64,000 nt of DNA from contig CALWYZ010000009.1 of NCBI GenBank assembly GCA_944385895.1, positions 1,859 to 65,858 on the forward strand, in the 5' to 3' direction. The position numbers and the translations under genes were made by a program. The notes below the pieces were generated by a model. The model had not been told where the DNA came from and searched no databases. It saw only the letters and a list, made by a program, of their open reading frames with translations. Positions 1-64,000 of this stretch are shown here, in pieces. How positions within the stretch are numbered: the first letter of the stretch is position 1; every line of letters begins with the position of its first letter. Source of the DNA: an uncultured Clostridia bacterium. Lineage in GTDB: Bacteria; Bacillota; Clostridia; Oscillospirales; QAKW01.

Positions 1-17
1 TTTAAGGAGGATTAATC

Positions 18-1166
18 ATGAAAAAGGTAAAAGTCAAGGTAATATGCATAGTTTTATCCTCTATTATGTTTTTGCAAGCGTTTAGTACAGTTACATTTAC
101 AGCAAAGCAAATGGATAAAGCAAGTTCTTTAGAAACGGCTGAATCGGCGGCGTATGCTGTTGAAGAATTAAAATCCAAGCGCGATGCAAACGTAAAACAT
201 TTTAAAATGAGCGACGGCACTTTTGCTGCCGCAACATATGATATGCCAGTTCATTACTATGACGGAGAAGAGTGGCAAGACATAAACAATTATTTGATAG
301 ACGGGACAGATTCGGATGAAAATATCGCAGTCTATGAAAATACAGACAATCCTATAAAAATCAAATTTGCTAAAAAGTCTAACAGCAAAAACATACTAAA
401 GCTGCAGCAAAATAATTATAAGATAAGCTTTGCCCTTTTAGGTAAAGTAAACAAACATGCAGAAGCCCAAAAATTTAATCCGGCAGACGACGGAAATATA
501 ACAACATTAGAAAAAACAGAGTCTAAAATTACTTATGAAAATATTTTTGAAAATGTTGATATTGAATATGTCTTGTCTGGAACAAAACTAAAAGAAAATA
601 TAGTTATACAAAAAGAACTTACAGATTATACTTTTAAGTATGAAATAAAAACAAACGGTCTCACTATGTCCTTAATAAATAATCAAATTATTTTTAAAGA
701 TGATAACGAGACCGTTTTTTATATACCTGCGCCATATATGTATGATGCAGAAGGAGAATTTTCTGATGCTGTTACCTATTCTTTGGAAAATGAAAACGGC
801 AATAAATATATTTTAACTATAACAGCTGACAACAACTGGATTGACAGTGATAATCGTAAATTTCCTGTAACTATTGATCCTACCGTGCAGATGCCCGAAT
901 CAGGAATTGATACATATTATTTTGCGACAGAAAGGAACAACACCATAACTCATTTTGGGCAAAATGTTACACATGTCAATAACGCGCTAAGATACTCAAA
1001 CCTCAGCACCGGCACTTCAAATACAACAAGTCTTTATATGAAAATTAACTTGCCGTACTTAAATGAATTCTTATCAAGACCCGACGACACTTTAAACAGT
1101 GTTTCATATACAGGTGTAACTGTAGAGTTTTCAAGAAATACCAGTAAATTATATAGAAAAGACTAA
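18..1166 (+). CDS. RHS-family wall-associated polymorphic toxin, N-terminal part with signal peptide; reading frame is lost at 1126-1166
   Basis: AAGGAGG RBS a few nt upstream of the ATG. Hydrophobic N-terminal segment VICIVLSSIMFLQAF. The ORF stops at 1166 while another frame is open from 1126 and runs into the YD-repeat ORF. Confidence 0.6.
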   Translation: MKKVKVKVICIVLSSIMFLQAFSTVTFTAKQMDKASSLETAESAAYAVEELKSKRDANVKHFKMSDGTFAAATYDMPVHYYDGEEWQDINNYLIDGTDSDENIAVYENTDNPIKIKFAKKSNSKNILKLQQNNYKISFALLGKVNKHAEAQKFNPADDGNITTLEKTESKITYENIFENVDIEYVLSGTKLKENIVIQKELTDYTFKYEIKTNGLTMSLINNQIIFKDDNETVFYIPAPYMYDAEGEFSDAVTYSLENENGNKYILTITADNNWIDSDNRKFPVTIDPTVQMPESGIDTYYFATERNNTITHFGQNVTHVNNALRYSNLSTGTSNTTSLYMKINLPYLNEFLSRPDDTLNSVSYTGVTVEFSRNTSKLYRKD

Positions 1167-1476
1167 GGAGAACGCTTCTATTGAGCGTACTAAATTTACT
1201 TATGAACCATTTTTCACACAGGTAGAAGATCAGCTGGCAGATTACTATTATTTAAAATATATTTTTAACAGACAAGGCCTAACTGAATATGTTACTGACA
1301 GTGAGGGTAATTCAAAAAAATACGAATACAGTCAAAAGAAAGAAAGCAAAAATAAGCTTAGCTTTGAATCTAATACACGTCGCATACCGGGAAATATAAT
1401 TAAAAATGGAAATTTTAAAACCGGCACGCTGAAAAACTGGAACAGTCAATATGCCAGCTATAATCAGGAAAGTCAG

Positions 1477-4335
1477 ATGCTGTTTATTGACGACCTAGGA
1501 TATGTGAAACAGGAGGTCATTATACCCGTTACCGGCTATTACACACTATCTGCAGTAATCGATAATTATGATGCCGATATCATCAGCTCTACAGATGCAA
1601 GAAACCTTACAACACAATACGAGTATGACAATAACAGAAATCTTACAAAGACAATAAGTCCTTCCGGAATAAACAGTAACAGTAATTATGACCAATATGG
1701 TAATGTTACCTCTGCGAACCTGTCAAAAGGCAATACAACTCTTGAAGGCGGCAGCACTATATATGACGAAAACGGAATGTATGTTACAACTACAACTGAT
1801 GCATTCGGCTACGCTACTGAATATACAGTCGACGAAACTACATTAAAAACTCAGGAAGTAAAATACGCAAAGCCGTCTGCTCAGTCCGACAGGTTTAATT
1901 ATAATGTAGAATACGACTATTATGACAATCAAAAAGCCGCAGTGTCAGAGGGAGATACTTCCACAGTATTGGAGAATTCCGGACCCATAAAAAGCATATA
2001 TGCATTTTATGAGGGTTATACCCCTGCCGTAATGGGCGTATCCTTCGAATACGACGACGGCGAAATAAGCAAAATCAAGCGCAGCGGATATGATTATACT
2101 TTTTATGATACTTATACAGCCGGGAACGAACCTATTGTGGAAGGCACTAAATCATTGCCATACAGTTACAAGTCTTCTGTAAATATTAATGATACCGATT
2201 CCAGCATCTCAACAATAAATTTAGGAACAAATCTTTACGATGCAAGCGGTAACCTGTCAGCCACAATCTATGGAAACACTAACTATCATACTTATGAAAG
2301 AGATGTCTTCGGAAGACTTACCGCTAAAAACACTCTGCGGGATAAGCTGACATACACATATAACAGCAAAAATTTACTGGCCGGAGTGTATTCGGAATAT
2401 AACAATACCTCCAATACATACAACTATGACTTTGCAGGAAGAATGTCTGTAAGCGAATTTTACGACCTCAACAACAGCATAAGCATGAAGCATAAATATA
2501 CTTACAACTCGGCAGATATGCTGACAGGTTTGAAAAGTACATTCACTGATGAGGACGGACAAAGATATGTCAGATATACTGAATATGACTATGACAACGA
2601 AGGCAGGATAACTTCCCAGGACATTTATAAAGAAGGAAGCGGCAGCGTATATCTTGTACCAAGGATACAGTATAATTATAATGATGTAGGACTGCTGACA
2701 GGCACAGTATATTCTGCGGCAAATCAGGTAAGCCTGTCACCTTCCATAAATCGTAATATTACATATAATACAGTAAATAATGATCCCAATAAGCTTACAT
2801 CCCAGATAAAAACATATGATAATTTCAGCTACACTTATGATATTGCCGGTAATATAAAAAGTGTAAGCGGTCCGTATATTAACAGTGCCACTTACTTATA
2901 TGATGAAACAAATCAGCTGACACATGCAAACGGGTTTTATGACAGAGAGCATTTTGTGTATGATTACAACGGAAATATCATAACTTATGAGAATTCATTT
3001 TATGAGCAAGGCTATACAACTGAATATGAATACACATTTAATTATGACAGCTTATGGGAAGACAGATTAATGAGCGTAACGACGGCAAACGGAGCTACAA
3101 TACGTTCATACAGTTATATGGATCAATATGGTGCAGGATCAACGTTACCTACTAGAGACGGAAGATTCAACTTTGATTGGGACGGCAGATTGCTGACCAG
3201 GGCTACCAGAATAAGTAATTATACTACATATGACTACAAATACGATGAAAATGGAAAATTAATTGAAAAGAAAGTAAAAAACGGAGATAATATTGTTCAA
3301 AAGCTGACAAGATATTACTATACAGGCGATGATTTGACCACCGAAGTTCTTTATTACCCTGTTAACGGCAGTTTAGAAGTTGATGTAAAGATCGATTATA
3401 TCTATGACACGACAGGTCTGTCATTTATTATCTTTGAATTTTCCGATCCCTCTAAATATTACTTGACATTGAATAAATACACCTTCTATGTCAAACGTAA
3501 TGCTCAGGGAGACGTGACAGCGCTGGCAGATATAACAAACGGTTATATGGGAGATCAGCTCACATATACTTATTCAGCATACGGAAAGAATTATACTTTG
3601 GATATATCAGGAGATTTATTGTCTGCTGTAGGCAGCCTTAATTCCATCTTATTCAAAGGGTATATGTATGACAGAGACCTTGAGATGTACTATTGCGGCT
3701 CTCGCTGGTATGACCCTGTAATCTGCAGGTTTATAAACGGGGACGCTCAAATATCAGGTATCAACAATAGTATTAAAGGATATAACCTTTTTTCATATTG
3801 TTTTAATAATCCTATAAATATGAGTGACCCTGAAGGTAATTGGCCGCGTTGGATTACTGCCGCAGTGGCAGTTGTCGCGGCAGCAATTTCTGTTGCTAGT
3901 CACATCCTCTGTACTCCGGCTATACCTTCAACAATAATTGCCATAGCAGCAATTGTGCTATATACAGCACAATCGCATCATTTTGATAAGCGCAAAGAAA
4001 AAAACACCGGCATTCCTCCAACTGAAGGCGCAGCTGAAGATGCAAATTGGAAAAAAGTAAAAGGAGAGGATGCAAAACTCCATCAATTTACGGCAGAAAA
4101 CAATGACAATGTAAAATATTTATCTCCGGACGGTCACAGAGAAGCTGTTTATGATAAAGGTGGTAATCTTGTGGTGGATTCACGAGATATTGGTACATAC
4201 AACTTTTATCCGAAAATTAATGAAGAAGATTTATTAGGTCACACAATTGCAGATGTAATCCCTTATTTTATATTCGGCAATGACGACGATGATCCGGGGC
4301 CTATTATAAATTCAATTATAAAAATATTCAACTGA
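1477..4335 (+). CDS. RHS/YD-repeat polymorphic toxin body with core tip and C-terminal toxin domain CT1 (3844-4335)
   Basis: Many YD-type repeats (QYEYDNNRNLT, YDYDNEGRIT, YTYNSKNLL). Core tip YYCGSRWYDPVICRFINGD...NNPINMSDPEGNW, with DPEGNW at 3826-3843. My own translation shows the frame open from 1126; the first Met in the track is 1477. Confidence 0.85.
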   Translation: MLFIDDLGYVKQEVIIPVTGYYTLSAVIDNYDADIISSTDARNLTTQYEYDNNRNLTKTISPSGINSNSNYDQYGNVTSANLSKGNTTLEGGSTIYDENGMYVTTTTDAFGYATEYTVDETTLKTQEVKYAKPSAQSDRFNYNVEYDYYDNQKAAVSEGDTSTVLENSGPIKSIYAFYEGYTPAVMGVSFEYDDGEISKIKRSGYDYTFYDTYTAGNEPIVEGTKSLPYSYKSSVNINDTDSSISTINLGTNLYDASGNLSATIYGNTNYHTYERDVFGRLTAKNTLRDKLTYTYNSKNLLAGVYSEYNNTSNTYNYDFAGRMSVSEFYDLNNSISMKHKYTYNSADMLTGLKSTFTDEDGQRYVRYTEYDYDNEGRITSQDIYKEGSGSVYLVPRIQYNYNDVGLLTGTVYSAANQVSLSPSINRNITYNTVNNDPNKLTSQIKTYDNFSYTYDIAGNIKSVSGPYINSATYLYDETNQLTHANGFYDREHFVYDYNGNIITYENSFYEQGYTTEYEYTFNYDSLWEDRLMSVTTANGATIRSYSYMDQYGAGSTLPTRDGRFNFDWDGRLLTRATRISNYTTYDYKYDENGKLIEKKVKNGDNIVQKLTRYYYTGDDLTTEVLYYPVNGSLEVDVKIDYIYDTTGLSFIIFEFSDPSKYYLTLNKYTFYVKRNAQGDVTALADITNGYMGDQLTYTYSAYGKNYTLDISGDLLSAVGSLNSILFKGYMYDRDLEMYYCGSRWYDPVICRFINGDAQISGINNSIKGYNLFSYCFNNPINMSDPEGNWPRWITAAVAVVAAAISVASHILCTPAIPSTIIAIAAIVLYTAQSHHFDKRKEKNTGIPPTEGAAEDANWKKVKGEDAKLHQFTAENNDNVKYLSPDGHREAVYDKGGNLVVDSRDIGTYNFYPKINEEDLLGHTIADVIPYFIFGNDDDDPGPIINSIIKIFN
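3520..3845 (+). repeat. rhs core-tip segment reused at the 5' ends of orphan modules
   Basis: 3520-3744 is near-identical to 9916-10140, and 3680-3845 to 6861-7026. Shorter degenerate copies lie at about 5323-5470, 8516-8679, 12833-12985 and 14456-14634. Confidence 0.85.
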
Positions 4336-5470
4336 GGTGGTATTGCTATGAAAAAATGGATGATCATAACACTGTCAATTACATATGCCATTGTATTAAA
4401 CGGTACTGTAATATTGCTTATACTCAACAGTAATTACTGGTATTCCAAAAAGCTTGTTAGTGCTATATACGATCATGATATTAAAAAAATAGAACAGATA
4501 TTAGAAAAAAAGCCCGATTGTGTTAATACCTTTCCTAACATTTTGCCCAATTCAATCACCTCTATTATAGAGGCTTCTTCAAATTATCCCTTAACGATTG
4601 CATGTGACCTAGGCTACATGGATGTCGTGAAATTATTGGTTGAATCGGGAGCTGATGTTAATATAGAAGATAGCCCTACAGCGCTTTCAGCAGCATATAA
4701 TACTCTATCAGAAAATTGGTATGAAATATCTTTGTATCTGATAGAAAACGGAGCTTCACTTGACTACCATACAGTTTATCATGCAGGAGTATTTGAAGAT
4801 ATTGTAAGCAGGTATCCGAGAGATCGTTCCCCCGAAGGTGCAGAAAAGGTATATAAATCCTTTTTTTATGCTTTTGAGCACTGCGACAAAAGCTTGATAG
4901 ATTGGAACAGAGTTTTATTTGATAGTATTACATATAACTTAACAGTCGTTGTAGAATTCCTATTAGATAACCAATACTGCGGTGTAAACAGTTATTTATA
5001 CCCATTCTGTACACCACTTATGAGAGCGGTAGAATATGAAAGGACTGATATAATACAGCTGCTGCTTGACAGAGGCGCTGACAAGACACTGAAGAACGAC
5101 GAGGGGAAAACAGCATACGATATTGCACTGGAAGAAGGCCATACCGATATCGCACAGATGGTCAAACCGTAAATAGATTTAACAATTTTAATGACATCTT
5201 TTTCATATCAAACAGATGCAAAATCAATTATTCCCTACTCTTATATAAGCATGCATATATAAGTCAATGCTTCCAAAATGGACAATCCATTAATGACACA
5301 TAACAGAAATACGTTTGTTTTTTTGAGATGCAGTATTGCACCTCTGCTGATATGCTCCTGTAATCTGCAGGTTTATAAACGGGGACGCTATGTTTCTGGA
5401 AGGCCAGGGACTTATTGGCTATAACATGTTTGCCTACTGCAAAAATAATCCGGTAAACAGAGTTGATCCT
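4326..5470 (+). repeat. About 1.1-kb duplicated block: ankyrin immunity gene, 150-bp linker and degenerate rhs tip (partner at 11832-12985)
   Basis: Homology starts at attcaactgaggtggtatt (the last codons of CT1) and continues through the whole ankyrin gene and linker to gttgatcct. Confidence 0.8.
4348..5172 (+). CDS. Membrane-anchored ankyrin-repeat protein, candidate immunity protein for CT1
   Basis: Starts 12 nt after the toxin stop, with a GAGGTGG RBS. N-terminal TM helix. ANK-like repeats (TPLMRAVEYERTDIIQLLLDRGADKTLKNDEGKTAYDIALEEGHTDIAQ). Confidence 0.7.
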   Translation: MKKWMIITLSITYAIVLNGTVILLILNSNYWYSKKLVSAIYDHDIKKIEQILEKKPDCVNTFPNILPNSITSIIEASSNYPLTIACDLGYMDVVKLLVESGADVNIEDSPTALSAAYNTLSENWYEISLYLIENGASLDYHTVYHAGVFEDIVSRYPRDRSPEGAEKVYKSFFYAFEHCDKSLIDWNRVLFDSITYNLTVVVEFLLDNQYCGVNSYLYPFCTPLMRAVEYERTDIIQLLLDRGADKTLKNDEGKTAYDIALEEGHTDIAQMVKP

Positions 5471-6075
5471 TTGGGAGAAGCATGGTGGCATTGGGCAATA
5501 GGCGCTGTAATAGTAGCGGCATGTGCAGTAGCTACAGTTGCTACTGCCGGTGGTTTTGTAGCAGCTGCAAGTGCCGTAGCTGCTGTTAGTAGTGGCATGG
5601 CCGCTTCAACAACAGCTGCTACGATAGCGCCAGGTGCTTTTTTAGGTTCTGCAACGGTGTATGGTGTCGCATCGGCCACTGCTATAGTTAGCTCAACTTC
5701 TGTAGAAGAATTTAATGAAAAGGAAACTGGTCAATTGTTGCAAAGACTGTTATGGGAGCTGTATTGGGCGGGAAAATTGCTTCTCAATCCACAAAGAATT
5801 CAACACCGACAAAAGTAAGTACACCCTCAAACGGAACAACCGGAAAAACAGAACCTAATAACTTAATCGAGCAATTATCTATGGAACAAGTAAAATCAAA
5901 TCCATCATCAGGTACACCTTTATTAAAAATTACAATGAATGATCCTCGGTGGGCTTGCTCTGATGGCTGGATAAAAATGCAACAAATTATACCAACATCA
6001 CAAGGTAACGTTAATATTCACTATGTCTATAATCAGACATTAAAAATCTTTGATGATTTTAAATTTGTACCATAA
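5390..6075 (+). pseudogene. Orphan rhs toxin tip CT2, frameshifted
   Basis: Begins with GQGLIGYNMFAYCKNNPVNRVDPLGEAWW. The upstream core-tip copy has lost a base (YCTSADMLL*). A second frame change near 5717-5727 splits it into the track ORFs 5390-5818 and 5752-6075. Confidence 0.6.
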
Positions 6076-6088
6076 AGGAGAATATAAT

Positions 6089-6511
6089 TTGAACAATTTT
6101 ATAAAAATACAAAAATTATGGCGTGATAAAGAAATAATTCAGCTAAAAGTCATATGTTCATCTGAACTAATAACAGCAACTGCAAAAATATACGTTTCAG
6201 ATAATTTAATAGATGAATTGATTTATCAAATAAATCGATTTTTAGAGGCTAAAGTTACAGAAAGTATTTGGTCAAATGAGTTTAAAGGAGATGATTCTTC
6301 GACGTGTGTTTCTTTTAGATTTTTACACAAAGATAAGTTGGGCCATTTATTAATAGAAGTTTATTTGGAAATTGATGACGGGGGAAGATATAGTAAACAT
6401 AATTGCTGCTTTTATATAAAAACAGAAACTGGATTATTGTTGAAATTTTGCGAAAATTTATCACAGCTCAAAAGTGATATTGATGATGTAAGCGTTAATT
6501 TGAATGTATAA
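6089..6511 (+). CDS. Candidate immunity protein for CT2 (TTG start)
   Basis: AAGGAG at 6075-6080, then TTG at 6089 in the frame of the 6050-6511 ORF. It immediately follows the CT2 stop. No recognisable domain. Confidence 0.5.
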   Translation: MNNFIKIQKLWRDKEIIQLKVICSSELITATAKIYVSDNLIDELIYQINRFLEAKVTESIWSNEFKGDDSSTCVSFRFLHKDKLGHLLIEVYLEIDDGGRYSKHNCCFYIKTETGLLLKFCENLSQLKSDIDDVSVNLNV

Positions 6512-6634
6512 CTTTAAGATTTAAATGTCTATTTATTAAAAATACTATTATAGTAATGTTTAATTATGATAGTTTTAAACCGCTATAAAGGTCAAGTTTT
6601 TTAGATTATCAATAATTTAATTTTTATATTATAG

Positions 6635-6711
6635 ACGATGCCGGCAAAACAGCATACGATATTGCAATGGAAGAAGGCCATACCGATATCGCACAGATGG
6701 TCAAACCGTAA
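6635..6711 (+). pseudogene. 3' remnant of an ankyrin immunity gene
   Basis: aaacagcatacgatattgcaatggaagaaggccataccgatatcgcacagatggtcaaaccgtaa is identical to the 3' end of 11854-12684, but nothing upstream of it is retained. Confidence 0.8.
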
Positions 6712-6865
6712 ATAGATTTAACAATTTTAATGACATCTTTTTTATATCAAACAGATGCAAAATCAATTATTCCCTACTCTTATATAAGCATGCATATATA
6801 AGTCAATGCTTCCAAAATGGACAATCCATTAATGACACATAACAGAAATACGTTTGTTTTTTGAG

Positions 6866-7573
6866 ATGTACTATTGCGGCTCTCGCTGGTATGACCCTGT
6901 AATCTGCAGGTTTATAAACGGGGACACTAAAATATCTGGTATCAACAATAGTATTAAAGGATATAACCTTTTTTCATATTGTTTTAATAATCCTATAAAT
7001 ATGAGTGACCCTGAAGGTAATTGGCCTCAATGGATAAAAAACACTGTTAAATGGGTAACTAAAAATGTTGTTAAACCAGTCGTTAAAACCGTAAAAAATA
7101 CCCTATCCAAATTTGATGCCACATTTTCTAAAGGTAGCAATATTAGTTTTGCAATAATTAATTTTAGTTTTAATATTCAAGGCGGTATATCGATAGACAC
7201 TAAAGGAAATGTTGCAATACAACATTCCACTGGAATTGGTTCATCGACAGAATCTCTTACCTTTTCTGCTACAACGTATAAAAGTGTAACTAATGCACCA
7301 AATATAGAAAAACTTGAAGGCAACGCTTATCAGATAGGAGGATCGGTAGGAGTCCCTGTATCAAACATCCCGCTATCTGCTGGAGCTGATTTATCAATTA
7401 TACCAGATTATGAGGAAAACAAAAAGTATTTAGGAATATCCTCCGGTGTAGGAGTAGGAATGACTGGAGCTGAAATTCATTTAGAAAGCGTTAATACTAT
7501 GACATTTGTTGATTATAAATTCAATGTATTTAATATAGCTGAAAATATTTATATCAAAATTATGGAGTGGTAG
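6866..7573 (+). CDS. Orphan rhs toxin tip CT3 (intact ORF starting at the Met of LEMYYCG)
   Basis: MYYCGSRWYDPVICRFINGDTKISGINNSIKGYNLFSYCFNNPINMSDPEGNW matches the main rhs tip. The following roughly 180 aa are Ser/Thr/Gly/Val-rich with no recognisable motif. Confidence 0.65.
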   Translation: MYYCGSRWYDPVICRFINGDTKISGINNSIKGYNLFSYCFNNPINMSDPEGNWPQWIKNTVKWVTKNVVKPVVKTVKNTLSKFDATFSKGSNISFAIINFSFNIQGGISIDTKGNVAIQHSTGIGSSTESLTFSATTYKSVTNAPNIEKLEGNAYQIGGSVGVPVSNIPLSAGADLSIIPDYEENKKYLGISSGVGVGMTGAEIHLESVNTMTFVDYKFNVFNIAENIYIKIMEW

Positions 7574-7575
7574 GT

Positions 7576-8289
7576 ATGAGGCATATACGTTATATTTTTA
7601 CAATCCTATCGGTACTTCTTTTACTGACTTATATCAGAGCAGAAGTATTAGCAATAGACACAGGCTTTGCCACTGAGACACTGCCAGAAAAAAATATAAA
7701 TTCTTTCTTAAAATATATAAAATTATCTATGATAACTGAAGAACCGCGCAAGATCGCAATAGATTGTTTTGATGTCAATGAAAAAGGTGAAATAGCTATA
7801 GGCAGAAGCGAGTACAATAATAAAACTGTCTGTATTTATACGAGTGACGGTGATTTTCAATATGGTTACAGTTTTTTTAGTCAAGGTTCATTCGGTGTTG
7901 AACTTAATAATGATATTTTACTAATTTATTTTGTTCGCAGTGATATTGTAATTGCTGTTAATCCAATGGGAGAAATAGAAAGCATTCTTGGAATAAAAAA
8001 CACTATTGAAAATAACTCTTATTGGAATAATTTTGTTCATTTAACTAAACGAAAAATCGGTGATACTGAATATACTATAAGAAACGACATGGGTTTTTTT
8101 AATTTACTTGCATCATCATATTCTCAATTAGTTATTACAGATAAGAACGGCAACGAAAACATTATATATGATGTCAATTCAGCTCAATTTTCATATATGT
8201 TAAAAAGTTTTATTAATAAATCTGTAATTGTTTGTATTGTTATGGGTGCGATTATTTGTCAGCTTGTCATAATCTATCGCAAACATTAA
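7576..8289 (+). CDS. Candidate immunity protein for CT3 (signal/TM at the N-terminus, TM at the C-terminus)
   Basis: ATG lies 3 nt after the CT3 stop, with GGAG upstream. Hydrophobic N- and C-terminal segments. Confidence 0.5.
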   Translation: MRHIRYIFTILSVLLLLTYIRAEVLAIDTGFATETLPEKNINSFLKYIKLSMITEEPRKIAIDCFDVNEKGEIAIGRSEYNNKTVCIYTSDGDFQYGYSFFSQGSFGVELNNDILLIYFVRSDIVIAVNPMGEIESILGIKNTIENNSYWNNFVHLTKRKIGDTEYTIRNDMGFFNLLASSYSQLVITDKNGNENIIYDVNSAQFSYMLKSFINKSVIVCIVMGAIICQLVIIYRKH

Positions 8290-8529
8290 ATCTTATAACA
8301 GTATTACACATCCTGAAACAGCTTTTGTTAGGACAAAAATAAGACATATGGAATAATTTCACTAAAAGCATTGACAGTATTGGTTCTGACAAAAGCTATA
8401 ATATCTGATTGGTGATACTATATAAATATGCACACTTTTTTAAGCAAGCATATAATAAACAATATTACATACTGGACAATCCATTAATGACACATAACAG
8501 AAATACGTTTGTTTTTTTGAGATGCAGTA

Positions 8530-9215
8530 TTGCGGCTCTGCTGGTATGACCCTGAAATCTGCAGGTTTATAAACGGGACAGCTATGTTTCTGGAAGGCCA
8601 GGGACTTATTGGCTATAACATGTTTGCCTACTGCAAAAATAATCCGGTAAACAGAGTTGATCCTGAAGGTGAGTTTTGGAAAGAAATCGGACATTTTTTT
8701 CTAATGTTTGGAGTAATTTAAAAAATTGGGCAAACAATACCTTTGGATTCGGAAGCTCTACTACAACAACTATTGCACATTATGAAACATCGATTATATC
8801 AGACCCAGCTCCAATAACTATTGATACAGGAAGTAAAACTACTCAAATCATTTCCGAAAAAGGAGATTCATCTAAGCCTATTTCATTTTATTCAAACAAA
8901 GATACTACAAATCCAACATCATCTACTGCCGGAATAAAGTTAAATATATCCGATTTCACCTTGGGTATCAATTTTGGGTTTGATAATATTGGTATTTCGG
9001 GGACATTAACAGATGGTGACTCATCGAATTGCATTGCCTTAAAAGTAAATTTATCTGAATTAAAAGTTGGAATAGAAGATTCAATATCAATCAAGTGGGA
9101 CGGTACAACTACAAAGACATATACAAATGTAAGTGCAAATGGTTGGGCAATAGTAGCAGTAGCAGCTTTTATAACTACTGGACAAATAATTCAAACACCT
9201 GCTTATATCAAATAA
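8530..9215 (+). pseudogene. Orphan rhs toxin tip CT4, frameshifted in a T7 run
   Basis: The tip GQGLIGYNMFAYCKNNPVNRVDPEGEFW is followed by a T7 run at 8694-8700. One extra T would join 8530-8721 to 8676-9215 (..EFWKEIGHFFSNVWSNLKNW..). Confidence 0.6.
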
Positions 9216-9237
9216 ACTTATAGGAGTTACTATAGAT

Positions 9238-9852
9238 ATGTTTATTATATCAAGAGTAATAATAGGATTCATTTTCTTTGCATGTATGATTATTTTAATA
9301 AAAAAACTTAAATTTGAGCATAAGCTTAAAGGATATGTTTTTTCTGTAATTTTATCGGTAATATTAATTACCGTTATTGCATTTTTACCTTTTGAGAATT
9401 TTTTTATTACGTTTGATTCTCCACAATCAGTTTACAACTATATGAATTTTGGTAAATCTAATGTTAAGTTAGTTATAAACGGTAAAAACAGTGATTTTGT
9501 AATTAACGATAAAATAAACTCATACTCTTATTTAATCGTTCCAAAATACAAAGATGGTTGGAAAATCGGATTAGGTGCTGATACTAAAATGATTATGCAA
9601 AAAATATATGATGATATTATTATAAACGTATTTCAATATAAAAACACTAATGATTATTTTATTGTATTATTAAATACTAATGGAGGCCCAATAAATTTAA
9701 AAGACAGTAATAATTCAAAATTTTATTCATTAGAAAAAACAAATAATCAACTTAATAAAGTTTTTATTACATATTTTCTTAATATATCTAATTTTGATTC
9801 TAAATATTGGTTAAGCATAAATGATAAAAAAATCTGTTTGCTAAATGATTAG
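9238..9852 (+). CDS. Candidate immunity protein for CT4 (polytopic N-terminus)
   Basis: Has its own RBS (TAGGAG), lies 22 nt after the CT4 stop, and has two N-terminal TM helices. Confidence 0.5.
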   Translation: MFIISRVIIGFIFFACMIILIKKLKFEHKLKGYVFSVILSVILITVIAFLPFENFFITFDSPQSVYNYMNFGKSNVKLVINGKNSDFVINDKINSYSYLIVPKYKDGWKIGLGADTKMIMQKIYDDIIINVFQYKNTNDYFIVLLNTNGGPINLKDSNNSKFYSLEKTNNQLNKVFITYFLNISNFDSKYWLSINDKKICLLND

Positions 9853-9912
9853 CTTATTTAGTATATTAGATATATAGCAAAAATAATTTAACCAAAAAGT
9901 TGATATCTGCAC

Positions 9913-10767
9913 ATGGCACTGGCAGATATAACAAACGGTTATTTGGGAGATCAGCTAACATATACTTATTCAGCATACGGAAAGAATTATACTTTGGATA
10001 TATCAGGAGATTTATTGTCTGCTGTAGGCAGCCTTAATTCCATCTTATTCAAAGGGTATATGTATGACAGAGACCTTGAGATGTACTATTGCGGCTCTCG
10101 CTGGTATGACCCTGAAATCTGCAGGTTTATAAACGGGGACAGCTATGTTTCTACTGGACAGGGACTTATTGGCTATAACATGTTTGTCTACTGCGGAAAT
10201 AATCCGGTAAACAGAGTTGATCCTGAAGGTGAGTTTTGGATCCCAGCGCTTGTACTTGCCATCGGCAGTCTTTTATTATTTTCAAGCTGTTCAACAAACG
10301 ATAACGAGTTTAAGTCAGCAGACGAAGCCGCTAAGGATTTTGCAAAAAAGACTTATAGTGCAACTGAATATACAATGCATGAGTATTCTACGGAAATTTA
10401 CACTACTAATAACGGTAAAACATATAAGTATACCGAACCGGCAATAGGAAGTCCACATCAAGCTACAGGATTTGACCTTAATCATGTACCTGAAGGCGGA
10501 ACTACTGTTGCCTATGCTCATACTCATCCTAATTATAATGGTTTTTCAGATGGAGATATAGAAACTGCCAATCATTTTAATATAGATGCGTATGTAATAA
10601 GTCCTAATCATGAATTGTTAAGGTATATTAAAGGTTCTACTGATTATGGAGGTCAATTCATTTCCTCCATAGAACCGGATCCGTTGACCTCAGCACAAAA
10701 ACAACAATTAAATCCCTGGAGAATCGCATGGGATGAACACATAGCCGAGTGTGATAAATGCAATTAG
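9913..10767 (+). CDS. Orphan rhs toxin tip CT5 with a JAB/MPN-like (DUF4329-like) C-terminal domain
   Basis: It has the longest 5' homology to the main rhs (ALADITNGY...YYCGSRWYDPEICRFINGD). The tip ends ...NNPVNRVDPEGEFW. The C-terminal domain contains AHTHPNYNGFSDGD (10519-10557). Confidence 0.7.
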   Translation: MALADITNGYLGDQLTYTYSAYGKNYTLDISGDLLSAVGSLNSILFKGYMYDRDLEMYYCGSRWYDPEICRFINGDSYVSTGQGLIGYNMFVYCGNNPVNRVDPEGEFWIPALVLAIGSLLLFSSCSTNDNEFKSADEAAKDFAKKTYSATEYTMHEYSTEIYTTNNGKTYKYTEPAIGSPHQATGFDLNHVPEGGTTVAYAHTHPNYNGFSDGDIETANHFNIDAYVISPNHELLRYIKGSTDYGGQFISSIEPDPLTSAQKQQLNPWRIAWDEHIAECDKCN

Positions 10768-10780
10768 GAGGAAATACATT

Positions 10781-11227
10781 ATGATCAAAAAAATACACGC
10801 AGCATTAATTATTTTTATACTTTTGCTTATTCTCTCCTCATGTAATAGGAATATTACAATTACAACTACCGACGTAGAGAAAGAATCCGATATAAATGAA
10901 GTCTGTATAGAAAAAGGTGTAAAACAGTGGGAGGATATTGGAAAAACGGTGGAATATTCATGCGTTGCTGATGAAGAAACCGCCATAAAAATTGCAGATG
11001 CAATAACATCACAATTACAAAAGCAGGGGTATTTTGATGATATTTTCTCTGATGGACTTTTATATCTCAGCAATGCTTTTTTCAACATCGAAGATAAAGT
11101 GTGGATCATGACCTACGGATCATACAAGCTTGATGATTCCGGTAATAAAGTTCCTATTCCCGGCTCGGATTTTTGTATGGCGATAAGTGAAGATGACGGC
11201 AGAGTATTACGTATGTGGTTTTATTAA
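10781..11227 (+). CDS. Lipoprotein, candidate immunity protein for CT5
   Basis: AGGAGG RBS. Signal peptide with lipobox-like ILSSC. Starts 14 nt after the CT5 stop. Confidence 0.5.
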   Translation: MIKKIHAALIIFILLLILSSCNRNITITTTDVEKESDINEVCIEKGVKQWEDIGKTVEYSCVADEETAIKIADAITSQLQKQGYFDDIFSDGLLYLSNAFFNIEDKVWIMTYGSYKLDDSGNKVPIPGSDFCMAISEDDGRVLRMWFY

Positions 11228-11237
11228 GGAGATACAA

Positions 11238-11810
11238 ATGCGTTGTAAATTATATATTATTTTGGGGTCCGTTTTATTTGCTATTATATTGATAATAATT
11301 TCTTTGTATTTCATTATAAAGATTAATGAAAAATATGATACACCGGAAAAATCATTTTTAAACAGCGCTCCGAACAATTCGTCATTAATAAAAATAATTG
11401 ACGAAGATAACGCAAGCATATTGGTTTACAAATCTAAAAACGGCGAATATTTATGCGACACAATATACAAAACTGACGACGGATGGTCATCAATCAAGCT
11501 GAGCCGTATTGACAGCACACGTTGTTCATTAAGTAAATACAAAAATGATACTACATCTTATATTGATGTAATGTATACCAATAATAAATACTTTATAACG
11601 GTATGCTATCAATCATACAAGTACAAGACGTATTATAATTCAGCTACAATAACAGACAGCATAAATTCCGATTTTAAAGCATTTTCCGTCTTTGACAGCT
11701 ATGAAGAGCGAAACGGTATAATAATATTTTACCTTGTATTGGATGAAATTCCGAATGATTATTATATTCTGTCCGGCGGTAAAATGATAAATATTGATCT
11801 TGAGACCTGA
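11238..11810 (+). CDS. Membrane-anchored hypothetical protein (second immunity-like ORF)
   Basis: AAGGAG RBS, N-terminal TM helix, no recognisable domain. Confidence 0.45.
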   Translation: MRCKLYIILGSVLFAIILIIISLYFIIKINEKYDTPEKSFLNSAPNNSSLIKIIDEDNASILVYKSKNGEYLCDTIYKTDDGWSSIKLSRIDSTRCSLSKYKNDTTSYIDVMYTNNKYFITVCYQSYKYKTYYNSATITDSINSDFKAFSVFDSYEERNGIIIFYLVLDEIPNDYYILSGGKMINIDLET

Positions 11811-11831
11811 AACAATCAGCAGATTTTTATC

Positions 11832-12985
11832 ATTCAACTGAGGTGGTATTTCTATGAAAAAATGGATGATCATAACACTGTCAATTACATATGCCATTGT
11901 ATTAAACGGTACTGTAATATTTCTGATACTCAACAGTAATCACCGGTATTGCAAAAAGCTTGTTAGTGCTATATACGATCATGATATTAAAAAAATAGAA
12001 CAGATATTAGAAAAAAAGCCCGGTTGTGTTAATACCTATCCTAACATTTTGCCCGATTCAATCACCTCTATTATAGAGGCTACTTCAAATTATCCTTTAA
12101 CGATTGCATGTAGACTGGGATACATGGATGTTGTGAAATTATTGGTTGAAGCGGGAGCTGATGTTAATAATTATAAAGACGGTCACGCTACAGCGCTTTC
12201 AGCAGCATATAATACTCTATCAGAAGATTGGTATGAAATATCTTTGTATCTGATAGAAAACGGAGCATCACTTGACTACGATACAGTTCATCATGGAGGA
12301 GTATTAGAAGATATTGTAAGCAGGCATCCGGGAGAGGATTCCCCAGGTGGTGCAGAAAAGGTATATAAATCATTTTTATATGCTTTTGAGCACTGCGACA
12401 AAAGCTTGATAGATTGGGACAGAGTTTTATTTGATAGTATTACATATAACTTAACAGTCGTTGTAGAATTCCTATTAGATAACCAATACTGCGGTGTAAA
12501 CAGTTATTTATCCACATCCTATACACCACTTATGAGAGCGGTAGAATATGAAAGGACTGATATAATACAGCTGCTGCTTGACAGAGGTGCTGACAAAACA
12601 ATGAAGAACGACGAAGGGAAAACAGCATACGATATTGCAATGGAAGAAGGCCATACCGATATCGCACAGATGGTCAAACCGTAAATAGATTTAACAATTT
12701 TAATGACATCTTTTTTATATCAAACAGATGCAAAATCAATTATTCCCTACTCTTATATAAGCAGACATATATAAGTCAATGCTTCCAAAATGGACAATCC
12801 ATTAATGACACATAACAGAAATACGTTTGATTTTGAGATGCAGTATTGCACCTCTGCTGATATGACCCTGTAATCTGCAGGTTTATAAACGGGGACAGCT
12901 ATGTTTCTACTGGACAGGGACTTATTGGCAAAACATGTTTGCCTACTGCGGAAATATTCCGGTAAACAGAGTTGATCCTGAAGGT
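11832..12985 (+). repeat. Second copy of the 1.1-kb ankyrin-immunity/linker/tip block
   Basis: See 4326-5470. Only about 10 nt of the CT1 3' end (ttcaactga) precede the immunity gene here. Confidence 0.8.
11854..12684 (+). CDS. Ankyrin-repeat immunity paralog with no cognate toxin upstream (orphan immunity)
   Basis: Collinear and highly similar to 4348-5172 along its whole length, with the same RBS context. Confidence 0.7.
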   Translation: MKKWMIITLSITYAIVLNGTVIFLILNSNHRYCKKLVSAIYDHDIKKIEQILEKKPGCVNTYPNILPDSITSIIEATSNYPLTIACRLGYMDVVKLLVEAGADVNNYKDGHATALSAAYNTLSEDWYEISLYLIENGASLDYDTVHHGGVLEDIVSRHPGEDSPGGAEKVYKSFLYAFEHCDKSLIDWDRVLFDSITYNLTVVVEFLLDNQYCGVNSYLSTSYTPLMRAVEYERTDIIQLLLDRGADKTMKNDEGKTAYDIAMEEGHTDIAQMVKP

Positions 12986-13462
12986 GAGTTTTGGATAGCT
13001 GCTATAGCAATAGTAACAACAGCTTTAGTGTTATTTAATCATGTAGTCAATAAAATTAATTTTAATAAAATTAGAGATGAAGTTTTAGATCAAAGATCTA
13101 TTTCAGAAGCAACACAAGAAATAAATAATATCTTGGAAAAATATAATAGTGAATTTGAATCTGAATCAAATAAAGCTATAGTGTCTGAAAAAGACTTTAC
13201 TGAATCATCTATTAAAATCCAGAACTCATATAAAGTTACTTCAAAATATGACAGACAATATATATGTGAAATAATTGCGCACACAGAATCAGTTAATACT
13301 GATTCATCTAAAATTGCAACTGAATGGTATTTACATAATTTAGCTTATAATTTGAATATTTTGCCTTCAAGCAGCAAAGACGCAGACTTGGATTTTTATG
13401 GAGATAAAAGAAAGTTAGTAGAATACAGTGGGCTAATTTTAAGAATATTTGGAGTAAGGTAA
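12935..13462 (+). CDS. Orphan rhs toxin tip CT6 (5' tip region degenerate)
   Basis: MFAYCGNIPVNRVDPEGEFW, then a TM helix and a roughly 140-aa unassigned domain. The upstream tip copy is out of frame (ggcaaaacatg versus ggctataacatg). Confidence 0.55.
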   Translation: MFAYCGNIPVNRVDPEGEFWIAAIAIVTTALVLFNHVVNKINFNKIRDEVLDQRSISEATQEINNILEKYNSEFESESNKAIVSEKDFTESSIKIQNSYKVTSKYDRQYICEIIAHTESVNTDSSKIATEWYLHNLAYNLNILPSSSKDADLDFYGDKRKLVEYSGLILRIFGVR

Positions 13463-13463
13463 A

Positions 13464-14381
13464 ATGAATAAAAAAATTTTCTACGCTATTATTCTGTCAG
13501 TATTACTGTTGGCGATTCTGAATTTGATTTTTATAACGGTATTTATTCTGTCTTTTCGATTAGATGATATAAAAAACACTAAAACAGATGAGTTTATGCA
13601 ATCTGTTAAAAGCGAGACAGATTCTCATATATCTTACGTTTTGTACGATAATTTATATTACAACGGTAAAATATATGATGGATACCAAAATTCATGTACA
13701 TTTGCTGTTGTAGACGATTACTCATATAGCCTTATAAAGACAAATGAAGGCTGTGAATACGGCAAAGAAGAATGGAAACTTGAGCGTCGCAGCTTGTCTG
13801 ATAAAACTAAAAAGATATTATATAATGATATTTTTAATAATTACTACAATAAATATTCTGAGTCCGATTGGGCGGTTCAAGATGTATACTATTACGACGG
13901 TAAAATAGTAATAAATGATTTAGAAAAAGTTGTTGAGTACAACTTGTCAACTGAAGTATTTAAAACATACAGCTATGCTGATTACAATTTCCCTATTGGT
14001 ATTTCTGTTGAAGCGGTAGACAAAAATACATTGAAATTTACAAAGAATGGTCAAACAAAGGAGTTAAAACTTGATAATGCATTAAATCAAAGTAAATCCT
14101 TAAAAACTATTTTTGATGAATTCAATAAGGAAAATACTTGGGACAAAAAGTCAAAGGTCAGAAATATACTTGCTTATACAGATTTAAACGATACTGTTTA
14201 CTATCCTTGGGTTGAAGTTAACTCTAATAAATGTTATATATTTGGTACGGTTTATAACAGAGAGGGTTGGCAATGGTGCGTTTTAACAGAATATGATTTT
14301 GAATCAAATTCCGTTAAATTTGTAGACACTATATATACTGGTGACACTATAACTGATATTTATTTTGTATATACAGATTAA
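13464..14381 (+). CDS. Candidate immunity protein for CT6 (N-terminal TM anchor)
   Basis: ATG lies 1 nt after the CT6 stop, with GGAG upstream. 305 aa with an N-terminal TM helix. Confidence 0.5.
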   Translation: MNKKIFYAIILSVLLLAILNLIFITVFILSFRLDDIKNTKTDEFMQSVKSETDSHISYVLYDNLYYNGKIYDGYQNSCTFAVVDDYSYSLIKTNEGCEYGKEEWKLERRSLSDKTKKILYNDIFNNYYNKYSESDWAVQDVYYYDGKIVINDLEKVVEYNLSTEVFKTYSYADYNFPIGISVEAVDKNTLKFTKNGQTKELKLDNALNQSKSLKTIFDEFNKENTWDKKSKVRNILAYTDLNDTVYYPWVEVNSNKCYIFGTVYNREGWQWCVLTEYDFESNSVKFVDTIYTGDTITDIYFVYTD

Positions 14382-14455
14382 GTGCAATAAATTATAACTA
14401 TTGTTTTATATAATACATTTTAATTGACAAGTAAAATAGCTTATAAATCAACCGG

Positions 14456-14634
14456 TATGCTCCTGTAATCTGCAGGTTTATAAACGGGGACAGCTATGTT
14501 TCTGGAAGGCTCAGGGACTTATTGGCAAAACATGTTTGCCTACTGCAAAAATAATCCGGAAAACAAGTTGATCATGAAGGTGAGTTTTGGATCCCAGCGC
14601 TTGTACTTGCCATCGGCAGCCTTTTATTATTTTT
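14456..14634 (+). pseudogene. Terminal degenerate rhs tip remnant
   Basis: Homologous to the CT5 region 10125-10283 (..gagttttggatcccagcgcttgtacttgccatcggcag..) but with multiple indels and no ORF. Confidence 0.6.
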
Positions 14635-14877
14635 AAGTTTTTTAAAAAATGACAATAAATATAAATCAGCGTATATATATTTGCTAATTTTTGCCATCGA
14701 TATTTGTGCATGATGTATAATTATTTTGATTTTTATATCTATCTATTGACATATATTGCATATTATTATATTGTATATAAGAAAGGAGGTTACCGTTATG
14801 AAATCTATATGATCAAATTGCGCAGCTGTGCATTGAGAGTTACCACTCACAGACTCAGCTAAGAAAGGAGATATAAT

Positions 14878-15876
14878 ATGCAAAAGTTAATATCTGTTTT
14901 ATGCGTTATTTTACTTTTTACATCTGTGTTTATGGCAATGCCGATCTATGCATCAGCAAACGATTACCAAGATAACCTGAACAGCTATGCATATCAAGAC
15001 ATTGATTCTGGTGACTGGTTTTACGAAGCGGCGGTACGTGCAAAGGAGCTGAACATAATGACCGGCATGTCCCAAAAAAATTTTGAGCCGGACACGCTTG
15101 TCACGCGCGAGATGTTCCTGACAGCACTCGAGCGAATGAAAATACATAATGGCATCAGTTTTAGTACGTTTTCCGCTTTCAGTGATATAAAAGAAGACAA
15201 ATATTACACAAAAGCTGTCAAATGGGCTGAATATAACGGCATTACAAAAGGTATTTCAGCCTCAGAGTTTGGGATTGGGCTGAACGTCACGCGTCAGCAA
15301 ATTGTAACATTTATTTACAGATATCTGCAGGACGGATATATCAAAATCAATTTGAAGCCGGCACAATCCCCTGCTGCGGAATTTTTCGACAGGCCTTCGG
15401 AATACGCAAAAGAAGCTGTCGATTATATGCGAAGCACAGGAATAATCGATGGCATGGGTGACGGTAAATTTGAGCCTGACGCACCAGCTACCCGGGCACA
15501 AATTGCGGCAATGCTTGTCAGGCTGTACGATGCAATGCGGAATGCTGACTTTGAATTCAATATAAGCCCGGATATTTCAAAAATCGAGGTCGTACATCAA
15601 ATACTGGATCCGCTCACCGGCCAGATACCGAAATCGAGATTTATAACGGACAGCTCTGAAATAGCAGATATTATAAATCAAATAAACAGCACTCATATAA
15701 CAAGCGGTACAGATATCGAGCTCACTGTCGGATGGGAATATGTGGCACGTTTCTCTGATAAACAGGGTAAAATTGTTTTTGCTGTCATGTTTACCGAAAG
15801 TTATATAAAAGAATCGAATTTTAGGTTCGAAACTAATGCATTTGAAAGATTTATAACATTTATAAATAATAATTAA
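14878..15876 (+). CDS. SLH (S-layer homology) domain protein
   Basis: Signal peptide. SLH-like repeats (DWFYEAAVRAKELNIMTG, YYTKAVKWAEYNGITKG, YAKEAVDYMRSTGIIDGMGDGKFEPD). Confidence 0.75.
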   Translation: MQKLISVLCVILLFTSVFMAMPIYASANDYQDNLNSYAYQDIDSGDWFYEAAVRAKELNIMTGMSQKNFEPDTLVTREMFLTALERMKIHNGISFSTFSAFSDIKEDKYYTKAVKWAEYNGITKGISASEFGIGLNVTRQQIVTFIYRYLQDGYIKINLKPAQSPAAEFFDRPSEYAKEAVDYMRSTGIIDGMGDGKFEPDAPATRAQIAAMLVRLYDAMRNADFEFNISPDISKIEVVHQILDPLTGQIPKSRFITDSSEIADIINQINSTHITSGTDIELTVGWEYVARFSDKQGKIVFAVMFTESYIKESNFRFETNAFERFITFINNN

Positions 15877-15892
15877 TATACCTTTTATAAAA

Positions 15893-15936
15893 AGCAGCCC
15901 AATGACAGTTTTACTGTCATTGGGCTGCTTTGGGTT
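15893..15936 (+). terminator. Rho-independent terminator-like hairpin after the SLH gene
   Basis: A 16-bp perfect stem, agcagcccaatgacag / ctgtcattgggctgct, followed by ttgggtt. Confidence 0.55.
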
Positions 15937-16202
15937 AATGCAAAAAATAATTTTTGACCAAAATAAATATGGCATCACACCTTAAACAAAAACTTAATAG
16001 GTATCTGCTATCATCGTGGGCATCTTGATTGAATAAAAAACAAAATCTATAAATTTAAATTGCATATCGAGGTTCTCTCTGTAAGCAGGGAAAAAAGATT
16101 TCCGACTAGCTGTCAAATATTAAAGCAAAAAATAACGCTGAACCCAAAACAACGGGTCCAGCGTCACGCTGTCTATGGGCTACAAAAAAGATATTGTCGG
16201 CA

Positions 16203-16229
16203 TTTTTGCATATGAATTCGAACTCTTAC
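16203..16229 (+). repeat. Left copy of a 27-bp direct repeat, tttttgcRtatgaattcgaactcttac
   Basis: Matches 18787-18813 at 26 of 27 positions. Confidence 0.85.
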
Positions 16230-16288
16230 GTTTCTCATGACCCTGACAAAACTAAACAGTTTAAAAGACGATAACCGATTATTGGTAA

Positions 16289-16729
16289 TTATAACTGTTG
16301 CATCATTGCTGAGATTGTTTGCTTCGCTATTCCAATAGCAATATCATGGGCTAAGCTTTCAAGGAAATGAAGAGTGTGATTACCAACTTTATTTGCAATA
16401 GATTTGGTTTTCTCCCATACAGTAGGTTCTTTAATGGTTTCGGCAAATTGATGTCCTTTCATTGTTACATCCATTATTACACAATCGTTTATGTATGTTG
16501 CCTCTTTATCTTTAGGCTGCTCGCATGATGTTTTTATGTATTCAGATTCTTTTAATTTTAAAACAGAATACATTATGTCCTTCTTTTGAAATTGCTGTAA
16601 TTCATTTGATTCATACATTTCTTTCAGCTCTATGATTTCACATTTCCAAATATATCCGGTTTCGGTATAATCAAGATTTTTGATACAATATAAAAGTACC
16701 GCTCTTAAACAATCTATGTTGATTCTCAT
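16289..16729 (-). CDS. YjcQ/DUF2513-like winged-helix protein
   Basis: The N-terminus MRINIDCLRAVLLYCIKNLD...IMYSVLKLKESEYIK resembles the YjcQ family by recollection. Not verified by a search. Confidence 0.45.
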   Translation of the reverse strand: MRINIDCLRAVLLYCIKNLDYTETGYIWKCEIIELKEMYESNELQQFQKKDIMYSVLKLKESEYIKTSCEQPKDKEATYINDCVIMDVTMKGHQFAETIKEPTVWEKTKSIANKVGNHTLHFLESLAHDIAIGIAKQTISAMMQQL

Positions 16730-16771
16730 ATTATCGTTCCTTTCCTTCTTTTTAATGAAGATAATTTCTGT

Positions 16772-18151
16772 TTATTTCAAATAGTATTTGTTCATATTCC
16801 CGCTTTTTTGCTTAACTGCATCCGATATTTTTTTCTTTATTAATTCTATTGAAATATCTTCCCAGTAATTCACATAAATCAAAATTATTCCATTTTCTTC
16901 GCTCAACCTTTTTTTTAATACATCCCTTCCTCTTTGTTCTTCAAAATGTTCTTTTCCTCCAAAATAGTCGATAGGCTCAAAGTGTTGCTTACCTTGATAT
17001 TCAAAAGCGATTTTTTCTCCATAAACAAAAACGTCGTAAGACATCTGCCCTTTTTTTGTGTGTAAAAAATACGGCCTATGTTGATGAACGACCTCGTTCT
17101 TCGAAAAAACTTTTTTAACGCACTCATACATTAATTCTTCAGATTTCCATCTGCTTTCAGTTCTTATATATTCCGTTGGTTGCAAACACTTTTGTAAATA
17201 CTTTGCTATGTTGTTTAAGATATCTTCATACTTTTCTGGAAAGAAATCTGCTTTTTGATAATCAATAAATGTCCAATATTTTATACAATTACTGGGAATA
17301 AATCTTGGGTGTAAATTATGGTCTTTTTGGGGATTAGTTTTCCGTTCCATGTAATATTGATAAAGCTTACATAATAAAAGTTCGTCGAATTCACTTATGT
17401 TGTTGTATGCTAAAAACTCAGGAAACCTATCCGATTTTTCTAATAAATCTTTTCTTACTTGTGGTTTGCCGTCAATAAACTCAAAAGCCATATACACTTG
17501 TCTTGTATTCTTCTCCATATCAGAAATGGCATTTAATATATATCGTGTTACATAAGGAGATGTTGTACTGTCAACTGCATATGCGTGTTTCCCATTGCAG
17601 GTAAGTTCAAAAATAATAAATGTATGCGGCATTCCTTTCCAATTATCAACTCTATTTTTTAATTCTAAAAAAGGAAAAGCATCTGAAACTGCATAAAAGT
17701 TTGTTTTTAAATGATCAAGCTTACCTGCGTTAAACTCTTCCTCTTCAAGCAAATTCAAACTTCTTATAGGTTTATCAATATTCGCGTTGAAAAACTTGTA
17801 TATATAAGGAGCATACAAAGCATCTTTACCGAAAATCGCTTTTCTTAGTTTTGTGGCATTAATTTTGAAAAGCTCGTTATAAGTTAACTCTTCAATAACC
17901 AGTATATGTCCTGTCAACGTGCTAAATCTTCCGTAATTATTTTTTGAGTAATAATCCACATCATCATCAGTTAGGTCAATTATTTTTTTAATAGCAAAAT
18001 AAACAACAAAGCAATCTTCAATAACATATACTCTCGCATACTCACTCATATCGTAACAAATGAAAGTATATTTATCAAAGAACATTTCAAATACTTTTGA
18101 TGACTTTTGATAAAATGCTGATAAATCATTGTAAAAATCCTTAAGATTCAT
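16772..18151 (-). CDS. 459-aa protein: unknown N-terminal region plus a C-terminal PD-(D/E)xK-type (Vsr/DUF559-like) endonuclease motif
   Basis: The C-terminal SYDVFVYGEKIAFEYQGKQHF...GRDVLKKRL...GIILIYV resembles the D...(I/V)E.(D/Q)G..H core of Vsr/DUF559-type nucleases. Confidence 0.45.
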   Translation of the reverse strand: MNLKDFYNDLSAFYQKSSKVFEMFFDKYTFICYDMSEYARVYVIEDCFVVYFAIKKIIDLTDDDVDYYSKNNYGRFSTLTGHILVIEELTYNELFKINATKLRKAIFGKDALYAPYIYKFFNANIDKPIRSLNLLEEEEFNAGKLDHLKTNFYAVSDAFPFLELKNRVDNWKGMPHTFIIFELTCNGKHAYAVDSTTSPYVTRYILNAISDMEKNTRQVYMAFEFIDGKPQVRKDLLEKSDRFPEFLAYNNISEFDELLLCKLYQYYMERKTNPQKDHNLHPRFIPSNCIKYWTFIDYQKADFFPEKYEDILNNIAKYLQKCLQPTEYIRTESRWKSEELMYECVKKVFSKNEVVHQHRPYFLHTKKGQMSYDVFVYGEKIAFEYQGKQHFEPIDYFGGKEHFEEQRGRDVLKKRLSEENGIILIYVNYWEDISIELIKKKISDAVKQKSGNMNKYYLK

Positions 18152-18313
18152 ATTATTACCTCATATGCCAATCATATCAACATAATTAAGAAATTATCTG
18201 ATAGAGTTATTACTAATCGTTTATATTATCATATCATATTTTTTCATTTCTTTCAATTCCTACAGAAAATGTCGTAAAATTGTTTCAATGCATTCAATAT
18301 AGGAGTTTAAAAT

Positions 18314-27077: not shown

Positions 27078-28121
27078 TTACCCGATTTTAGACAGAGGTT
27101 TTATATCTATTTTATTATATCCCGTAAGCTTTGCCGCAAGACGTGCGTTCTGACCTTCTTTACCGATTGCAAGAGAAAGCTGATCGTCTGAGACGATTAC
27201 TGTACAGCTTTTTTCCGCTTCATTGGCCATTACGCTTATAACATTTGCAGGAGCAAGTGCCTGAGTAATATACTCTTCAGGATTTTCAGAGTATTTTATT
27301 ATATCGATTTTCTCACCCTTTAGTTCATCGCAAATATTGGCTATCCTCATACCTTTTGATCCGATGCAGGCACCCACAGGATCAACCTCTTCATTTGAAG
27401 ACCAAACCGCTATTTTTGTTCTGCTTCCCGCCTCGCGTGCGATAGACTTGATTTCAACTGTACCGTCAAATATTTCAGGTACTTCCAGCTCAAACAGGCG
27501 TTTAACAAGTCCGGGGTGAGTTCTGGATATAAGCACCTGCGGCCCGCGCTGTGTTTTTCTGACCTCGACCACATAAATTTTTATCCTGTCTCCCTCTTTG
27601 AGCACCTCTCCCGGGATTTGCTCGTTTTTTACAAGCATCGCCTCGCTCTTTCCGATAGTGAGAGTGGCATTGCCGGACGGCTCTACACGACTGACAACAG
27701 TTGAAATTATTTCCGACTCTTTTCCGTCAAACTCCTGATACAGAAGGCCGCGTTCCGCATCCCTTATGCCCTGGATTATCACCTGCTTTGCGGCTTGCGC
27801 TGCGATGCGTCCGAATTCTTTTGTCTTTACCTCTCTTTTTATCTGACCGCCTATTTTAGCGCGTTTGGAGCCCTTTTCCAAAAGCTCTGCAAGACTTATC
27901 TCAAGCGCGTCGTTTTCCACCTTTTCAACTATTGTTTTTATCTGATACAGCTTTATATCCTTTTTTTCTTTATTTATTACAACAATTGCATTATCTGACG
28001 TACCGAATGCTTTTTTTGCAGCGCTCATCAACGCTGCCTCGACCTTTTCCAGCATATAATCAGCAGGAATGCCTTTTTCCGCTTCTATCAGGTCAATAGC
28101 TTTGAAAAATTCCGAATTCAT
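27078..28121 (-). CDS. nusA: Transcription termination/antitermination factor NusA
   Basis: S1 and KH regions (GACIGSKGMRI, AIGKEGQNARLAAKLTG). Confidence 0.95.
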   Translation of the reverse strand: MNSEFFKAIDLIEAEKGIPADYMLEKVEAALMSAAKKAFGTSDNAIVVINKEKKDIKLYQIKTIVEKVENDALEISLAELLEKGSKRAKIGGQIKREVKTKEFGRIAAQAAKQVIIQGIRDAERGLLYQEFDGKESEIISTVVSRVEPSGNATLTIGKSEAMLVKNEQIPGEVLKEGDRIKIYVVEVRKTQRGPQVLISRTHPGLVKRLFELEVPEIFDGTVEIKSIAREAGSRTKIAVWSSNEEVDPVGACIGSKGMRIANICDELKGEKIDIIKYSENPEEYITQALAPANVISVMANEAEKSCTVIVSDDQLSLAIGKEGQNARLAAKLTGYNKIDIKPLSKIG

Positions 28122-28151
28122 TTTTAATTTTTCTCCTTTTATCTGCTGTTA

Positions 28152-28628
28152 TTATGAAAATTCATTAAAATCTACATACGGACGAATATAACTTGCATCC
28201 TTTGTATTGACTATTCTTCGTGTTCCGTCGTCGCACTGAACAGTAAACATACCGTCGCTGTACGCACAAAGCTGACCCGAAAATTCCTTTGGTCCGTCCT
28301 GAGACTTATACAAGCGCACTTCTATTTTTTTGTTCATAAAACGCATAAAGTCTTTTTCGGTTTTTATCGGACGATCAAGACCTACCGACGATACTTCCAG
28401 GTAATAGCTGTCCTGAATAGGATCCTTCTCATCCAGCACAGGATCTATTGCTCGTGACAAGCGCTCGCAGTCGTCCGAACTGATAACACCGCCCGGTTTA
28501 TCGATATATATACGCAGAAAATAGTACGCGCCTTCCTTTACGTACTCAACATCATACAATTCATATCCCAGCTCTTCTACATAGGGCAAAACAAGCTCCG
28601 TTACAATTTCCGCCGTATTTTTTTTCAC
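28152..28628 (-). CDS. rimP: Ribosome maturation factor RimP
   Basis: Size, sequence and position upstream of nusA. Confidence 0.9.
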   Translation of the reverse strand: MKKNTAEIVTELVLPYVEELGYELYDVEYVKEGAYYFLRIYIDKPGGVISSDDCERLSRAIDPVLDEKDPIQDSYYLEVSSVGLDRPIKTEKDFMRFMNKKIEVRLYKSQDGPKEFSGQLCAYSDGMFTVQCDDGTRRIVNTKDASYIRPYVDFNEFS

Positions 28629-28769
28629 ACAAGCCCTCCTTGCAATATTTAAGAGGACTGCGTCAACAGTCCTCTTATCATTTACTTGTAATTATTATAA
28701 CACGCTGCTTTTAAAAAATCAAGCTGTTTTTAAAACTTATACTTCATTTATTAAATTATAAATAAAAAT

Positions 28770-28795
28770 CAGTCCCCTTAAAAATAAGGGGACTG
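28770..28795 (-). terminator. Rho-independent terminator after hydA
   Basis: Stem cagtcccctt / aaggggactg followed on the minus strand by atttttattt. Confidence 0.75.
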
Positions 28796-28804
28796 TATAT
28801 CTCT

Positions 28805-30556
28805 TTAAAGAGTGCCAAAGCGGCTTCTCTTAACATACGTAGTATGGAATGCCTCATGTGCCTTATGGCTGCCGGGTTTTTCAAAATACTCGGCATATAC
28901 TTCCTTCAAAACAGGATTATCATGCGACTTTCTGAGCGGCATATTTTTATCAATATTATAAAGAACAGCCGCACGTTTGCCTCGAACATCCTCAAAGTTA
29001 CGCACCGAACCCGGAACAATCGGCTGTCCGCCGCCGTTTACACAGCCGCCCGGGCATGCCATAATCTCGATAAACTGGTAATCAGCCTCGCCGCTGCGCA
29101 CTTTTTTCATGAGTTCTTTAGCATTTGCAAGACCGGACGCAACCGCGACCTTTACTTTAAGGCCTCCTACATCATATGATGCTTCCTTTATACCGGCTGT
29201 ACCGCGTACTTCAGTAAACTCAAGATTTCCAAGTTCCTCACCGGTTATAGTCTCAACAGCCGTTCTCAGAGCTGCCTCCATAACACCGCCCGTGGCGCCG
29301 AATATAACACCGGCACCTGTAGATGCTCCAAGCGGCAAATCAAACTTTTCGTCTGCAAGAGAATTGAAATTTATACCCGCACGTTTGATCATTCTTGCAA
29401 GCTCGCGTGTTGTTATTACCGCATCAACATCAGGAACACCGGCTGCGTCCTGATCATCGCGTCCTATTTCAAACTTCTTAGCGGTACATGGCATAACCGA
29501 TACAACGTAAATATCTTTAGGATCTATTCCTTTTTTATCCGCATACCATGTTTTTGCAAGCGCACCAAACATCTGCTGAGGAGACTTACAGGTAGAAAGG
29601 TTATCAAGAAGATCAGGGAAATTATATTCACAGAATTTTATCCAGCCCGGAGAGCAGGATGTTATCATTGGAAGCTTACCGCCGTTCTGAATTCTTTCTA
29701 CAAGCTCGTTTGCCTCTTCGATTATTGTTAAATCAGCGGCTAAATCAGTATCATATACGCCGTTAAAGCCTAGTCTGCGAAGAGCCGCTACCATTTTGCC
29801 TTCTCCGTCAGTGCCAATAGGATTACCGAACTCTTCTGCGATAGCAGAACGCACAGCAGGTGCTGTCTGAACTATAACATGCTTGCTGTCATCGGAAAGC
29901 GCTTCCCACACCTTGTCTGTGCTGTCCTTCTCAAACAGAGCACCTGTCGGACAGTTTACTACACACTGGCCACAGGATACGCATGAGGTCTCATCAAGCA
30001 ATGCCTCAAAAGGAGAACCTATATGAGTCGCAAATCCACGTTCGTTTGAACCGATTACCGAAACCGCCTGGTTTTTATCACAGACTGCTACACAGCGACG
30101 ACAAAGAATACACTTTGAATTATCACGATACATATGCGCTGCAGAATCATCGATCACAGACGGTGTCTTGTCTCCGTCGTATTTTGCCGCATTATCCACA
30201 CCGTACTCGTTACAGAGAGACTGCAATTCGCAGCTTCCGCTTCTTATACACTGCAAACAGCTGCGATTATGGTTTGAAAGCAAAAGTTCAAGAGTCATAC
30301 GTCTTGCGTTAAGTACTCTGGGTGATGCTGTGAACACTTCCATACCCTCGTTTACAGGATATACACAAGATGCTACCAATGTACGTGCGCCTTTGACCTC
30401 AACTACACATATACGGCAGGCGCCGATCTCGTTGATCTCTCTCATATAGCAAAGAGTAGGAATGTCAATATTGACCGACTTTGCAGCCTGAAGAATGGTG
30501 GTGCCCGCTGGAACGGTCACATCGATATTATTTATTTTCAGATTTACCATATTCAT
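28805..30556 (-). CDS. hydA: [FeFe] hydrogenase catalytic subunit (HydA of a HydABC/Hnd-type complex)
   Basis: N-terminal 2Fe-2S and 4Fe-4S Cys motifs. H-cluster signatures VMPCTAKKFE and EIMACPGGCVNGGGQP. The first signature reads TSCSPGW. Confidence 0.9.
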   Translation of the reverse strand: MNMVNLKINNIDVTVPAGTTILQAAKSVNIDIPTLCYMREINEIGACRICVVEVKGARTLVASCVYPVNEGMEVFTASPRVLNARRMTLELLLSNHNRSCLQCIRSGSCELQSLCNEYGVDNAAKYDGDKTPSVIDDSAAHMYRDNSKCILCRRCVAVCDKNQAVSVIGSNERGFATHIGSPFEALLDETSCVSCGQCVVNCPTGALFEKDSTDKVWEALSDDSKHVIVQTAPAVRSAIAEEFGNPIGTDGEGKMVAALRRLGFNGVYDTDLAADLTIIEEANELVERIQNGGKLPMITSCSPGWIKFCEYNFPDLLDNLSTCKSPQQMFGALAKTWYADKKGIDPKDIYVVSVMPCTAKKFEIGRDDQDAAGVPDVDAVITTRELARMIKRAGINFNSLADEKFDLPLGASTGAGVIFGATGGVMEAALRTAVETITGEELGNLEFTEVRGTAGIKEASYDVGGLKVKVAVASGLANAKELMKKVRSGEADYQFIEIMACPGGCVNGGGQPIVPGSVRNFEDVRGKRAAVLYNIDKNMPLRKSHDNPVLKEVYAEYFEKPGSHKAHEAFHTTYVKRSRFGTL

Positions 30557-30570
30557 TACCTGTTACCTCC

Positions 30571-32361
30571 TTACTCTTTGATTATAGCGCCAAACTTACA
30601 GTTGGACATACATACACCGCATTTTATACATTTGGCAGGATCTATCACATGTTTTTCCTTGACTGCGCCTGATATCGCATTTACAGGACACTTTCTCGCG
30701 CAAAGCGTACAGCCTTTACATGCATCTGTGATTTTGTATTGAAGCAAGGATTTGCATACACCGGCTGGACATTTTTTATCTACTATATGAGCTATATATT
30801 CATCTCTGAAATACTTCAATGTAGAAAGTATGGGGTTGGGAGCTGTCTGACCCAAACCGCACAGCGCGTTATCCTTTATATAGTGGCAAAGCTTCTCAAG
30901 ATCATCCAGATCCTGCATTGTTGCCTTTCCGCTGGTTATTTTATCAAGGTATTCCAACAAACGTTTTGTTCCAACACGGCAGGGTGTGCACTTACCGCAG
31001 GATTCATCAACCGTAAATTCAAGGAAGAACTTTGCTATATCAACCATACAGTTGTCTTCATCCATAACGATAAGTCCGCCCGAACCCATCATGGAACCGA
31101 TAGCCGCCAGTGAATCATAATCTATTGGTGTATCAATCAGCGATGCGGGTATACATCCGCCTGAAGGACCGCCGGTCTGGGCAGCTTTGAATTTTTTGCC
31201 GTTAGGTATGCCTCCGCCTATATCCTCTATTATCTCACGCAGAGTTGTTCCCATAGGTATTTCAACAAGTCCTGTATTGACTATTTTACCGCCAAGCGCA
31301 AATACTTTTGTACCCTTTGACTTTTCAGTACCCATACTGGCAAACCAATCTGCGCCTTTAAGAATGATCTGAGGGATATTTGCGTATGTCTCTACGTTAT
31401 TATTCATTGTAGGTATGCTGAATATACCTTTGTCAGACGGGAACGGAGGACGGGGACGAGGTTCGCCACGATTGCCTTCGATAGAAGTCATAAGTGCAGT
31501 TTCCTCGCCGCAGACAAACGCTCCCGCACCGAGACGTATTTCGATATCAAAGCAGAAGTCTGTACCGAATATATTATCGCCCAAAAGACCGTATTCTTTC
31601 GCCTGATTTATAGCGATCTGAAGTCTGTGCACCGCTATCGGATATTCAGCTCTTATGTATACAAAGCCCTTGCATGCGCCAACAGCATAAGCCGCAATAG
31701 ACATTGCCTCGATTATTGCATGCGGATCGCCCTCAAGTACGGAACGGTCCATAAACGCGCCGGGATCACCTTCATCGGCGTTACAGCATACATATTTTAT
31801 CTTTGATTTATTTCTTGAGGCAAAATCCCATTTAAGGCCGGTCGGAAATCCCGCGCCGCCGCGACCGCGAAGACCGCTGTCTTTTATGCATTGAATAACT
31901 TCCTGAGGTGTCATCTGGGTGAGTACTTTTCCCAGTGCCTCATAGCCGTCATATGCTATGTACTCATCGATATTTTCAGGGTTTATTACACCGCAGTTGC
32001 GAAGTGCAACACGCTTCTGCTTTTTATAAAACGCGGTATCGTTTAATGAGTCATGCTCTACTCCGCTTTCATCTACCGAGTCTGTGTACAGATATTTTTT
32101 TACGACACGGCCTTTTATTATATGTTCTGAAACTATTTCAGGGATCATTGAAGGCTCTACACGACTGTAAAAAGCGCCTTCCGGATAAACTATCATGATG
32201 GGGCCGAGTGCACATAATCCGAAGCAACCGGTCATTACGACTTTTACCTCATCCTGAAGATTGTTTTTGGCAAGCTCACTGTTTAAAGTGTCAATCACTT
32301 TCTGACTGCCGGAAGAAGTACAGCCTGTACCGCCGCAAACAAGTATATGGCTTCTTATCAT
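30571..32361 (-). CDS. hydB: NuoF-like flavoprotein subunit of the hydrogenase (HydB/HndC)
   Basis: GRGGAGFPTG FMN/NADH motif and C-terminal ferredoxin Cys clusters. I prefer the ATG at 32361 (GGAG RBS) over the upstream TTG at 32394. Confidence 0.9.
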   Translation of the reverse strand: MIRSHILVCGGTGCTSSGSQKVIDTLNSELAKNNLQDEVKVVMTGCFGLCALGPIMIVYPEGAFYSRVEPSMIPEIVSEHIIKGRVVKKYLYTDSVDESGVEHDSLNDTAFYKKQKRVALRNCGVINPENIDEYIAYDGYEALGKVLTQMTPQEVIQCIKDSGLRGRGGAGFPTGLKWDFASRNKSKIKYVCCNADEGDPGAFMDRSVLEGDPHAIIEAMSIAAYAVGACKGFVYIRAEYPIAVHRLQIAINQAKEYGLLGDNIFGTDFCFDIEIRLGAGAFVCGEETALMTSIEGNRGEPRPRPPFPSDKGIFSIPTMNNNVETYANIPQIILKGADWFASMGTEKSKGTKVFALGGKIVNTGLVEIPMGTTLREIIEDIGGGIPNGKKFKAAQTGGPSGGCIPASLIDTPIDYDSLAAIGSMMGSGGLIVMDEDNCMVDIAKFFLEFTVDESCGKCTPCRVGTKRLLEYLDKITSGKATMQDLDDLEKLCHYIKDNALCGLGQTAPNPILSTLKYFRDEYIAHIVDKKCPAGVCKSLLQYKITDACKGCTLCARKCPVNAISGAVKEKHVIDPAKCIKCGVCMSNCKFGAIIKE

Positions 32362-32446
32362 TTTTATCTCCATTCTGCCGCCGCGATGCGGCAAGTATTT
32401 TTATTGTCGTTCTCTGAATCGCGCTGTTTAACAGAGAATATTATTC

Positions 32447-32824
32447 TTATTTATCGGCGTTGCCTATTGTATATTCCTCAACAGCCCTGTTGTTTACAAG
32501 ATGCTCATGTACGATTTTTGCAACCTTATCTGGGTTCATCTTTACATAAGTGGTTTTTTCACCGGTAGGCATAATAACCTCTACTATCGGCTCCAGACGG
32601 CATACACCGATACAGCCTGTCTGTGTAACAAGCACGTTCTTAAGGCCTCTGTTTTGTACCTCTTCTATAAACTTATTCAGTACCGGACGGGCACCGGCGG
32701 CTATTCCGCAGGTCGCCATACCGACAACAACTCTTATAACGCTGTCCGCATCTTCTACGCCGCGAAGCTGAACGCTATTTTGCATTTTTGCTTTTATTGC
32801 CCTGAGTTCTTCCAAGCTTTTCAT
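32447..32824 (-). CDS. Thioredoxin-like [2Fe-2S] ferredoxin (HndB-like)
   Basis: Cys pattern MATCGIAAG...GCIGVC. The start at 32824 forms a TAATG overlap with the upstream stop, with an AGGAGG RBS. Confidence 0.75.
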   Translation of the reverse strand: MKSLEELRAIKAKMQNSVQLRGVEDADSVIRVVVGMATCGIAAGARPVLNKFIEEVQNRGLKNVLVTQTGCIGVCRLEPIVEVIMPTGEKTTYVKMNPDKVAKIVHEHLVNNRAVEEYTIGNADK

Positions 32825-33375
32825 TATATTTTGCCTCCTTCTATGCACTGTAAATTTTCATTTATATATTCGGTGAGCCATGTTATTACTTCCGGCTCAT
32901 TTAAAGGTATATCACCCAGCTGCTCTTTCACCTGATCGGTATCGAGCATAAAGCTGCCCGAATCAGTTTTATGTTTATATATATAACGGATATCCGGGCT
33001 GGCAAATATCAGCGAAACGACAGTTGACGCTATATCGCCAATAGGCGGTCGGTCCAGATGCGTCAATCTGAAGTCAGCATGCACTTTTGTACCCTTTGAG
33101 GGTTTTGAGCTTATATCAAAGTGACCGTCCGTATCTATTGCCTGTTGCCTTAACAGGGGTATACCCAGTCCAACCTTACGAGTGGTGCGTGTCGTAACAA
33201 ACGGGTCAATTACTCGCAAAAGCATTTGCTCATCCATTCCGCATCCGTTATCTGCAATATCTACACTGACAAAATCATCTTTTTTACTTTCCGTTACGCA
33301 TATTTCTATTTTGCTTGCTTTTGCTTTTACGGAATTATTTGCAATATCAAGAATATTCAGTGACAGTTCTTTCAT
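32824..33375 (-). CDS. Histidine-kinase-like ATPase (HATPase_c) protein embedded in the hyd operon
   Basis: LNILDIANNS (N-box-like), DNGCGM (G1-like) and GLGIPLL (G2-like). Confidence 0.7.
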   Translation of the reverse strand: MKELSLNILDIANNSVKAKASKIEICVTESKKDDFVSVDIADNGCGMDEQMLLRVIDPFVTTRTTRKVGLGIPLLRQQAIDTDGHFDISSKPSKGTKVHADFRLTHLDRPPIGDIASTVVSLIFASPDIRYIYKHKTDSGSFMLDTDQVKEQLGDIPLNEPEVITWLTEYINENLQCIEGGKI

Positions 33376-33380
33376 GATTT

Positions 33381-33875
33381 TCAGTTAATATATTTTGCAA
33401 GTATTCCGGGTATCTCAGAAACCGTTAGACGGCCGAAAACCTCATCATTTATAGTCATAACCGGAGCCAGTCCGCATGCTCCTATACATCTTGTAGCATC
33501 GAGTGAAAATTTTCCGTCAGAAGAACATTCTCCTACATCTACACCTATAATTTCCTTTATTTTATTAAGAATATCTCCCGAGCCTTTTACATAGCATGCA
33601 GTACCAAGACATACAGATATTTGATACTGTCCTTTGGGCGCCAGCGAAAACTGAGCATAAAAGGTAACAACACCGTAAATGTGCTCAAGAGATATGTCCA
33701 GCTCCTGAGAAATGATTTTCTGCACTTCTATCGGCAGATATCCGTAAATCTCCTGGGCTCCCTGCAGCACCGGCATCAGAGGACCGTCAATATTTCTGTA
33801 CTTTTCAATGACCTCATACAGCTTTTCCTCCTGCTCTTTTGTCCCTCTAAAAGGAACCGTGGATTTTTTACTCAT
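33381..33875 (-). CDS. hydC: NuoE-like [2Fe-2S] subunit (HydC/HndA)
   Basis: Cys pattern CLGTAC...CIGACGLAP. Confidence 0.9.
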   Translation of the reverse strand: MSKKSTVPFRGTKEQEEKLYEVIEKYRNIDGPLMPVLQGAQEIYGYLPIEVQKIISQELDISLEHIYGVVTFYAQFSLAPKGQYQISVCLGTACYVKGSGDILNKIKEIIGVDVGECSSDGKFSLDATRCIGACGLAPVMTINDEVFGRLTVSEIPGILAKYIN

Positions 33876-34000
33876 TTTTTTCCTCCTTAATACCGTTCAG
33901 AATAAAATTGACAATAATTTAAATCGCTGTATCAATATTGCGATACGCCAAAATATATAATAACATAAACTATTATTGATTTCTACATTTTTTGCAAATT

Positions 34001-34735
34001 TTATAATTTATTTTTCAAAAATCCCATAACTTTCGAAGAGGTCAATGTAGGCTTATCATAACAAAAAAAGTTTTTACCGTTATTTTCCGATATATTTTCA
34101 AGATAATGCGCATCACTATTATACATATAAAAGTAATTTTCATCTTTCAAAAATGACTGTGTTTTAATATAATCATCCGGAGCGTTGACCGACAGTTCAA
34201 GTAGTTTAAAGCCCATATTCTTATCAACCATACCCAAAACAGACACCAAACTTTTTGTGGTCTTATCAATATGTGCAGGGATCGCTATCCCGCCGTAGCT
34301 GTCAACCAGCTGTCCTACTTTATCAATGGTGATGGATGTGGCATTTATAAGATATCTCGGATCAGTACCCGTTTCCTCATCATTTTCATCAAGGATCTGC
34401 TGACGGCCGAATATCTCCTCATTATTTTTTATCTGCGGCAGTGCCGGGCGGACCTGATCATTATCAAATTTTTCGGCGCTGTCAACATCAGAAAAAAGGC
34501 AGAGGACATGTATTTCCTCCGCTGTTTCAAGCTCCATACCCGGTAAAAATATCAATCCTGCATTTTTTGCGATTTTTTCTGTTGCGCGCACGTTTGCACA
34601 GCTGTTATGGTCTGTAAGAGCAATAATACTAAGTCCGTTGAGCTTTGCCATGTTGACAATATTATTCGGTGTCATATCCGCATCGCCGCACGGGGACAGT
34701 GCGGAATGAATATGTAAATCATAATAATATTTCAT
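34001..34735 (-). CDS. PHP-domain phosphoesterase
   Basis: YDLHIHSALSPCG...LTDHNS metal-binding motifs. Confidence 0.8.
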   Translation of the reverse strand: MKYYYDLHIHSALSPCGDADMTPNNIVNMAKLNGLSIIALTDHNSCANVRATEKIAKNAGLIFLPGMELETAEEIHVLCLFSDVDSAEKFDNDQVRPALPQIKNNEEIFGRQQILDENDEETGTDPRYLINATSITIDKVGQLVDSYGGIAIPAHIDKTTKSLVSVLGMVDKNMGFKLLELSVNAPDDYIKTQSFLKDENYFYMYNSDAHYLENISENNGKNFFCYDKPTLTSSKVMGFLKNKL

Positions 34736-35070
34736 TTATTGCACATTACCTTATTTATAAGCAGGCAGGTTTCATAAACAGGTTTATCACTTGACAATAC
34801 AGCAACGCCGTTTTCGTTTGCCTTTTGCAAAGCAGCACTGTCAAGCGACACTCCCTCACAAAGCACAACACATGACAAATCAGCCATAACAGCAACTGCT
34901 ATGACATTTACATTTGTCATCACAGTAACTAGCACAGCATCCTGAGCGGCTCTGCCTATGACCCATGACAAAAGATCGCACGCATACACTCCGCCGATTT
35001 CCCTGTCGTTATCTTGTTTATCGGTAACAAGCGTAAAGCCTGCTGCTTTACACAATTCACTTACTTTCAT
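34732..35070 (-). CDS. DRTGG-like small domain protein
   Basis: 112 aa. Similar in pattern to 36768-37124, and sits in the typical context next to a hydrogenase-like sensor. Confidence 0.5.
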   Translation of the reverse strand: MKVSELCKAAGFTLVTDKQDNDREIGGVYACDLLSWVIGRAAQDAVLVTVMTNVNVIAVAVMADLSCVVLCEGVSLDSAALQKANENGVAVLSSDKPVYETCLLINKVMCNK

Positions 35071-35073
35071 ATC

Positions 35074-36333
35074 TTAATCGGCGAGAATATCCCGCAGCTC
35101 CTTTTTCATTATTATCATGCAGTCCGACATTTTTGACTTGCCCAGCGCCACATCCTGCGCGAAGCATGCACATGTAGGAGAGCCGCATGCTGCGCAGTCA
35201 ATACCCGGAAGTTTTTGCTCAATCTGCGCTATCTTAAGCATTATCTCCATAGCCTTTTTCGGATCGTCTGCAAGCTCCAGCGCAGGATTATATTCCACCT
35301 CTCCGGACGACAAAAACTGTTCTTTTGTAAATTCCGGAAAATCAGACAGCCTGCTTACAGACACCGGCTGATATTTTCTCAAATGACGCACTTTTGTTTT
35401 TGCAATATACGGATTTTCAATATTCAGGCAGCCGCCTACGCAACCCGAAAAGCATGCATCAAGCTCTACAAAATCTATATCGCTTAGCTTATCGTTTTCT
35501 ATCTCATCGAGTATTTTTATCGCATTTTCTATACCGTCCGCAGCAAGGTATTTCGGCAAAAGAAGCGCTGTAGCCTCTCCTCCTGTATATGACCATGAAA
35601 TACCGGTTATTCCTGATATCTGCTCGCTTTGAGGCTTTTCTATTTGCTTCATAGCAGGTAGAAGTGCCATATACACCTCACTGGCGGAAAGTACTCCGTC
35701 AACTACCTTTTCATCCACTGTCGGATGATTGAGCGCGGTCACCTTGGCAGGACACGGCGAGATAAAAAAAACACCTATTTTTTCAGACGGAAGCCCTGTT
35801 TCCTTTTCAGCGCGGGCACGGGCAAGCTTTGCCGCGACCTCAACCGGAGGAAGGACGTTATGAAGATGCGGAAGCAACTTAGGAAAACGAACTTTTATCA
35901 GTTTCACTATTGCAGGACAGGCATTTGAAATAAGCGGACGCGGGTAGTCTTCTTTTTTCATCATTTCCCGGGTCATCTCACTTACAAGCTCCGCCGCCCC
36001 TGCAACCTCAAAAACATCATCAAATCCGATCTTTTTTAAGCCATCAAGGACATAATCTACACTTTCAAGATTGTTGAACTGAGCATATAATGAAGGAGCC
36101 GGCAAAGCTACGCAATATTCAAAATCACTCAGCTGTGACATTTTATCATATACTGCTTTTTTTGCATGATGAGGACAGATGCGTATACACTCACCACAGT
36201 CGATACATCTGTCGGAGATAATAAACGCCTTGCCGTTTTTAACTCGTATTGCCTCAGTCGGACAGCGCTTGACGCAGTTTATACAGCCGCGGCACTTATC
36301 GCTGTCAAGCGTTACTGAATGAAATTCCGACAT
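35074..36333 (-). CDS. [FeFe]-hydrogenase-like iron-sulfur protein, putative sensory (HydS-type, no PAS domain)
   Basis: Two CxxCxxCxxxCP ferredoxin motifs. Divergent H-cluster signatures SNACPA / SPCPAK / DACFSGCVGG. C-terminal CAACGSPTCACFAQDV...C Fe-S motif. Confidence 0.65.
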   Translation of the reverse strand: MSEFHSVTLDSDKCRGCINCVKRCPTEAIRVKNGKAFIISDRCIDCGECIRICPHHAKKAVYDKMSQLSDFEYCVALPAPSLYAQFNNLESVDYVLDGLKKIGFDDVFEVAGAAELVSEMTREMMKKEDYPRPLISNACPAIVKLIKVRFPKLLPHLHNVLPPVEVAAKLARARAEKETGLPSEKIGVFFISPCPAKVTALNHPTVDEKVVDGVLSASEVYMALLPAMKQIEKPQSEQISGITGISWSYTGGEATALLLPKYLAADGIENAIKILDEIENDKLSDIDFVELDACFSGCVGGCLNIENPYIAKTKVRHLRKYQPVSVSRLSDFPEFTKEQFLSSGEVEYNPALELADDPKKAMEIMLKIAQIEQKLPGIDCAACGSPTCACFAQDVALGKSKMSDCMIIMKKELRDILAD

Positions 36334-36345
36334 TTTTCATCACCT

Positions 36346-36771
36346 TCAATGCAAGTTTATTATTATCGTCACCGTTGTGCCTTTGCCCACCTCTGTGTCT
36401 ATATACATTTCATCAGAGTATTTTTTTATATTGGGAAGACCCATTCCGGCACCAAATCCGAGACTTCTGACCGTATCGGGCGCGGTCGAATAGCCCTCTT
36501 TCATGGCAAGCTCCACATCCGGTATGCCCTTGCCGTGATCAATAAGACGTATTGTTATTTTATCACTTTCAAGCATTACATCCGCTTCTCCGCCGCCTGC
36601 GTGTATTACCATATTTATTTCCGCTTCATACATTGCAATAGCGACCTTGCGAACTATATCCGGAGCTATGCCCAGCTTCTTAAGACTCATCTTGACGGCT
36701 GTTGACGCCTCACCTGCTGTTGTAAAGTCGCTGCCGTCAACTATGTAATGCATATTAAGAGCAGTACTCAC
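36346..36771 (-). CDS. Anti-sigma-factor-type Ser/Thr kinase-like HATPase protein
   Basis: EAEINMVIHA, DHGKGIPD and GFGAGMGLPNI motifs; 141 aa. Confidence 0.7.
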   Translation of the reverse strand: MSTALNMHYIVDGSDFTTAGEASTAVKMSLKKLGIAPDIVRKVAIAMYEAEINMVIHAGGGEADVMLESDKITIRLIDHGKGIPDVELAMKEGYSTAPDTVRSLGFGAGMGLPNIKKYSDEMYIDTEVGKGTTVTIIINLH

Positions 36772-37124
36772 ACCTTATCGCTCCCGTCTGTATACAGTCC
36801 GGCAGTGTACAGCAGACCGCAGGCAGTATACATTCTGTACTCAGTTGTGAGTATTACTATGCCGTTCTCCTCAGCAAGAGACACGACAGAACTGTCCGGT
36901 TTTTTGCCCCGTACAAAAATTATTCCTTTCATGTCCATCATCATGGCTGTGCGCACTGTCTGGGGATTGACAAGCCCCGTGAGCAGAATTCCGTGATCCT
37001 TTACAAAAGCAAGAACATCACTCATCATATCTGAGCCGCAGGCAGAATATACCTCGGCGTCCGCTAGCTCTTTACAACAAACAATATTCGCTTCCAGTAT
37101 CTGACATATCTTACTGATTTTCAT
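36768..37124 (-). CDS. DRTGG-like small domain protein
   Basis: 118 aa. First gene of the regulatory module; overlaps the next gene by 4 nt. Confidence 0.5.
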   Translation of the reverse strand: MKISKICQILEANIVCCKELADAEVYSACGSDMMSDVLAFVKDHGILLTGLVNPQTVRTAMMMDMKGIIFVRGKKPDSSVVSLAEENGIVILTTEYRMYTACGLLYTAGLYTDGSDKV

Positions 37125-37316
37125 GTCTGTTCTCCGTTAAGTATATTTTTTTGGCATATATGCCGAGTACAATAATTATAACATATATCGTACAAACATG
37201 CAATTAAATATAGACTTTTTTTAGTAAATAATACATATTAGCAATTTTTGTATTGCATTAAAGAATAATATAAAATATAATTAGCGTATAAATCGTTTCA
37301 GAAAAGAGGCTGTACA

Positions 37317-38471
37317 ATGAATATTTTAACTTTAAACAAAATTTCCAAAGTAGGCACAAACGAATTTTCCGGCGGGTACACCGTAAGCGACAGCTGCGAA
37401 AATCCGGATGCTATTATGGTAAGAAGTGCGTCTATGCATGATATGGTTATGCCTGAGAGTCTGCTTGCAATCGCAAGAGCGGGTGCAGGTGTCAACAATA
37501 TACCCATTAACACATGCGCGGAAAAAGGAATTGTTGTTTTCAACACCCCCGGAGCCAATGCCAATGCGGTAAAAGAGCTTGCCATTGCTTCTTTGATACT
37601 CGCATCAAGAGATATCGTCGGTGGTATCGAATGGGTAAAGACTTTATCAGGTGATGATATTGCAAAACAGGTAGAAAAAGGCAAGAGCAATTTTGCAGGT
37701 CATGAGATCTCGGGAAAAACTCTGGGTGTTGTCGGTCTTGGAGCAATCGGCGTCAATGTCGCAAACGCCGCTTATTCCCTCGGAATGAAAGTACTTGGCT
37801 ACGACCCGTATATCTCCCTGAAATCAGCTTGGAACCTTTCAAGCCACATCGGCAAAGCCGCAACTTTAGATGAACTTTATGAAAACTGCGATATAATATG
37901 CATACATGCTCCGCTCACCGATGAGACTAATAGATTTGTCAATGAAGAAAGCATTGCAAAAATGAAGGACGGCATGGTTATAATCAATCTTTCTCGCGCC
38001 GATCTTGTTAATGACGCTGATATTGCAAAGGCTCTTGAAAACGGCAAAATAGCAAAATACATAACTGATTTTCCAAATCCTGACACTGTCAAGATGAAAA
38101 ACTGCATTTGCATACCTCATCTGGGAGCATCAACAGAAGAAAGCGAAGACAACTGCGCTTATATGGCAGCTCATGAGCTTATTGACTATCTGGAAAACGG
38201 AAATATAACCAATTCCGTAAATTTCCCTAATGTTGAAATGCCAAAGGCAAGCGCTGTGAGAATTTGCGTGTTCCATAAAAATATTCCCGCAATTCTTTCA
38301 AAAGTTTCCTCTGTTATTTCTTCGCAGAATATAAATATTGCAAATATGATCAATAAGTCAAAGGGCGACTTTGCCTATACAATGATAGACTGTGACGATA
38401 ATATCACAGACGAAACCATAACTTTGCTTAAAAATATTGACGGTATTATCAGAATACGCGTCATTAAATAA
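37317..38471 (+). CDS. serA: D-3-phosphoglycerate dehydrogenase (2-hydroxyacid dehydrogenase with C-terminal ACT)
   Basis: GVVGLGAIG NAD-binding motif; catalytic HLGAST region; ACT-like C-terminus. Confidence 0.8.
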   Translation: MNILTLNKISKVGTNEFSGGYTVSDSCENPDAIMVRSASMHDMVMPESLLAIARAGAGVNNIPINTCAEKGIVVFNTPGANANAVKELAIASLILASRDIVGGIEWVKTLSGDDIAKQVEKGKSNFAGHEISGKTLGVVGLGAIGVNVANAAYSLGMKVLGYDPYISLKSAWNLSSHIGKAATLDELYENCDIICIHAPLTDETNRFVNEESIAKMKDGMVIINLSRADLVNDADIAKALENGKIAKYITDFPNPDTVKMKNCICIPHLGASTEESEDNCAYMAAHELIDYLENGNITNSVNFPNVEMPKASAVRICVFHKNIPAILSKVSSVISSQNINIANMINKSKGDFAYTMIDCDDNITDETITLLKNIDGIIRIRVIK

Positions 38472-38490
38472 AAATTAAAAAGGAGAAAAT

Positions 38491-38880
38491 ATGAGAAAAT
38501 CAAAAATTTTATTATCGGCACTGGTAATAGTACTCATGCTCGTTTCCGTCTGCGCATGCTCGGACAACGGAGCATCGAACGGTAATGAGGTGACTTTTTC
38601 TCTGACAGTAGTTCACGCAGACAAATCGGAAAAAGAATTTGAAATCACAACTGATAAATCAAATCTGCGCCAGGCTCTGGAAGATGAAAATCTCATTTCC
38701 GGAACCGAATCGGAATACGGCTTGTTTGTCACGACAGTTGACGGTGAGACCGCCGATTACAGCAAAAACGAGAGCTGGTGGAATTTGTTGAAAAACGGCG
38801 AATCTTCACCGACAGGTGTTGACGGCTGCACGATAGCTGATGGTGACCGATTTGAATTTGTGTATACGATAGGTTACTGA
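38491..38880 (+). CDS. DUF4430-like lipoprotein
   Basis: Lipobox VCAC. The pattern ...GLFVTTVDGETAD...WWNLLKNGE...GDRFEFVY is recalled as the DUF4430 family. Confidence 0.6.
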   Translation: MRKSKILLSALVIVLMLVSVCACSDNGASNGNEVTFSLTVVHADKSEKEFEITTDKSNLRQALEDENLISGTESEYGLFVTTVDGETADYSKNESWWNLLKNGESSPTGVDGCTIADGDRFEFVYTIGY

Positions 38881-38897
38881 CAAAAAAAGGACGGATA

Positions 38898-38940
38898 AGG
38901 GAGACACTCCGTAAGGAAGTTGTCTCCCTTGAGCTTTTGT
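38898..38940 (+). terminator. Terminator after the DUF4430 gene
   Basis: Stem aagggagaca / tgtctccctt followed by gagcttttg. Confidence 0.6.
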
Positions 38941-38943
38941 AAG

Positions 38944-38985
38944 CAAAAAACGACGGCAGGAAAAGCAATTTTCCTTGCCGCCGTT
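38944..38985 (-). terminator. Terminator of the minus-strand three-gene islet
   Basis: Stem aacgacggcaggaaaa / ttttccttgccgccgtt followed on the minus strand by tttttt. Confidence 0.75.
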
Positions 38986-38988
38986 GGT

Positions 38989-39180
38989 TTAATTTTCGTC
39001 TTCATCGTTAGTCCAACCGGATATAATATGCAATTCGCCCGAATCCAAATCCATTGCCATATTATCTCCCATCCTCATCAATAAATCTCCGTCAGAATCT
39101 ATTGCCATATTTTCAGAGATAGAATGAGCAAAATCGCCGTCCTCGAAATCAAAAAAATGCTTACCCATATAGCACCTCAC
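38989..39180 (-). CDS. Small acidic protein with an internal repeat
   Basis: 63 aa. Repeated pattern ENMAIDSDGDL / DNMAMDLDSGEL. Last gene before the terminator. Confidence 0.45.
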   Translation of the reverse strand: MRCYMGKHFFDFEDGDFAHSISENMAIDSDGDLLMRMGDNMAMDLDSGELHIISGWTNDEDEN

Positions 39181-39188
39181 TCGAAAAA

Positions 39189-39863
39189 TTAATAATCATA
39201 TTTGTTTATTTCTAAAACTCTGAAGGTTGCATTTTGAAATTGATTTAATTTTTCTTGATCTACATATTCAAAAGCTTTCAAATATATCTCTTGTCCGGCA
39301 TCTAATCTATCAGCGTAAATCATATCTGTTTCAATTCTTGCACCATTTGCACCTACTGCTTCAATTGTTATGTAATAGGTGCATTGTTTTTCGGCTTTGT
39401 TTTTTACTGTAATATCAAGGGATGTTTCAGAAAAGTATCCATTATTAGTTACTTTGAATTCTCCAAAAGAAACATCAACATATTTTTCTAAAATTTCGTC
39501 TGTCGTTTCTTCTCTAAATACATCACCAATTGAAAGCACATCGGATTCAATATAATCTAATATGTTACTGAAAAGCGTAGCAGCAAAAACGACACGCAGA
39601 ATCACAAGAATAACGGATAAAACGATTTTAGTTATAAAGCCAATCAAAGCACCTTTACCTGCCGATTTGGCTCGTTTAGGTTTCTTTCCTTCATATATTA
39701 GAAAAAGGATTAAACCAACAATCGGAATAAAAAACCCCAAGATAGCAAACCCAAAATTCGAACGGTCATCAGTTTCGTTAATATTGTTATCAAATCTTGT
39801 TCCACAGTTGATACAGTATGTAGCCGAATCATCTATGTTCTTCCCGCAACTTCTACAATACAT
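39189..39863 (-). CDS. Zinc-ribbon membrane protein with an extracellular beta-rich domain
   Basis: N-terminal CRSCGKNIDDSATYCINCG, two TM helices and a C-terminal domain of about 110 aa. Confidence 0.6.
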   Translation of the reverse strand: MYCRSCGKNIDDSATYCINCGTRFDNNINETDDRSNFGFAILGFFIPIVGLILFLIYEGKKPKRAKSAGKGALIGFITKIVLSVILVILRVVFAATLFSNILDYIESDVLSIGDVFREETTDEILEKYVDVSFGEFKVTNNGYFSETSLDITVKNKAEKQCTYYITIEAVGANGARIETDMIYADRLDAGQEIYLKAFEYVDQEKLNQFQNATFRVLEINKYDY

Positions 39864-39877
39864 TTAATTTCCTCCCA

Positions 39878-40963
39878 TTAGTATTTATTGAAACGTGGCA
39901 ATTGAGAAATCAATGCTTTGATTTCAGTATCGCTTGTTTCTACATCAGCAAAAATAATTAACTCATAATCATCTTCATCTTTGCAGTTTCTTAAAGCACC
40001 AAGCTCATTACAAATATAATAATTAATAAAATCTATGTTGGTAGCTTTCTTTCGGTTATAGTCGATACCAAATTTCAATATTGCATTCGCTCTTTGCTTG
40101 TATTTATCTAAGTTCTTCAAAGCGTGCCTCAAGCAATTATTAATTATCGGATTGATAGAATAATATGTAATAGATTGAACTTGTTTTTTGCGCTTAGCAA
40201 TATTGCCCAATTCAAAAACATACTTTTTTTCTTCAAATATAGATTCAAAAATATCTTCATTATCCAATATTAATTCTAAAAAATCATTGTTGGCGAAAAT
40301 ACAACTACCAACATCATAGTAACCGCAAGCAAAAAACATATAATAGGAATCATAGATACTATTAAACAATTCAACATCGTTCATACTCGCTACAAGACGT
40401 GCGAATTCTACACTATTTTCAAAATGAATCCAAGTTGTTCCCTTATCTTTTCTGAATTCAAATTGATTATGATACATTTTTAGTTTTATTCCATACTCTT
40501 CATAAAGATATCTCACGCCATTGACCGAATGATATTCAACAACATAATCAAGAAAGGTTTTGCCAAATTCATCTGTTTGAGTAATGATAGGTTTTCCGTC
40601 GCATGCCAACAACAGATCAAATTCGTTTTTGTATAATTGCGGATCGTCTAAATATGCATAATATCTAAATCCTTTGTTAAATGGTACGTTTTCTTTTTCT
40701 ATAGGTAATTTATACGCATCTTCATCCATCAGTCGTGCTAATGAAACACCGAATATTTTTTCTAAAGGAATAATAAATTCATATTTAAGCGGTCTTTCAC
40801 CTTTTAACATTTTTGAAAAGTTAGATTTTTCATTATTTGCAAATTTGTATGCTTCTTGACCTTTGATTCCTAATTCATGTGCAATATTCACCAGCAAATG
40901 ACTATACATTTTTATCCCTTTTAAGTTCATATAATGGTCGATATTTTTCTTTAAATTTGTCAT
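39878..40963 (-). CDS. XRE-type HTH protein with a large unknown C-terminal domain
   Basis: The N-terminal ~80 aa have an HTH pattern (..LKGIKMYSHLLVNIAHELGI...FSKMLKGERPL..). The rest is unassigned. Confidence 0.5.
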   Translation of the reverse strand: MTNLKKNIDHYMNLKGIKMYSHLLVNIAHELGIKGQEAYKFANNEKSNFSKMLKGERPLKYEFIIPLEKIFGVSLARLMDEDAYKLPIEKENVPFNKGFRYYAYLDDPQLYKNEFDLLLACDGKPIITQTDEFGKTFLDYVVEYHSVNGVRYLYEEYGIKLKMYHNQFEFRKDKGTTWIHFENSVEFARLVASMNDVELFNSIYDSYYMFFACGYYDVGSCIFANNDFLELILDNEDIFESIFEEKKYVFELGNIAKRKKQVQSITYYSINPIINNCLRHALKNLDKYKQRANAILKFGIDYNRKKATNIDFINYYICNELGALRNCKDEDDYELIIFADVETSDTEIKALISQLPRFNKY

Positions 40964-41177
40964 GGCTTATGCCTCCTTTTTTATATTATAACACATCTCA
41001 TTCTAAAATGGTAGTCATATTAGACAACTTTTGTTGTCTTTTTTGATGTTATTCAAAAATTTAGGGAAAAACCTTACGGTCAAATTTGACAACTAAACAA
41101 ATCACCTACTACGCAGCCATAAAGTTTAAGTAGAGTGTAAAATGCGCTTTATTAATAGGAAGTGTACCCTCGAAATA

Positions 41178-41224
41178 CCCACTGACATCTTTTCTCAGAG
41201 TATCTGAGAAAAGATGTCAGTGGG
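41178..41224. repeat. Perfect 22-bp inverted repeat (3-nt loop)
   Basis: cccactgacatcttttctcaga-gta-tctgagaaaagatgtcagtggg. Confidence 0.9.
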
Positions 41225-41377
41225 TTACACACTTTGGAAATGTGTGTAACAAAAAACGGCATAGCCAATGGCTACACCGCAAAACGTACATCAATTATTC
41301 AGTTTAGATACAAGAGCCACTTTGGGGCACCTTCCTTACGGAGGGTGCCCCAAACCGTCCTTTTTATTTTATGTTAT

Positions 41378-42607
41378 TTAAAGTCTGATTTTTCCCGACT
41401 TTGCCACGATCTCAACAGTATCACGGGCAATAACAAGCTCTTCATTAGTGGGAATTATATAGCATGCTACCTTTGAATCGTCAGTGCTTATTTTAGTATT
41501 TTCCTTACAGTGTTCAACGCTGTTTGCTTCAGCGTCAAGCTTCACACCCAGATATGTAAGGTTTTCCAGCACTTTTTGTCTGAGCAACGGATCATTTTCT
41601 CCGATTCCGGCAGTGAATACAATAGCATCCACTCCATTCATCGCAGCGGCATATGCACCGATAAATTTAATGATTTGATAATGCTGCATCTCAATCGCAA
41701 GCACAGAGCGTTCTCTTCCGGCTGCCGCTTCCTCATTGACCGTCCGGCTGTCGTTCGATGTGCCTGTTATACCCAAAAGGCCTGATTCTTTATTGCACAT
41801 CACATCTATATCATGCGCGCTCATGCCCTCTTTTTCCGCTATATACGTAAGCACAGACGGATCAATGCTGCCGCATCTTGTGCCCATCAAAAATCCGTCA
41901 ACAGGGGTCAGTCCCATTGATGTATCTATACATTTTCCCTTATCAACAGCGCAAATAGACGCACCGTTGCCGATATGGCATGTTATTATCTTGAGTTCGC
42001 TTATATCTCTGCCCATCAGATGCGCGCACTCGCCCGAAACATATCTGTGAGATGTACCGTGTGCACCGTATCTGCGTATATGATATTTTTCATAATACTT
42101 ATACGGAATTGCAAACATATACGCTTTGGGGGGCATAGTCTGATGAAACGACGTATCAAATACGGCAACCTGAGGCACTTTGCTTCCAAGTACTTCAATA
42201 CAGGCACGTATGCCTATAACATGAGCCTTATTGTGCAAAGGCGCAAGAACCGCAAGCTCGCTTATCTTGTTTATTACATCCTCATCTATCAATGTAGACT
42301 GTGAAAACACATCACCGCCCTGCACCACTCTGTGTCCTACCGCGTTTATCTCATCAAGAGAATCTACAACCCTGTCACTGCCATAAACCAAAGCATCGAT
42401 TATCATTTTAAATGCCGCCTTATGGTCGCTTATTTGAACTTGTTTTTTAAACACCTGCCGTTCTTCTTCACCTACTTTATAACCGAAAATACCGACAGGC
42501 TCTCCGATCTTTTCGCAGTTACCCTTAGCTATCAGCTTTTCGCCGTCCATGTCTATAAGCTGAAATTTTAACGATGAACTTCCTGCATTTATTACAAGTA
42601 CCTTCAT
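41378..42607 (-). CDS. ackA: Acetate kinase
   Basis: VLVINAGSSSLKF N-terminus; full-length similarity pattern. Confidence 0.95.
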   Translation of the reverse strand: MKVLVINAGSSSLKFQLIDMDGEKLIAKGNCEKIGEPVGIFGYKVGEEERQVFKKQVQISDHKAAFKMIIDALVYGSDRVVDSLDEINAVGHRVVQGGDVFSQSTLIDEDVINKISELAVLAPLHNKAHVIGIRACIEVLGSKVPQVAVFDTSFHQTMPPKAYMFAIPYKYYEKYHIRRYGAHGTSHRYVSGECAHLMGRDISELKIITCHIGNGASICAVDKGKCIDTSMGLTPVDGFLMGTRCGSIDPSVLTYIAEKEGMSAHDIDVMCNKESGLLGITGTSNDSRTVNEEAAAGRERSVLAIEMQHYQIIKFIGAYAAAMNGVDAIVFTAGIGENDPLLRQKVLENLTYLGVKLDAEANSVEHCKENTKISTDDSKVACYIIPTNEELVIARDTVEIVAKSGKIRL

Positions 42608-42671
42608 TTTTCCCTCCGTTTTTTTATTTCCATTATATTATAGTAAACATATTTTTATATTTCAACAAATT

Positions 42672-45545
42672 CTACTTAAAATATTCGTTCAAAGATGCTA
42701 CTATATTATCACAAAGCTTTTCTTTATAATCCCGTGTAAGAAGTTTTTCATATTCCTGCGGATTGCACACAAAACCGCATTCAAGCAATACACAAGGATA
42801 TCTGTAATCACGACAAAGACTTAAATTCTGAGCCTTATATCCGGCATTAGGAATAAAAAGACCGTCGGTTATTCTCTCGGCAATGGCTTTAGAAAGAGGG
42901 ATTGCGGTTTCCCGTGAATAAAGCACAACGGTTCCGCTTGCATTATTGAAATCCGAGCCGCGGCCGACTGAATTGTGATGTATCGATATACTTATATCCG
43001 GTTTGAACGACCGAATCATAACTGAGCGCTGTTCTAACGGAAGAGTACTGGCGTCATCACGCGTAAGTATTACGTTTGCACCTGCCTGTTTTAATTTCTG
43101 CGCAAGGATATATGATACACTTAAGTTTAAATCCTCCTCCAAAACTCCGTTTTCTCCGGCAGGACCTACAGCTCCGCTGTCATCTCCGCCGTGACCGGGA
43201 TCTATTGCCACAGTCTTGCCCTGAAGTCCCCCTTTACGGTTTGAATACAACCAAACCGACAAAGTGTTTTCATCCGTGTTTTTTACATAAAAGCCCTCGA
43301 CAGCTCCGCTTTCAAAGTTGAATACAGCATTTGCGCTGGTGCCGTATCTTATAAAGCTTACATTTATACCGGAATCCTGAGAAATTATCTCAGGTTTGTC
43401 TGCAACACCGTAAAGTTCTAATATAAAAGTACCATACTCGTTAACACGGCTTTGGAAAGTAGGTACGCTGTCAAAAATCAAGTCTATACGAGTGTACTTG
43501 CTTTCATCTATATCAACATCTGTGGATTCGGGTGGGTTGTTATCAACATTATTTTTATTGATCCACTTGCCGCTTTGCAGAAGATACATACCGTCTGCCA
43601 TAGCGACAGCCTTTACCTTGGCACCGGCGGGAAGCTGATAATTTTCCATTGTAGAGCCGTTTGACACTTCGTTATACACATAACATTCATACTGTGTATA
43701 CAGTGTGACAGGCTCACTTATCACATATGAGCTTCCGCTCTTGTCAAACTGAACGTTTCCTGTATCGGTCTTGACATAAAAAGTGACCGGTGCCTCCTGT
43801 GATCTTGAGCACATAATATTAGGAACGTTAACAGTGGCGCTGTACATTGAAAAGCCGTCTGAGCTTTTTGACGAAGGATAAAGCTGAATTTCTTTACCCA
43901 TAAAGTTTGCATAAACATTCAGTTTCGGCAGAGCGTATATACTCAGTTCAACCTGCTGACCGGCAAAAAAGAAGCTTTCCGATACAGGATACGCGCTGTC
44001 GGGTTTGAAGTATTCATTTACGATTTCCGGATTGCTCTGTGTTTCATAGCGGGTCAGTGTTATGGCGCGTTTCTGTTCACCGCTGACAAACGTAAATGTA
44101 TTCTGCCCCATCTGCAGCGGCAGATATGCGCAGAAATAGCCGTGTTCCGTCACATTCAGAGTCTTACCGTTGACGGTAAGGGTCTTGCCGGGATCAGCAA
44201 CGCCCGTTACAGATACGTTTTTATCGGTAGTCCTATATCCGTTTTCGGGAGTTGTTATTTTCAACTCAGTTGACGTTAAAGGAACTGTTTCAATATATTT
44301 TTCTGCATTTTTATTAAACTTCTGAGACTCATTCTCTAAGTTGTTTACCTGTTCAAAAGAATAGTCTTTTATAAGATCGGCACAGCCCAATAAATTTTCT
44401 TTTAAATTCCGATATCTGAAAAATACGCTGCCGTCTACGCCGCTCTTACAGCACATATCAAACTGGCGAGACAGCTGTGATACACTGTCAAATCCTTTTT
44501 CATCGGTGCCCAATTTATAAACGGCATGCCCGATATAAAGCTTAACATCCGTATCAGCACAAAGCTTACTCCACCAATCGACAAGAATGTCAAAAGGAGC
44601 CGCCTGCGTCTCAAAAGCCCAATATATCTGCGGACAGATATAATCCACCCAGCCGTTCTGGACCCACGATCTTGAATCTGCATAAATAGCACTGTAGGAA
44701 GACATACCACTGGTATCAGATCCGTCAGGGTTATTTTTTTTATTATCCCAGATGCCGAAAGGACTGATTCCAAAGCTTACATCCGGATTTATATTATGTA
44801 TTGCTTTTTGAACATCTCGTACCAGAGTATTGACGTTATTTCTGCGAAAATCCGCTGTATCGTCAAATTCTTTGCCGTATTTTTCATAGTCGGCAGCATC
44901 AGGATAATCCGTTACCCCGTAAGGGTAGAAATAATCGTCAAAATGTATACCGTCTACATCATAATTTTCAACTATTTCCTCAATACCGTCTATTATCAGC
45001 TGTCTGACCTCTTCAAGCGCTGGATTAAAATACACCCCACCGTCAGAGCACACGACATAATATTCCGGATGCTGTTTTGCAGGATTGCTATCTGCCAGCC
45101 CTTCAATAACGGCTTCCGGTCCGTCACTGCCTTTTCCGATACGGTAGGGATTTATCCAGGCATGCACTTGTATTTCTTTAGCATGTGCCTTTTCCGTCAG
45201 ATACAAAAGCGGATCAAAATCACCGTCCGGCGCTATACCCTGGGTACCGGACAGCACCTCGCTCCAAGGAAAAATTTCAGACTTGTAAAGCGCATCTGCA
45301 CATGGCCGGACTTGAAAAAATATAGCGTTTATTCCCATTTGCACGCATGTTGAAACAATATCATCTAATTCCCCTTTCATCTCCGATTCCGTCAGCCCCG
45401 GCTTTGAGGGAAAATCAAGATTCTGAACAGTTGACAGCCAGACACCTTTTAAATATTTATCACTGCTTTCAAAGTCGGCAAATGTTATTAATGACAACAT
45501 ATTTATCACCACCACCGCTGCAATTATATAAGAAATTTTTTTCAT
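42672..45545 (-). CDS. Fusion protein: glycoside-hydrolase-like GHL10 (YngK/DUF187-like) domain, beta-rich middle region and N-acetylmuramoyl-L-alanine amidase (Amidase_3)
   Basis: Signal/TM segment. N-terminal TIM-barrel-like region (KGVWLSTVQNLDFP...). C-terminal VAIDPGHGGDDSGAVG amidase motif. Confidence 0.7.
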   Translation of the reverse strand: MKKISYIIAAVVVINMLSLITFADFESSDKYLKGVWLSTVQNLDFPSKPGLTESEMKGELDDIVSTCVQMGINAIFFQVRPCADALYKSEIFPWSEVLSGTQGIAPDGDFDPLLYLTEKAHAKEIQVHAWINPYRIGKGSDGPEAVIEGLADSNPAKQHPEYYVVCSDGGVYFNPALEEVRQLIIDGIEEIVENYDVDGIHFDDYFYPYGVTDYPDAADYEKYGKEFDDTADFRRNNVNTLVRDVQKAIHNINPDVSFGISPFGIWDNKKNNPDGSDTSGMSSYSAIYADSRSWVQNGWVDYICPQIYWAFETQAAPFDILVDWWSKLCADTDVKLYIGHAVYKLGTDEKGFDSVSQLSRQFDMCCKSGVDGSVFFRYRNLKENLLGCADLIKDYSFEQVNNLENESQKFNKNAEKYIETVPLTSTELKITTPENGYRTTDKNVSVTGVADPGKTLTVNGKTLNVTEHGYFCAYLPLQMGQNTFTFVSGEQKRAITLTRYETQSNPEIVNEYFKPDSAYPVSESFFFAGQQVELSIYALPKLNVYANFMGKEIQLYPSSKSSDGFSMYSATVNVPNIMCSRSQEAPVTFYVKTDTGNVQFDKSGSSYVISEPVTLYTQYECYVYNEVSNGSTMENYQLPAGAKVKAVAMADGMYLLQSGKWINKNNVDNNPPESTDVDIDESKYTRIDLIFDSVPTFQSRVNEYGTFILELYGVADKPEIISQDSGINVSFIRYGTSANAVFNFESGAVEGFYVKNTDENTLSVWLYSNRKGGLQGKTVAIDPGHGGDDSGAVGPAGENGVLEEDLNLSVSYILAQKLKQAGANVILTRDDASTLPLEQRSVMIRSFKPDISISIHHNSVGRGSDFNNASGTVVLYSRETAIPLSKAIAERITDGLFIPNAGYKAQNLSLCRDYRYPCVLLECGFVCNPQEYEKLLTRDYKEKLCDNIVASLNEYFK

Positions 45546-45579
45546 AATAGCACCCTTATGTAAAATAGCATATGCATAA

Positions 45580-46029
45580 CTATATCAGCTCTAGCTGTGT
45601 TTCCGTTTCCTCATAATTCAACAAATTATATTTTTCTGAAATTTCAGACTTACTGTCGGGATTTTCATAAATAAAAGCAGTTGTGTCAAGAACCACGTAA
45701 TCGTCTAAAAATATCAGCTTATGTTGTTTGACACCGTTCAATACTATAACATAGTCAACTTGCTCAACAGGGATCTCTATGGCATCATGCCTGACAAGGG
45801 GCAACGATTTTGCCCAGTCTATTATCTGATTTATATCATCTTTTTCGGTCACTGTCTTTGAAACATATGAACGAGAGTCGGGATCTTCATCGGAATAACA
45901 AGTTTTTTTAAATTCAATAGACGTTACACTCTCGTTATTTATCTGAAGCACCGGACGCTGTTTTTCAGTACAGCCTGCAAATATTACCAACGCCATCAGT
46001 GCGGCTGTCAAAAATATATATTTTTTCAT
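45580..46029 (-). CDS. Lipoprotein, unknown function
   Basis: Lipobox FAGC. Confidence 0.55.
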   Translation of the reverse strand: MKKYIFLTAALMALVIFAGCTEKQRPVLQINNESVTSIEFKKTCYSDEDPDSRSYVSKTVTEKDDINQIIDWAKSLPLVRHDAIEIPVEQVDYVIVLNGVKQHKLIFLDDYVVLDTTAFIYENPDSKSEISEKYNLLNYEETETQLELI

Positions 46030-46650
46030 TTACAGTTCCTCCGTCCACTTATTTATGACCTCACCTGTATCGATATCAATTATACTCTTATAAACACAAT
46101 TATTTATAAGAGAGATATGGCCTACATCATATATTGCCATGCCGTCTTTATAGCAAAGGGTAAGCTCTACATAATTATATACAAATCCGCTGTTCTGATG
46201 CGCCAACGCTGCATTTTGCATTGCAGTATCGGAGTCCGTTTTGAATTGCGAAGGTACCAGAGGCATAGCGCTGCTTATAAGTTCATACGGCATTGTTCCG
46301 TATTCATCCCAATCAGGAGCCGAACACTTTTCAATTTTTCCGGTACGGTTGTTTACCTCAACGATAAGGATATCTGAATATTTCGTTTCATCAGGACGTT
46401 TATTTGTATATACATAGGTAAAAATACCTACATTTTCACTGTTTACCACAAGCTTTGCTCCATATAGGTCATAATTTTCCTTCCCGCGCTGAGAAAGGTT
46501 TTCCTCAAGCGCAGTATATGCTTTTACGATTGTATTGTTTGTTTTTGCAATACTGTCATTGGCAGAAAAAAAATCACAGCCCGAAACTGTAATAACAGTA
46601 ATAATACAAATCACGGTTGCTAATAGTTTTTTCACGTCTTTCCCTTTCAT
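46030..46650 (-). CDS. Lipoprotein, unknown function
   Basis: Lipobox VSGC; abuts the next gene. Confidence 0.55.
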   Translation of the reverse strand: MKGKDVKKLLATVICIITVITVSGCDFFSANDSIAKTNNTIVKAYTALEENLSQRGKENYDLYGAKLVVNSENVGIFTYVYTNKRPDETKYSDILIVEVNNRTGKIEKCSAPDWDEYGTMPYELISSAMPLVPSQFKTDSDTAMQNAALAHQNSGFVYNYVELTLCYKDGMAIYDVGHISLINNCVYKSIIDIDTGEVINKWTEEL

Positions 46651-47372
46651 AGTGATTTAAGATAGTTTACTTCCTTTTCGGTTAATTTGCGGTAATGGCC
46701 GGAATTTAAAGTACCGATAGACAATTTGCCGATACGCTCACGCTTAAGCCTGAGAATTTCTAGTCCTACAGCATCGCACATACGACGTATCTGACGGTTT
46801 TTCCCCTCATAAACTGTTATTAAAAGAACCGTCCTGTCATCCTTGATCTCATGTACCTGGACATCTGCCGGACTTGTCGTATAGTCAAGTTCCTCAAGAT
46901 AAATACCTGTTGAAAGATTACTGAGCGTCTGAGCATTTACCTTGCCTTTTACGATAACTCTGTAAGTTTTAGGGATATGTTTAGACGGATGCATCAGCCT
47001 GTTTGCCAGATCTCCGTCATTAGTCATTATCAGCAAGCCCTCACTGTCACGGTCAAGTCTTCCTACAGGATACAGCCTTGTACGCTCGTGCCTGACAATA
47101 TCCGCAACACATTTTCTGCCAAGCTCGTCCTTTGACGTGGTGACATAACCGCGGGGTTTATAAAGCATGAAATACAAGCAGTCTTTTTTTCGGGCAAATA
47201 TTTGTTTGCCGTCAACTTTGACGCTGCTTGTATTTTCTGCAACCTTATCACCCAAAACAGCGGTCTTGCCGGCAACCGTCACTCTTCCGTCCTCTATCAG
47301 TTTTTCAGCGGCACGGCGCGAACATATGCCGCTGTCTGCAAGAAATTTCTGCAGTCTTATATATTCTGTCAT
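46647..47372 (-). CDS. rluB: 23S rRNA pseudouridine synthase, RluB/RsuA family
   Basis: S4 domain; GRLDRDSEGLLIMTNDG catalytic motif. Confidence 0.85.
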   Translation of the reverse strand: MTEYIRLQKFLADSGICSRRAAEKLIEDGRVTVAGKTAVLGDKVAENTSSVKVDGKQIFARKKDCLYFMLYKPRGYVTTSKDELGRKCVADIVRHERTRLYPVGRLDRDSEGLLIMTNDGDLANRLMHPSKHIPKTYRVIVKGKVNAQTLSNLSTGIYLEELDYTTSPADVQVHEIKDDRTVLLITVYEGKNRQIRRMCDAVGLEILRLKRERIGKLSIGTLNSGHYRKLTEKEVNYLKSL

Positions 47373-47373
47373 A

Positions 47374-48492
47374 TTATTTTCCTTTAAAAAAGCTTTTTAT
47401 TTTATTGATTATTCTTGTAATAAGCAGTTCTTTTTTTGCAGGAGGTGCTTCTATTGATTGGGTCAAATATAATTTATCCTGCGCGACTTCAACGCCGTTT
47501 ACAAAAAAGCTTACACTGCCCACCGCATCTCCCGCGGTTTTAGGTGCATATACGAATTTTTCCGCCTTGATAACGCTTGAGGTTTTATAATCATCAAACA
47601 CAACAGTACTCAGTTCATTTTTATTTACAGCCGTGACCGTTTTGCCGTCAGGCGTCTCAAGAGATATATTTACCTGTCCTGGCGCAGCAAGCACAAGCTT
47701 TTGCGCCTTTTGAAAACCATAATCAAATGCAGTTATATGATCGTTCCAGTCATCTCCGTCATTAAGCGTAACACATATCAGGATAACGCCATTTTCCTCT
47801 GCGGCGCTTACAAGACAGCGTCCGGCTTTTTTTGTAAAACCTGTTTTTACACCTATTGCGCTGTCATACATTGAAAGCAGCTTATTATGATTTTTAAGCG
47901 TGCGTCCGTCAGGATTATTATTATATGGGACCTTTGCAGTCTGTGCAGAAACGATCTGTCTGAAAATTTCATTATCCAGAGCATGCGAAGTAATTATCGC
48001 AAGTTCTTTTGCGGTAGTGTAATGATTATCATCGGGAAGGCCTGAAGGATTGGCAAAATTTGTATCAATAAGTCCTAAAGATTTTGCCCTTTGGTTCATC
48101 ATTGCCACAAAATGTTCCTGTGTGCCTCCTACATGTATCGCTAGCGCAACAGCAGCATCATTTCCTGACGTCAGCATCAGTCCGTACAGCAGATCCCGCA
48201 CTGTTAAAGTCTCGCCTGAAATAAGATACATGGACGAGCCCTCAACTCCGCAGGCCTGAGAAGGAATGACAACATTTGCATCCAAATCAGCATTTTCAAG
48301 TACCACAAGCGCTGTCATTATCTTTGTTGTGCTCGCCATCGGCAGACGCTTATTGCAGTCTATGTCCACAAGTATAGTATTGGTAGCCTTATCCAGAAGA
48401 ATCATAGACCGCGCGCTATAAGCCGAGGCGCAAAAAGGCATATTGAATGCCAGAGTAAGTGCTATTAATAATATAGATATGTATTTTTTCAC
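47374..48492 (-). CDS. dacB: D-alanyl-D-alanine carboxypeptidase (PBP5-type, sporulation-associated context)
   Basis: SxxK (ASTTK), SGND and KTGFT motifs; signal peptide. Confidence 0.8.
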   Translation of the reverse strand: MKKYISILLIALTLAFNMPFCASAYSARSMILLDKATNTILVDIDCNKRLPMASTTKIMTALVVLENADLDANVVIPSQACGVEGSSMYLISGETLTVRDLLYGLMLTSGNDAAVALAIHVGGTQEHFVAMMNQRAKSLGLIDTNFANPSGLPDDNHYTTAKELAIITSHALDNEIFRQIVSAQTAKVPYNNNPDGRTLKNHNKLLSMYDSAIGVKTGFTKKAGRCLVSAAEENGVILICVTLNDGDDWNDHITAFDYGFQKAQKLVLAAPGQVNISLETPDGKTVTAVNKNELSTVVFDDYKTSSVIKAEKFVYAPKTAGDAVGSVSFFVNGVEVAQDKLYLTQSIEAPPAKKELLITRIINKIKSFFKGK

Positions 48493-48545
48493 AATAAACC
48501 ACCTGTCAATTTATTGTATTGGCAGGTGGCCTAAGTTATTCATGA

Positions 48546-48935
48546 TTATTGCGCCTGCTCGGATTTTTCGGATTTTTTCTTGCTTATAAGAGAGCTTATC
48601 TGATCTATCAGTTCAGGAATTTTAGTAAAAATCTTATCTGTATCATTTGGAGAGTCAGACACATTGACAAGTCTGACATTACCGTCGTTTACAACAAGAA
48701 AAGCAACCGGTGAAATTTTTATTCCGCCGCCGGCACCGCCGCCGAAATTATCAGATACAGACGGTTTACCGAAACTGGATCCGCCTGAAACAAACCCCAT
48801 TGACACCTTTGATACAGGTATAACTGTCGTATCTTCGGAAATATTTATCGGATTTCCTACGACACTGTCAACATCAATCATTTTTTTGAGCCCGTCAATC
48901 GCATTGTTCAAAACCTGTTCAACATGCTCTGCCAT
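48546..48935 (-). CDS. ytfJ: GerW/YtfJ-family sporulation protein
   Basis: VIPVSKVSMGFVSGGS...GGGAGGGIKISPVAFLVV pattern. Confidence 0.8.
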   Translation of the reverse strand: MAEHVEQVLNNAIDGLKKMIDVDSVVGNPINISEDTTVIPVSKVSMGFVSGGSSFGKPSVSDNFGGGAGGGIKISPVAFLVVNDGNVRLVNVSDSPNDTDKIFTKIPELIDQISSLISKKKSEKSEQAQ

Positions 48936-48948
48936 TTTAATTCTCCTT

Positions 48949-49512
48949 TTATTTCTTTAAATTTATTGTATCATCTATTGTCAATAATATCAAGCCTGTC
49001 AACAATTTAAACAAAAATGTTCTCAAGACTATGTCAACAAAGACTACTGTCTTCTCTTCATTATAATCGGCAGAAATATTTATTTGCCTATCGCTTGCAC
49101 AAAAAAGCGCGTCCAGTGCGCTGAATGCAGAAAAAGCCGCTGCGTTAACAGCTCCGAAAAGCAGCGCAGTATCGCACGGATCATTGCACGATACAATTAT
49201 ATCGGTTTTGAAGCGCCGTATTGTAAATGCTTTTAAAATATGCTCTTTTACGGGTACAATCATATTTTTTATGTCTTTCACCTGTTTAAGAAAAGTATCG
49301 CTGTCAGTCTTGACTTTTTGAGAAACATTTTTCTTTTTCTTTTTTTTCTTTTTGAAACCGGTCTTTTTATCTGACGGCAAAATTCCAAACTTCAAAAAAA
49401 GAAATCTCACCTGAATCACGAATTCACCGTCGTAGCCGATGTAAACATATAACGGGCATAAAAGCAATAAACCAATAACTGAAAAAAAACCTATAATCAG
49501 TCCCGCGATCAT
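48949..49512 (-). CDS. DUF2953/YtfI-like membrane protein
   Basis: N-terminal TM helix, a K-rich linker, and pairing with ytfJ. Confidence 0.6.
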   Translation of the reverse strand: MIAGLIIGFFSVIGLLLLCPLYVYIGYDGEFVIQVRFLFLKFGILPSDKKTGFKKKKKKKKNVSQKVKTDSDTFLKQVKDIKNMIVPVKEHILKAFTIRRFKTDIIVSCNDPCDTALLFGAVNAAAFSAFSALDALFCASDRQINISADYNEEKTVVFVDIVLRTFLFKLLTGLILLTIDDTINLKK

Positions 49513-50099
49513 ATCGGCAACACCTGCTGGGCATCGTCAGTCTCATTTGAAACTTCAGGCTGTAAGACATCAATGGATGAAAGTTTAGGCAATTGATCAA
49601 GCGACGAGAGTCCGAAACAACGCAGAAAGTCGGCAGTTGTACCATACAGACGAGGTCTTCCCGGCGCGTCAAGTCTACCGCGTTCTTCAATAAGACCTTT
49701 TTCTATAAGCGAGTTAATTCCGTAAAAGCAGTCAACACCTCTGATCTGTTCAATATATCCTTTTGTAACGGGCTGATTGTATGCAACAACAGCAAGAATT
49801 TCAAGCGCGGCGTTAGACAGAGGAGTATTACGTCTGTGATCAAGCGCACGGCGAGTTATTTCTCCATAAAATGCACGTGTTGTCATCTGATAGCTGTTTT
49901 CCAGCTTTACAATTTCAAAACCTCTTTGATCCCGGCTATAATACTCATTAAGCTGTTCTATTGCCGACTGAACTGCTTTTACATCTGTCTCAAGAGTCTG
50001 CGCCAGCTTTTCCGCCTCTATCGGTTCACCGCTTGCAAACAGAACCGCCTCTATAGCTCCTGTCATAAAATCAAATTCCATTGCTGCTTTTCCTCTCAC
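49509..50099 (-). CDS. scpB: Segregation and condensation protein B
   Basis: AIEAVLFASGEP...LEILAVVAYNQPVTK pattern. The true start is probably an internal Met near 50081. Confidence 0.9.
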   Translation of the reverse strand: MRGKAAMEFDFMTGAIEAVLFASGEPIEAEKLAQTLETDVKAVQSAIEQLNEYYSRDQRGFEIVKLENSYQMTTRAFYGEITRRALDHRRNTPLSNAALEILAVVAYNQPVTKGYIEQIRGVDCFYGINSLIEKGLIEERGRLDAPGRPRLYGTTADFLRCFGLSSLDQLPKLSSIDVLQPEVSNETDDAQQVLPI

Positions 50100-50799
50100 T
50101 CATGTCTATATATATTTCCTTACCGCTGTCATCAACGGTGATACGCTCATTTTTTGTGAGTTCCAGAACTGCCAGGAATGTAGCCACTATATCAGACCGT
50201 GTTTTGGCCGATAAAAACAGTGATTTGAAACTCACATGTCTTGCACGCGTTAAGACACGCAAGACAGATACTATTTTCGTCTTAACAGATGCTATCTGAC
50301 GGCCTACGATACCTTTAAAGTTTGAAATGGGTGAGGTGGTTATATACTCAAAGTGCAGACTTGCATTTCTATACGCCTCTTCCAGCTTTGATAAATCATA
50401 TACGCGCATATGCTTTTTATCAAATTCAACCACCATCATCCGCCGTGTGAATTTCAATCCTGCATCAATTTCAAGCTGTCTCAGTCTTGGAAGAATATCC
50501 TTATATTTTTTATATTCGGCAAGAGAGCGGGCAAGCTTATCACGAGGATCCTCTTCTTCCGGCTCAGGCTTGGGAAGAAGCATCTTAGATTTGATATACA
50601 TAAGATTTGCCGCCATTTCTATAAACTCACTTGAGACTTCAAGATCCATTTTTTTAAGGTCGTCTATGTACTCCATATATTGTTCCAGAATAAGAGAAAT
50701 GGGTATATCATAGATAGATACCTTGTTTTTGGATATCAGATGCAGCAGTAAATCAAGCGGGCCGTCAAATACCTCAAGCTTGAAAACAGGACGTTCCAT
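50071..50799 (-). CDS. scpA: Segregation and condensation protein A
   Basis: FDGPLDLLLHLI motif. The ATG at 50799 has a GGAGG RBS. Confidence 0.9.
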   Translation of the reverse strand: MERPVFKLEVFDGPLDLLLHLISKNKVSIYDIPISLILEQYMEYIDDLKKMDLEVSSEFIEMAANLMYIKSKMLLPKPEPEEEDPRDKLARSLAEYKKYKDILPRLRQLEIDAGLKFTRRMMVVEFDKKHMRVYDLSKLEEAYRNASLHFEYITTSPISNFKGIVGRQIASVKTKIVSVLRVLTRARHVSFKSLFLSAKTRSDIVATFLAVLELTKNERITVDDSGKEIYIDMSERKSSNGI

Positions 50800-50809
50800 C
50801 AAATTCCTC

Positions 50810-51508
50810 CTACCCAAAAATCAATTTTGCAAAAAAAGAGGCCGGTATTGCCCACACTCGCCCGAAAAAGTTAAACAGTGTGATCTGCACCTGATAAATA
50901 AAGTTTCCTATGATATTTGAGGTAAACATCAGAACAAGAAAAGCAATAAATATATAATTCCCGTAGCGTCTGAAAAAGTCATTGAACTTGCCGGGCAAAA
51001 AGTAATTGAAAATACGCGAGCCGTCCAGAGGGTATACCGGTATCAGATTAAATACGGCAAGACCTATGTTTATCATAGCCATATCCATAAAGAAAATAAA
51101 AAACACCTGTATTATTTTGGACGCACCGCTGTAATAATAAGAATAATTTAAAAATATAGCCAAAGCCGTGCTTACGACCGCCAGAACCAAATTGGACATC
51201 GGGCCTGCCAGAGCCGTAAAAAGCATACCTTTTTTTGGATTTTTAAAATACATGGGGTTTACCGGCACCGGCTTTGCCCACCCGAAACGCACAAGAAACA
51301 TCATAATAAATCCTACAGGGTCTATATGCCTTATAGGATTGAGAGTCAGCCTGCCCATATTCTTTGCCGTAGGATCTCCCAGTTTGTATGCCACATAACC
51401 GTGAGCGCACTCATGGACTGTCAGCGAAATGATAACGACCGGCAGAATATACAGTATATCTTTAAAATATTCGGTTATTCTTTGGAATATATAATTTAAA
51501 GTGTCCAT
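50810..51508 (-). CDS. Site-2 protease family (peptidase M50) membrane protein
   Basis: HECAHG zinc motif; polytopic. The ATG at 51508 follows the engB stop. Confidence 0.8.
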   Translation of the reverse strand: MDTLNYIFQRITEYFKDILYILPVVIISLTVHECAHGYVAYKLGDPTAKNMGRLTLNPIRHIDPVGFIMMFLVRFGWAKPVPVNPMYFKNPKKGMLFTALAGPMSNLVLAVVSTALAIFLNYSYYYSGASKIIQVFFIFFMDMAMINIGLAVFNLIPVYPLDGSRIFNYFLPGKFNDFFRRYGNYIFIAFLVLMFTSNIIGNFIYQVQITLFNFFGRVWAIPASFFAKLIFG

Positions 51509-51518
51509 ATTATATCCT

Positions 51519-52109
51519 TTACTTTTCCTCGAGAGCCTGTTGAATAGTGTCAAGCACCTTATCCCTGCCCATGCCGGTTTGTGAAGAAAACGGAATTATC
51601 AAAGCGTTTTCAAAATCATAAACCTCGCTCAGGCGGGAAAGACTTTTTTGAGCCGCGGTCTTTGATAGTTTATCAGCTTTTGTGGCAACGACTATAAAAG
51701 GTATACCGGCATCATACAGGTATCTTCCCATTTCCACGTCCAGATCCGACACATCATGTCTGATATCGACAATTGAGAGCGCAAGACGTTTGTCGTTGTC
51801 GGTATTAAAATAGTCCTGCATAAAAACTGACCATTTGCGCTTTTCTTCATTAGAAACTTTAGCATAACCATAACCCGGAAGATCCACAAAGTACATTTTA
51901 CCGTCTATGTCATAATAGTTTATGGTTGCTGTTTTTCCGGGCTTTGAAGACGTTCTGGCTAGAGATTTTCTCCTTAAAAGACAGTTTATCATAGAGCTTT
52001 TTCCGACATTTGACCGTCCGCAAAAAACGATTTGGGGCTTGTCACCAAGAAACTGAGACTTCTTGACGGCTGATACCCTAAGCGACACATTATTGTAATT
52101 TATTTTCAT
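51519..52109 (-). CDS. engB: Ribosome biogenesis GTPase EngB/YsxC
   Basis: GRSNVGKSS P-loop; DLPGYG. Confidence 0.9.
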   Translation of the reverse strand: MKINYNNVSLRVSAVKKSQFLGDKPQIVFCGRSNVGKSSMINCLLRRKSLARTSSKPGKTATINYYDIDGKMYFVDLPGYGYAKVSNEEKRKWSVFMQDYFNTDNDKRLALSIVDIRHDVSDLDVEMGRYLYDAGIPFIVVATKADKLSKTAAQKSLSRLSEVYDFENALIIPFSSQTGMGRDKVLDTIQQALEEK

Positions 52110-52118
52110 ATTTCTCCT

Positions 52119-54542
52119 TTAGTTTAAGGCAACAGCAGTCTTATTTTTCGGCTTTGCCGGCTTTTTTGTCAAAGTCAGTTCGCTTCTTATTTTGCCCGGC
52201 ACATTTTCAAGAGCGGTACGGAATACCTCATTTACTGTTTTGACCCCGACAAACTTCAAACCGTCATAAACCGTCTTATCTATTTCTTTCAGGTCAGGAA
52301 TATTGCCGTGAGGTATAATGACTGTTGTAATACCGTTTTTATATGCAGCCATTGTTTTTTCCTTGAGTCCGCCTATTGGAAGGACTCTGCCGGAAAGAGT
52401 AATTTCTCCGGTCATGGCAACAGTATTTTTAACAGGCGTAAGGCTAAGCGCGGACATGAGCGCTGTAGCTATGGCAATGCCGGCAGACGGACCGTCCTTA
52501 GGTACTGCACCTTCCGGGAAATGTACATGTATATCACGGGTTTTATAAAAGTCCTTATCAATTTCATAAATAGAGGCTACTGAACGGATATAAGAAACGG
52601 CCGCTCGAACGCTCTCTTTCATTACATCACCCAGGCTTCCTGTGCAGTCAATCTTACCGCTGCCGTCCAGTACAGATACCTCAACATTGAGAAGTTCTCC
52701 TCCTACACTTGTCCATGCAAGGCCGTTGACTATTCCGATCATTCCGTCGTCATAAAGCTGTTCATCTCGAAACTTTCTCATGCCGAGAAATTTCTCTATG
52801 TTTTTGGCACTTACAGTTACTGATTTGCTCTCGCCCGATACAATGATTTTAGCGGCTCGGCGCATAATTTCAGATATTTTTCTTTCAAGTTCACGAACGC
52901 CGGATTCTCTTGTATAGCATGATATTATTTCGGGGATCGCCGTTTTATTAAACCGAACCTGCGAAGCCTTGAGTCCGGCAGCTTTAAGCTGCTTAGGTAT
53001 CAAAAAACGGTTTGCTATCTGTATTTTTTCAGTATCAAGATAGCTGGTTATCTCAACAATATCCATACGGTCCAGAAGAGGACGCGGTATTGTATCAAGC
53101 GTGTTTGCTGTTGCAATAAAGAAAACATCAGAAAGATCAAGCGGAATATCAAGATAATGATCCTCAAAATTGACATTCTGTTCGCTGTCAAGCACCTCCA
53201 AAAGCGCGCTTGCAGGATCTCCGTGAAAATCAGAGCAAAGCTTATCTATCTCATCAAGCAAAATCAGTGGATTCATGCTTTTGGCTTTACGCACGGCAGC
53301 TGCTATGCGTCCTGGCATAGATCCAATATAGGTACGCCGGTGTCCGCGTATCTCCGCCTCGTCGCGTATACCTCCCAAGGCAATGCGTGCATATGTTCTG
53401 TTCATTGCCCTTGCAATACTTTTGGCTACAGAGGTCTTTCCGACACCGGGAGGACCTACAAGGCACAAAATCTGTCCTTTAGCTCCGCTGAGTGCTCTTA
53501 CAGCAAGATGCTCTATAACAAGACGCTTTACCTTCTCCATGCCGTAATGATCGGCATCAAGTATCTTTTCTGCCTGCTTTAAATCTGTATTGAGCTGAGT
53601 TTTTATTCCAAACGGCATATCCAGCACTGTATCAAGATATGCCTCTATCACCGAGCCTTCATGCGACATGGGCGGCATTTTGCTAAGGCGTTCAACTTCT
53701 TTATAAAGCTTGCTTTTTATATCCTCAGATACGTTCAAGGCTTCTATTTTATTAGTGTATTCACCGATAGAATCATCATACTGATCGTCTTCGCCCAGCT
53801 CACTGCGTATCGCCTTGAGCTGTTCTTTGAGGTAGTATTCACGCTGGTTGCTGTCTATTTGTTCCTTGACCCGCAGAGCTATCTCGCGTTCTGTTTTAAG
53901 AACCTCTATTTCTGACTGCATATTGTCAATAAGCAAAGCCGCGCGCTGATATGGATTTATCTCTTCAAGAAGCTTTTGTTTGATATCATGTCCCATAAAA
54001 GTATTGCCCGCGACAATATCGCTTAATACTCCCAGGTCATTTTCTGAAATCACCAAAGCATACACGTCCTCTGCCGGTTTGGGGATATACTCACTGTATT
54101 CCTCAAAAAGCTCGCGTATTACTCTGAGTGATGCCTCCTGTTCTATTGTTATTGCAGCACCGGACAAACTGTCAAGCTTCATGACATACGCGCTTAAATG
54201 ATCCTGCTGTTTCTGGATCTGTGTTATCTGAACACGATCTAAGCCCTTTACGAAAACACGCAGGCTCTCATCGCTCACCTTTACTATCTGTTTGATCCTT
54301 ACAAGAGTTCCGATATCGTAAATATTGTCAAACTCAGGATCGTCCTCAGCTATATCTTTTTGCGAAGAAAGTACCATCAGTCTTGAACCGTGCATTGCAG
54401 TCTCTATTGATTTAACAGAGCTCTTTCTGCCAACATCAAAGCTAACGCTTGTCCCGGGCATAACAACAAGCCCGCGAGTGGCCAGCAGCGGATACAGTTT
54501 TAAATTGTTTTTGGTTTCATATATATCTATTTTATCTGTCAT
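52119..54542 (-). CDS. lon: ATP-dependent Lon protease
   Basis: GPPGVGKTS Walker A; PKDGPSAG protease serine motif; 807 aa. Confidence 0.95.
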   Translation of the reverse strand: MTDKIDIYETKNNLKLYPLLATRGLVVMPGTSVSFDVGRKSSVKSIETAMHGSRLMVLSSQKDIAEDDPEFDNIYDIGTLVRIKQIVKVSDESLRVFVKGLDRVQITQIQKQQDHLSAYVMKLDSLSGAAITIEQEASLRVIRELFEEYSEYIPKPAEDVYALVISENDLGVLSDIVAGNTFMGHDIKQKLLEEINPYQRAALLIDNMQSEIEVLKTEREIALRVKEQIDSNQREYYLKEQLKAIRSELGEDDQYDDSIGEYTNKIEALNVSEDIKSKLYKEVERLSKMPPMSHEGSVIEAYLDTVLDMPFGIKTQLNTDLKQAEKILDADHYGMEKVKRLVIEHLAVRALSGAKGQILCLVGPPGVGKTSVAKSIARAMNRTYARIALGGIRDEAEIRGHRRTYIGSMPGRIAAAVRKAKSMNPLILLDEIDKLCSDFHGDPASALLEVLDSEQNVNFEDHYLDIPLDLSDVFFIATANTLDTIPRPLLDRMDIVEITSYLDTEKIQIANRFLIPKQLKAAGLKASQVRFNKTAIPEIISCYTRESGVRELERKISEIMRRAAKIIVSGESKSVTVSAKNIEKFLGMRKFRDEQLYDDGMIGIVNGLAWTSVGGELLNVEVSVLDGSGKIDCTGSLGDVMKESVRAAVSYIRSVASIYEIDKDFYKTRDIHVHFPEGAVPKDGPSAGIAIATALMSALSLTPVKNTVAMTGEITLSGRVLPIGGLKEKTMAAYKNGITTVIIPHGNIPDLKEIDKTVYDGLKFVGVKTVNEVFRTALENVPGKIRSELTLTKKPAKPKNKTAVALN

Positions 54543-54618
54543 TATAATTCCTCTTTATAAAAATATATAATCAGATCTATTATAATATAGTTATATATAT
54601 AAATCAATATTTTTTTAT

Positions 54619-54650
54619 AAAAGACAGCAGCCTTTCGGCTGCTGTCTTTT
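54619..54650 (-). terminator. Terminator after the nucleoside hydrolase gene
   Basis: Stem aaaagacagcagcc / ggctgctgtctttt, abutting the stop codon. Confidence 0.75.
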
Positions 54651-55569
54651 ATTGACCAATTAGCTTATTGAACATATCTGTCATAATCGCATCCCGTTTA
54701 ATCTGTCGCACATAGCACATAGGCTTCTTTATCGGCTGCATTTCGTATTTAAAATCATATCCGGGCAAAAACGTATCCGTAATTTCCGTTTTCATGAAAC
54801 GGTCCCTATCATTTAACAGCCATGCAACCGCTGTCACATCCCAAATCACACGCGTCCAGGCGCAGCCTGCAGCATATCTTTCTGCCGCACAAACCGTATT
54901 CTTGCATAAATAATCGGCAAGCTTATTTTTGCCCGAAAGCCAATAGCGAAGCTCGGGACCGGAAACCAAAAACTCACTGACGACTCCCTTGCACGGAAGC
55001 TGCACAAACGGCAGCTTACCAGACATAACGATACGTGCAGCAGCTACATCCTGCTTCATGTTAAATTCATTTGTGTCAGACCAGTGTCTGGCGTGGCCTC
55101 CAAGCCACACAACAACTATATTTTTTTCGATTGCCGGATTTATAAGAAGAGCGCTTGCCACATTTGTTATAGCGCCTATCGAAACAACATAGAGCGGATT
55201 TTCAGGACTGTATAACTCTGCAAGCTTAGCAAGATCCTCCGCAGCAGGCGAAATAACAGGCGTTTTTTCATCCTTAAGAAACATGCGCGAGCCATATAAC
55301 ACTGAATTTATCAATTTGTGTTTGCCGGCCAAATCAATGATTTTCAAAATTTCCTCATAACTTTTAATCATACCGTCATCTGGTCCATTTGACTTTTCAT
55401 TGAAAAATGGTGCCGCGTAAATACGCAATAAATTTAGTTTGTCTGACGATTTCAGCATATACGATATTGCAAACTGATCATCTATCTCGTTATAAGCATC
55501 GGTGTCAAGAACAACGTCTGCTTTTCCAAAGGGTGTATGAAGATTTTTAATAAGCTGTTCATTCGTCAT
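54649..55569 (-). CDS. Nucleoside hydrolase (IU-NH family)
   Basis: N-terminal LDTDAYNEIDD aspartate cluster. Confidence 0.8.
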   Translation of the reverse strand: MTNEQLIKNLHTPFGKADVVLDTDAYNEIDDQFAISYMLKSSDKLNLLRIYAAPFFNEKSNGPDDGMIKSYEEILKIIDLAGKHKLINSVLYGSRMFLKDEKTPVISPAAEDLAKLAELYSPENPLYVVSIGAITNVASALLINPAIEKNIVVVWLGGHARHWSDTNEFNMKQDVAAARIVMSGKLPFVQLPCKGVVSEFLVSGPELRYWLSGKNKLADYLCKNTVCAAERYAAGCAWTRVIWDVTAVAWLLNDRDRFMKTEITDTFLPGYDFKYEMQPIKKPMCYVRQIKRDAIMTDMFNKLIGQ

Positions 55570-56809
55570 GAATTTTCCCTCGCTTTGCTTTTCTGTACTC
55601 CATAGGAGTACATCCGTATTCCTTTAAAAACGCCTTTCTCAAAAAGCTCTCGTTTCTGTATCCTGCGAGCTCTATTATATCCGAAACAGGCATATCAGTC
55701 GTTTCAAGATATTCTGCGGTCTTTCTACATCGGGCTTCAAGCAAAAGCTTTGAAAATGTCGAGTGCATATTTTCACGCAGCCAACGCCCGGTATAAGATG
55801 CGGAATATCCCAATCGGACTGCAAGACCGCTGAGCGACGCGTCGTCCGTATGACTTTCAAAATACAGTCTGACCGCATTCTTCATTTGCTGAAAACCGTC
55901 AAAGATTTTAGGCTGCAAGATATTAAGACTGTTTTTCACTTCAATATAGGCAGGTATAGACGGTGCGGCGCCTTTGCGTGATACGGCCAGAGCAGCCGCG
56001 GCAGAAGCATATTTCAAAGCTGTTTCGATAGATTTGCCGTTAAAAATACATGCCGCAAAATATCCCGTAAAGGTATCTCCCGCCGCGGTAGCGTCAACAG
56101 CGTCAACTTTAAATGCCGGCTGAAAGGTTTTAATATTACGGTCAAAATAAATACTTCCTTTATCACCGAGAGTAAGAATAACTCTGAGTTCAGGATACCG
56201 TTCTTTAATCCATAATATAAATTCTTCCGGTTCATATAACCCCGAAAAACCGGCAGCTTCTATCTCGTTCAATATCAAATATGAAATTTTATTAAAGTCC
56301 AAATCTTTAAGCTCATCCTGAAAAGGAGACGGATTTAACAGTATTTGCATCCCCTTGTCTTCTGCGCTGTCGATAAGATAAGAAAGTTCGCTTATTTCAT
56401 TTTGCAGAAGCAGAAAATCACCGCTTTTGAACTCTTCCAATACAAAATCTATATAATCTCTGGTAACCGCAGAGTTTGCTCCGTTATAAAGCACAATACT
56501 GTTTTCTCCACTTCGGTCAACCTGTATCACCGCATGGCCCGTATTTTCTTTTATTGTTTTCAAATAATCAAGATTTATTCCGCAGGACAGCATGAGCTCA
56601 CGCAGCATTGCGCCGTCCGGGCCTATGCATCCGGCATGAAATATTTCCGCCCCTGCTCTAGCCATTGCGATAGACTGATTCAGTCCCTTGCCTCCGGCAT
56701 ACGTATTCATCTGTTTTGCCGCTGTCGTTTCCGACGGTTTTACAATATGGTCTACATAATATACGCAGTCTATATTGCATGATCCGAAATTAAGAATTCG
56801 CATAACCAT
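55559..56809 (-). CDS. Ribokinase (PfkB) domain fused to a C-terminal AraC-type HTH domain
   Basis: GGKGLNQ and DATAAGDTF ribokinase motifs. The last ~100 aa have an AraC HTH pattern (..LAVRLGYSASYTGRWLREN...IIELAGYRNESFLRKAFLKEYGCTPMEYR). Confidence 0.75.
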   Translation of the reverse strand: MVMRILNFGSCNIDCVYYVDHIVKPSETTAAKQMNTYAGGKGLNQSIAMARAGAEIFHAGCIGPDGAMLRELMLSCGINLDYLKTIKENTGHAVIQVDRSGENSIVLYNGANSAVTRDYIDFVLEEFKSGDFLLLQNEISELSYLIDSAEDKGMQILLNPSPFQDELKDLDFNKISYLILNEIEAAGFSGLYEPEEFILWIKERYPELRVILTLGDKGSIYFDRNIKTFQPAFKVDAVDATAAGDTFTGYFAACIFNGKSIETALKYASAAAALAVSRKGAAPSIPAYIEVKNSLNILQPKIFDGFQQMKNAVRLYFESHTDDASLSGLAVRLGYSASYTGRWLRENMHSTFSKLLLEARCRKTAEYLETTDMPVSDIIELAGYRNESFLRKAFLKEYGCTPMEYRKAKRGKIHDE

Positions 56810-56962
56810 CTCTCCTGATTTTCATATATAAAGTATACATCCGTAGCAGTCATAAAGCAAGTACTTAATATTCCTAAAAACAGACCTGTTTTGCTGTTTT
56901 GAAATGTTGAAATTACAAAACATTTATGTTAATATATTATATATCTGCATAAGAGGAAAACT

Positions 56963-57382
56963 ATGGAAATAAAAGCTTTTAAATCTTTGCCAAAGGAAGC
57001 AAAGCAAATACGAATTTCGGTATTCGTAAACGAGCAGGGATTCTGCGACGAATTTGACGAGACAGACAAAAATGCAGTTCATCTTGTCGCCTTTGACAAC
57101 AGTGAGCCTGTAGCTACTGCAAGAATATTTTATGATGACCGGCAAAAAATGTTTATAATCGGAAGAATAGCGGTAATAAAATCAAGGCGTGGAGAAAACA
57201 TCGGTTCCCGGATAATAGAAGAGGCGGAAAAGGAAATATTAAAACTGAACGGAAACACAGCTTATATTCATGCACAGCTTCAGGCAAAAGGCTTTTATCA
57301 GAAAATCGGCTACATTCCAACAGGAAAAGAGGACGTTGAACAGGGATGCAAGCATGCCTGGATGATGAAAAAACTTCTGTAA
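56963..57382 (+). CDS. GNAT family N-acetyltransferase
   Basis: RRGENIGSRIIEEAE acetyl-CoA binding motif. Confidence 0.8.
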   Translation: MEIKAFKSLPKEAKQIRISVFVNEQGFCDEFDETDKNAVHLVAFDNSEPVATARIFYDDRQKMFIIGRIAVIKSRRGENIGSRIIEEAEKEILKLNGNTAYIHAQLQAKGFYQKIGYIPTGKEDVEQGCKHAWMMKKLL

Positions 57383-57387
57383 TTATA

Positions 57388-57413
57388 AAACCGGCTGCGT
57401 ATGCAGCCGGTTT
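57388..57413. terminator. Bidirectional terminator between the convergent GNAT and mazF genes
   Basis: Stem aaaccggctgc / gcagccggttt with T-rich flanks on both strands. Confidence 0.7.
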
Positions 57414-57432
57414 ATTTGAGGATAAGTATTGC

Positions 57433-57768
57433 TTAAAGACCAAAGCTTACGGAAATTGCTTTGTTGACCATATCCATTGTCTGATTGTCTATATGTCCCA
57501 TTTTTTCTCTGAGCCGTGCTTTGTCTATAGTTCTGACCTGCTCAAGCAGTATTACCGATTCCTTTGACAGTCCGTACTGTTCATTGAGTTCTATATGTGT
57601 CGGAAGTTTTGATTTGTTCACCTGACTTGTAATTGCCGCTGCAATAACAGTAGGGCTGTATCTGTTACCAACGTCATTCTGTACTATAAGCACTGGACGG
57701 AGTCCGCCTTGCTCGCTTCCGACCACCGGTGAAAGGTCGGCATAATATATATCGCCTCTTTTTATCAT
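57433..57768 (-). CDS. mazF: MazF/EndoA-family mRNA interferase toxin
   Basis: [30 protein letters not shown] and later blocks; 111 aa. Confidence 0.85.
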
Positions 57769-57914
57769 TTTGATTTTTTCACACTCCGAAAAATATATTT
57801 AAAACATGTTTTACATTAGTTATTATTTACATTAAAAACTTTCTTTAATCACTATCATTCTATATTAAAAATATTTTTTCGGTCACAAATTACAAAACAG
57901 GCATAAAAACAAAA

Positions 57915-57934
57915 ACGGACAACCGAAGTTGTCC
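57915..57934 (-). terminator. Terminator downstream of tRNA-Gly
   Basis: Stem cggacaac / gttgtccg with T-rich tracts on both sides. Confidence 0.7.
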
Positions 57935-57985
57935 GCTTTTGTTTTAGTGGGATAATAATCAGCGTGGCTTACTAGCCTCGCCTAA

Positions 57986-58061
57986 TGGAGCGGGTGACGA
58001 GGCTCGAACTCGCTACCTCAACCTTGGCAAGGTTGCGCTCTACCAGATGAGCTACACCCGC
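57986..58061 (-). tRNA. tRNA-Gly (anticodon GCC)
   Basis: The reverse complement is gcgggtgtagctcatctggtagagcgcaaccttGCCaaggttgaggtagcgagttcgagcctcgtcacccgctcca. It forms a full cloverleaf with CCA encoded. Confidence 0.9.
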
Positions 58062-58183
58062 GTATCAATTTTGTGAACGCTTTATAATAATAGCAAACAG
58101 CACAGTGTTTGTCAATACTTTTTTTAAAGTTTTTTTAAAAGCCGCCGGGGCTGTCTTACCCCGGCAGCTTTTCAATCAAAATA

Positions 58184-59821
58184 TCAACCGCGTGATATTT
58201 CAAGCACAGATATAACTGCAGTATCGGCTTGGTTATATTTAACAGTCACTGTATCACCAATATTGTAAGTTACTATTTCATTATTTGATGCTACACCTGC
58301 AGAAAAGTATTTATCTGACGATTCAAGCTTGAAATAATAGTAGGAATTACCGTCAATTACCGCCGTGCGGATATCAGAAATTGTTGATACAAGAGTAATC
58401 GCGTCAGAATTATCCTCTACAGATATTCCTTCGCTGCGGATAAGCTTTATATAATTTTCCTCGCACTCTTTTAAAGTCTGACCCGTACCCACTATCTGAT
58501 ATTGGCCTACGTTTACCATCGCATACATTTTAACAAGTCCGGCATTATCCTTAAGCGCCACAAAATAAGTCGGTTCATTGCCGATATTAAGAAGAAGCGG
58601 GAATGTTGACTCATATCTGAGATTCTGTACCTGTCCCTCTGCCGAACGCATTGCGGAAAACTCCTCCGCGCCCGCTATCTCATAAAATTTTGTTTCTTTT
58701 GTTCTCTGATTTGTCAAAATAAAGCCTATATTCGACTGGTCCGCTGCAACAGATGTAACGCCTGTATACATGAACACATCATCATTCATTGCCACATAGT
58801 TATATCCATCTGTGGTTTTACGACAATCTTTCTGTCCGAAAACCGAATTCCAGTAACCGTGAGTAAGAGTACCGTAATAGTCAAACTGCTCAATGATAAG
58901 ATCCGCGTTATATACACGGTCAACCCAGGACGGCACTTGATCAACAGGATAATACTGACAAGATCCGTCAATTGCATTTACAAGTACGACACCGGATATA
59001 TCCTTACCTCCGTAAAGACCTATTTTATAATCCACACGTGCGCAAACCCAGTACGGAACACCGCTGTCGTCAACCTCAAATGTCGGTTCTTCAAAAATAT
59101 AAGTCGGATAGTTAAAGCGAAGATGTCTGTAAAGATTACGATGAAAATGCTCCGCAGTAGAGTATTTCATGTTTTGACATCCGATTTCCGAAAACCGTAC
59201 AAGCGATACATCCTGACTGACCATATTTATCATGATATATCCCGGTATTCCTTCACTGACATTATTAAACCATTTAAAAATATCCACATATTCAAGTGGT
59301 GTTACACGTACAGGGGTGCCATTATAGTTTATCTGTGTATAATAGTTATCCATTACGGAAAACTGACTGACCATATCGGAAAGCTCGCCCAGCTTTTTAT
59401 CCCCCAGACGTATTGCGCTTGCGCTGTCAAGAGTCGGTATTTGATTATAGGAAATTGCGTCAACATCCTCCTGAAAGTCGCCTGTCTGGACATTCAAAAG
59501 CTCCCTGTATCTTGATGCGTTGAATATAACCGCCCCCCAAAGCGAGCCGATTATATATATTGCCGCCGCACAAGCCGCAACAATTACAGGTATTCTAAGC
59601 GTTTTCAGCAGCGGCTTTATTTCATGTGTAACAATAACCGACGTACTGTTTTTGGAAGACAGTAAAAATACGATATAATATATCGCAACAAGCACTACGA
59701 CATCAAACAACAGCGCGGGATTGTGAATTGAAATCGCGGGCAGTGTAAAATAGAAACCCACAGCTGCAACGATAAGAGTAACAACCGCTGCTATCAAATG
59801 TCCTTTTACTTTACTTTTCAT
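58184..59821 (-). CDS. Membrane protein with a large extracytoplasmic domain, unknown function
   Basis: Three or four N-terminal TM helices, then about 430 aa of soluble region. No motif recognised. Confidence 0.55.
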   Translation of the reverse strand: MKSKVKGHLIAAVVTLIVAAVGFYFTLPAISIHNPALLFDVVVLVAIYYIVFLLSSKNSTSVIVTHEIKPLLKTLRIPVIVAACAAAIYIIGSLWGAVIFNASRYRELLNVQTGDFQEDVDAISYNQIPTLDSASAIRLGDKKLGELSDMVSQFSVMDNYYTQINYNGTPVRVTPLEYVDIFKWFNNVSEGIPGYIMINMVSQDVSLVRFSEIGCQNMKYSTAEHFHRNLYRHLRFNYPTYIFEEPTFEVDDSGVPYWVCARVDYKIGLYGGKDISGVVLVNAIDGSCQYYPVDQVPSWVDRVYNADLIIEQFDYYGTLTHGYWNSVFGQKDCRKTTDGYNYVAMNDDVFMYTGVTSVAADQSNIGFILTNQRTKETKFYEIAGAEEFSAMRSAEGQVQNLRYESTFPLLLNIGNEPTYFVALKDNAGLVKMYAMVNVGQYQIVGTGQTLKECEENYIKLIRSEGISVEDNSDAITLVSTISDIRTAVIDGNSYYYFKLESSDKYFSAGVASNNEIVTYNIGDTVTVKYNQADTAVISVLEISRG

Positions 59822-59836
59822 AAATTACCTCCTTTG

Positions 59837-61003
59837 TTATATCTGCACAACTGTCACCGTATCAAGTGCGTTATTTACAAGTTTTTCAATATCAAGCTTG
59901 TTTTCCTCAATTATTATTTCTTCAAGCGAGGGCCGTGTTTTGGGATGACGCGGAGTAAATACAGTACAACAGTCCTCATACGGCAAAACCGATATATCAA
60001 AAGTATCGATTTTTCTTGAAACAGCAACGATCTCCTCTTTATCCATTCCTATAAGCGGACGTAAAACAATATGCCGGGAAAGTTCATCCGTTATATTCAA
60101 CGCACTGAGTGTCTGGCTTGCAACCTGTCCCAGGCTTTCCCCTGTTATAAGCGCATTTGCGTGAGACCTGAAAGCAATTTCATCTGCAAGTCTTACCATA
60201 AATCTTCGCATTATAACCGTAAACAGATCATCTTTACAGTTCTTTTTTATCTGTTCCTGAATCTCTGTGAAGCGGACATTATAAAGCTCCATTCCGGGGC
60301 AGTAATCTGACAGGCGCTTCGCAAGAGAAACCACTTTTTGCTTGGCAAGCTCACCTGTATATGGGGGACTGTAAAAATGTACGGCAGACAGCAATAGCCC
60401 GCGTTTTGCCATCATGTACCCGGCCACTGGACTGTCAATGCCGCCCGAAAGCAAAAGACATGCTTTACCGCTGCTGCCGTAAGGCATGCCTCCAGCGCCC
60501 TGTTCGTTATCGCAGTGTACATATGCAGCAAAATCACGCACCTCTACCGTGACTGTAACATCGGGATTGTGTACATCGACCGAAATATTTTCAACATTTT
60601 TAAGTATATACGATCCGACTTGAGCGCAAATCTGAGGTGAGTTATACTCAAATCTCTTGTCAGAACGTTTTGACATCACCTTGAAAGTTTTTGCCGTGCC
60701 AAGGCTTTTTAAAAAATATAAAAGAGCTGTTTTTTTAATGTCGGCCATATTTTTTTGGCAAACTGCAGCCTTACACAGCGCAGCTATTCCAAATACACGC
60801 TTTACCCGCTCAAACGCTGCGTCAATATTTTCTATGCCGCCATCCTTATCAATATATATTGTTGATTGCATTATTGCAACATCAAACTCTCCTAACGGTG
60901 ATAATGCCTGTTTGATATTTTTAATAAGCGTTTTTTCAAAGCTCATCCTATTTAGGCCTTTAAGAACAAGCTCTCCGCATTTTGCAAGTATGATTTCTTT
61001 CAT
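59837..61003 (-). CDS. thiI: tRNA 4-thiouridine synthase ThiI
   Basis: THUMP region; SGGIDSPVA PP-loop. Confidence 0.9.
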   Translation of the reverse strand: MKEIILAKCGELVLKGLNRMSFEKTLIKNIKQALSPLGEFDVAIMQSTIYIDKDGGIENIDAAFERVKRVFGIAALCKAAVCQKNMADIKKTALLYFLKSLGTAKTFKVMSKRSDKRFEYNSPQICAQVGSYILKNVENISVDVHNPDVTVTVEVRDFAAYVHCDNEQGAGGMPYGSSGKACLLLSGGIDSPVAGYMMAKRGLLLSAVHFYSPPYTGELAKQKVVSLAKRLSDYCPGMELYNVRFTEIQEQIKKNCKDDLFTVIMRRFMVRLADEIAFRSHANALITGESLGQVASQTLSALNITDELSRHIVLRPLIGMDKEEIVAVSRKIDTFDISVLPYEDCCTVFTPRHPKTRPSLEEIIIEENKLDIEKLVNNALDTVTVVQI

Positions 61004-61061
61004 AGTATATCCTTTGTTTTTTTATGTATGCTATTGTATCATGCCTATGATACAATGTCAA

Positions 61062-62177
61062 CTACTTATAAAAGCGTATAAGTTTATCCGGAATCATTGA
61101 GCAAACCTTGAAAAACTCATCGATTTGTGATATAGTGTTATTATAATCAAAGCTAACTCGCAAAGAGCAGTCAGAGGTACGTTTATCAGCACCCAGTGCC
61201 TCAAGAGTCTTTGCCCTGTGCTTTGAATGGGACGAGCACGCCGAGCCCTGGGATGTATAAATATCGTATTCCTCAAGAAAATGAAGCACATTTTCTCCCA
61301 GATACCCGTCAAAAGATATATTTATGATATGTGGGGCATGTGCGCCAAATGAGTTTACATGAATAAACTCATACTTTTTGGACTGCTCAATAAAATACTC
61401 ATAAAGACTATTAAGATATCCGGATTTATTATTTTTCAGCTGTTTTACAGCCTGCGCAAAACCTGCCGCGGCAGGGCTGTTATACGTTCCGGGAATAAAT
61501 GAATTTTCCTGTTCCCCTCCGAATATTACAGGACTTATACGCACTCTTCTTGCGGCAAATAATGCGCCGATGCCTTTGGGACCGTTTATTTTATGTGCCG
61601 ATACCGTCAGCATATCACATCTGAGTTTGGAAACATCGACAGGTATTTTTCCAAACGCCTGAACAGCATCAATATGAAGCAAAGCAGGAGAGCTGTTCTT
61701 TTCAATTATTGATCTGAGCTTTTCAACAGGCAGAATCAACCCGGTCTCGTTATTTACATACATACAGGAAACAAGTATTGTACTGCTGTCTATATATTTT
61801 TCAAAATCATCTGTTAAGGGATTACACTTTACAACTTCAAAACCAATATTTCTGTAGCTATCAGCACATTCTGAAACGCTGGGATGTTCTATGCTTGAAA
61901 TCACTATTTTATTTCCACGGCGTTTAAGCATTTCTACTGCGGTCCTAATTGCAAGATTGTTGCAGAAAGTGCCGCCGGGACCGAGTAATATTTCAGCGGG
62001 GTTACAATTGATTGACTGCGCCAAGGCAGTCTTGCAGTCATCTATGTCCCCTTTGGCAGATACTCCGGCCCTATGAAGAGATGAGGCGTTTGCATACCGC
62101 TGTGTCATAGCTTCGTTCATAGCCTGGATGCATTGCTCAGAGGGACGGGTAGTTGCGCTGTTGTCAAAATATATCAT
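61062..62177 (-). CDS. Cysteine desulfurase (NifS/IscS family)
   Basis: SAHKINGPKG PLP-lysine motif; SQGSACSS active-site Cys. Paired with thiI. Confidence 0.85.
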   Translation of the reverse strand: MIYFDNSATTRPSEQCIQAMNEAMTQRYANASSLHRAGVSAKGDIDDCKTALAQSINCNPAEILLGPGGTFCNNLAIRTAVEMLKRRGNKIVISSIEHPSVSECADSYRNIGFEVVKCNPLTDDFEKYIDSSTILVSCMYVNNETGLILPVEKLRSIIEKNSSPALLHIDAVQAFGKIPVDVSKLRCDMLTVSAHKINGPKGIGALFAARRVRISPVIFGGEQENSFIPGTYNSPAAAGFAQAVKQLKNNKSGYLNSLYEYFIEQSKKYEFIHVNSFGAHAPHIINISFDGYLGENVLHFLEEYDIYTSQGSACSSHSKHRAKTLEALGADKRTSDCSLRVSFDYNNTISQIDEFFKVCSMIPDKLIRFYK

Positions 62178-62325
62178 TTTATATCACCTTAATTTTTAGT
62201 TTAAAAAACATATCATTTTATGACATAATAAATGCCTGAGTTTAAATACAATATATTATGCAGATACTGTTTTCCGTTTCTGTAATTATATAGTATATTC
62301 ACTCAATATTCAAGGAGGAAATGAA

Positions 62326-62997
62326 ATGGCAAAGGCTGCTGTATTCGGAGTCGTGACAAACGGCGTTTCAAATATAAACGAAAGATATTTTGAACATATA
62401 CGGCAAAGCGGCATTAATACTTGTGTCCCGTATCCGCAGGATGTATACTCCGCCGCGTCGCAGTGTGATTGTCTTGTTGTCTGCGGAGGCGGAGATATGG
62501 ATCCCCAGTTATACGGACAAAAACCTTGGAAACAAGATTTAAGCTTTAATACCCAGCTTGACCGGTATGAACTGAATCTGATACGCGCATTTATAAGCGC
62601 CGGTAAACCCATACTCGGAATATGCAAGGGTATGCAAAGCATAAACATTGCTCTGGGCGGCACACTTTTTCAGGATATTCCGTCCATGCTAGGCTTATGC
62701 CACTCCGGCAGTGCCGAAAAAGAATGCACGCATGAAATAAAGATTTCTTCTAAATCAAATTTGTGCGGCGCAATCGGTATTCGTGCAGTTGTTAATTCAT
62801 ACCATCATCAGTGCGTACATACTTTAGGCGAAAGCCTGACGGTAGCCGCCGCCTCGCATGACGGTGTGATAGAGGCAATAGAGAGCAGCTCTCTGCCGAT
62901 ACTGGGAGTACAGTGGCATCCTGAACGAATGTGCGGAAACAAAGTGTTTGACCATTTTTTCAGCACTTATCTAAGAATAAAAAATCCGGTCGCATGA
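62326..62997 (+). CDS. Class I glutamine amidotransferase, gamma-glutamyl hydrolase (peptidase C26) family
   Basis: GICKGMQ nucleophile elbow; GVQWHPE. Confidence 0.8.
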   Translation: MAKAAVFGVVTNGVSNINERYFEHIRQSGINTCVPYPQDVYSAASQCDCLVVCGGGDMDPQLYGQKPWKQDLSFNTQLDRYELNLIRAFISAGKPILGICKGMQSINIALGGTLFQDIPSMLGLCHSGSAEKECTHEIKISSKSNLCGAIGIRAVVNSYHHQCVHTLGESLTVAAASHDGVIEAIESSSLPILGVQWHPERMCGNKVFDHFFSTYLRIKNPVA

Positions 62998-63006
62998 CCG
63001 GATTTT

Positions 63007-63999
63007 TTATTCAATGGTATCAACAACGGCACGTGCCGTATAAATTGCAGCATTTTTGGCTTCTTCCAGAGTATTGGCCGCGCTTCCCACTTCCATCAAA
63101 ACGGTATAATCTGTCACATGAGTATTGAAACGGTCTCCCCTTAAATTGACCGGCCTTGACAACGCTCCGTAATTTTTCCCCATTGTACGGGATATATCAA
63201 GTGCAAATTTAAAGTTTTCACGCCAGTTAGGATGTAAAAGGCCTTTTTCGTCCGTACCGCACACAAGCATTACCTGAGCTACGTTTTTGCCGTCAATCTG
63301 TGTCAATGGCCGATATGTATCGCCGCTCTGTGTGGTTATGGCATCGCGGTGCACATCAAAGCAAAGCTTTATGGATGGATATTTTTCAAGCATCTGCTCC
63401 ACGCCCTTAATTGACCGTGAATATGCGCCGCTGAACTGCTCTCTGTCATATACCTCTGTAAGATGAATTGTTTTATAACCCAGCCTTTCAAACTCCTGCG
63501 CCATTGCATTGCCTACATCTACAACACTGCCTGAGCCGTAATATTCCTCTGATGTATGCGTGTGATAAATCAAAATATACGGTTCTTCCTTATTAAGCTC
63601 AGGCGGTGTGTAATCAGCATACAGAAGATCTGTGACATCATAATCGGTATTGTTTATAATAGATGTACCGCCGTAGTTCTTGTATTTGCCAGAGAGAGCA
63701 GAAAGATTTACGACTATCGCATCCGGATTGTCAGTAACCTCAGCCTGATCCATTGTCACGTTGCCAAGCTGAGACGCCTGCAGCTGCTCATCATCCTCAC
63801 TGGCTGACAAAGCGTTTCCGGCGTATTCAATTATATTTTCCCTGTCTGCGGCTACAACCGAACCGGAAATTTTACCACCGGCTCCATACCGTAGATCAGT
63901 CATATCCACCTTTACTTCTCCGAATGTATAATCATAAGCACTGCTTGCTATCTGTCTGCCGAATATACTGAATACTCCTACTGAAATCGTAACAGACAA
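63007..63999 (-). CDS. spoIIP: Stage II sporulation protein P (the N-terminus may run off the window)
   Basis: ILIYHTHTSEEY motif; the amidase-like C-terminal region follows an N-terminal hydrophobic segment. Confidence 0.8.
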   Translation of the reverse strand: MSVTISVGVFSIFGRQIASSAYDYTFGEVKVDMTDLRYGAGGKISGSVVAADRENIIEYAGNALSASEDDEQLQASQLGNVTMDQAEVTDNPDAIVVNLSALSGKYKNYGGTSIINNTDYDVTDLLYADYTPPELNKEEPYILIYHTHTSEEYYGSGSVVDVGNAMAQEFERLGYKTIHLTEVYDREQFSGAYSRSIKGVEQMLEKYPSIKLCFDVHRDAITTQSGDTYRPLTQIDGKNVAQVMLVCGTDEKGLLHPNWRENFKFALDISRTMGKNYGALSRPVNLRGDRFNTHVTDYTVLMEVGSAANTLEEAKNAAIYTARAVVDTIE

Positions 64000-64000
64000 C

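Follow-up and report, generated by a model that had tools for sequence, protein, structure and literature searches.

The window analysed here, the whole stretch of 64 kb of DNA from an uncultured Clostridia bacterium and the genomic scope of our study, holds at one end a locus that, judged by its domains and repeats, is a predicted Gram-positive polymorphic toxin system of the Sec-type Rhs (YD-repeat) class, with an array of orphan toxin-tip and immunity modules behind it. The DNA of the core tip occurs in seven copies within 3520-14670 (starts at 3704, 5346, 6885, 8540, 10100, 12856, and 14451). Each copy runs into unrelated sequence, which is followed, the last remnant excepted, by a small open reading frame (ORF) with its own ribosome-binding site (RBS). 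The locus has a GC content of 33.5%, against 40.5% in the flanking chromosome. Its features, with C-terminal domains labelled CT and immunity ORFs labelled I, are listed below.

18-1166 (+): N-terminal ORF of the former rhs gene (382 aa; Sec-type leader MKKVKVKVICIVLSSIMFLQAFSTVTFTA and N-terminal domain), 64% identical to residues 1-375 of P0001
1144-1145 (+): junction of deletion A; about 419 codons are gone (P0001 residues 376-794) and the frame shifts across the junction
1477-4335 (+): Rhs shell remnant, core tip and CT1 in a 952-aa ORF without signal peptide (RHS_repeat, 1.3e-11; YD_repeat_2x and RHS_core matches)
1576-1585 (+): junction of deletion B, in frame; 717 nt (239 codons) lost, with a 10-nt microhomology GATGTCATCA / GATATCATCA
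3571-3843 (+): Rhs-associated core with autoproteolytic tip (...RWYDPVICRFINGD...NNPINMSDPEGNW); TIGR03696, 56.2 bits, cut-off 32.5
3844-4335 (+): CT1; hydrophobic leader of two helices at 3844-3972, toxin domain of 120 aa at 3973-4332
4348-5172 (+): I1, ankyrin-repeat immunity protein with N-terminal membrane anchor (Ank_2, 3.6e-21; RBS GAGGTGG)
5096-5323 (+): repeat D1, copy 1 (last 77 nt of the ankyrin gene and the 150-nt spacer before the next tip)
5323-6075 (+): orphan module 2; degenerate tip, Gly/Ala-rich hydrophobic leader ('AWWHWA') and 80-aa tip domain
6053-6511 (+): I2, the only immunity ORF without a membrane segment (hydropathy), predicted cytosolic
6635-6862 (+): repeat D1, copy 2 (remnant of the ankyrin 3' end and spacer, without the ankyrin gene; self-blastn)
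6854-7573 (+): orphan module 3; tip 97% identical to 3680-3854, CT3 at 7022-7573; ORF intact, without RBS
7576-8289 (+): I3, membrane-anchored immunity ORF with RBS; CT3 and I3 homologs are adjacent elsewhere
8432-9215 (+): orphan module 4; partial spacer, tip (8517-8680) and CT4, with a 1-nt frameshift at the T7 run 8694-8700
9238-9852 (+): I4, multi-pass membrane immunity ORF similar to ORFs in loci L019 and L003
9913-10767 (+): orphan module 5; 225 nt of core 98% identical to 3520-3744, tip, leader and CT5
10781-11227 (+): I5a, lipoprotein-type immunity ORF by hydropathy (MIKKIHAALIIFILLLILSSC...; RBS AGGAGG)
11238-11810 (+): I5b, second membrane ORF, with RBS and without a toxin of its own
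11832-12684 (+): last 22 nt of the CT1 region and the second ankyrin immunity gene I1b (11854-12684; Ank domains), without toxin; 93.5% identical to 4326-5470
12608-12835 (+): repeat D1, copy 3
12833-13462 (+): orphan module 6; degenerate tip and CT6, with TGA at 12858-12860 and an indel; longest ORF 12935-13462
13464-14381 (+): I6, membrane-anchored immunity ORF with RBS
14451-14670 (+): terminal remnant; tip and first ~100 nt of a CT5-like leader, with frame-breaking indels (repeat families D2, D3 and D9)

The original prediction, made from the sequence, held that the downstream modules begin with partial copies of the core tip and that each ends in a different C-terminal sequence. Both claims were borne out: there are six such downstream copies (68-98% identity), the self-blastn matches between tip copies are significant (E-values from 1e-17 to 1e-109), and CT1 to CT6 show no relatedness among themselves. 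The core segment 3520-3744 recurs at 9916-10140 with 98% identity. The ankyrin ORF is present twice (4326-5470 and 11832-12979, 93.5% identity), and both the toxin-less copy and the terminal remnant had been correctly anticipated. A third partial copy of this region had been missed: the ankyrin 3' end and its 150-nt spacer (repeat D1) occur three times with 97-100% identity, including at 6635-6862. The proposed layout of a small ORF with its own RBS behind each CT stands as well, although the RBS of I2 is weak and the distance from CT stop to small ORF ranges from -23 to +22 nt across all CTs.

The array of five coding orphan tips is less intact than had been proposed. CT2 is divided between two frames (at ~5717-5727) and module 2 has TGA instead of TGG for the tip tryptophan at 5348-5350. 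A related protein, P0009, aligns to module 4 in two frames, +2 as far as ...WKEIGHFF and +1 from FSNVW... onwards, and in module 6 TGA again replaces the TGG of the tip, the longest ORF starting within the tip. In the 24 nt ahead of their start codons, none of the orphan toxin ORFs has an RBS. By contrast, all eight immunity ORFs are intact, and an RBS precedes each, strong and GGAGG-like in seven of the eight. A scan for promoters and terminators gave counts no different from those in shuffled sequence.

In intact Rhs/Tc systems, a signal peptide exports the protein, the YD repeats form a shell with the C-terminal toxin inside, the toxin is released by cleavage at the core tip (RxYDP...D...DPxG), and the small downstream gene encodes the cognate immunity protein. 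Here, the supposed single main rhs gene (18-4335) turned out to be broken. Its Sec-type leader is recognizable by eye, as had been claimed (positive charge in the n-region, 15 residues in the hydrophobic core, TFTA ahead of KQ), but it is severed from the shell and the toxin. The ORF at 18-1166 ends in an early stop (TAA, 1164-1166), and the Rhs part lies in a different frame, open from 1129 and with its first start codon at 1477. With P0001 and P0002 as tblastn queries, residues 1-375 fall on 18-1145 (frame +3), and the next aligned stretch, residues 795-942, falls on 1144-1584 (frame +1). Because deletion A is out of frame, translation meets the stop at 1164-1166 and the signal peptide is no longer joined to shell and toxin. 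Most of the DNRLRE domain (DNRLRE_dom, residues 363-475 of P0001 and P0002) falls inside this deletion; the segment lost in deletion B corresponds to P0001 residues 943-1182. In total, the main gene retains ~1,440 codons, against the 2,000-2,200 aa typical of its closest full-length relatives, and no single reading frame in it runs from the signal peptide across the shell as far as the toxin. Programmed frameshifting at ~1145 was ruled out, the junction being a 419-codon deletion without slippery site.

What remains of the shell is of the Rhs type. The YD (RHS) repeats exceed their cut-offs in PF05593 (45 bits, cut-off 22) and TIGR01643 (19.4 bits, cut-off 15.8), and the TIGR03696 match spans residues 808-896 of the translated segment 1150-4332; the latter family also passes its threshold in modules 3 and 5. 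In the main gene, the tip has the sequence ...YYCGSRWYDPVICRFINGD...NNPINMSDPEGNW, with a CT of 163 aa behind it. The 952-aa ORF is identical to a database protein (P0121).

The break at deletion A recurs in other assemblies. One Logan contig (L001) matches the window at 100% and may come from the same sample, whereas two further assemblies (L021 and L022), from different samples, are 99-99.5% identical to it. Deletion A and the same stop codon are common to L021 and L022, while the 717 nt of deletion B are kept in both (936-1652 and 3500-4216, respectively): deletion A is shared with these sister strains and deletion B is specific to the window strain. The truncated N-terminal product is also found in sister strains (P0352), and the sole cluster at 90% identity or more that contains the N-terminal ORF consists of truncated forms only. 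L021 has a core 99% identical to ours followed by a CT (P0350) different from, and unrelated to, CT1, and carries an extra 1-nt deletion in the upstream region. Compared with L021, the core shows 9 synonymous and 11 non-synonymous differences; compared with L022, 8 and 12. This synonymous share exceeds the expectation under neutral decay, which might mean a recent break or some remaining constraint on the 952-aa ORF. Proteins near-identical to I1, I6 and that of the CT5 module exist in other assemblies.

Among the toxin tips, the original prediction had singled out CT5 as recognizable, and CT5 indeed belongs to Tox-JAB-2 / DUF4329 (PF14220, 38.7 bits, cut-off 28.6). Its motif HTHPNYNGFSDGD, in the sequence AHTHPNYNGFSDGD, fits the family signature H[ST]H...S..D (PMC3482391), and the leader of module 5 ends in a lipobox-like LLFSSC. 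This was the only Pfam match among the six CTs, none of which hit a housekeeping family there; CT1, CT2, CT3, CT4, and CT6 matched no Pfam family, and CT2, CT3, CT4, and CT6 no toxin domain in NCBIfam. Searches of the PDB with phmmer for each of the six CTs, and with profiles of CT1, CT2, and CT3, returned nothing significant. The expectation of several undescribed toxin/immunity families is thus borne out only as regards the tips without Pfam match, and these are not peculiar to the locus. CT2 to CT4 and CT6 align to the C-termini of Rhs proteins of 1,900-2,200 aa; CT6, for instance, matches the end of the full-length Rhs P0039. CT3 has 56 homologs, all on Rhs proteins. The 18 full-length homologs of CT2 are likewise all on Rhs proteins and their alignments cross the repaired frameshift; the model of its tip domain (AF2, pLDDT 85) had no Foldseek match in the PDB. 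Pfam searches on the tails of homologs added only Ntox24, on a relative of CT2 with a different tip; the CT2 leader is shared with this Ntox24-tipped Rhs.

The CT1 domain is widespread in the wider protein space, with 800 cluster representatives at E<=1e-3. Its carriers include Rhs proteins as well as a multi-toxin protein that has an eCIS-core domain. It was modelled with AF2 at pLDDT 90. Its assignment as an AMOP domain was rejected: ISM1 (9c6t) tops both searches, both times below threshold (profile E 0.14; Foldseek E 0.11, TM 0.45), and members of the CT1 family match none of the AMOP families in Pfam. As a weaker thread, the bacterial toxin domain of CT1 and the animal AMOP domain could be related. 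The idea that CT1 has lost a catalytic cysteine (CHQ to LHQ) was also discarded, the position varying across the family (C/L/M/A/Y).

Most of the tips recur elsewhere next to a relative of the ORF behind them. In L002, a CT1-like tip at the end of an Rhs ORF adjoins an ankyrin ORF; I2 is 53% identical to the ORF directly 3' of the CT2 homologs in L017 and L018; and homologs of CT3 and I3 lie side by side in L007 and L041 (51% and 51% identity). I4 shares 51% identity with the ORF that follows the CT4 homolog of L019 and 37% with one in L003, while I6 can be aligned collinearly, but only weakly, with the 303-aa ORFs behind the CT6 homolog of L020. Adjacency is therefore conserved in unrelated loci for CT1/I1, CT2/I2, CT3/I3, and CT4/I4, and weakly for CT6/I6. 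Since five of the six pairs of tip and next ORF are found again, side by side, where full-length Rhs genes of other gut Clostridia end, they are predicted to be cognate toxin/immunity modules. I5b shows weak collinear similarity to I4 (phmmer E 1.6e-4, BLASTP E 0.024) and may be an orphan immunity gene distantly like it. An NTF2-type identity for I5a was rejected for want of a family match.

The location of the immunity proteins bears on where the toxins act. By hydropathy, the immunity proteins of six kinds out of seven are either lipoproteins or anchored in the membrane, which suggests that most toxins of the locus probably act at the cell envelope. CT2, with its hydrophobic leader and predicted cytosolic immunity protein, probably acts in the cytoplasm. 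Across 69 non-redundant tip/next-ORF pairs in related loci, leader-bearing tips were followed by a non-membrane ORF in 30 cases and by a membrane ORF in 12, whereas leaderless tips were followed by a membrane ORF in 18 and a non-membrane one in 9 (Fisher p = 0.003). We tentatively propose, with more doubt than conviction, that in the Sec-exported Rhs toxins of gut Clostridia the segment just behind the autoproteolytic tip might set the site of action: that the hydrophobic Gly/Ala-rich leaders, some with a lipobox-like end, might carry cytoplasm-acting toxins into or across the target membrane, and that leaderless tips might act at the envelope, where membrane-anchored immunity proteins would block them.

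Around the locus, no T6SS or T7SS genes were found among the ORFs scanned in the remainder of the window, as had been noted, and those ORFs are housekeeping. The upstream neighbour is a divergent CotH-like gene, named by eye from its sequence. The view of the organism as a spore-former has modest support from this gene and from a Spore_YtfJ domain found by a domain search at 48546-48935. Relatives within the GTDB species set are only ~30% identical. Two or more tips are present in 20 of the 31 related loci that reach 8 kb or more: Rhs orphan arrays are common in this clade, and the architecture is not unusual there.

The locus shares its apparent N-terminal Sec leader, YD-repeat shell and Rhs core tip with WapA of Bacillus subtilis and WapA-CT of Streptococcus suis, as well as the polymorphic CT with a downstream immunity gene (PMC12704120). 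The DNRLRE domain also occurs both in S. suis WapA and in the intact relatives of our gene. The domains by which WapA binds the cell wall, CWB2 for B. subtilis and LysM for S. suis, had no Pfam match in the ORFs of the window or in P0001 and P0002, and the gene of this locus is broken. No SecF-like or SrtB gene lies upstream, where the neighbour is the CotH-like gene. The array itself recalls those of enterobacterial Rhs loci, which arise by C-terminal displacement: displaced tips keep core homology and their own immunity gene, orphans lack translation signals, and the tip of the main gene varies by strain (PMC3150448, PMC3967940). It differs from them in having no T6SS context, in being longer than most (seven tips), in its inactivated main gene, and in joints also marked by a second repeat, the ankyrin 3' end plus spacer. 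As in the entry domains of CdiA-CT and the glycine-zipper or TMD translocation segments of T6SS effectors (PMC7858069, PMC10240207, PMC7773334), a hydrophobic or Gly/Ala-rich segment precedes the toxin and is modular with respect to it, the CT2 leader occurring with an Ntox24 tip as well. In contrast to these, the putative leader stands directly after the Rhs cleavage site of Sec-exported Gram-positive proteins. The reported partner of Tox-JAB-2 / DUF4329 is Imm-NTF2-2 (PMC3482391), whereas I5a is of the lipoprotein type and matches no family.

We consider it likely that this is a decaying Sec-type Rhs locus whose delivery gene is broken and which is now probably an immunity island and cassette store. 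Tip/immunity cassettes have recombined repeatedly onto the 3' end of the core, displacing older ones downstream and leaving six displaced modules and a remnant, with joints formed by the tip repeat and by the ankyrin 3' end plus 150-nt spacer. The 419-codon out-of-frame deletion has cut the signal peptide off from the shell. The locus would survive chiefly for its immunity genes, banked against the Rhs toxins of nearby Clostridia, and for the toxin cassettes that it stores. We infer that it no longer delivers toxin, although a second intact rhs gene elsewhere in the genome, beyond the 64-kb window, could use these cassettes. Our locus resembles acquired interbacterial-defence islands, and the polyimmunity loci described in PMC3482391, in its run of intact immunity genes, some without usable toxin (I1b, I5b). 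Unlike in these, the immunity genes remain in toxin cassettes behind an rhs remnant and not in a dedicated mobile island.

Several other explanations deserve consideration. The two ORFs of the main gene are collinear with their homologs, the core tip has the expected motifs, and CT1 and I1 are intact, which might be taken to mean that 18-4335 is one intact signal-peptide Rhs gene, an active weapon whose frame break reflects a sequencing or assembly error. This is hardly credible: the break is the junction of a large deletion and no single-base error, it is seen at 100% in the Logan contig (perhaps of the same sample) and, with the same stop, in two assemblies from other samples, and the remaining codons fall well short of the length of the relatives. 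The gene might instead be split but functional, the 952-aa ORF being translated from the ATG at 1477, 5 nt behind a possible RBS (AGGAAAG), and either acting inside the cell with I1 as a toxin-antitoxin-like pair or being exported with a partner as in TcB/TcC shells. The 952 open codons and the synonymous excess between strains hint at such constraint, and intracellular activity of an orphan Rhs is reported for Salmonella (PMC7043789). We nevertheless find this unlikely: the ORF lacks a signal peptide, ~660 residues of shell and N-terminal domains are gone, I1 is predicted to face outside the membrane and fits a cytosolic toxin poorly, and L021 has suffered an additional deletion of 1 nt in the same upstream region.

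The locus could also be a wholly dead relic, in which the immunity genes are just as non-functional and have simply not yet acquired lesions. We count no lesion in 5.4 kb of immunity coding sequence and at least five in ~8 kb of toxin coding sequence, a contrast that is only suggestive of selective retention and statistically indecisive (p of about 0.08, an estimate under a uniform model), and the several independent lesions of the toxin parts would fit a relic. Such complete death seems improbable, given that all eight immunity ORFs are open, seven of them behind a strong RBS, that two ankyrin genes, 93% identical to each other, have been retained, and that near-identical I1, I6 and CT5-module proteins persist in other assemblies. 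A decaying locus with a probable role for its immunity genes remains the reading that we prefer.

These results leave the known picture of polymorphic toxin systems unchanged. They document how commonly uncultured Clostridia of the gut carry long Rhs orphan arrays, and they provide conserved toxin/immunity pairs that lie outside curated libraries and can be tested, with CT1 representing a very large family. If the link between leader and immunity location holds, it would allow the site of action of Gram-positive Rhs toxins to be predicted from sequence by a simple rule. Finally, the locus suggests that an Rhs locus can outlive its delivery gene, with its immunity genes intact.

The rhs gene at the head of the locus is broken, and the original prediction of a single gene at 18-4335 has to be abandoned. 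The ORF starting at 18 encodes only 382 aa, with a Sec-type leader recognized by eye, and ends at a TAA stop (1164-1166), while the Rhs part lies in a different frame. Related proteins are typically 2,000-2,200 aa long, and the nearest full-length ones are P0001 (64% identity) and P0002 (51-58%, 2,100 aa). By tblastn, P0001 residues 1-375 align to 18-1145 in frame +3, residues 795-942 to 1144-1584 in frame +1, and residues 1183-1739 to 1564-3255 in frame +1. Relative to P0001, the gene has thus lost about 419 codons at ~1145 with a change of frame, and about 240 codons at ~1580 with the frame preserved. Most of the DNRLRE domain, which spans residues 363-475 of P0001 and P0002, went with the first loss.

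The break is no assembly artefact: its junction and stop codon recur in contigs from other samples. Two sister-strain contigs, L021 (ERZ27307699) and L022 (ERZ17292900), are 99-99.5% identical to the window and share both the out-of-frame deletion junction and the stop. A Logan contig of run ERR4096492, whose sample may be that of the window itself, matches 1-3591 at 100% and stops at the start of the repeats. A 717-nt segment flanked by a 10-nt microhomology (GATGTCATCA / GATATCATCA, window 1576-1585) is missing from the window but kept in both sister strains, and L021 has an additional 1-nt deletion at window position 1498. The sole protein cluster at 90% identity or more that holds the N-terminal ORF consists of truncated forms only. 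In the core, 9 synonymous and 11 non-synonymous changes were counted against one sister strain (L021), 8 and 12 against the other (L022). Free decay would leave fewer synonymous changes, so the break may be recent. In L021, a core sharing 99% identity with that of the window ends in a different C-terminal toxin domain (CT), that of P0350, direct evidence that tips have been exchanged in this lineage.

Downstream of the main gene, the ORF listing and the self-comparison of the window bear out the expected tip copies at the head of the modules. The Rhs core tip, the end of the core with the autoproteolytic site, occurs seven times (starts 3704, 5346, 6885, 8540, 10100, 12856 and 14451), and the identity of the module 5' ends to the main-gene tip is significant, far beyond chance (blastn E 1e-17 to 1e-109). 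In module 5, 225 nt of the core survive (9916-10140, 98% identical to 3520-3744). The segment made of the end of CT1, the ankyrin gene, the spacer and the tip is duplicated (4326-5470 and 11832-12979, 93.5%). Another repeat unit, found three times (at 5096, 6635 and 12608), joins the final 77 nt of the ankyrin gene to a 150-nt spacer. The copy before module 3 (6635-6862) and a partial copy 5' of module 4 (8432-8516) have no ankyrin gene in front, which suggests that both modules once sat behind a CT1-ankyrin cassette. The six CTs showed no relatedness when compared with each other.

The modules differ in their state of preservation. Five orphan modules with coding tips had been proposed; modules 3 and 5 are intact, but CT2 is split at 5717-5727 (18 homologs align through the repaired junction), CT4 has a 1-nt frameshift at a T7 run (8694-8700; the frame switch is seen when aligning P0009), and TGA replaces the TGG of the tip in modules 2 and 6. 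All eight immunity ORFs are open. A small ORF follows every CT, within -23 to +22 nt, and GGAGG-like ribosome-binding sites precede the immunity ORFs as anticipated, except that the site of I2 is weak; none was found ahead of the orphan toxin ORFs. I5b (11238-11810) stands without a toxin; its collinear similarity to I4 (9238-9852) is weak, at 25% over 117 aa, and it may be an orphaned CT4-type immunity gene.

Homologs of four toxin/immunity pairs adjoin at Rhs termini in other loci:

CT1 and an ankyrin ORF: adjacent in L002
CT2 and I2: adjacent in L017 and L018
CT3 and I3: adjacent in L007 and L041
CT4 and I4: adjacent in L019

The C-terminus of a full-length Rhs protein, P0039, aligns with CT6, and the ORFs after its gene weakly resemble I6.

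CT5 was rightly thought assignable to a known toxin fold: it matches DUF4329 (Tox-JAB-2) and carries the HTH...S..D motif of that family (PMC3482391). For the soluble domain of CT1 (3973-4332), 800 cluster representatives were found at E <= 1e-3; it is hosted by Rhs proteins and by one multi-toxin protein, in the latter together with eCIS-core, AHH and TNT domains, and a Pfam search gave no family. Its best PDB match is the AMOP domain of human ISM1 (Isthmin-1, 9c6t; profile E 0.14), also the top Foldseek hit of the AF2 model (pLDDT 90; E 0.11, TM 0.45). Because both matches are below threshold, the putative relation to AMOP is only a lead. A ...GT.N...H...DVLPW motif is common to the two domains. 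CT2 is modular, with an 'AWWHWA' Gly/Ala-rich leader, also present on Rhs proteins with different tips (one Ntox24), and an 80-aa tip domain modelled as one helix and four strands (pLDDT 85), which had no match in the PDB. Pfam and PDB searches gave no family or PDB-sequence match for CT3, CT4 and CT6.

As a pointer to where the toxins may act, hydropathy shows strongly hydrophobic starts in CT1, CT2, CT5 and CT6, not in CT3 and CT4, and N-terminal membrane segments in I1, I3, I4, I5a (with a lipobox), I5b and I6, absent in I2. Such leaders are present in 48 of 72 full-length relatives, with a lipobox-like ending in four, and have their parallel in the hydrophobic entry segments known for CDI and T6SS toxins (PMC7858069, PMC10240207). 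In 69 non-redundant tip/next-ORF pairs from related loci (L002-L084), leader-bearing tips precede non-membrane ORFs more often than membrane ones (30 vs 12), whereas leaderless tips precede mostly membrane or exported ones (18 vs 9; Fisher p = 0.003). The rule is statistical, not absolute, because three of the six window pairs (CT1, CT5 and CT6) fall in the minority class. Directly 3' of the Rhs cleavage motif, the start of CT5 (~10241-10300), like P0002, P0033, P0063 and P0105, has a signal-peptide-like hydrophobic run closed by a lipobox-like [AS][GS]C, as if an entire lipoprotein precursor had been taken over to serve as a tip.

The locus is poorer in GC than its flank (33.5% vs 40.5%). Elsewhere in the window, the scanned ORFs belong to the chromosomal housekeeping set of an anaerobic Firmicute (IF-2, NusA, TruB, RibF, Fe-hydrogenases, Lon, AckA, ScpA/B, Spore_YtfJ), with no T6SS or T7SS gene among them, in line with the earlier reading. 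Next to the rhs gene on its upstream side, before window position 1, lies a divergent gene, CotH-like by eye (L001 3-1592, minus strand), with a signal peptide and Cys-rich C-terminal repeats. Directly 3' of the array, an SLH-domain protein with three S-layer homology repeats (14878-15876) implies a cell surface with an S-layer, which an Rhs toxin arriving from outside would need to cross. Further on, a 27-nt direct repeat (16203-16229 and 18787-18813) flanks 2.6 kb with a DUF2513 ORF (16289-16729) and a 459-aa ORF that had no Pfam match; this stretch may be a small inserted element. Beyond it lies one RNA pair:

18935-19011 and 19045-19121, minus strand: Gut-1 RNA (RF01706, 90 bits) beside tRNA-Pro(CGG)

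Orphan arrays are common in the clade: among 31 related loci at least 8 kb long, 20 carry two or more tips, and a single locus carries five. The system of the window operates as do the Rhs orphan arrays of enterobacteria (PMC3150448, PMC3967940) and the Sec-dependent WapA toxins of Gram-positives (PMC12704120); the wall-binding domain that defines WapA is absent. Apart from an intact main reading frame, it has the marks of an Rhs toxin and of an orphan array. The locus belongs to an already known kind of system, and today it most likely serves for immunity and for storing cassettes rather than for attack.

Follow-up and report, generated by a model that had tools for sequence, protein, structure and literature searches.

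Nucleases of the PD-(D/E)xK fold include a clade, group 58 in PMC3424549, to which DUF559 (PF04480), DUF2726 (PF10881) and Vsr (PF03852) belong. Among the Vsr-like ('EDxHD') homing endonucleases, I-Bth0305I (PDB 3R3P) is the member for which the residue roles of the catalytic motif have been described, with a spacing of 17 between D196 and H213 (PMC3239194). Vsr-like domains have also been described as defence effectors, namely in AbaSI and PvuRts1I (PMC4081097) and in CoCoNuT type III-B (PMC11090510).

The window analysed here is a stretch of 64,000 nucleotides from an uncultured Clostridia bacterium. It encodes a 459-aa protein in which a nuclease module of this kind follows a long N-terminal module (Table 1). 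The cutting domain, of the Vsr/homing-endonuclease type, is of a well-known kind; the 330-residue orphan module in front of it has no known match. The coordinates and length of the open reading frame given in the initial annotation are exact, and the C-terminal peptide quoted there (...SEELMYECVKKVF...MSYDVFVYGEKIAFEYQGKQHFEPIDYFGG...GRDVLKKRLSEENGIILIYVNYWE) is found in its translation. At least 269 homologues were retrieved at E<=1e-3, all of them without names and most covered over 90-100% of their length. The exact 459-aa protein, P0256, was seen in NCBI, ENA and Logan assemblies. The promoter-like site lies about 77 nt upstream of the ATG. On account of the homologues, the identical public protein, and the promoter and Shine-Dalgarno sites, the 459-aa frame is a real gene and not a chance ORF.

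Table 1. Features of the nuclease gene and its cassette, in window coordinates.
Feature	Coordinates	Strand	Basis
Whole gene, 459-aa ORF	16772..18151	-	ATG start, translation, at least 269 homologues, public protein P0256
N-terminal orphan module, residues 1-330	17162..18151	-	AF2 alone; zero Pfam, PDB-sequence or Foldseek-PDB matches
Vsr/EDxHD/DUF559-type PD-(D/E)xK nuclease module, residues ~333-450	16802..17155	-	PHROGs, BFVD, conservation, phage intron endonucleases, tblastn to phages
Promoter-like site TTGAAA-17-TATGAT, TG extended -10, sigma-70-like	18228..18256	-	consensus match only
Shine-Dalgarno GAGG, 7 nt before the nuclease-gene ATG	18159..18162	-	read from sequence
Low-GC (32%) 2.6-kb cassette	16170..18786		blastn; 99.9% identical in contigs with unrelated flanks
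DUF2513 gene, 146 aa, downstream	16289..16729	-	Pfam PF10711 3e-17, phrog_585 1e-24
Terminator-like hairpin, 15-bp stem and T-run	16132..16167	-	after DUF2513 gene, just beyond shared cassette
Divergent 97-aa HTH ORF	18314..18607	+	IS3 OrfA-like / terminase-small-like HTH, sub-threshold
27-nt direct repeat TTTTTGCRTATGAATTCGAACTCTTAC, left copy	16203..16229	+	0 expected by chance
27-nt direct repeat, right copy	18787..18813	+	0 expected by chance

A Vsr/EDxHD-type domain of the PD-(D/E)xK fold makes up the C-terminal ~120 residues and has a complete and invariant catalytic set. In the AF2 model of the whole protein (pLDDT 89) it forms an alpha-beta-beta-beta-alpha-beta core, which DSSP divides into helix 337-348, strands 354-358, 372-376 and 381-386, helix 399-419 and strand 423-428, at a local pLDDT of ~88-95. 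The candidate catalytic residues are E338 on helix 1, D373 on strand 2, E384 and Q386 (as E384-x-Q386) on strand 3, H390 just past that strand, and D410 and K413 in the R409-D410-x-x-K413 stretch of helix 2. Conservation was judged from 49 family members and from a broader, 21-sequence set with phage intron endonucleases among them. The acidic residues D373 and E384, on whose conservation the initial annotation had made its assignment depend, are invariant, as are H390, D410 and K413, and E338 is near-invariant (at least 90%). The E-x-Q-G-x-x-H layout pointed out earlier is the E-x-D-G-x-x-H of the DUF559 type; a single relative from a phage has D in place of Q386. BglII also uses an E-x-Q, which counts against reading the module as something other than a DNase. 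The positions of the composite E...D...(acidic)...H...D motif were assigned through the residue roles in PMC3239194.

Comparison of structures led to the same fold. A Foldseek search of BFVD, whose viral targets are predicted structures carrying automatic names, returned 77 matches at E<=1e-3 (best 1.2e-7, prob 1.0; TM-target up to 0.76, rmsd 3.5-4.4 A), all confined to a ~125-residue domain of targets named restriction endonuclease, homing endonuclease, DUF559 or DUF2726. Together with the core topology, these matches bear out the Vsr/DUF559-type nuclease fold first read from the sequence; among solved structures the similarity stays below significance. Only weak matches to PvuRts1I/AbaSI (E 0.3-0.4) were obtained on the nuclease part with Foldseek against the PDB. 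Against PDB sequences, a narrow C-domain profile found no match and a broad one retrieved 3R3P alone, at a non-significant E=3.8; the hhalign comparison with E. coli Vsr was not significant either (E=0.043, prob 1%). For these reasons the name 'Vsr' by sequence was dropped for the module. In such weak alignments, the D410 of the R-D pair falls on D97 of Vsr and D222 of I-Bth0305I.

Matches in PHROGs (1.5e-22 to 1.4e-8) cover residues 329-455 only and belong to families annotated as homing, intron-encoded or HNH endonucleases. In Pfam, DUF2726 is weakly matched by 19 of the 49 relatives (best E=0.003), and a distant relative of the C-domain gets ~17 bits where 24.7 is the cut-off; the 459-aa protein itself has zero hits at E<=1 and does not reach the DUF2726, DUF559 or Vsr gathering thresholds. 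The module was found by tblastn in isolated phages, and its homology to phage ORFs annotated as VSR homing endonucleases is clear: profile matches of 60-72 bits were obtained with Terranova_079, annotated as a 'group I intron-associated VSR homing endonuclease', with BSP12_042, which splits terL, and with P7151 gp04. This module also serves as the catalytic domain in the homing endonucleases of group I introns that lie within phage terminase genes.

The N-module was modelled alone with confidence (AF2 pLDDT 88, pTM 0.80), and the pTM of 0.79 for the whole protein suggests that the arrangement of the predicted domains is fixed. Conserved motifs are vYvIED46, EE88LtyN, LP160xLxLxER167xxxW171xG173 and YE182L. 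The first ~340 residues had been described as lacking any placeable motif. In agreement with this, Pfam, PADLOC and NCBIfam each return nothing at E<=1 for the whole protein, and even the confident model of the N-module is unmatched: searches of Pfam, PHROGs, PADLOC, NCBIfam and the PDB (by sequence and by Foldseek) gave no match to it, and Foldseek against the PDB did not link it to SRA, EVE, wHTH or any other known reader. No NUMOD, HTH or zinc-finger region was matched by Pfam in the 459-aa protein or its 49 relatives. Among 1.84 billion proteins, 204 representatives of the N-module were found; it also occurs without the nuclease, and its other partners are TPR, KTSC, CutA1 and CpXC. It is therefore a rare autonomous module. 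Judged from mean pairwise identity (26% vs 61% for the nuclease), its evolution is much faster than that of the nuclease, and its alignment holds no conserved 7-10-mer.

Several candidate relatives of the N-module were rejected. Among PDB structures the Bax1 nuclease ranked first for the full-length protein (E=2.6e-3, 383 columns, rmsd 25 A); it is uninformative on the N-module, since it was gone when this module was searched alone. The recurrent weak hits to uS3 ribosomal protein and USP (E 0.1-1, prob <0.25, TM <0.2) were taken as noise, and a PRMT1 beta-barrel segment reached by the N-module profile among PDB sequences (E=0.11) had no support from the fold search. A degenerate second nuclease domain was likewise discarded, the N profile matching the C profile in hhalign at prob 0.06%. 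Charge was uninformative as a test of DNA binding: pI values of the N-module range from 4.9 to 9.1, and the consistently positive charge expected of a DNA binder was not seen.

By blastn, the cassette that carries the gene is shared by contigs in at least 3 flank contexts. Its right repeat copy lies where other contigs have the 3' end of tRNA-Leu. The DUF2513 gene starts 42 nt past the stop codon of the nuclease gene, has its own RBS and is probably co-transcribed with it in this cassette. The 97-aa HTH ORF is part of the cassette in 6 of 6 contigs carrying it. DUF2513 is absent beside other family members, both 76%-identical relatives and more distant ones, and in one case (L006) it is split next to an intact nuclease gene. 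Neither gene was retained as an obligate partner or immunity gene, both being restricted to the near-identical cassette. The nuclease protein and these two neighbours have zero hits at E<=1 in PADLOC-DB v2.

No conserved neighbour exists across the 49 genome loci of the family. The hosts are gut Clostridia and streptococci, and the carriers are prophages, ICEs or other conjugative elements, and tRNA-linked islands. Members occupy the prophage integrase/repressor slot, or lie beside a cI-like repressor or between a late activator and HNH/terS. In T4SS elements the gene is flanked by a surface protein and the VirD4/TraG coupling protein, or precedes VirB4, and one member lies in a PIN/Phd and IS islet. 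The low-GC cassette is placed at tRNA sites, and AbiEii, type I RM, OLD, DpnII and AlwI systems adjoin it in a handful of contigs with the identical cassette. Insertion sites are varied: tRNA-Leu, the tRNA-Pro side, the lacZ side, the smpB region and T4SS operons. Additionally, a long-form family member directly adjoins a 797-aa protein with nine DUF4379 repeats and a central IEYDGAYYH nuclease.

The 459-aa protein probably cuts DNA on its own, as a weapon or as a selfish nuclease, and from the context we infer that its gene is of the defence-effector or homing type, as the initial annotation had proposed. The best single reading, at a probability of roughly 45%, is that of a stand-alone DNA endonuclease whose gene rides as an accessory on mobile elements of gut Firmicutes, with a role in inter-element conflict or defence. 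This role is considered the most likely because the gene lacks a methyltransferase or immunity partner and resides in prophage slots, conjugative elements and defence/TA islands; against it, the closest characterised relatives of the nuclease are homing endonucleases and not defence enzymes, PADLOC defence models gave no hit, similarity to solved Vsr-like structures is below significance, and the N-module has neither the charge of a DNA binder nor a resemblance to known readers. The enzyme would cut DNA by Mg2+-dependent hydrolysis, with D373 and E384 binding the metal and H390 acting as the general base, as in Vsr and I-Bth0305I. Target choice would be supplied by the N-module, which may bind a DNA feature (sequence or modification) or may sense an invader and then release the nuclease. 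A restriction-like (type IV-like) or abortive nuclease of this sort would shield the host or the element from incoming phages and rival elements. A bolder form of the proposal is possible but doubtful: that the N-module is a new fold, an invader sensor or DNA reader, which with the Vsr-like nuclease makes up an unrecognised single-gene anti-phage/anti-plasmid defence family. Prophages, ICEs and tRNA-linked islands would have carried this family through the gut Firmicutes of humans and animals, and the sensor would be re-used with the TPR, KTSC, CutA1 and CpXC outputs.

The main rival, somewhat unlikely, is a free-standing homing-type selfish endonuclease whose N-module recognises one long DNA site; the nuclease would cut alleles that lack the cassette, and repair would copy the cassette in. 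Such copying would explain the occurrence of the identical cassette at different places, and endonucleases at phage terL, both intron-encoded and free-standing, do have the C-module as their catalytic domain. Moreover, one phage-borne member stands immediately before an HNH/terS/terL block, a classical HEG slot, and the order of a DNA-binding N-terminus and a Vsr-like C-terminus parallels I-Bth0305I. However, the full-length family is missing from 50,697 isolated phage genomes, where only the C-module is present, and its members do not reside in introns, inteins or between split conserved genes, this one lying in a tRNA-linked island cassette and its relatives lying at many unrelated sites. 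The widely different insertion sites do not correspond to one cognate site, and the N-module is free of NUMOD, zinc-finger and HTH motifs. The presence of two more genes and of tRNA-like repeats in the cassette suggests recombinase-mediated island traffic.

It is quite improbable that the protein is the mobile element's own housekeeping nuclease, serving, for example, entry exclusion or the processing of DNA when an element conjugates or a prophage is excised or packaged, its N-module docking to element-specific partners. The gene is co-oriented within T4SS gene strings, next to VirD4/TraG and VirB4, one member adjoins phage packaging genes, and recombinases lie within 4 kb in 9 of the 49 loci; but a conserved partner or fixed position is found in no element type, chromosomal islets without conjugation or phage genes also carry the gene, and its distribution is patchy, whereas the core functions of elements are usually conserved and syntenic. 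The least probable reading, in which the Vsr-like module is no DNase but acts on RNA or only binds nucleic acid, as a regulator or RNA-targeting toxin, arises because Q386 replaces the canonical third catalytic residue (K in canonical enzymes, D in DUF559) and can draw on FASTKD4, where the Vsr-like fold is reported as an RNA-binding or processing module (PMC11879112), and on the RNA-degrading nucleases discussed in PMC11090510, but every other catalytic position is invariant, the active enzyme I-Bth0305I has Asn (N208) at the corresponding position (PMC3239194), and homologues with E-Y-Q-G-x-Q-H occupy intron homing positions, which require DNA cleavage.

If the conflict or defence reading is true, gut Clostridia and streptococci possess an uncatalogued one-gene nuclease family. 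The defence repertoires of these bacteria are poorly charted, since discovery screens have mostly relied on systems in E. coli and Bacillus. The N-module is a clean structural target, being confidently predicted, without known relative and present in several architectures. The assignment of the nuclease domain is itself ordinary, and none of these results overturns current understanding. One Vsr-type module recurs in the homing endonucleases of introns, in zinc-finger nucleases of giant viruses and in genes of bacterial islands. This module is small (~120 aa) and separable, properties for which the authors of I-Bth0305I proposed such domains for engineered nucleases (PMC3239194).

Among known systems, the Vsr-like homing endonucleases share the C-module pattern ...SYD...EYQGxQH..P...FGG...RDxxK. 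The set compared consists of I-Bth0305I and the group-I-intron ORFs in terL (Terranova_079, I-MsaI and BSP12_042) of Twort-like and Kay-like Staphylococcus phages and SPO1-like Bacillus phages. With I-Bth0305I, to which sequence similarity as such is not significant, the protein has in common the catalytic positions E, D, acidic, H and D, the D-to-H spacing and a presumed targeting N-terminus ahead of the nuclease. In contrast to these enzymes, its presumed targeting part is a 330-aa orphan module instead of NUMOD/HTH or treble-clef zinc-finger repeats, its gene lies outside introns and inteins, and its carriers are not lytic phages but the prophages, ICEs and islands found in gut Clostridia and streptococci. 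The DUF559/DUF2726/Vsr clade shares the fold, the strand-3 E-x-(D/Q)-G-x-x-H and the helix-2 R-D; the protein departs from DUF559 by Q in place of D, and from Vsr by having no zinc site. Like the modification-dependent type IV enzymes PvuRts1I and AbaSI, it is solitary, has no methyltransferase and combines a Vsr-like nuclease with a separate domain; their domain order is reversed, and their reader is SRA-like, a fold not matched by the N-module. Finally, the giant-virus and phage proteins that combine DUF4379, a treble-clef zinc finger, with a restriction-endonuclease-like domain contain the same nuclease module and are among the top BFVD matches, but they use zinc-finger repeat arrays for targeting and their nuclease motif is of the D type.

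The ATG-initiated 459-aa reading frame of the initial annotation, including its C-terminal peptide, is borne out by a six-frame listing of the window. The exact protein is public as P0256. In a collection of 5.8 billion proteins, 269 homologues were found at E<=1e-3, the majority spanning 90-100% of its length, and all of them are unnamed and without a precomputed Pfam domain. Scans of Pfam, PADLOC and NCBIfam gave no match even at E<=1, and a PDB sequence search gave none. Matches in PHROGs were confined to residues 329-455, comprising 3 families of unknown function (1.5e-22 to 8e-17) and 3 more named 'HNH endonuclease', 'homing endonuclease' and 'intron encoded nuclease' (2.7e-15 to 1.4e-8). 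Therefore, the division first made by eye, an unassignable N-terminus of ~340 aa followed by a nuclease-like C-terminus, is recovered by profile methods.

The last ~120 residues are extremely conserved. In a 49-sequence family alignment W335, Q357, P360, S371-Y-D373, E384-Y-Q-G-K-Q-H390, E392, F397-G398, R409-D410, K413 and S417 are invariant, and E338 is kept at >=90%. An AlphaFold2 model built with this alignment (mean pLDDT 89.2, pTM 0.79) was made for the cluster representative P0001, whose single difference from the window protein is L60P. In its nuclease module (C-module, residues ~333-450), helix 337-348, strands 354-358, 372-376 and 381-386, helix 399-419, strand 423-428 and helix 435-449 are predicted to form the alpha-beta-beta-beta-alpha-beta core that marks the restriction-endonuclease fold; D373 lies on strand 2, and strand 3 carries E384-x-Q386. 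Foldseek returned 77 matches in BFVD at E<=1e-3 (best 1.2e-7, probability 1.0), each spanning ~125-140 columns; TM-scores reach 0.76 for the target and ~0.22 for the query, and the C-module was the only domain matched. The matches are named restriction endonuclease or restriction enzyme, DUF2726, DUF559, treble-clef zinc-finger protein and homing endonuclease, the last from Enterococcus phage EFP01 and Bacillus phages Eldridge and Bobb. Core topology and BFVD matches thus both display the structural similarity to restriction-endonuclease-fold nucleases that had been proposed. Among solved structures, Foldseek hits were sub-significant: the R2 restriction-like endonuclease domain (E=0.15), AbaSI (0.31) and PvuRts1I (0.44). 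Pfam DUF2726 was touched below threshold by 19 of the 49 relatives. Vsr, EDxHD, DUF559 and DUF2726 were placed together in one clade by Steczkiewicz et al. (PMC3424549). The C-module is a member of this clade, in a sub-family outside every Pfam model, and its active site is apparently intact.

The Vsr-like catalytic positions were defined in the I-Bth0305I paper (PMC3239194). By residue role, family residues E338, D373, E384, Q386, H390 and D410 match them one to one, corresponding to E25, D51, F62, H64, H69 and D97 of Vsr, and to E170, D196, a conserved acidic residue, N208, H213 and D222 of I-Bth0305I. The D-to-H spacing is 17 in both I-Bth0305I and the family. A broad C-module profile gave a sole, weak match among PDB sequences, 3R3P (I-Bth0305I, E=3.8), with R-D410-x-x-K placed on K-D222-K-x-K; the construct crystallised there is D196A/H213A and has two catalytic residues missing. 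By hhalign, R-D410 falls on E-R-D97 of Vsr (E=0.043). Both comparisons point the right way, with weak statistics.

When 50,697 phage genomes were searched by tblastn, the C-module alone was found: the whole-protein query hit it in 184 records and the C-domain query in 472; the N-terminal module (N-module, residues 1-330) was absent from these isolated phages and from the plasmids searched. Among the matches are ORFs of group I introns that lie within terL in Staphylococcus phages (Terranova 'group I intron-associated VSR homing endonuclease', Twort 'intron-encoded protein B', MSA6 I-MsaI), an ORF splitting terL in Bacillus phage BSP12, and one abutting terL in S. thermophilus phages. The family C-module profile scores 60-72 bits on these ORFs, which are built of three treble-clef zinc-finger repeats and then ...LSYDFYLP...ILIEYQGIQHYQPV...FGGE...RDE.K. 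A broader alignment of 21 sequences also takes in the phage ORFs and remote bacterial members belonging to eight phyla; in it D373, E384, G387, Q389, H390, G398-G399, D410 and K413 are invariant and E338 nearly so. The acidic pair singled out in the initial annotation, D373 and E384, is therefore invariant in both alignments. In one phage member D replaces Q386, giving the DUF559-type E-x-D-G-x-x-H.

The N-module can be aligned throughout the family and carries the motifs vYvIED46, EE88LtyN, LP160xLxLxER167xxxW171xG173 and YE182L. Modelled alone, it reached pLDDT 88.1 and pTM 0.80 and is predicted to be a real folded unit. Foldseek against the PDB gave no match (best E=0.14, probability <=0.23, TM <=0.18, mainly ribosomal uS3), its profile found nothing in PDB sequences beyond a PRMT1 segment (E=0.11), and profile-profile comparison with the nuclease module was null. 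The earlier description of an N-terminus with no placeable motif holds after these searches and the library scans. A profile search of 1.84 billion representatives found 204 proteins at E<=1e-3, and the module is rare and autonomous. Its commonest architecture is N-module plus nuclease (390-475 aa). A long form of 545-615 aa places an extension of ~190 aa, in some with a zinc ribbon at its start, before both. Nuclease-less arrangements (P0153, P0177, P0182, P0148, P0173, P0234, P0226) have the N-module as the C-terminal end of TPR-containing proteins of ~780 aa, before a KTSC or CutA1 domain, after a CpXC zinc module, or alone. A ~130-aa unassigned domain (...KWKSF...) precedes it in long and TPR forms. 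Mean pairwise identity is 26% in the N-module versus 61% in the nuclease, suggesting a quick-changing specificity or sensor part joined to a conserved catalytic part, the usual pattern of conflict systems.

Features of the cassette and its surroundings in the window
Feature	Position	Strand	Detail
Cassette	16170-18786		divergent 97-aa HTH ORF, 459-aa gene, DUF2513 gene; GC 32% vs 41% in backbone
459-aa gene	16772-18151	-
Promoter	18256-18228	-	sigma-70-like, extended -10, TTGAAA-17-TATGAT
Shine-Dalgarno		-	GAGG, 7 nt before ATG of 459-aa gene
Terminator	16167-16132		single, common to 459-aa and DUF2513 genes
27-nt direct repeat	16203-16229 and 18787-18813		brackets cassette; 0 expected by chance
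Gut-1 RNA, second copy	18829-18916	+	inverted, weaker; 42.7 bits, below gathering score 50
Gut-1 RNA (Rfam RF01706)	18935-19011	-	90.4 bits, E=2.5e-18
tRNA-Pro(cgg)	19045-19121	-	~230 nt beyond right repeat
Ankyrin-repeat-like ORF	11854-12684		by eye only
ORF with RHS/YD-core-end-like start	12935-13462		...NRVDPEGE; possible toxin tip
305-aa ORF	within 11854-15876		unknown
SLH-domain protein	14878-15876		Pfam 3e-25

The cassette is 99.9% identical in five contigs with different flanks (L001-L005), and 16167-19047 is matched to the same degree by a sixth (L006). The DUF2513 gene starts 42 nt past the stop codon of the 459-aa gene and has its own RBS; in L006 it is broken into 45-aa and 94-aa ORFs (11423-11863), with the nuclease gene intact. 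The terminator hairpin just beyond the left boundary differs by context, each having its own. No recombinase or integrase lies inside the cassette. In L001-L005 the 3' end of tRNA-Leu(tag) is precisely where the block starts, and the 27-nt repeat aligns to this tRNA end (L001 9284-9367); the repeat is possibly a decayed att-type tRNA remnant, and the pattern looks like tRNA-linked island traffic. Both Gut-1 copies, seen by eye as GTGAAAT/ATTTCAC repeats with small hairpins between, lie between the right repeat and tRNA-Pro, in a segment common to the window and L006 and absent from L001-L005. The four ORFs of the low-GC region to the left form, with the cassette, a ~13-kb variable island beside tRNA-Pro.

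In other contigs the genes near the identical cassette include AbiEii, a type I RM system, TnpV, an OLD nuclease, and the DpnII and AlwI systems. A prophage carries other members between integrase/DUF5067 and a Cro-like repressor; still others lie beside a cI-like repressor, between a late activator and HNH/terS/terL, inside T4SS gene strings, in an islet flanked by PIN/Phd and IS, and in serine-recombinase elements. Recombinases occur within 4 kb of a member in 9 of 49 loci. Clustering of flanking ORFs from these 49 genome loci revealed no conserved neighbour, apart from synteny among closely related streptococci. In the Streptococcus mitis group (L073, L075, L076, L078-L081) the site is a fixed chromosomal one among era, fpg, coaE, RNase R and smpB; smpB is also near a member in Clostridiales locus L025. 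Macro-domain genes (L012/L013 4583-5758; L015 4903-5661) directly adjoin distant members P0056 and P0032, an arrangement that may be chance or may reflect a functional connection, for instance through ADP-ribose signalling. In one serine-recombinase element (L104 9828-12221), a 797-aa protein directly downstream of a long-form member has nine DUF4379 treble-clef zinc-finger repeats around a central Vsr/DUF559-type nuclease (IEYDGAYYH...ERD), so that two same-clade nucleases with different targeting modules stand side by side. Hosts are chiefly gut Clostridia MAGs, with Streptococcus suis, S. oralis, S. cristatus, Romboutsia, Eggerthellaceae and Gastranaerophilales. About a dozen full-length proteins are among the best 80 IMG/VR matches.

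The 459-aa protein thus joins a Vsr-type nuclease module, its catalytic set intact, to an orphan, confidently folded and autonomous N-module, and is solitary on mobile DNA. Cleavage of DNA would be Mg2+-dependent, and the N-module may pick the target or gate nuclease activity. Lacking a methyltransferase or immunity partner, a solitary nuclease can leave host DNA uncut only by recognising modified or foreign DNA (type IV-like), by requiring a very long recognition site (homing-like), or by remaining inactive until triggered (abortive-infection-like). A role in conflict or defence is tentatively favoured (probability about 0.45), because members occupy accessory sites in prophages, ICEs and defence/TA islands, are inserted at many unrelated places, and have an N-module that diverges fast. 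That the gene is a homing-type endonuclease seems doubtful: the kind of catalytic module present and the occurrence of one identical cassette at several locations agree with it, but no intron, intein or split-gene position, cognate site or known DNA-binding motif accompanies it. Housekeeping for the mobile element is improbable, and a role other than as a DNase more improbable still. Under the favoured conflict or defence role, the family may be a one-gene defence system of gut Firmicutes that is not yet catalogued.

Like I-Bth0305I and AbaSI, the protein is a bipartite Vsr-type endonuclease. Unlike I-Bth0305I-type homing endonucleases, it has no intron or intein context and no NUMOD/HTH region, both of which were tested, and, unlike AbaSI, it has no SRA reader, which was also tested. 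Since these features were not found, no Pfam threshold was reached and no PADLOC model matched, the protein fits neither family. The domain assignment of the C-module is ordinary, whereas the N-module, carried by an unnamed family of about 200 clusters, matches nothing known. The known part is the nuclease clade; the new part is the undescribed N-terminal module joined to it.
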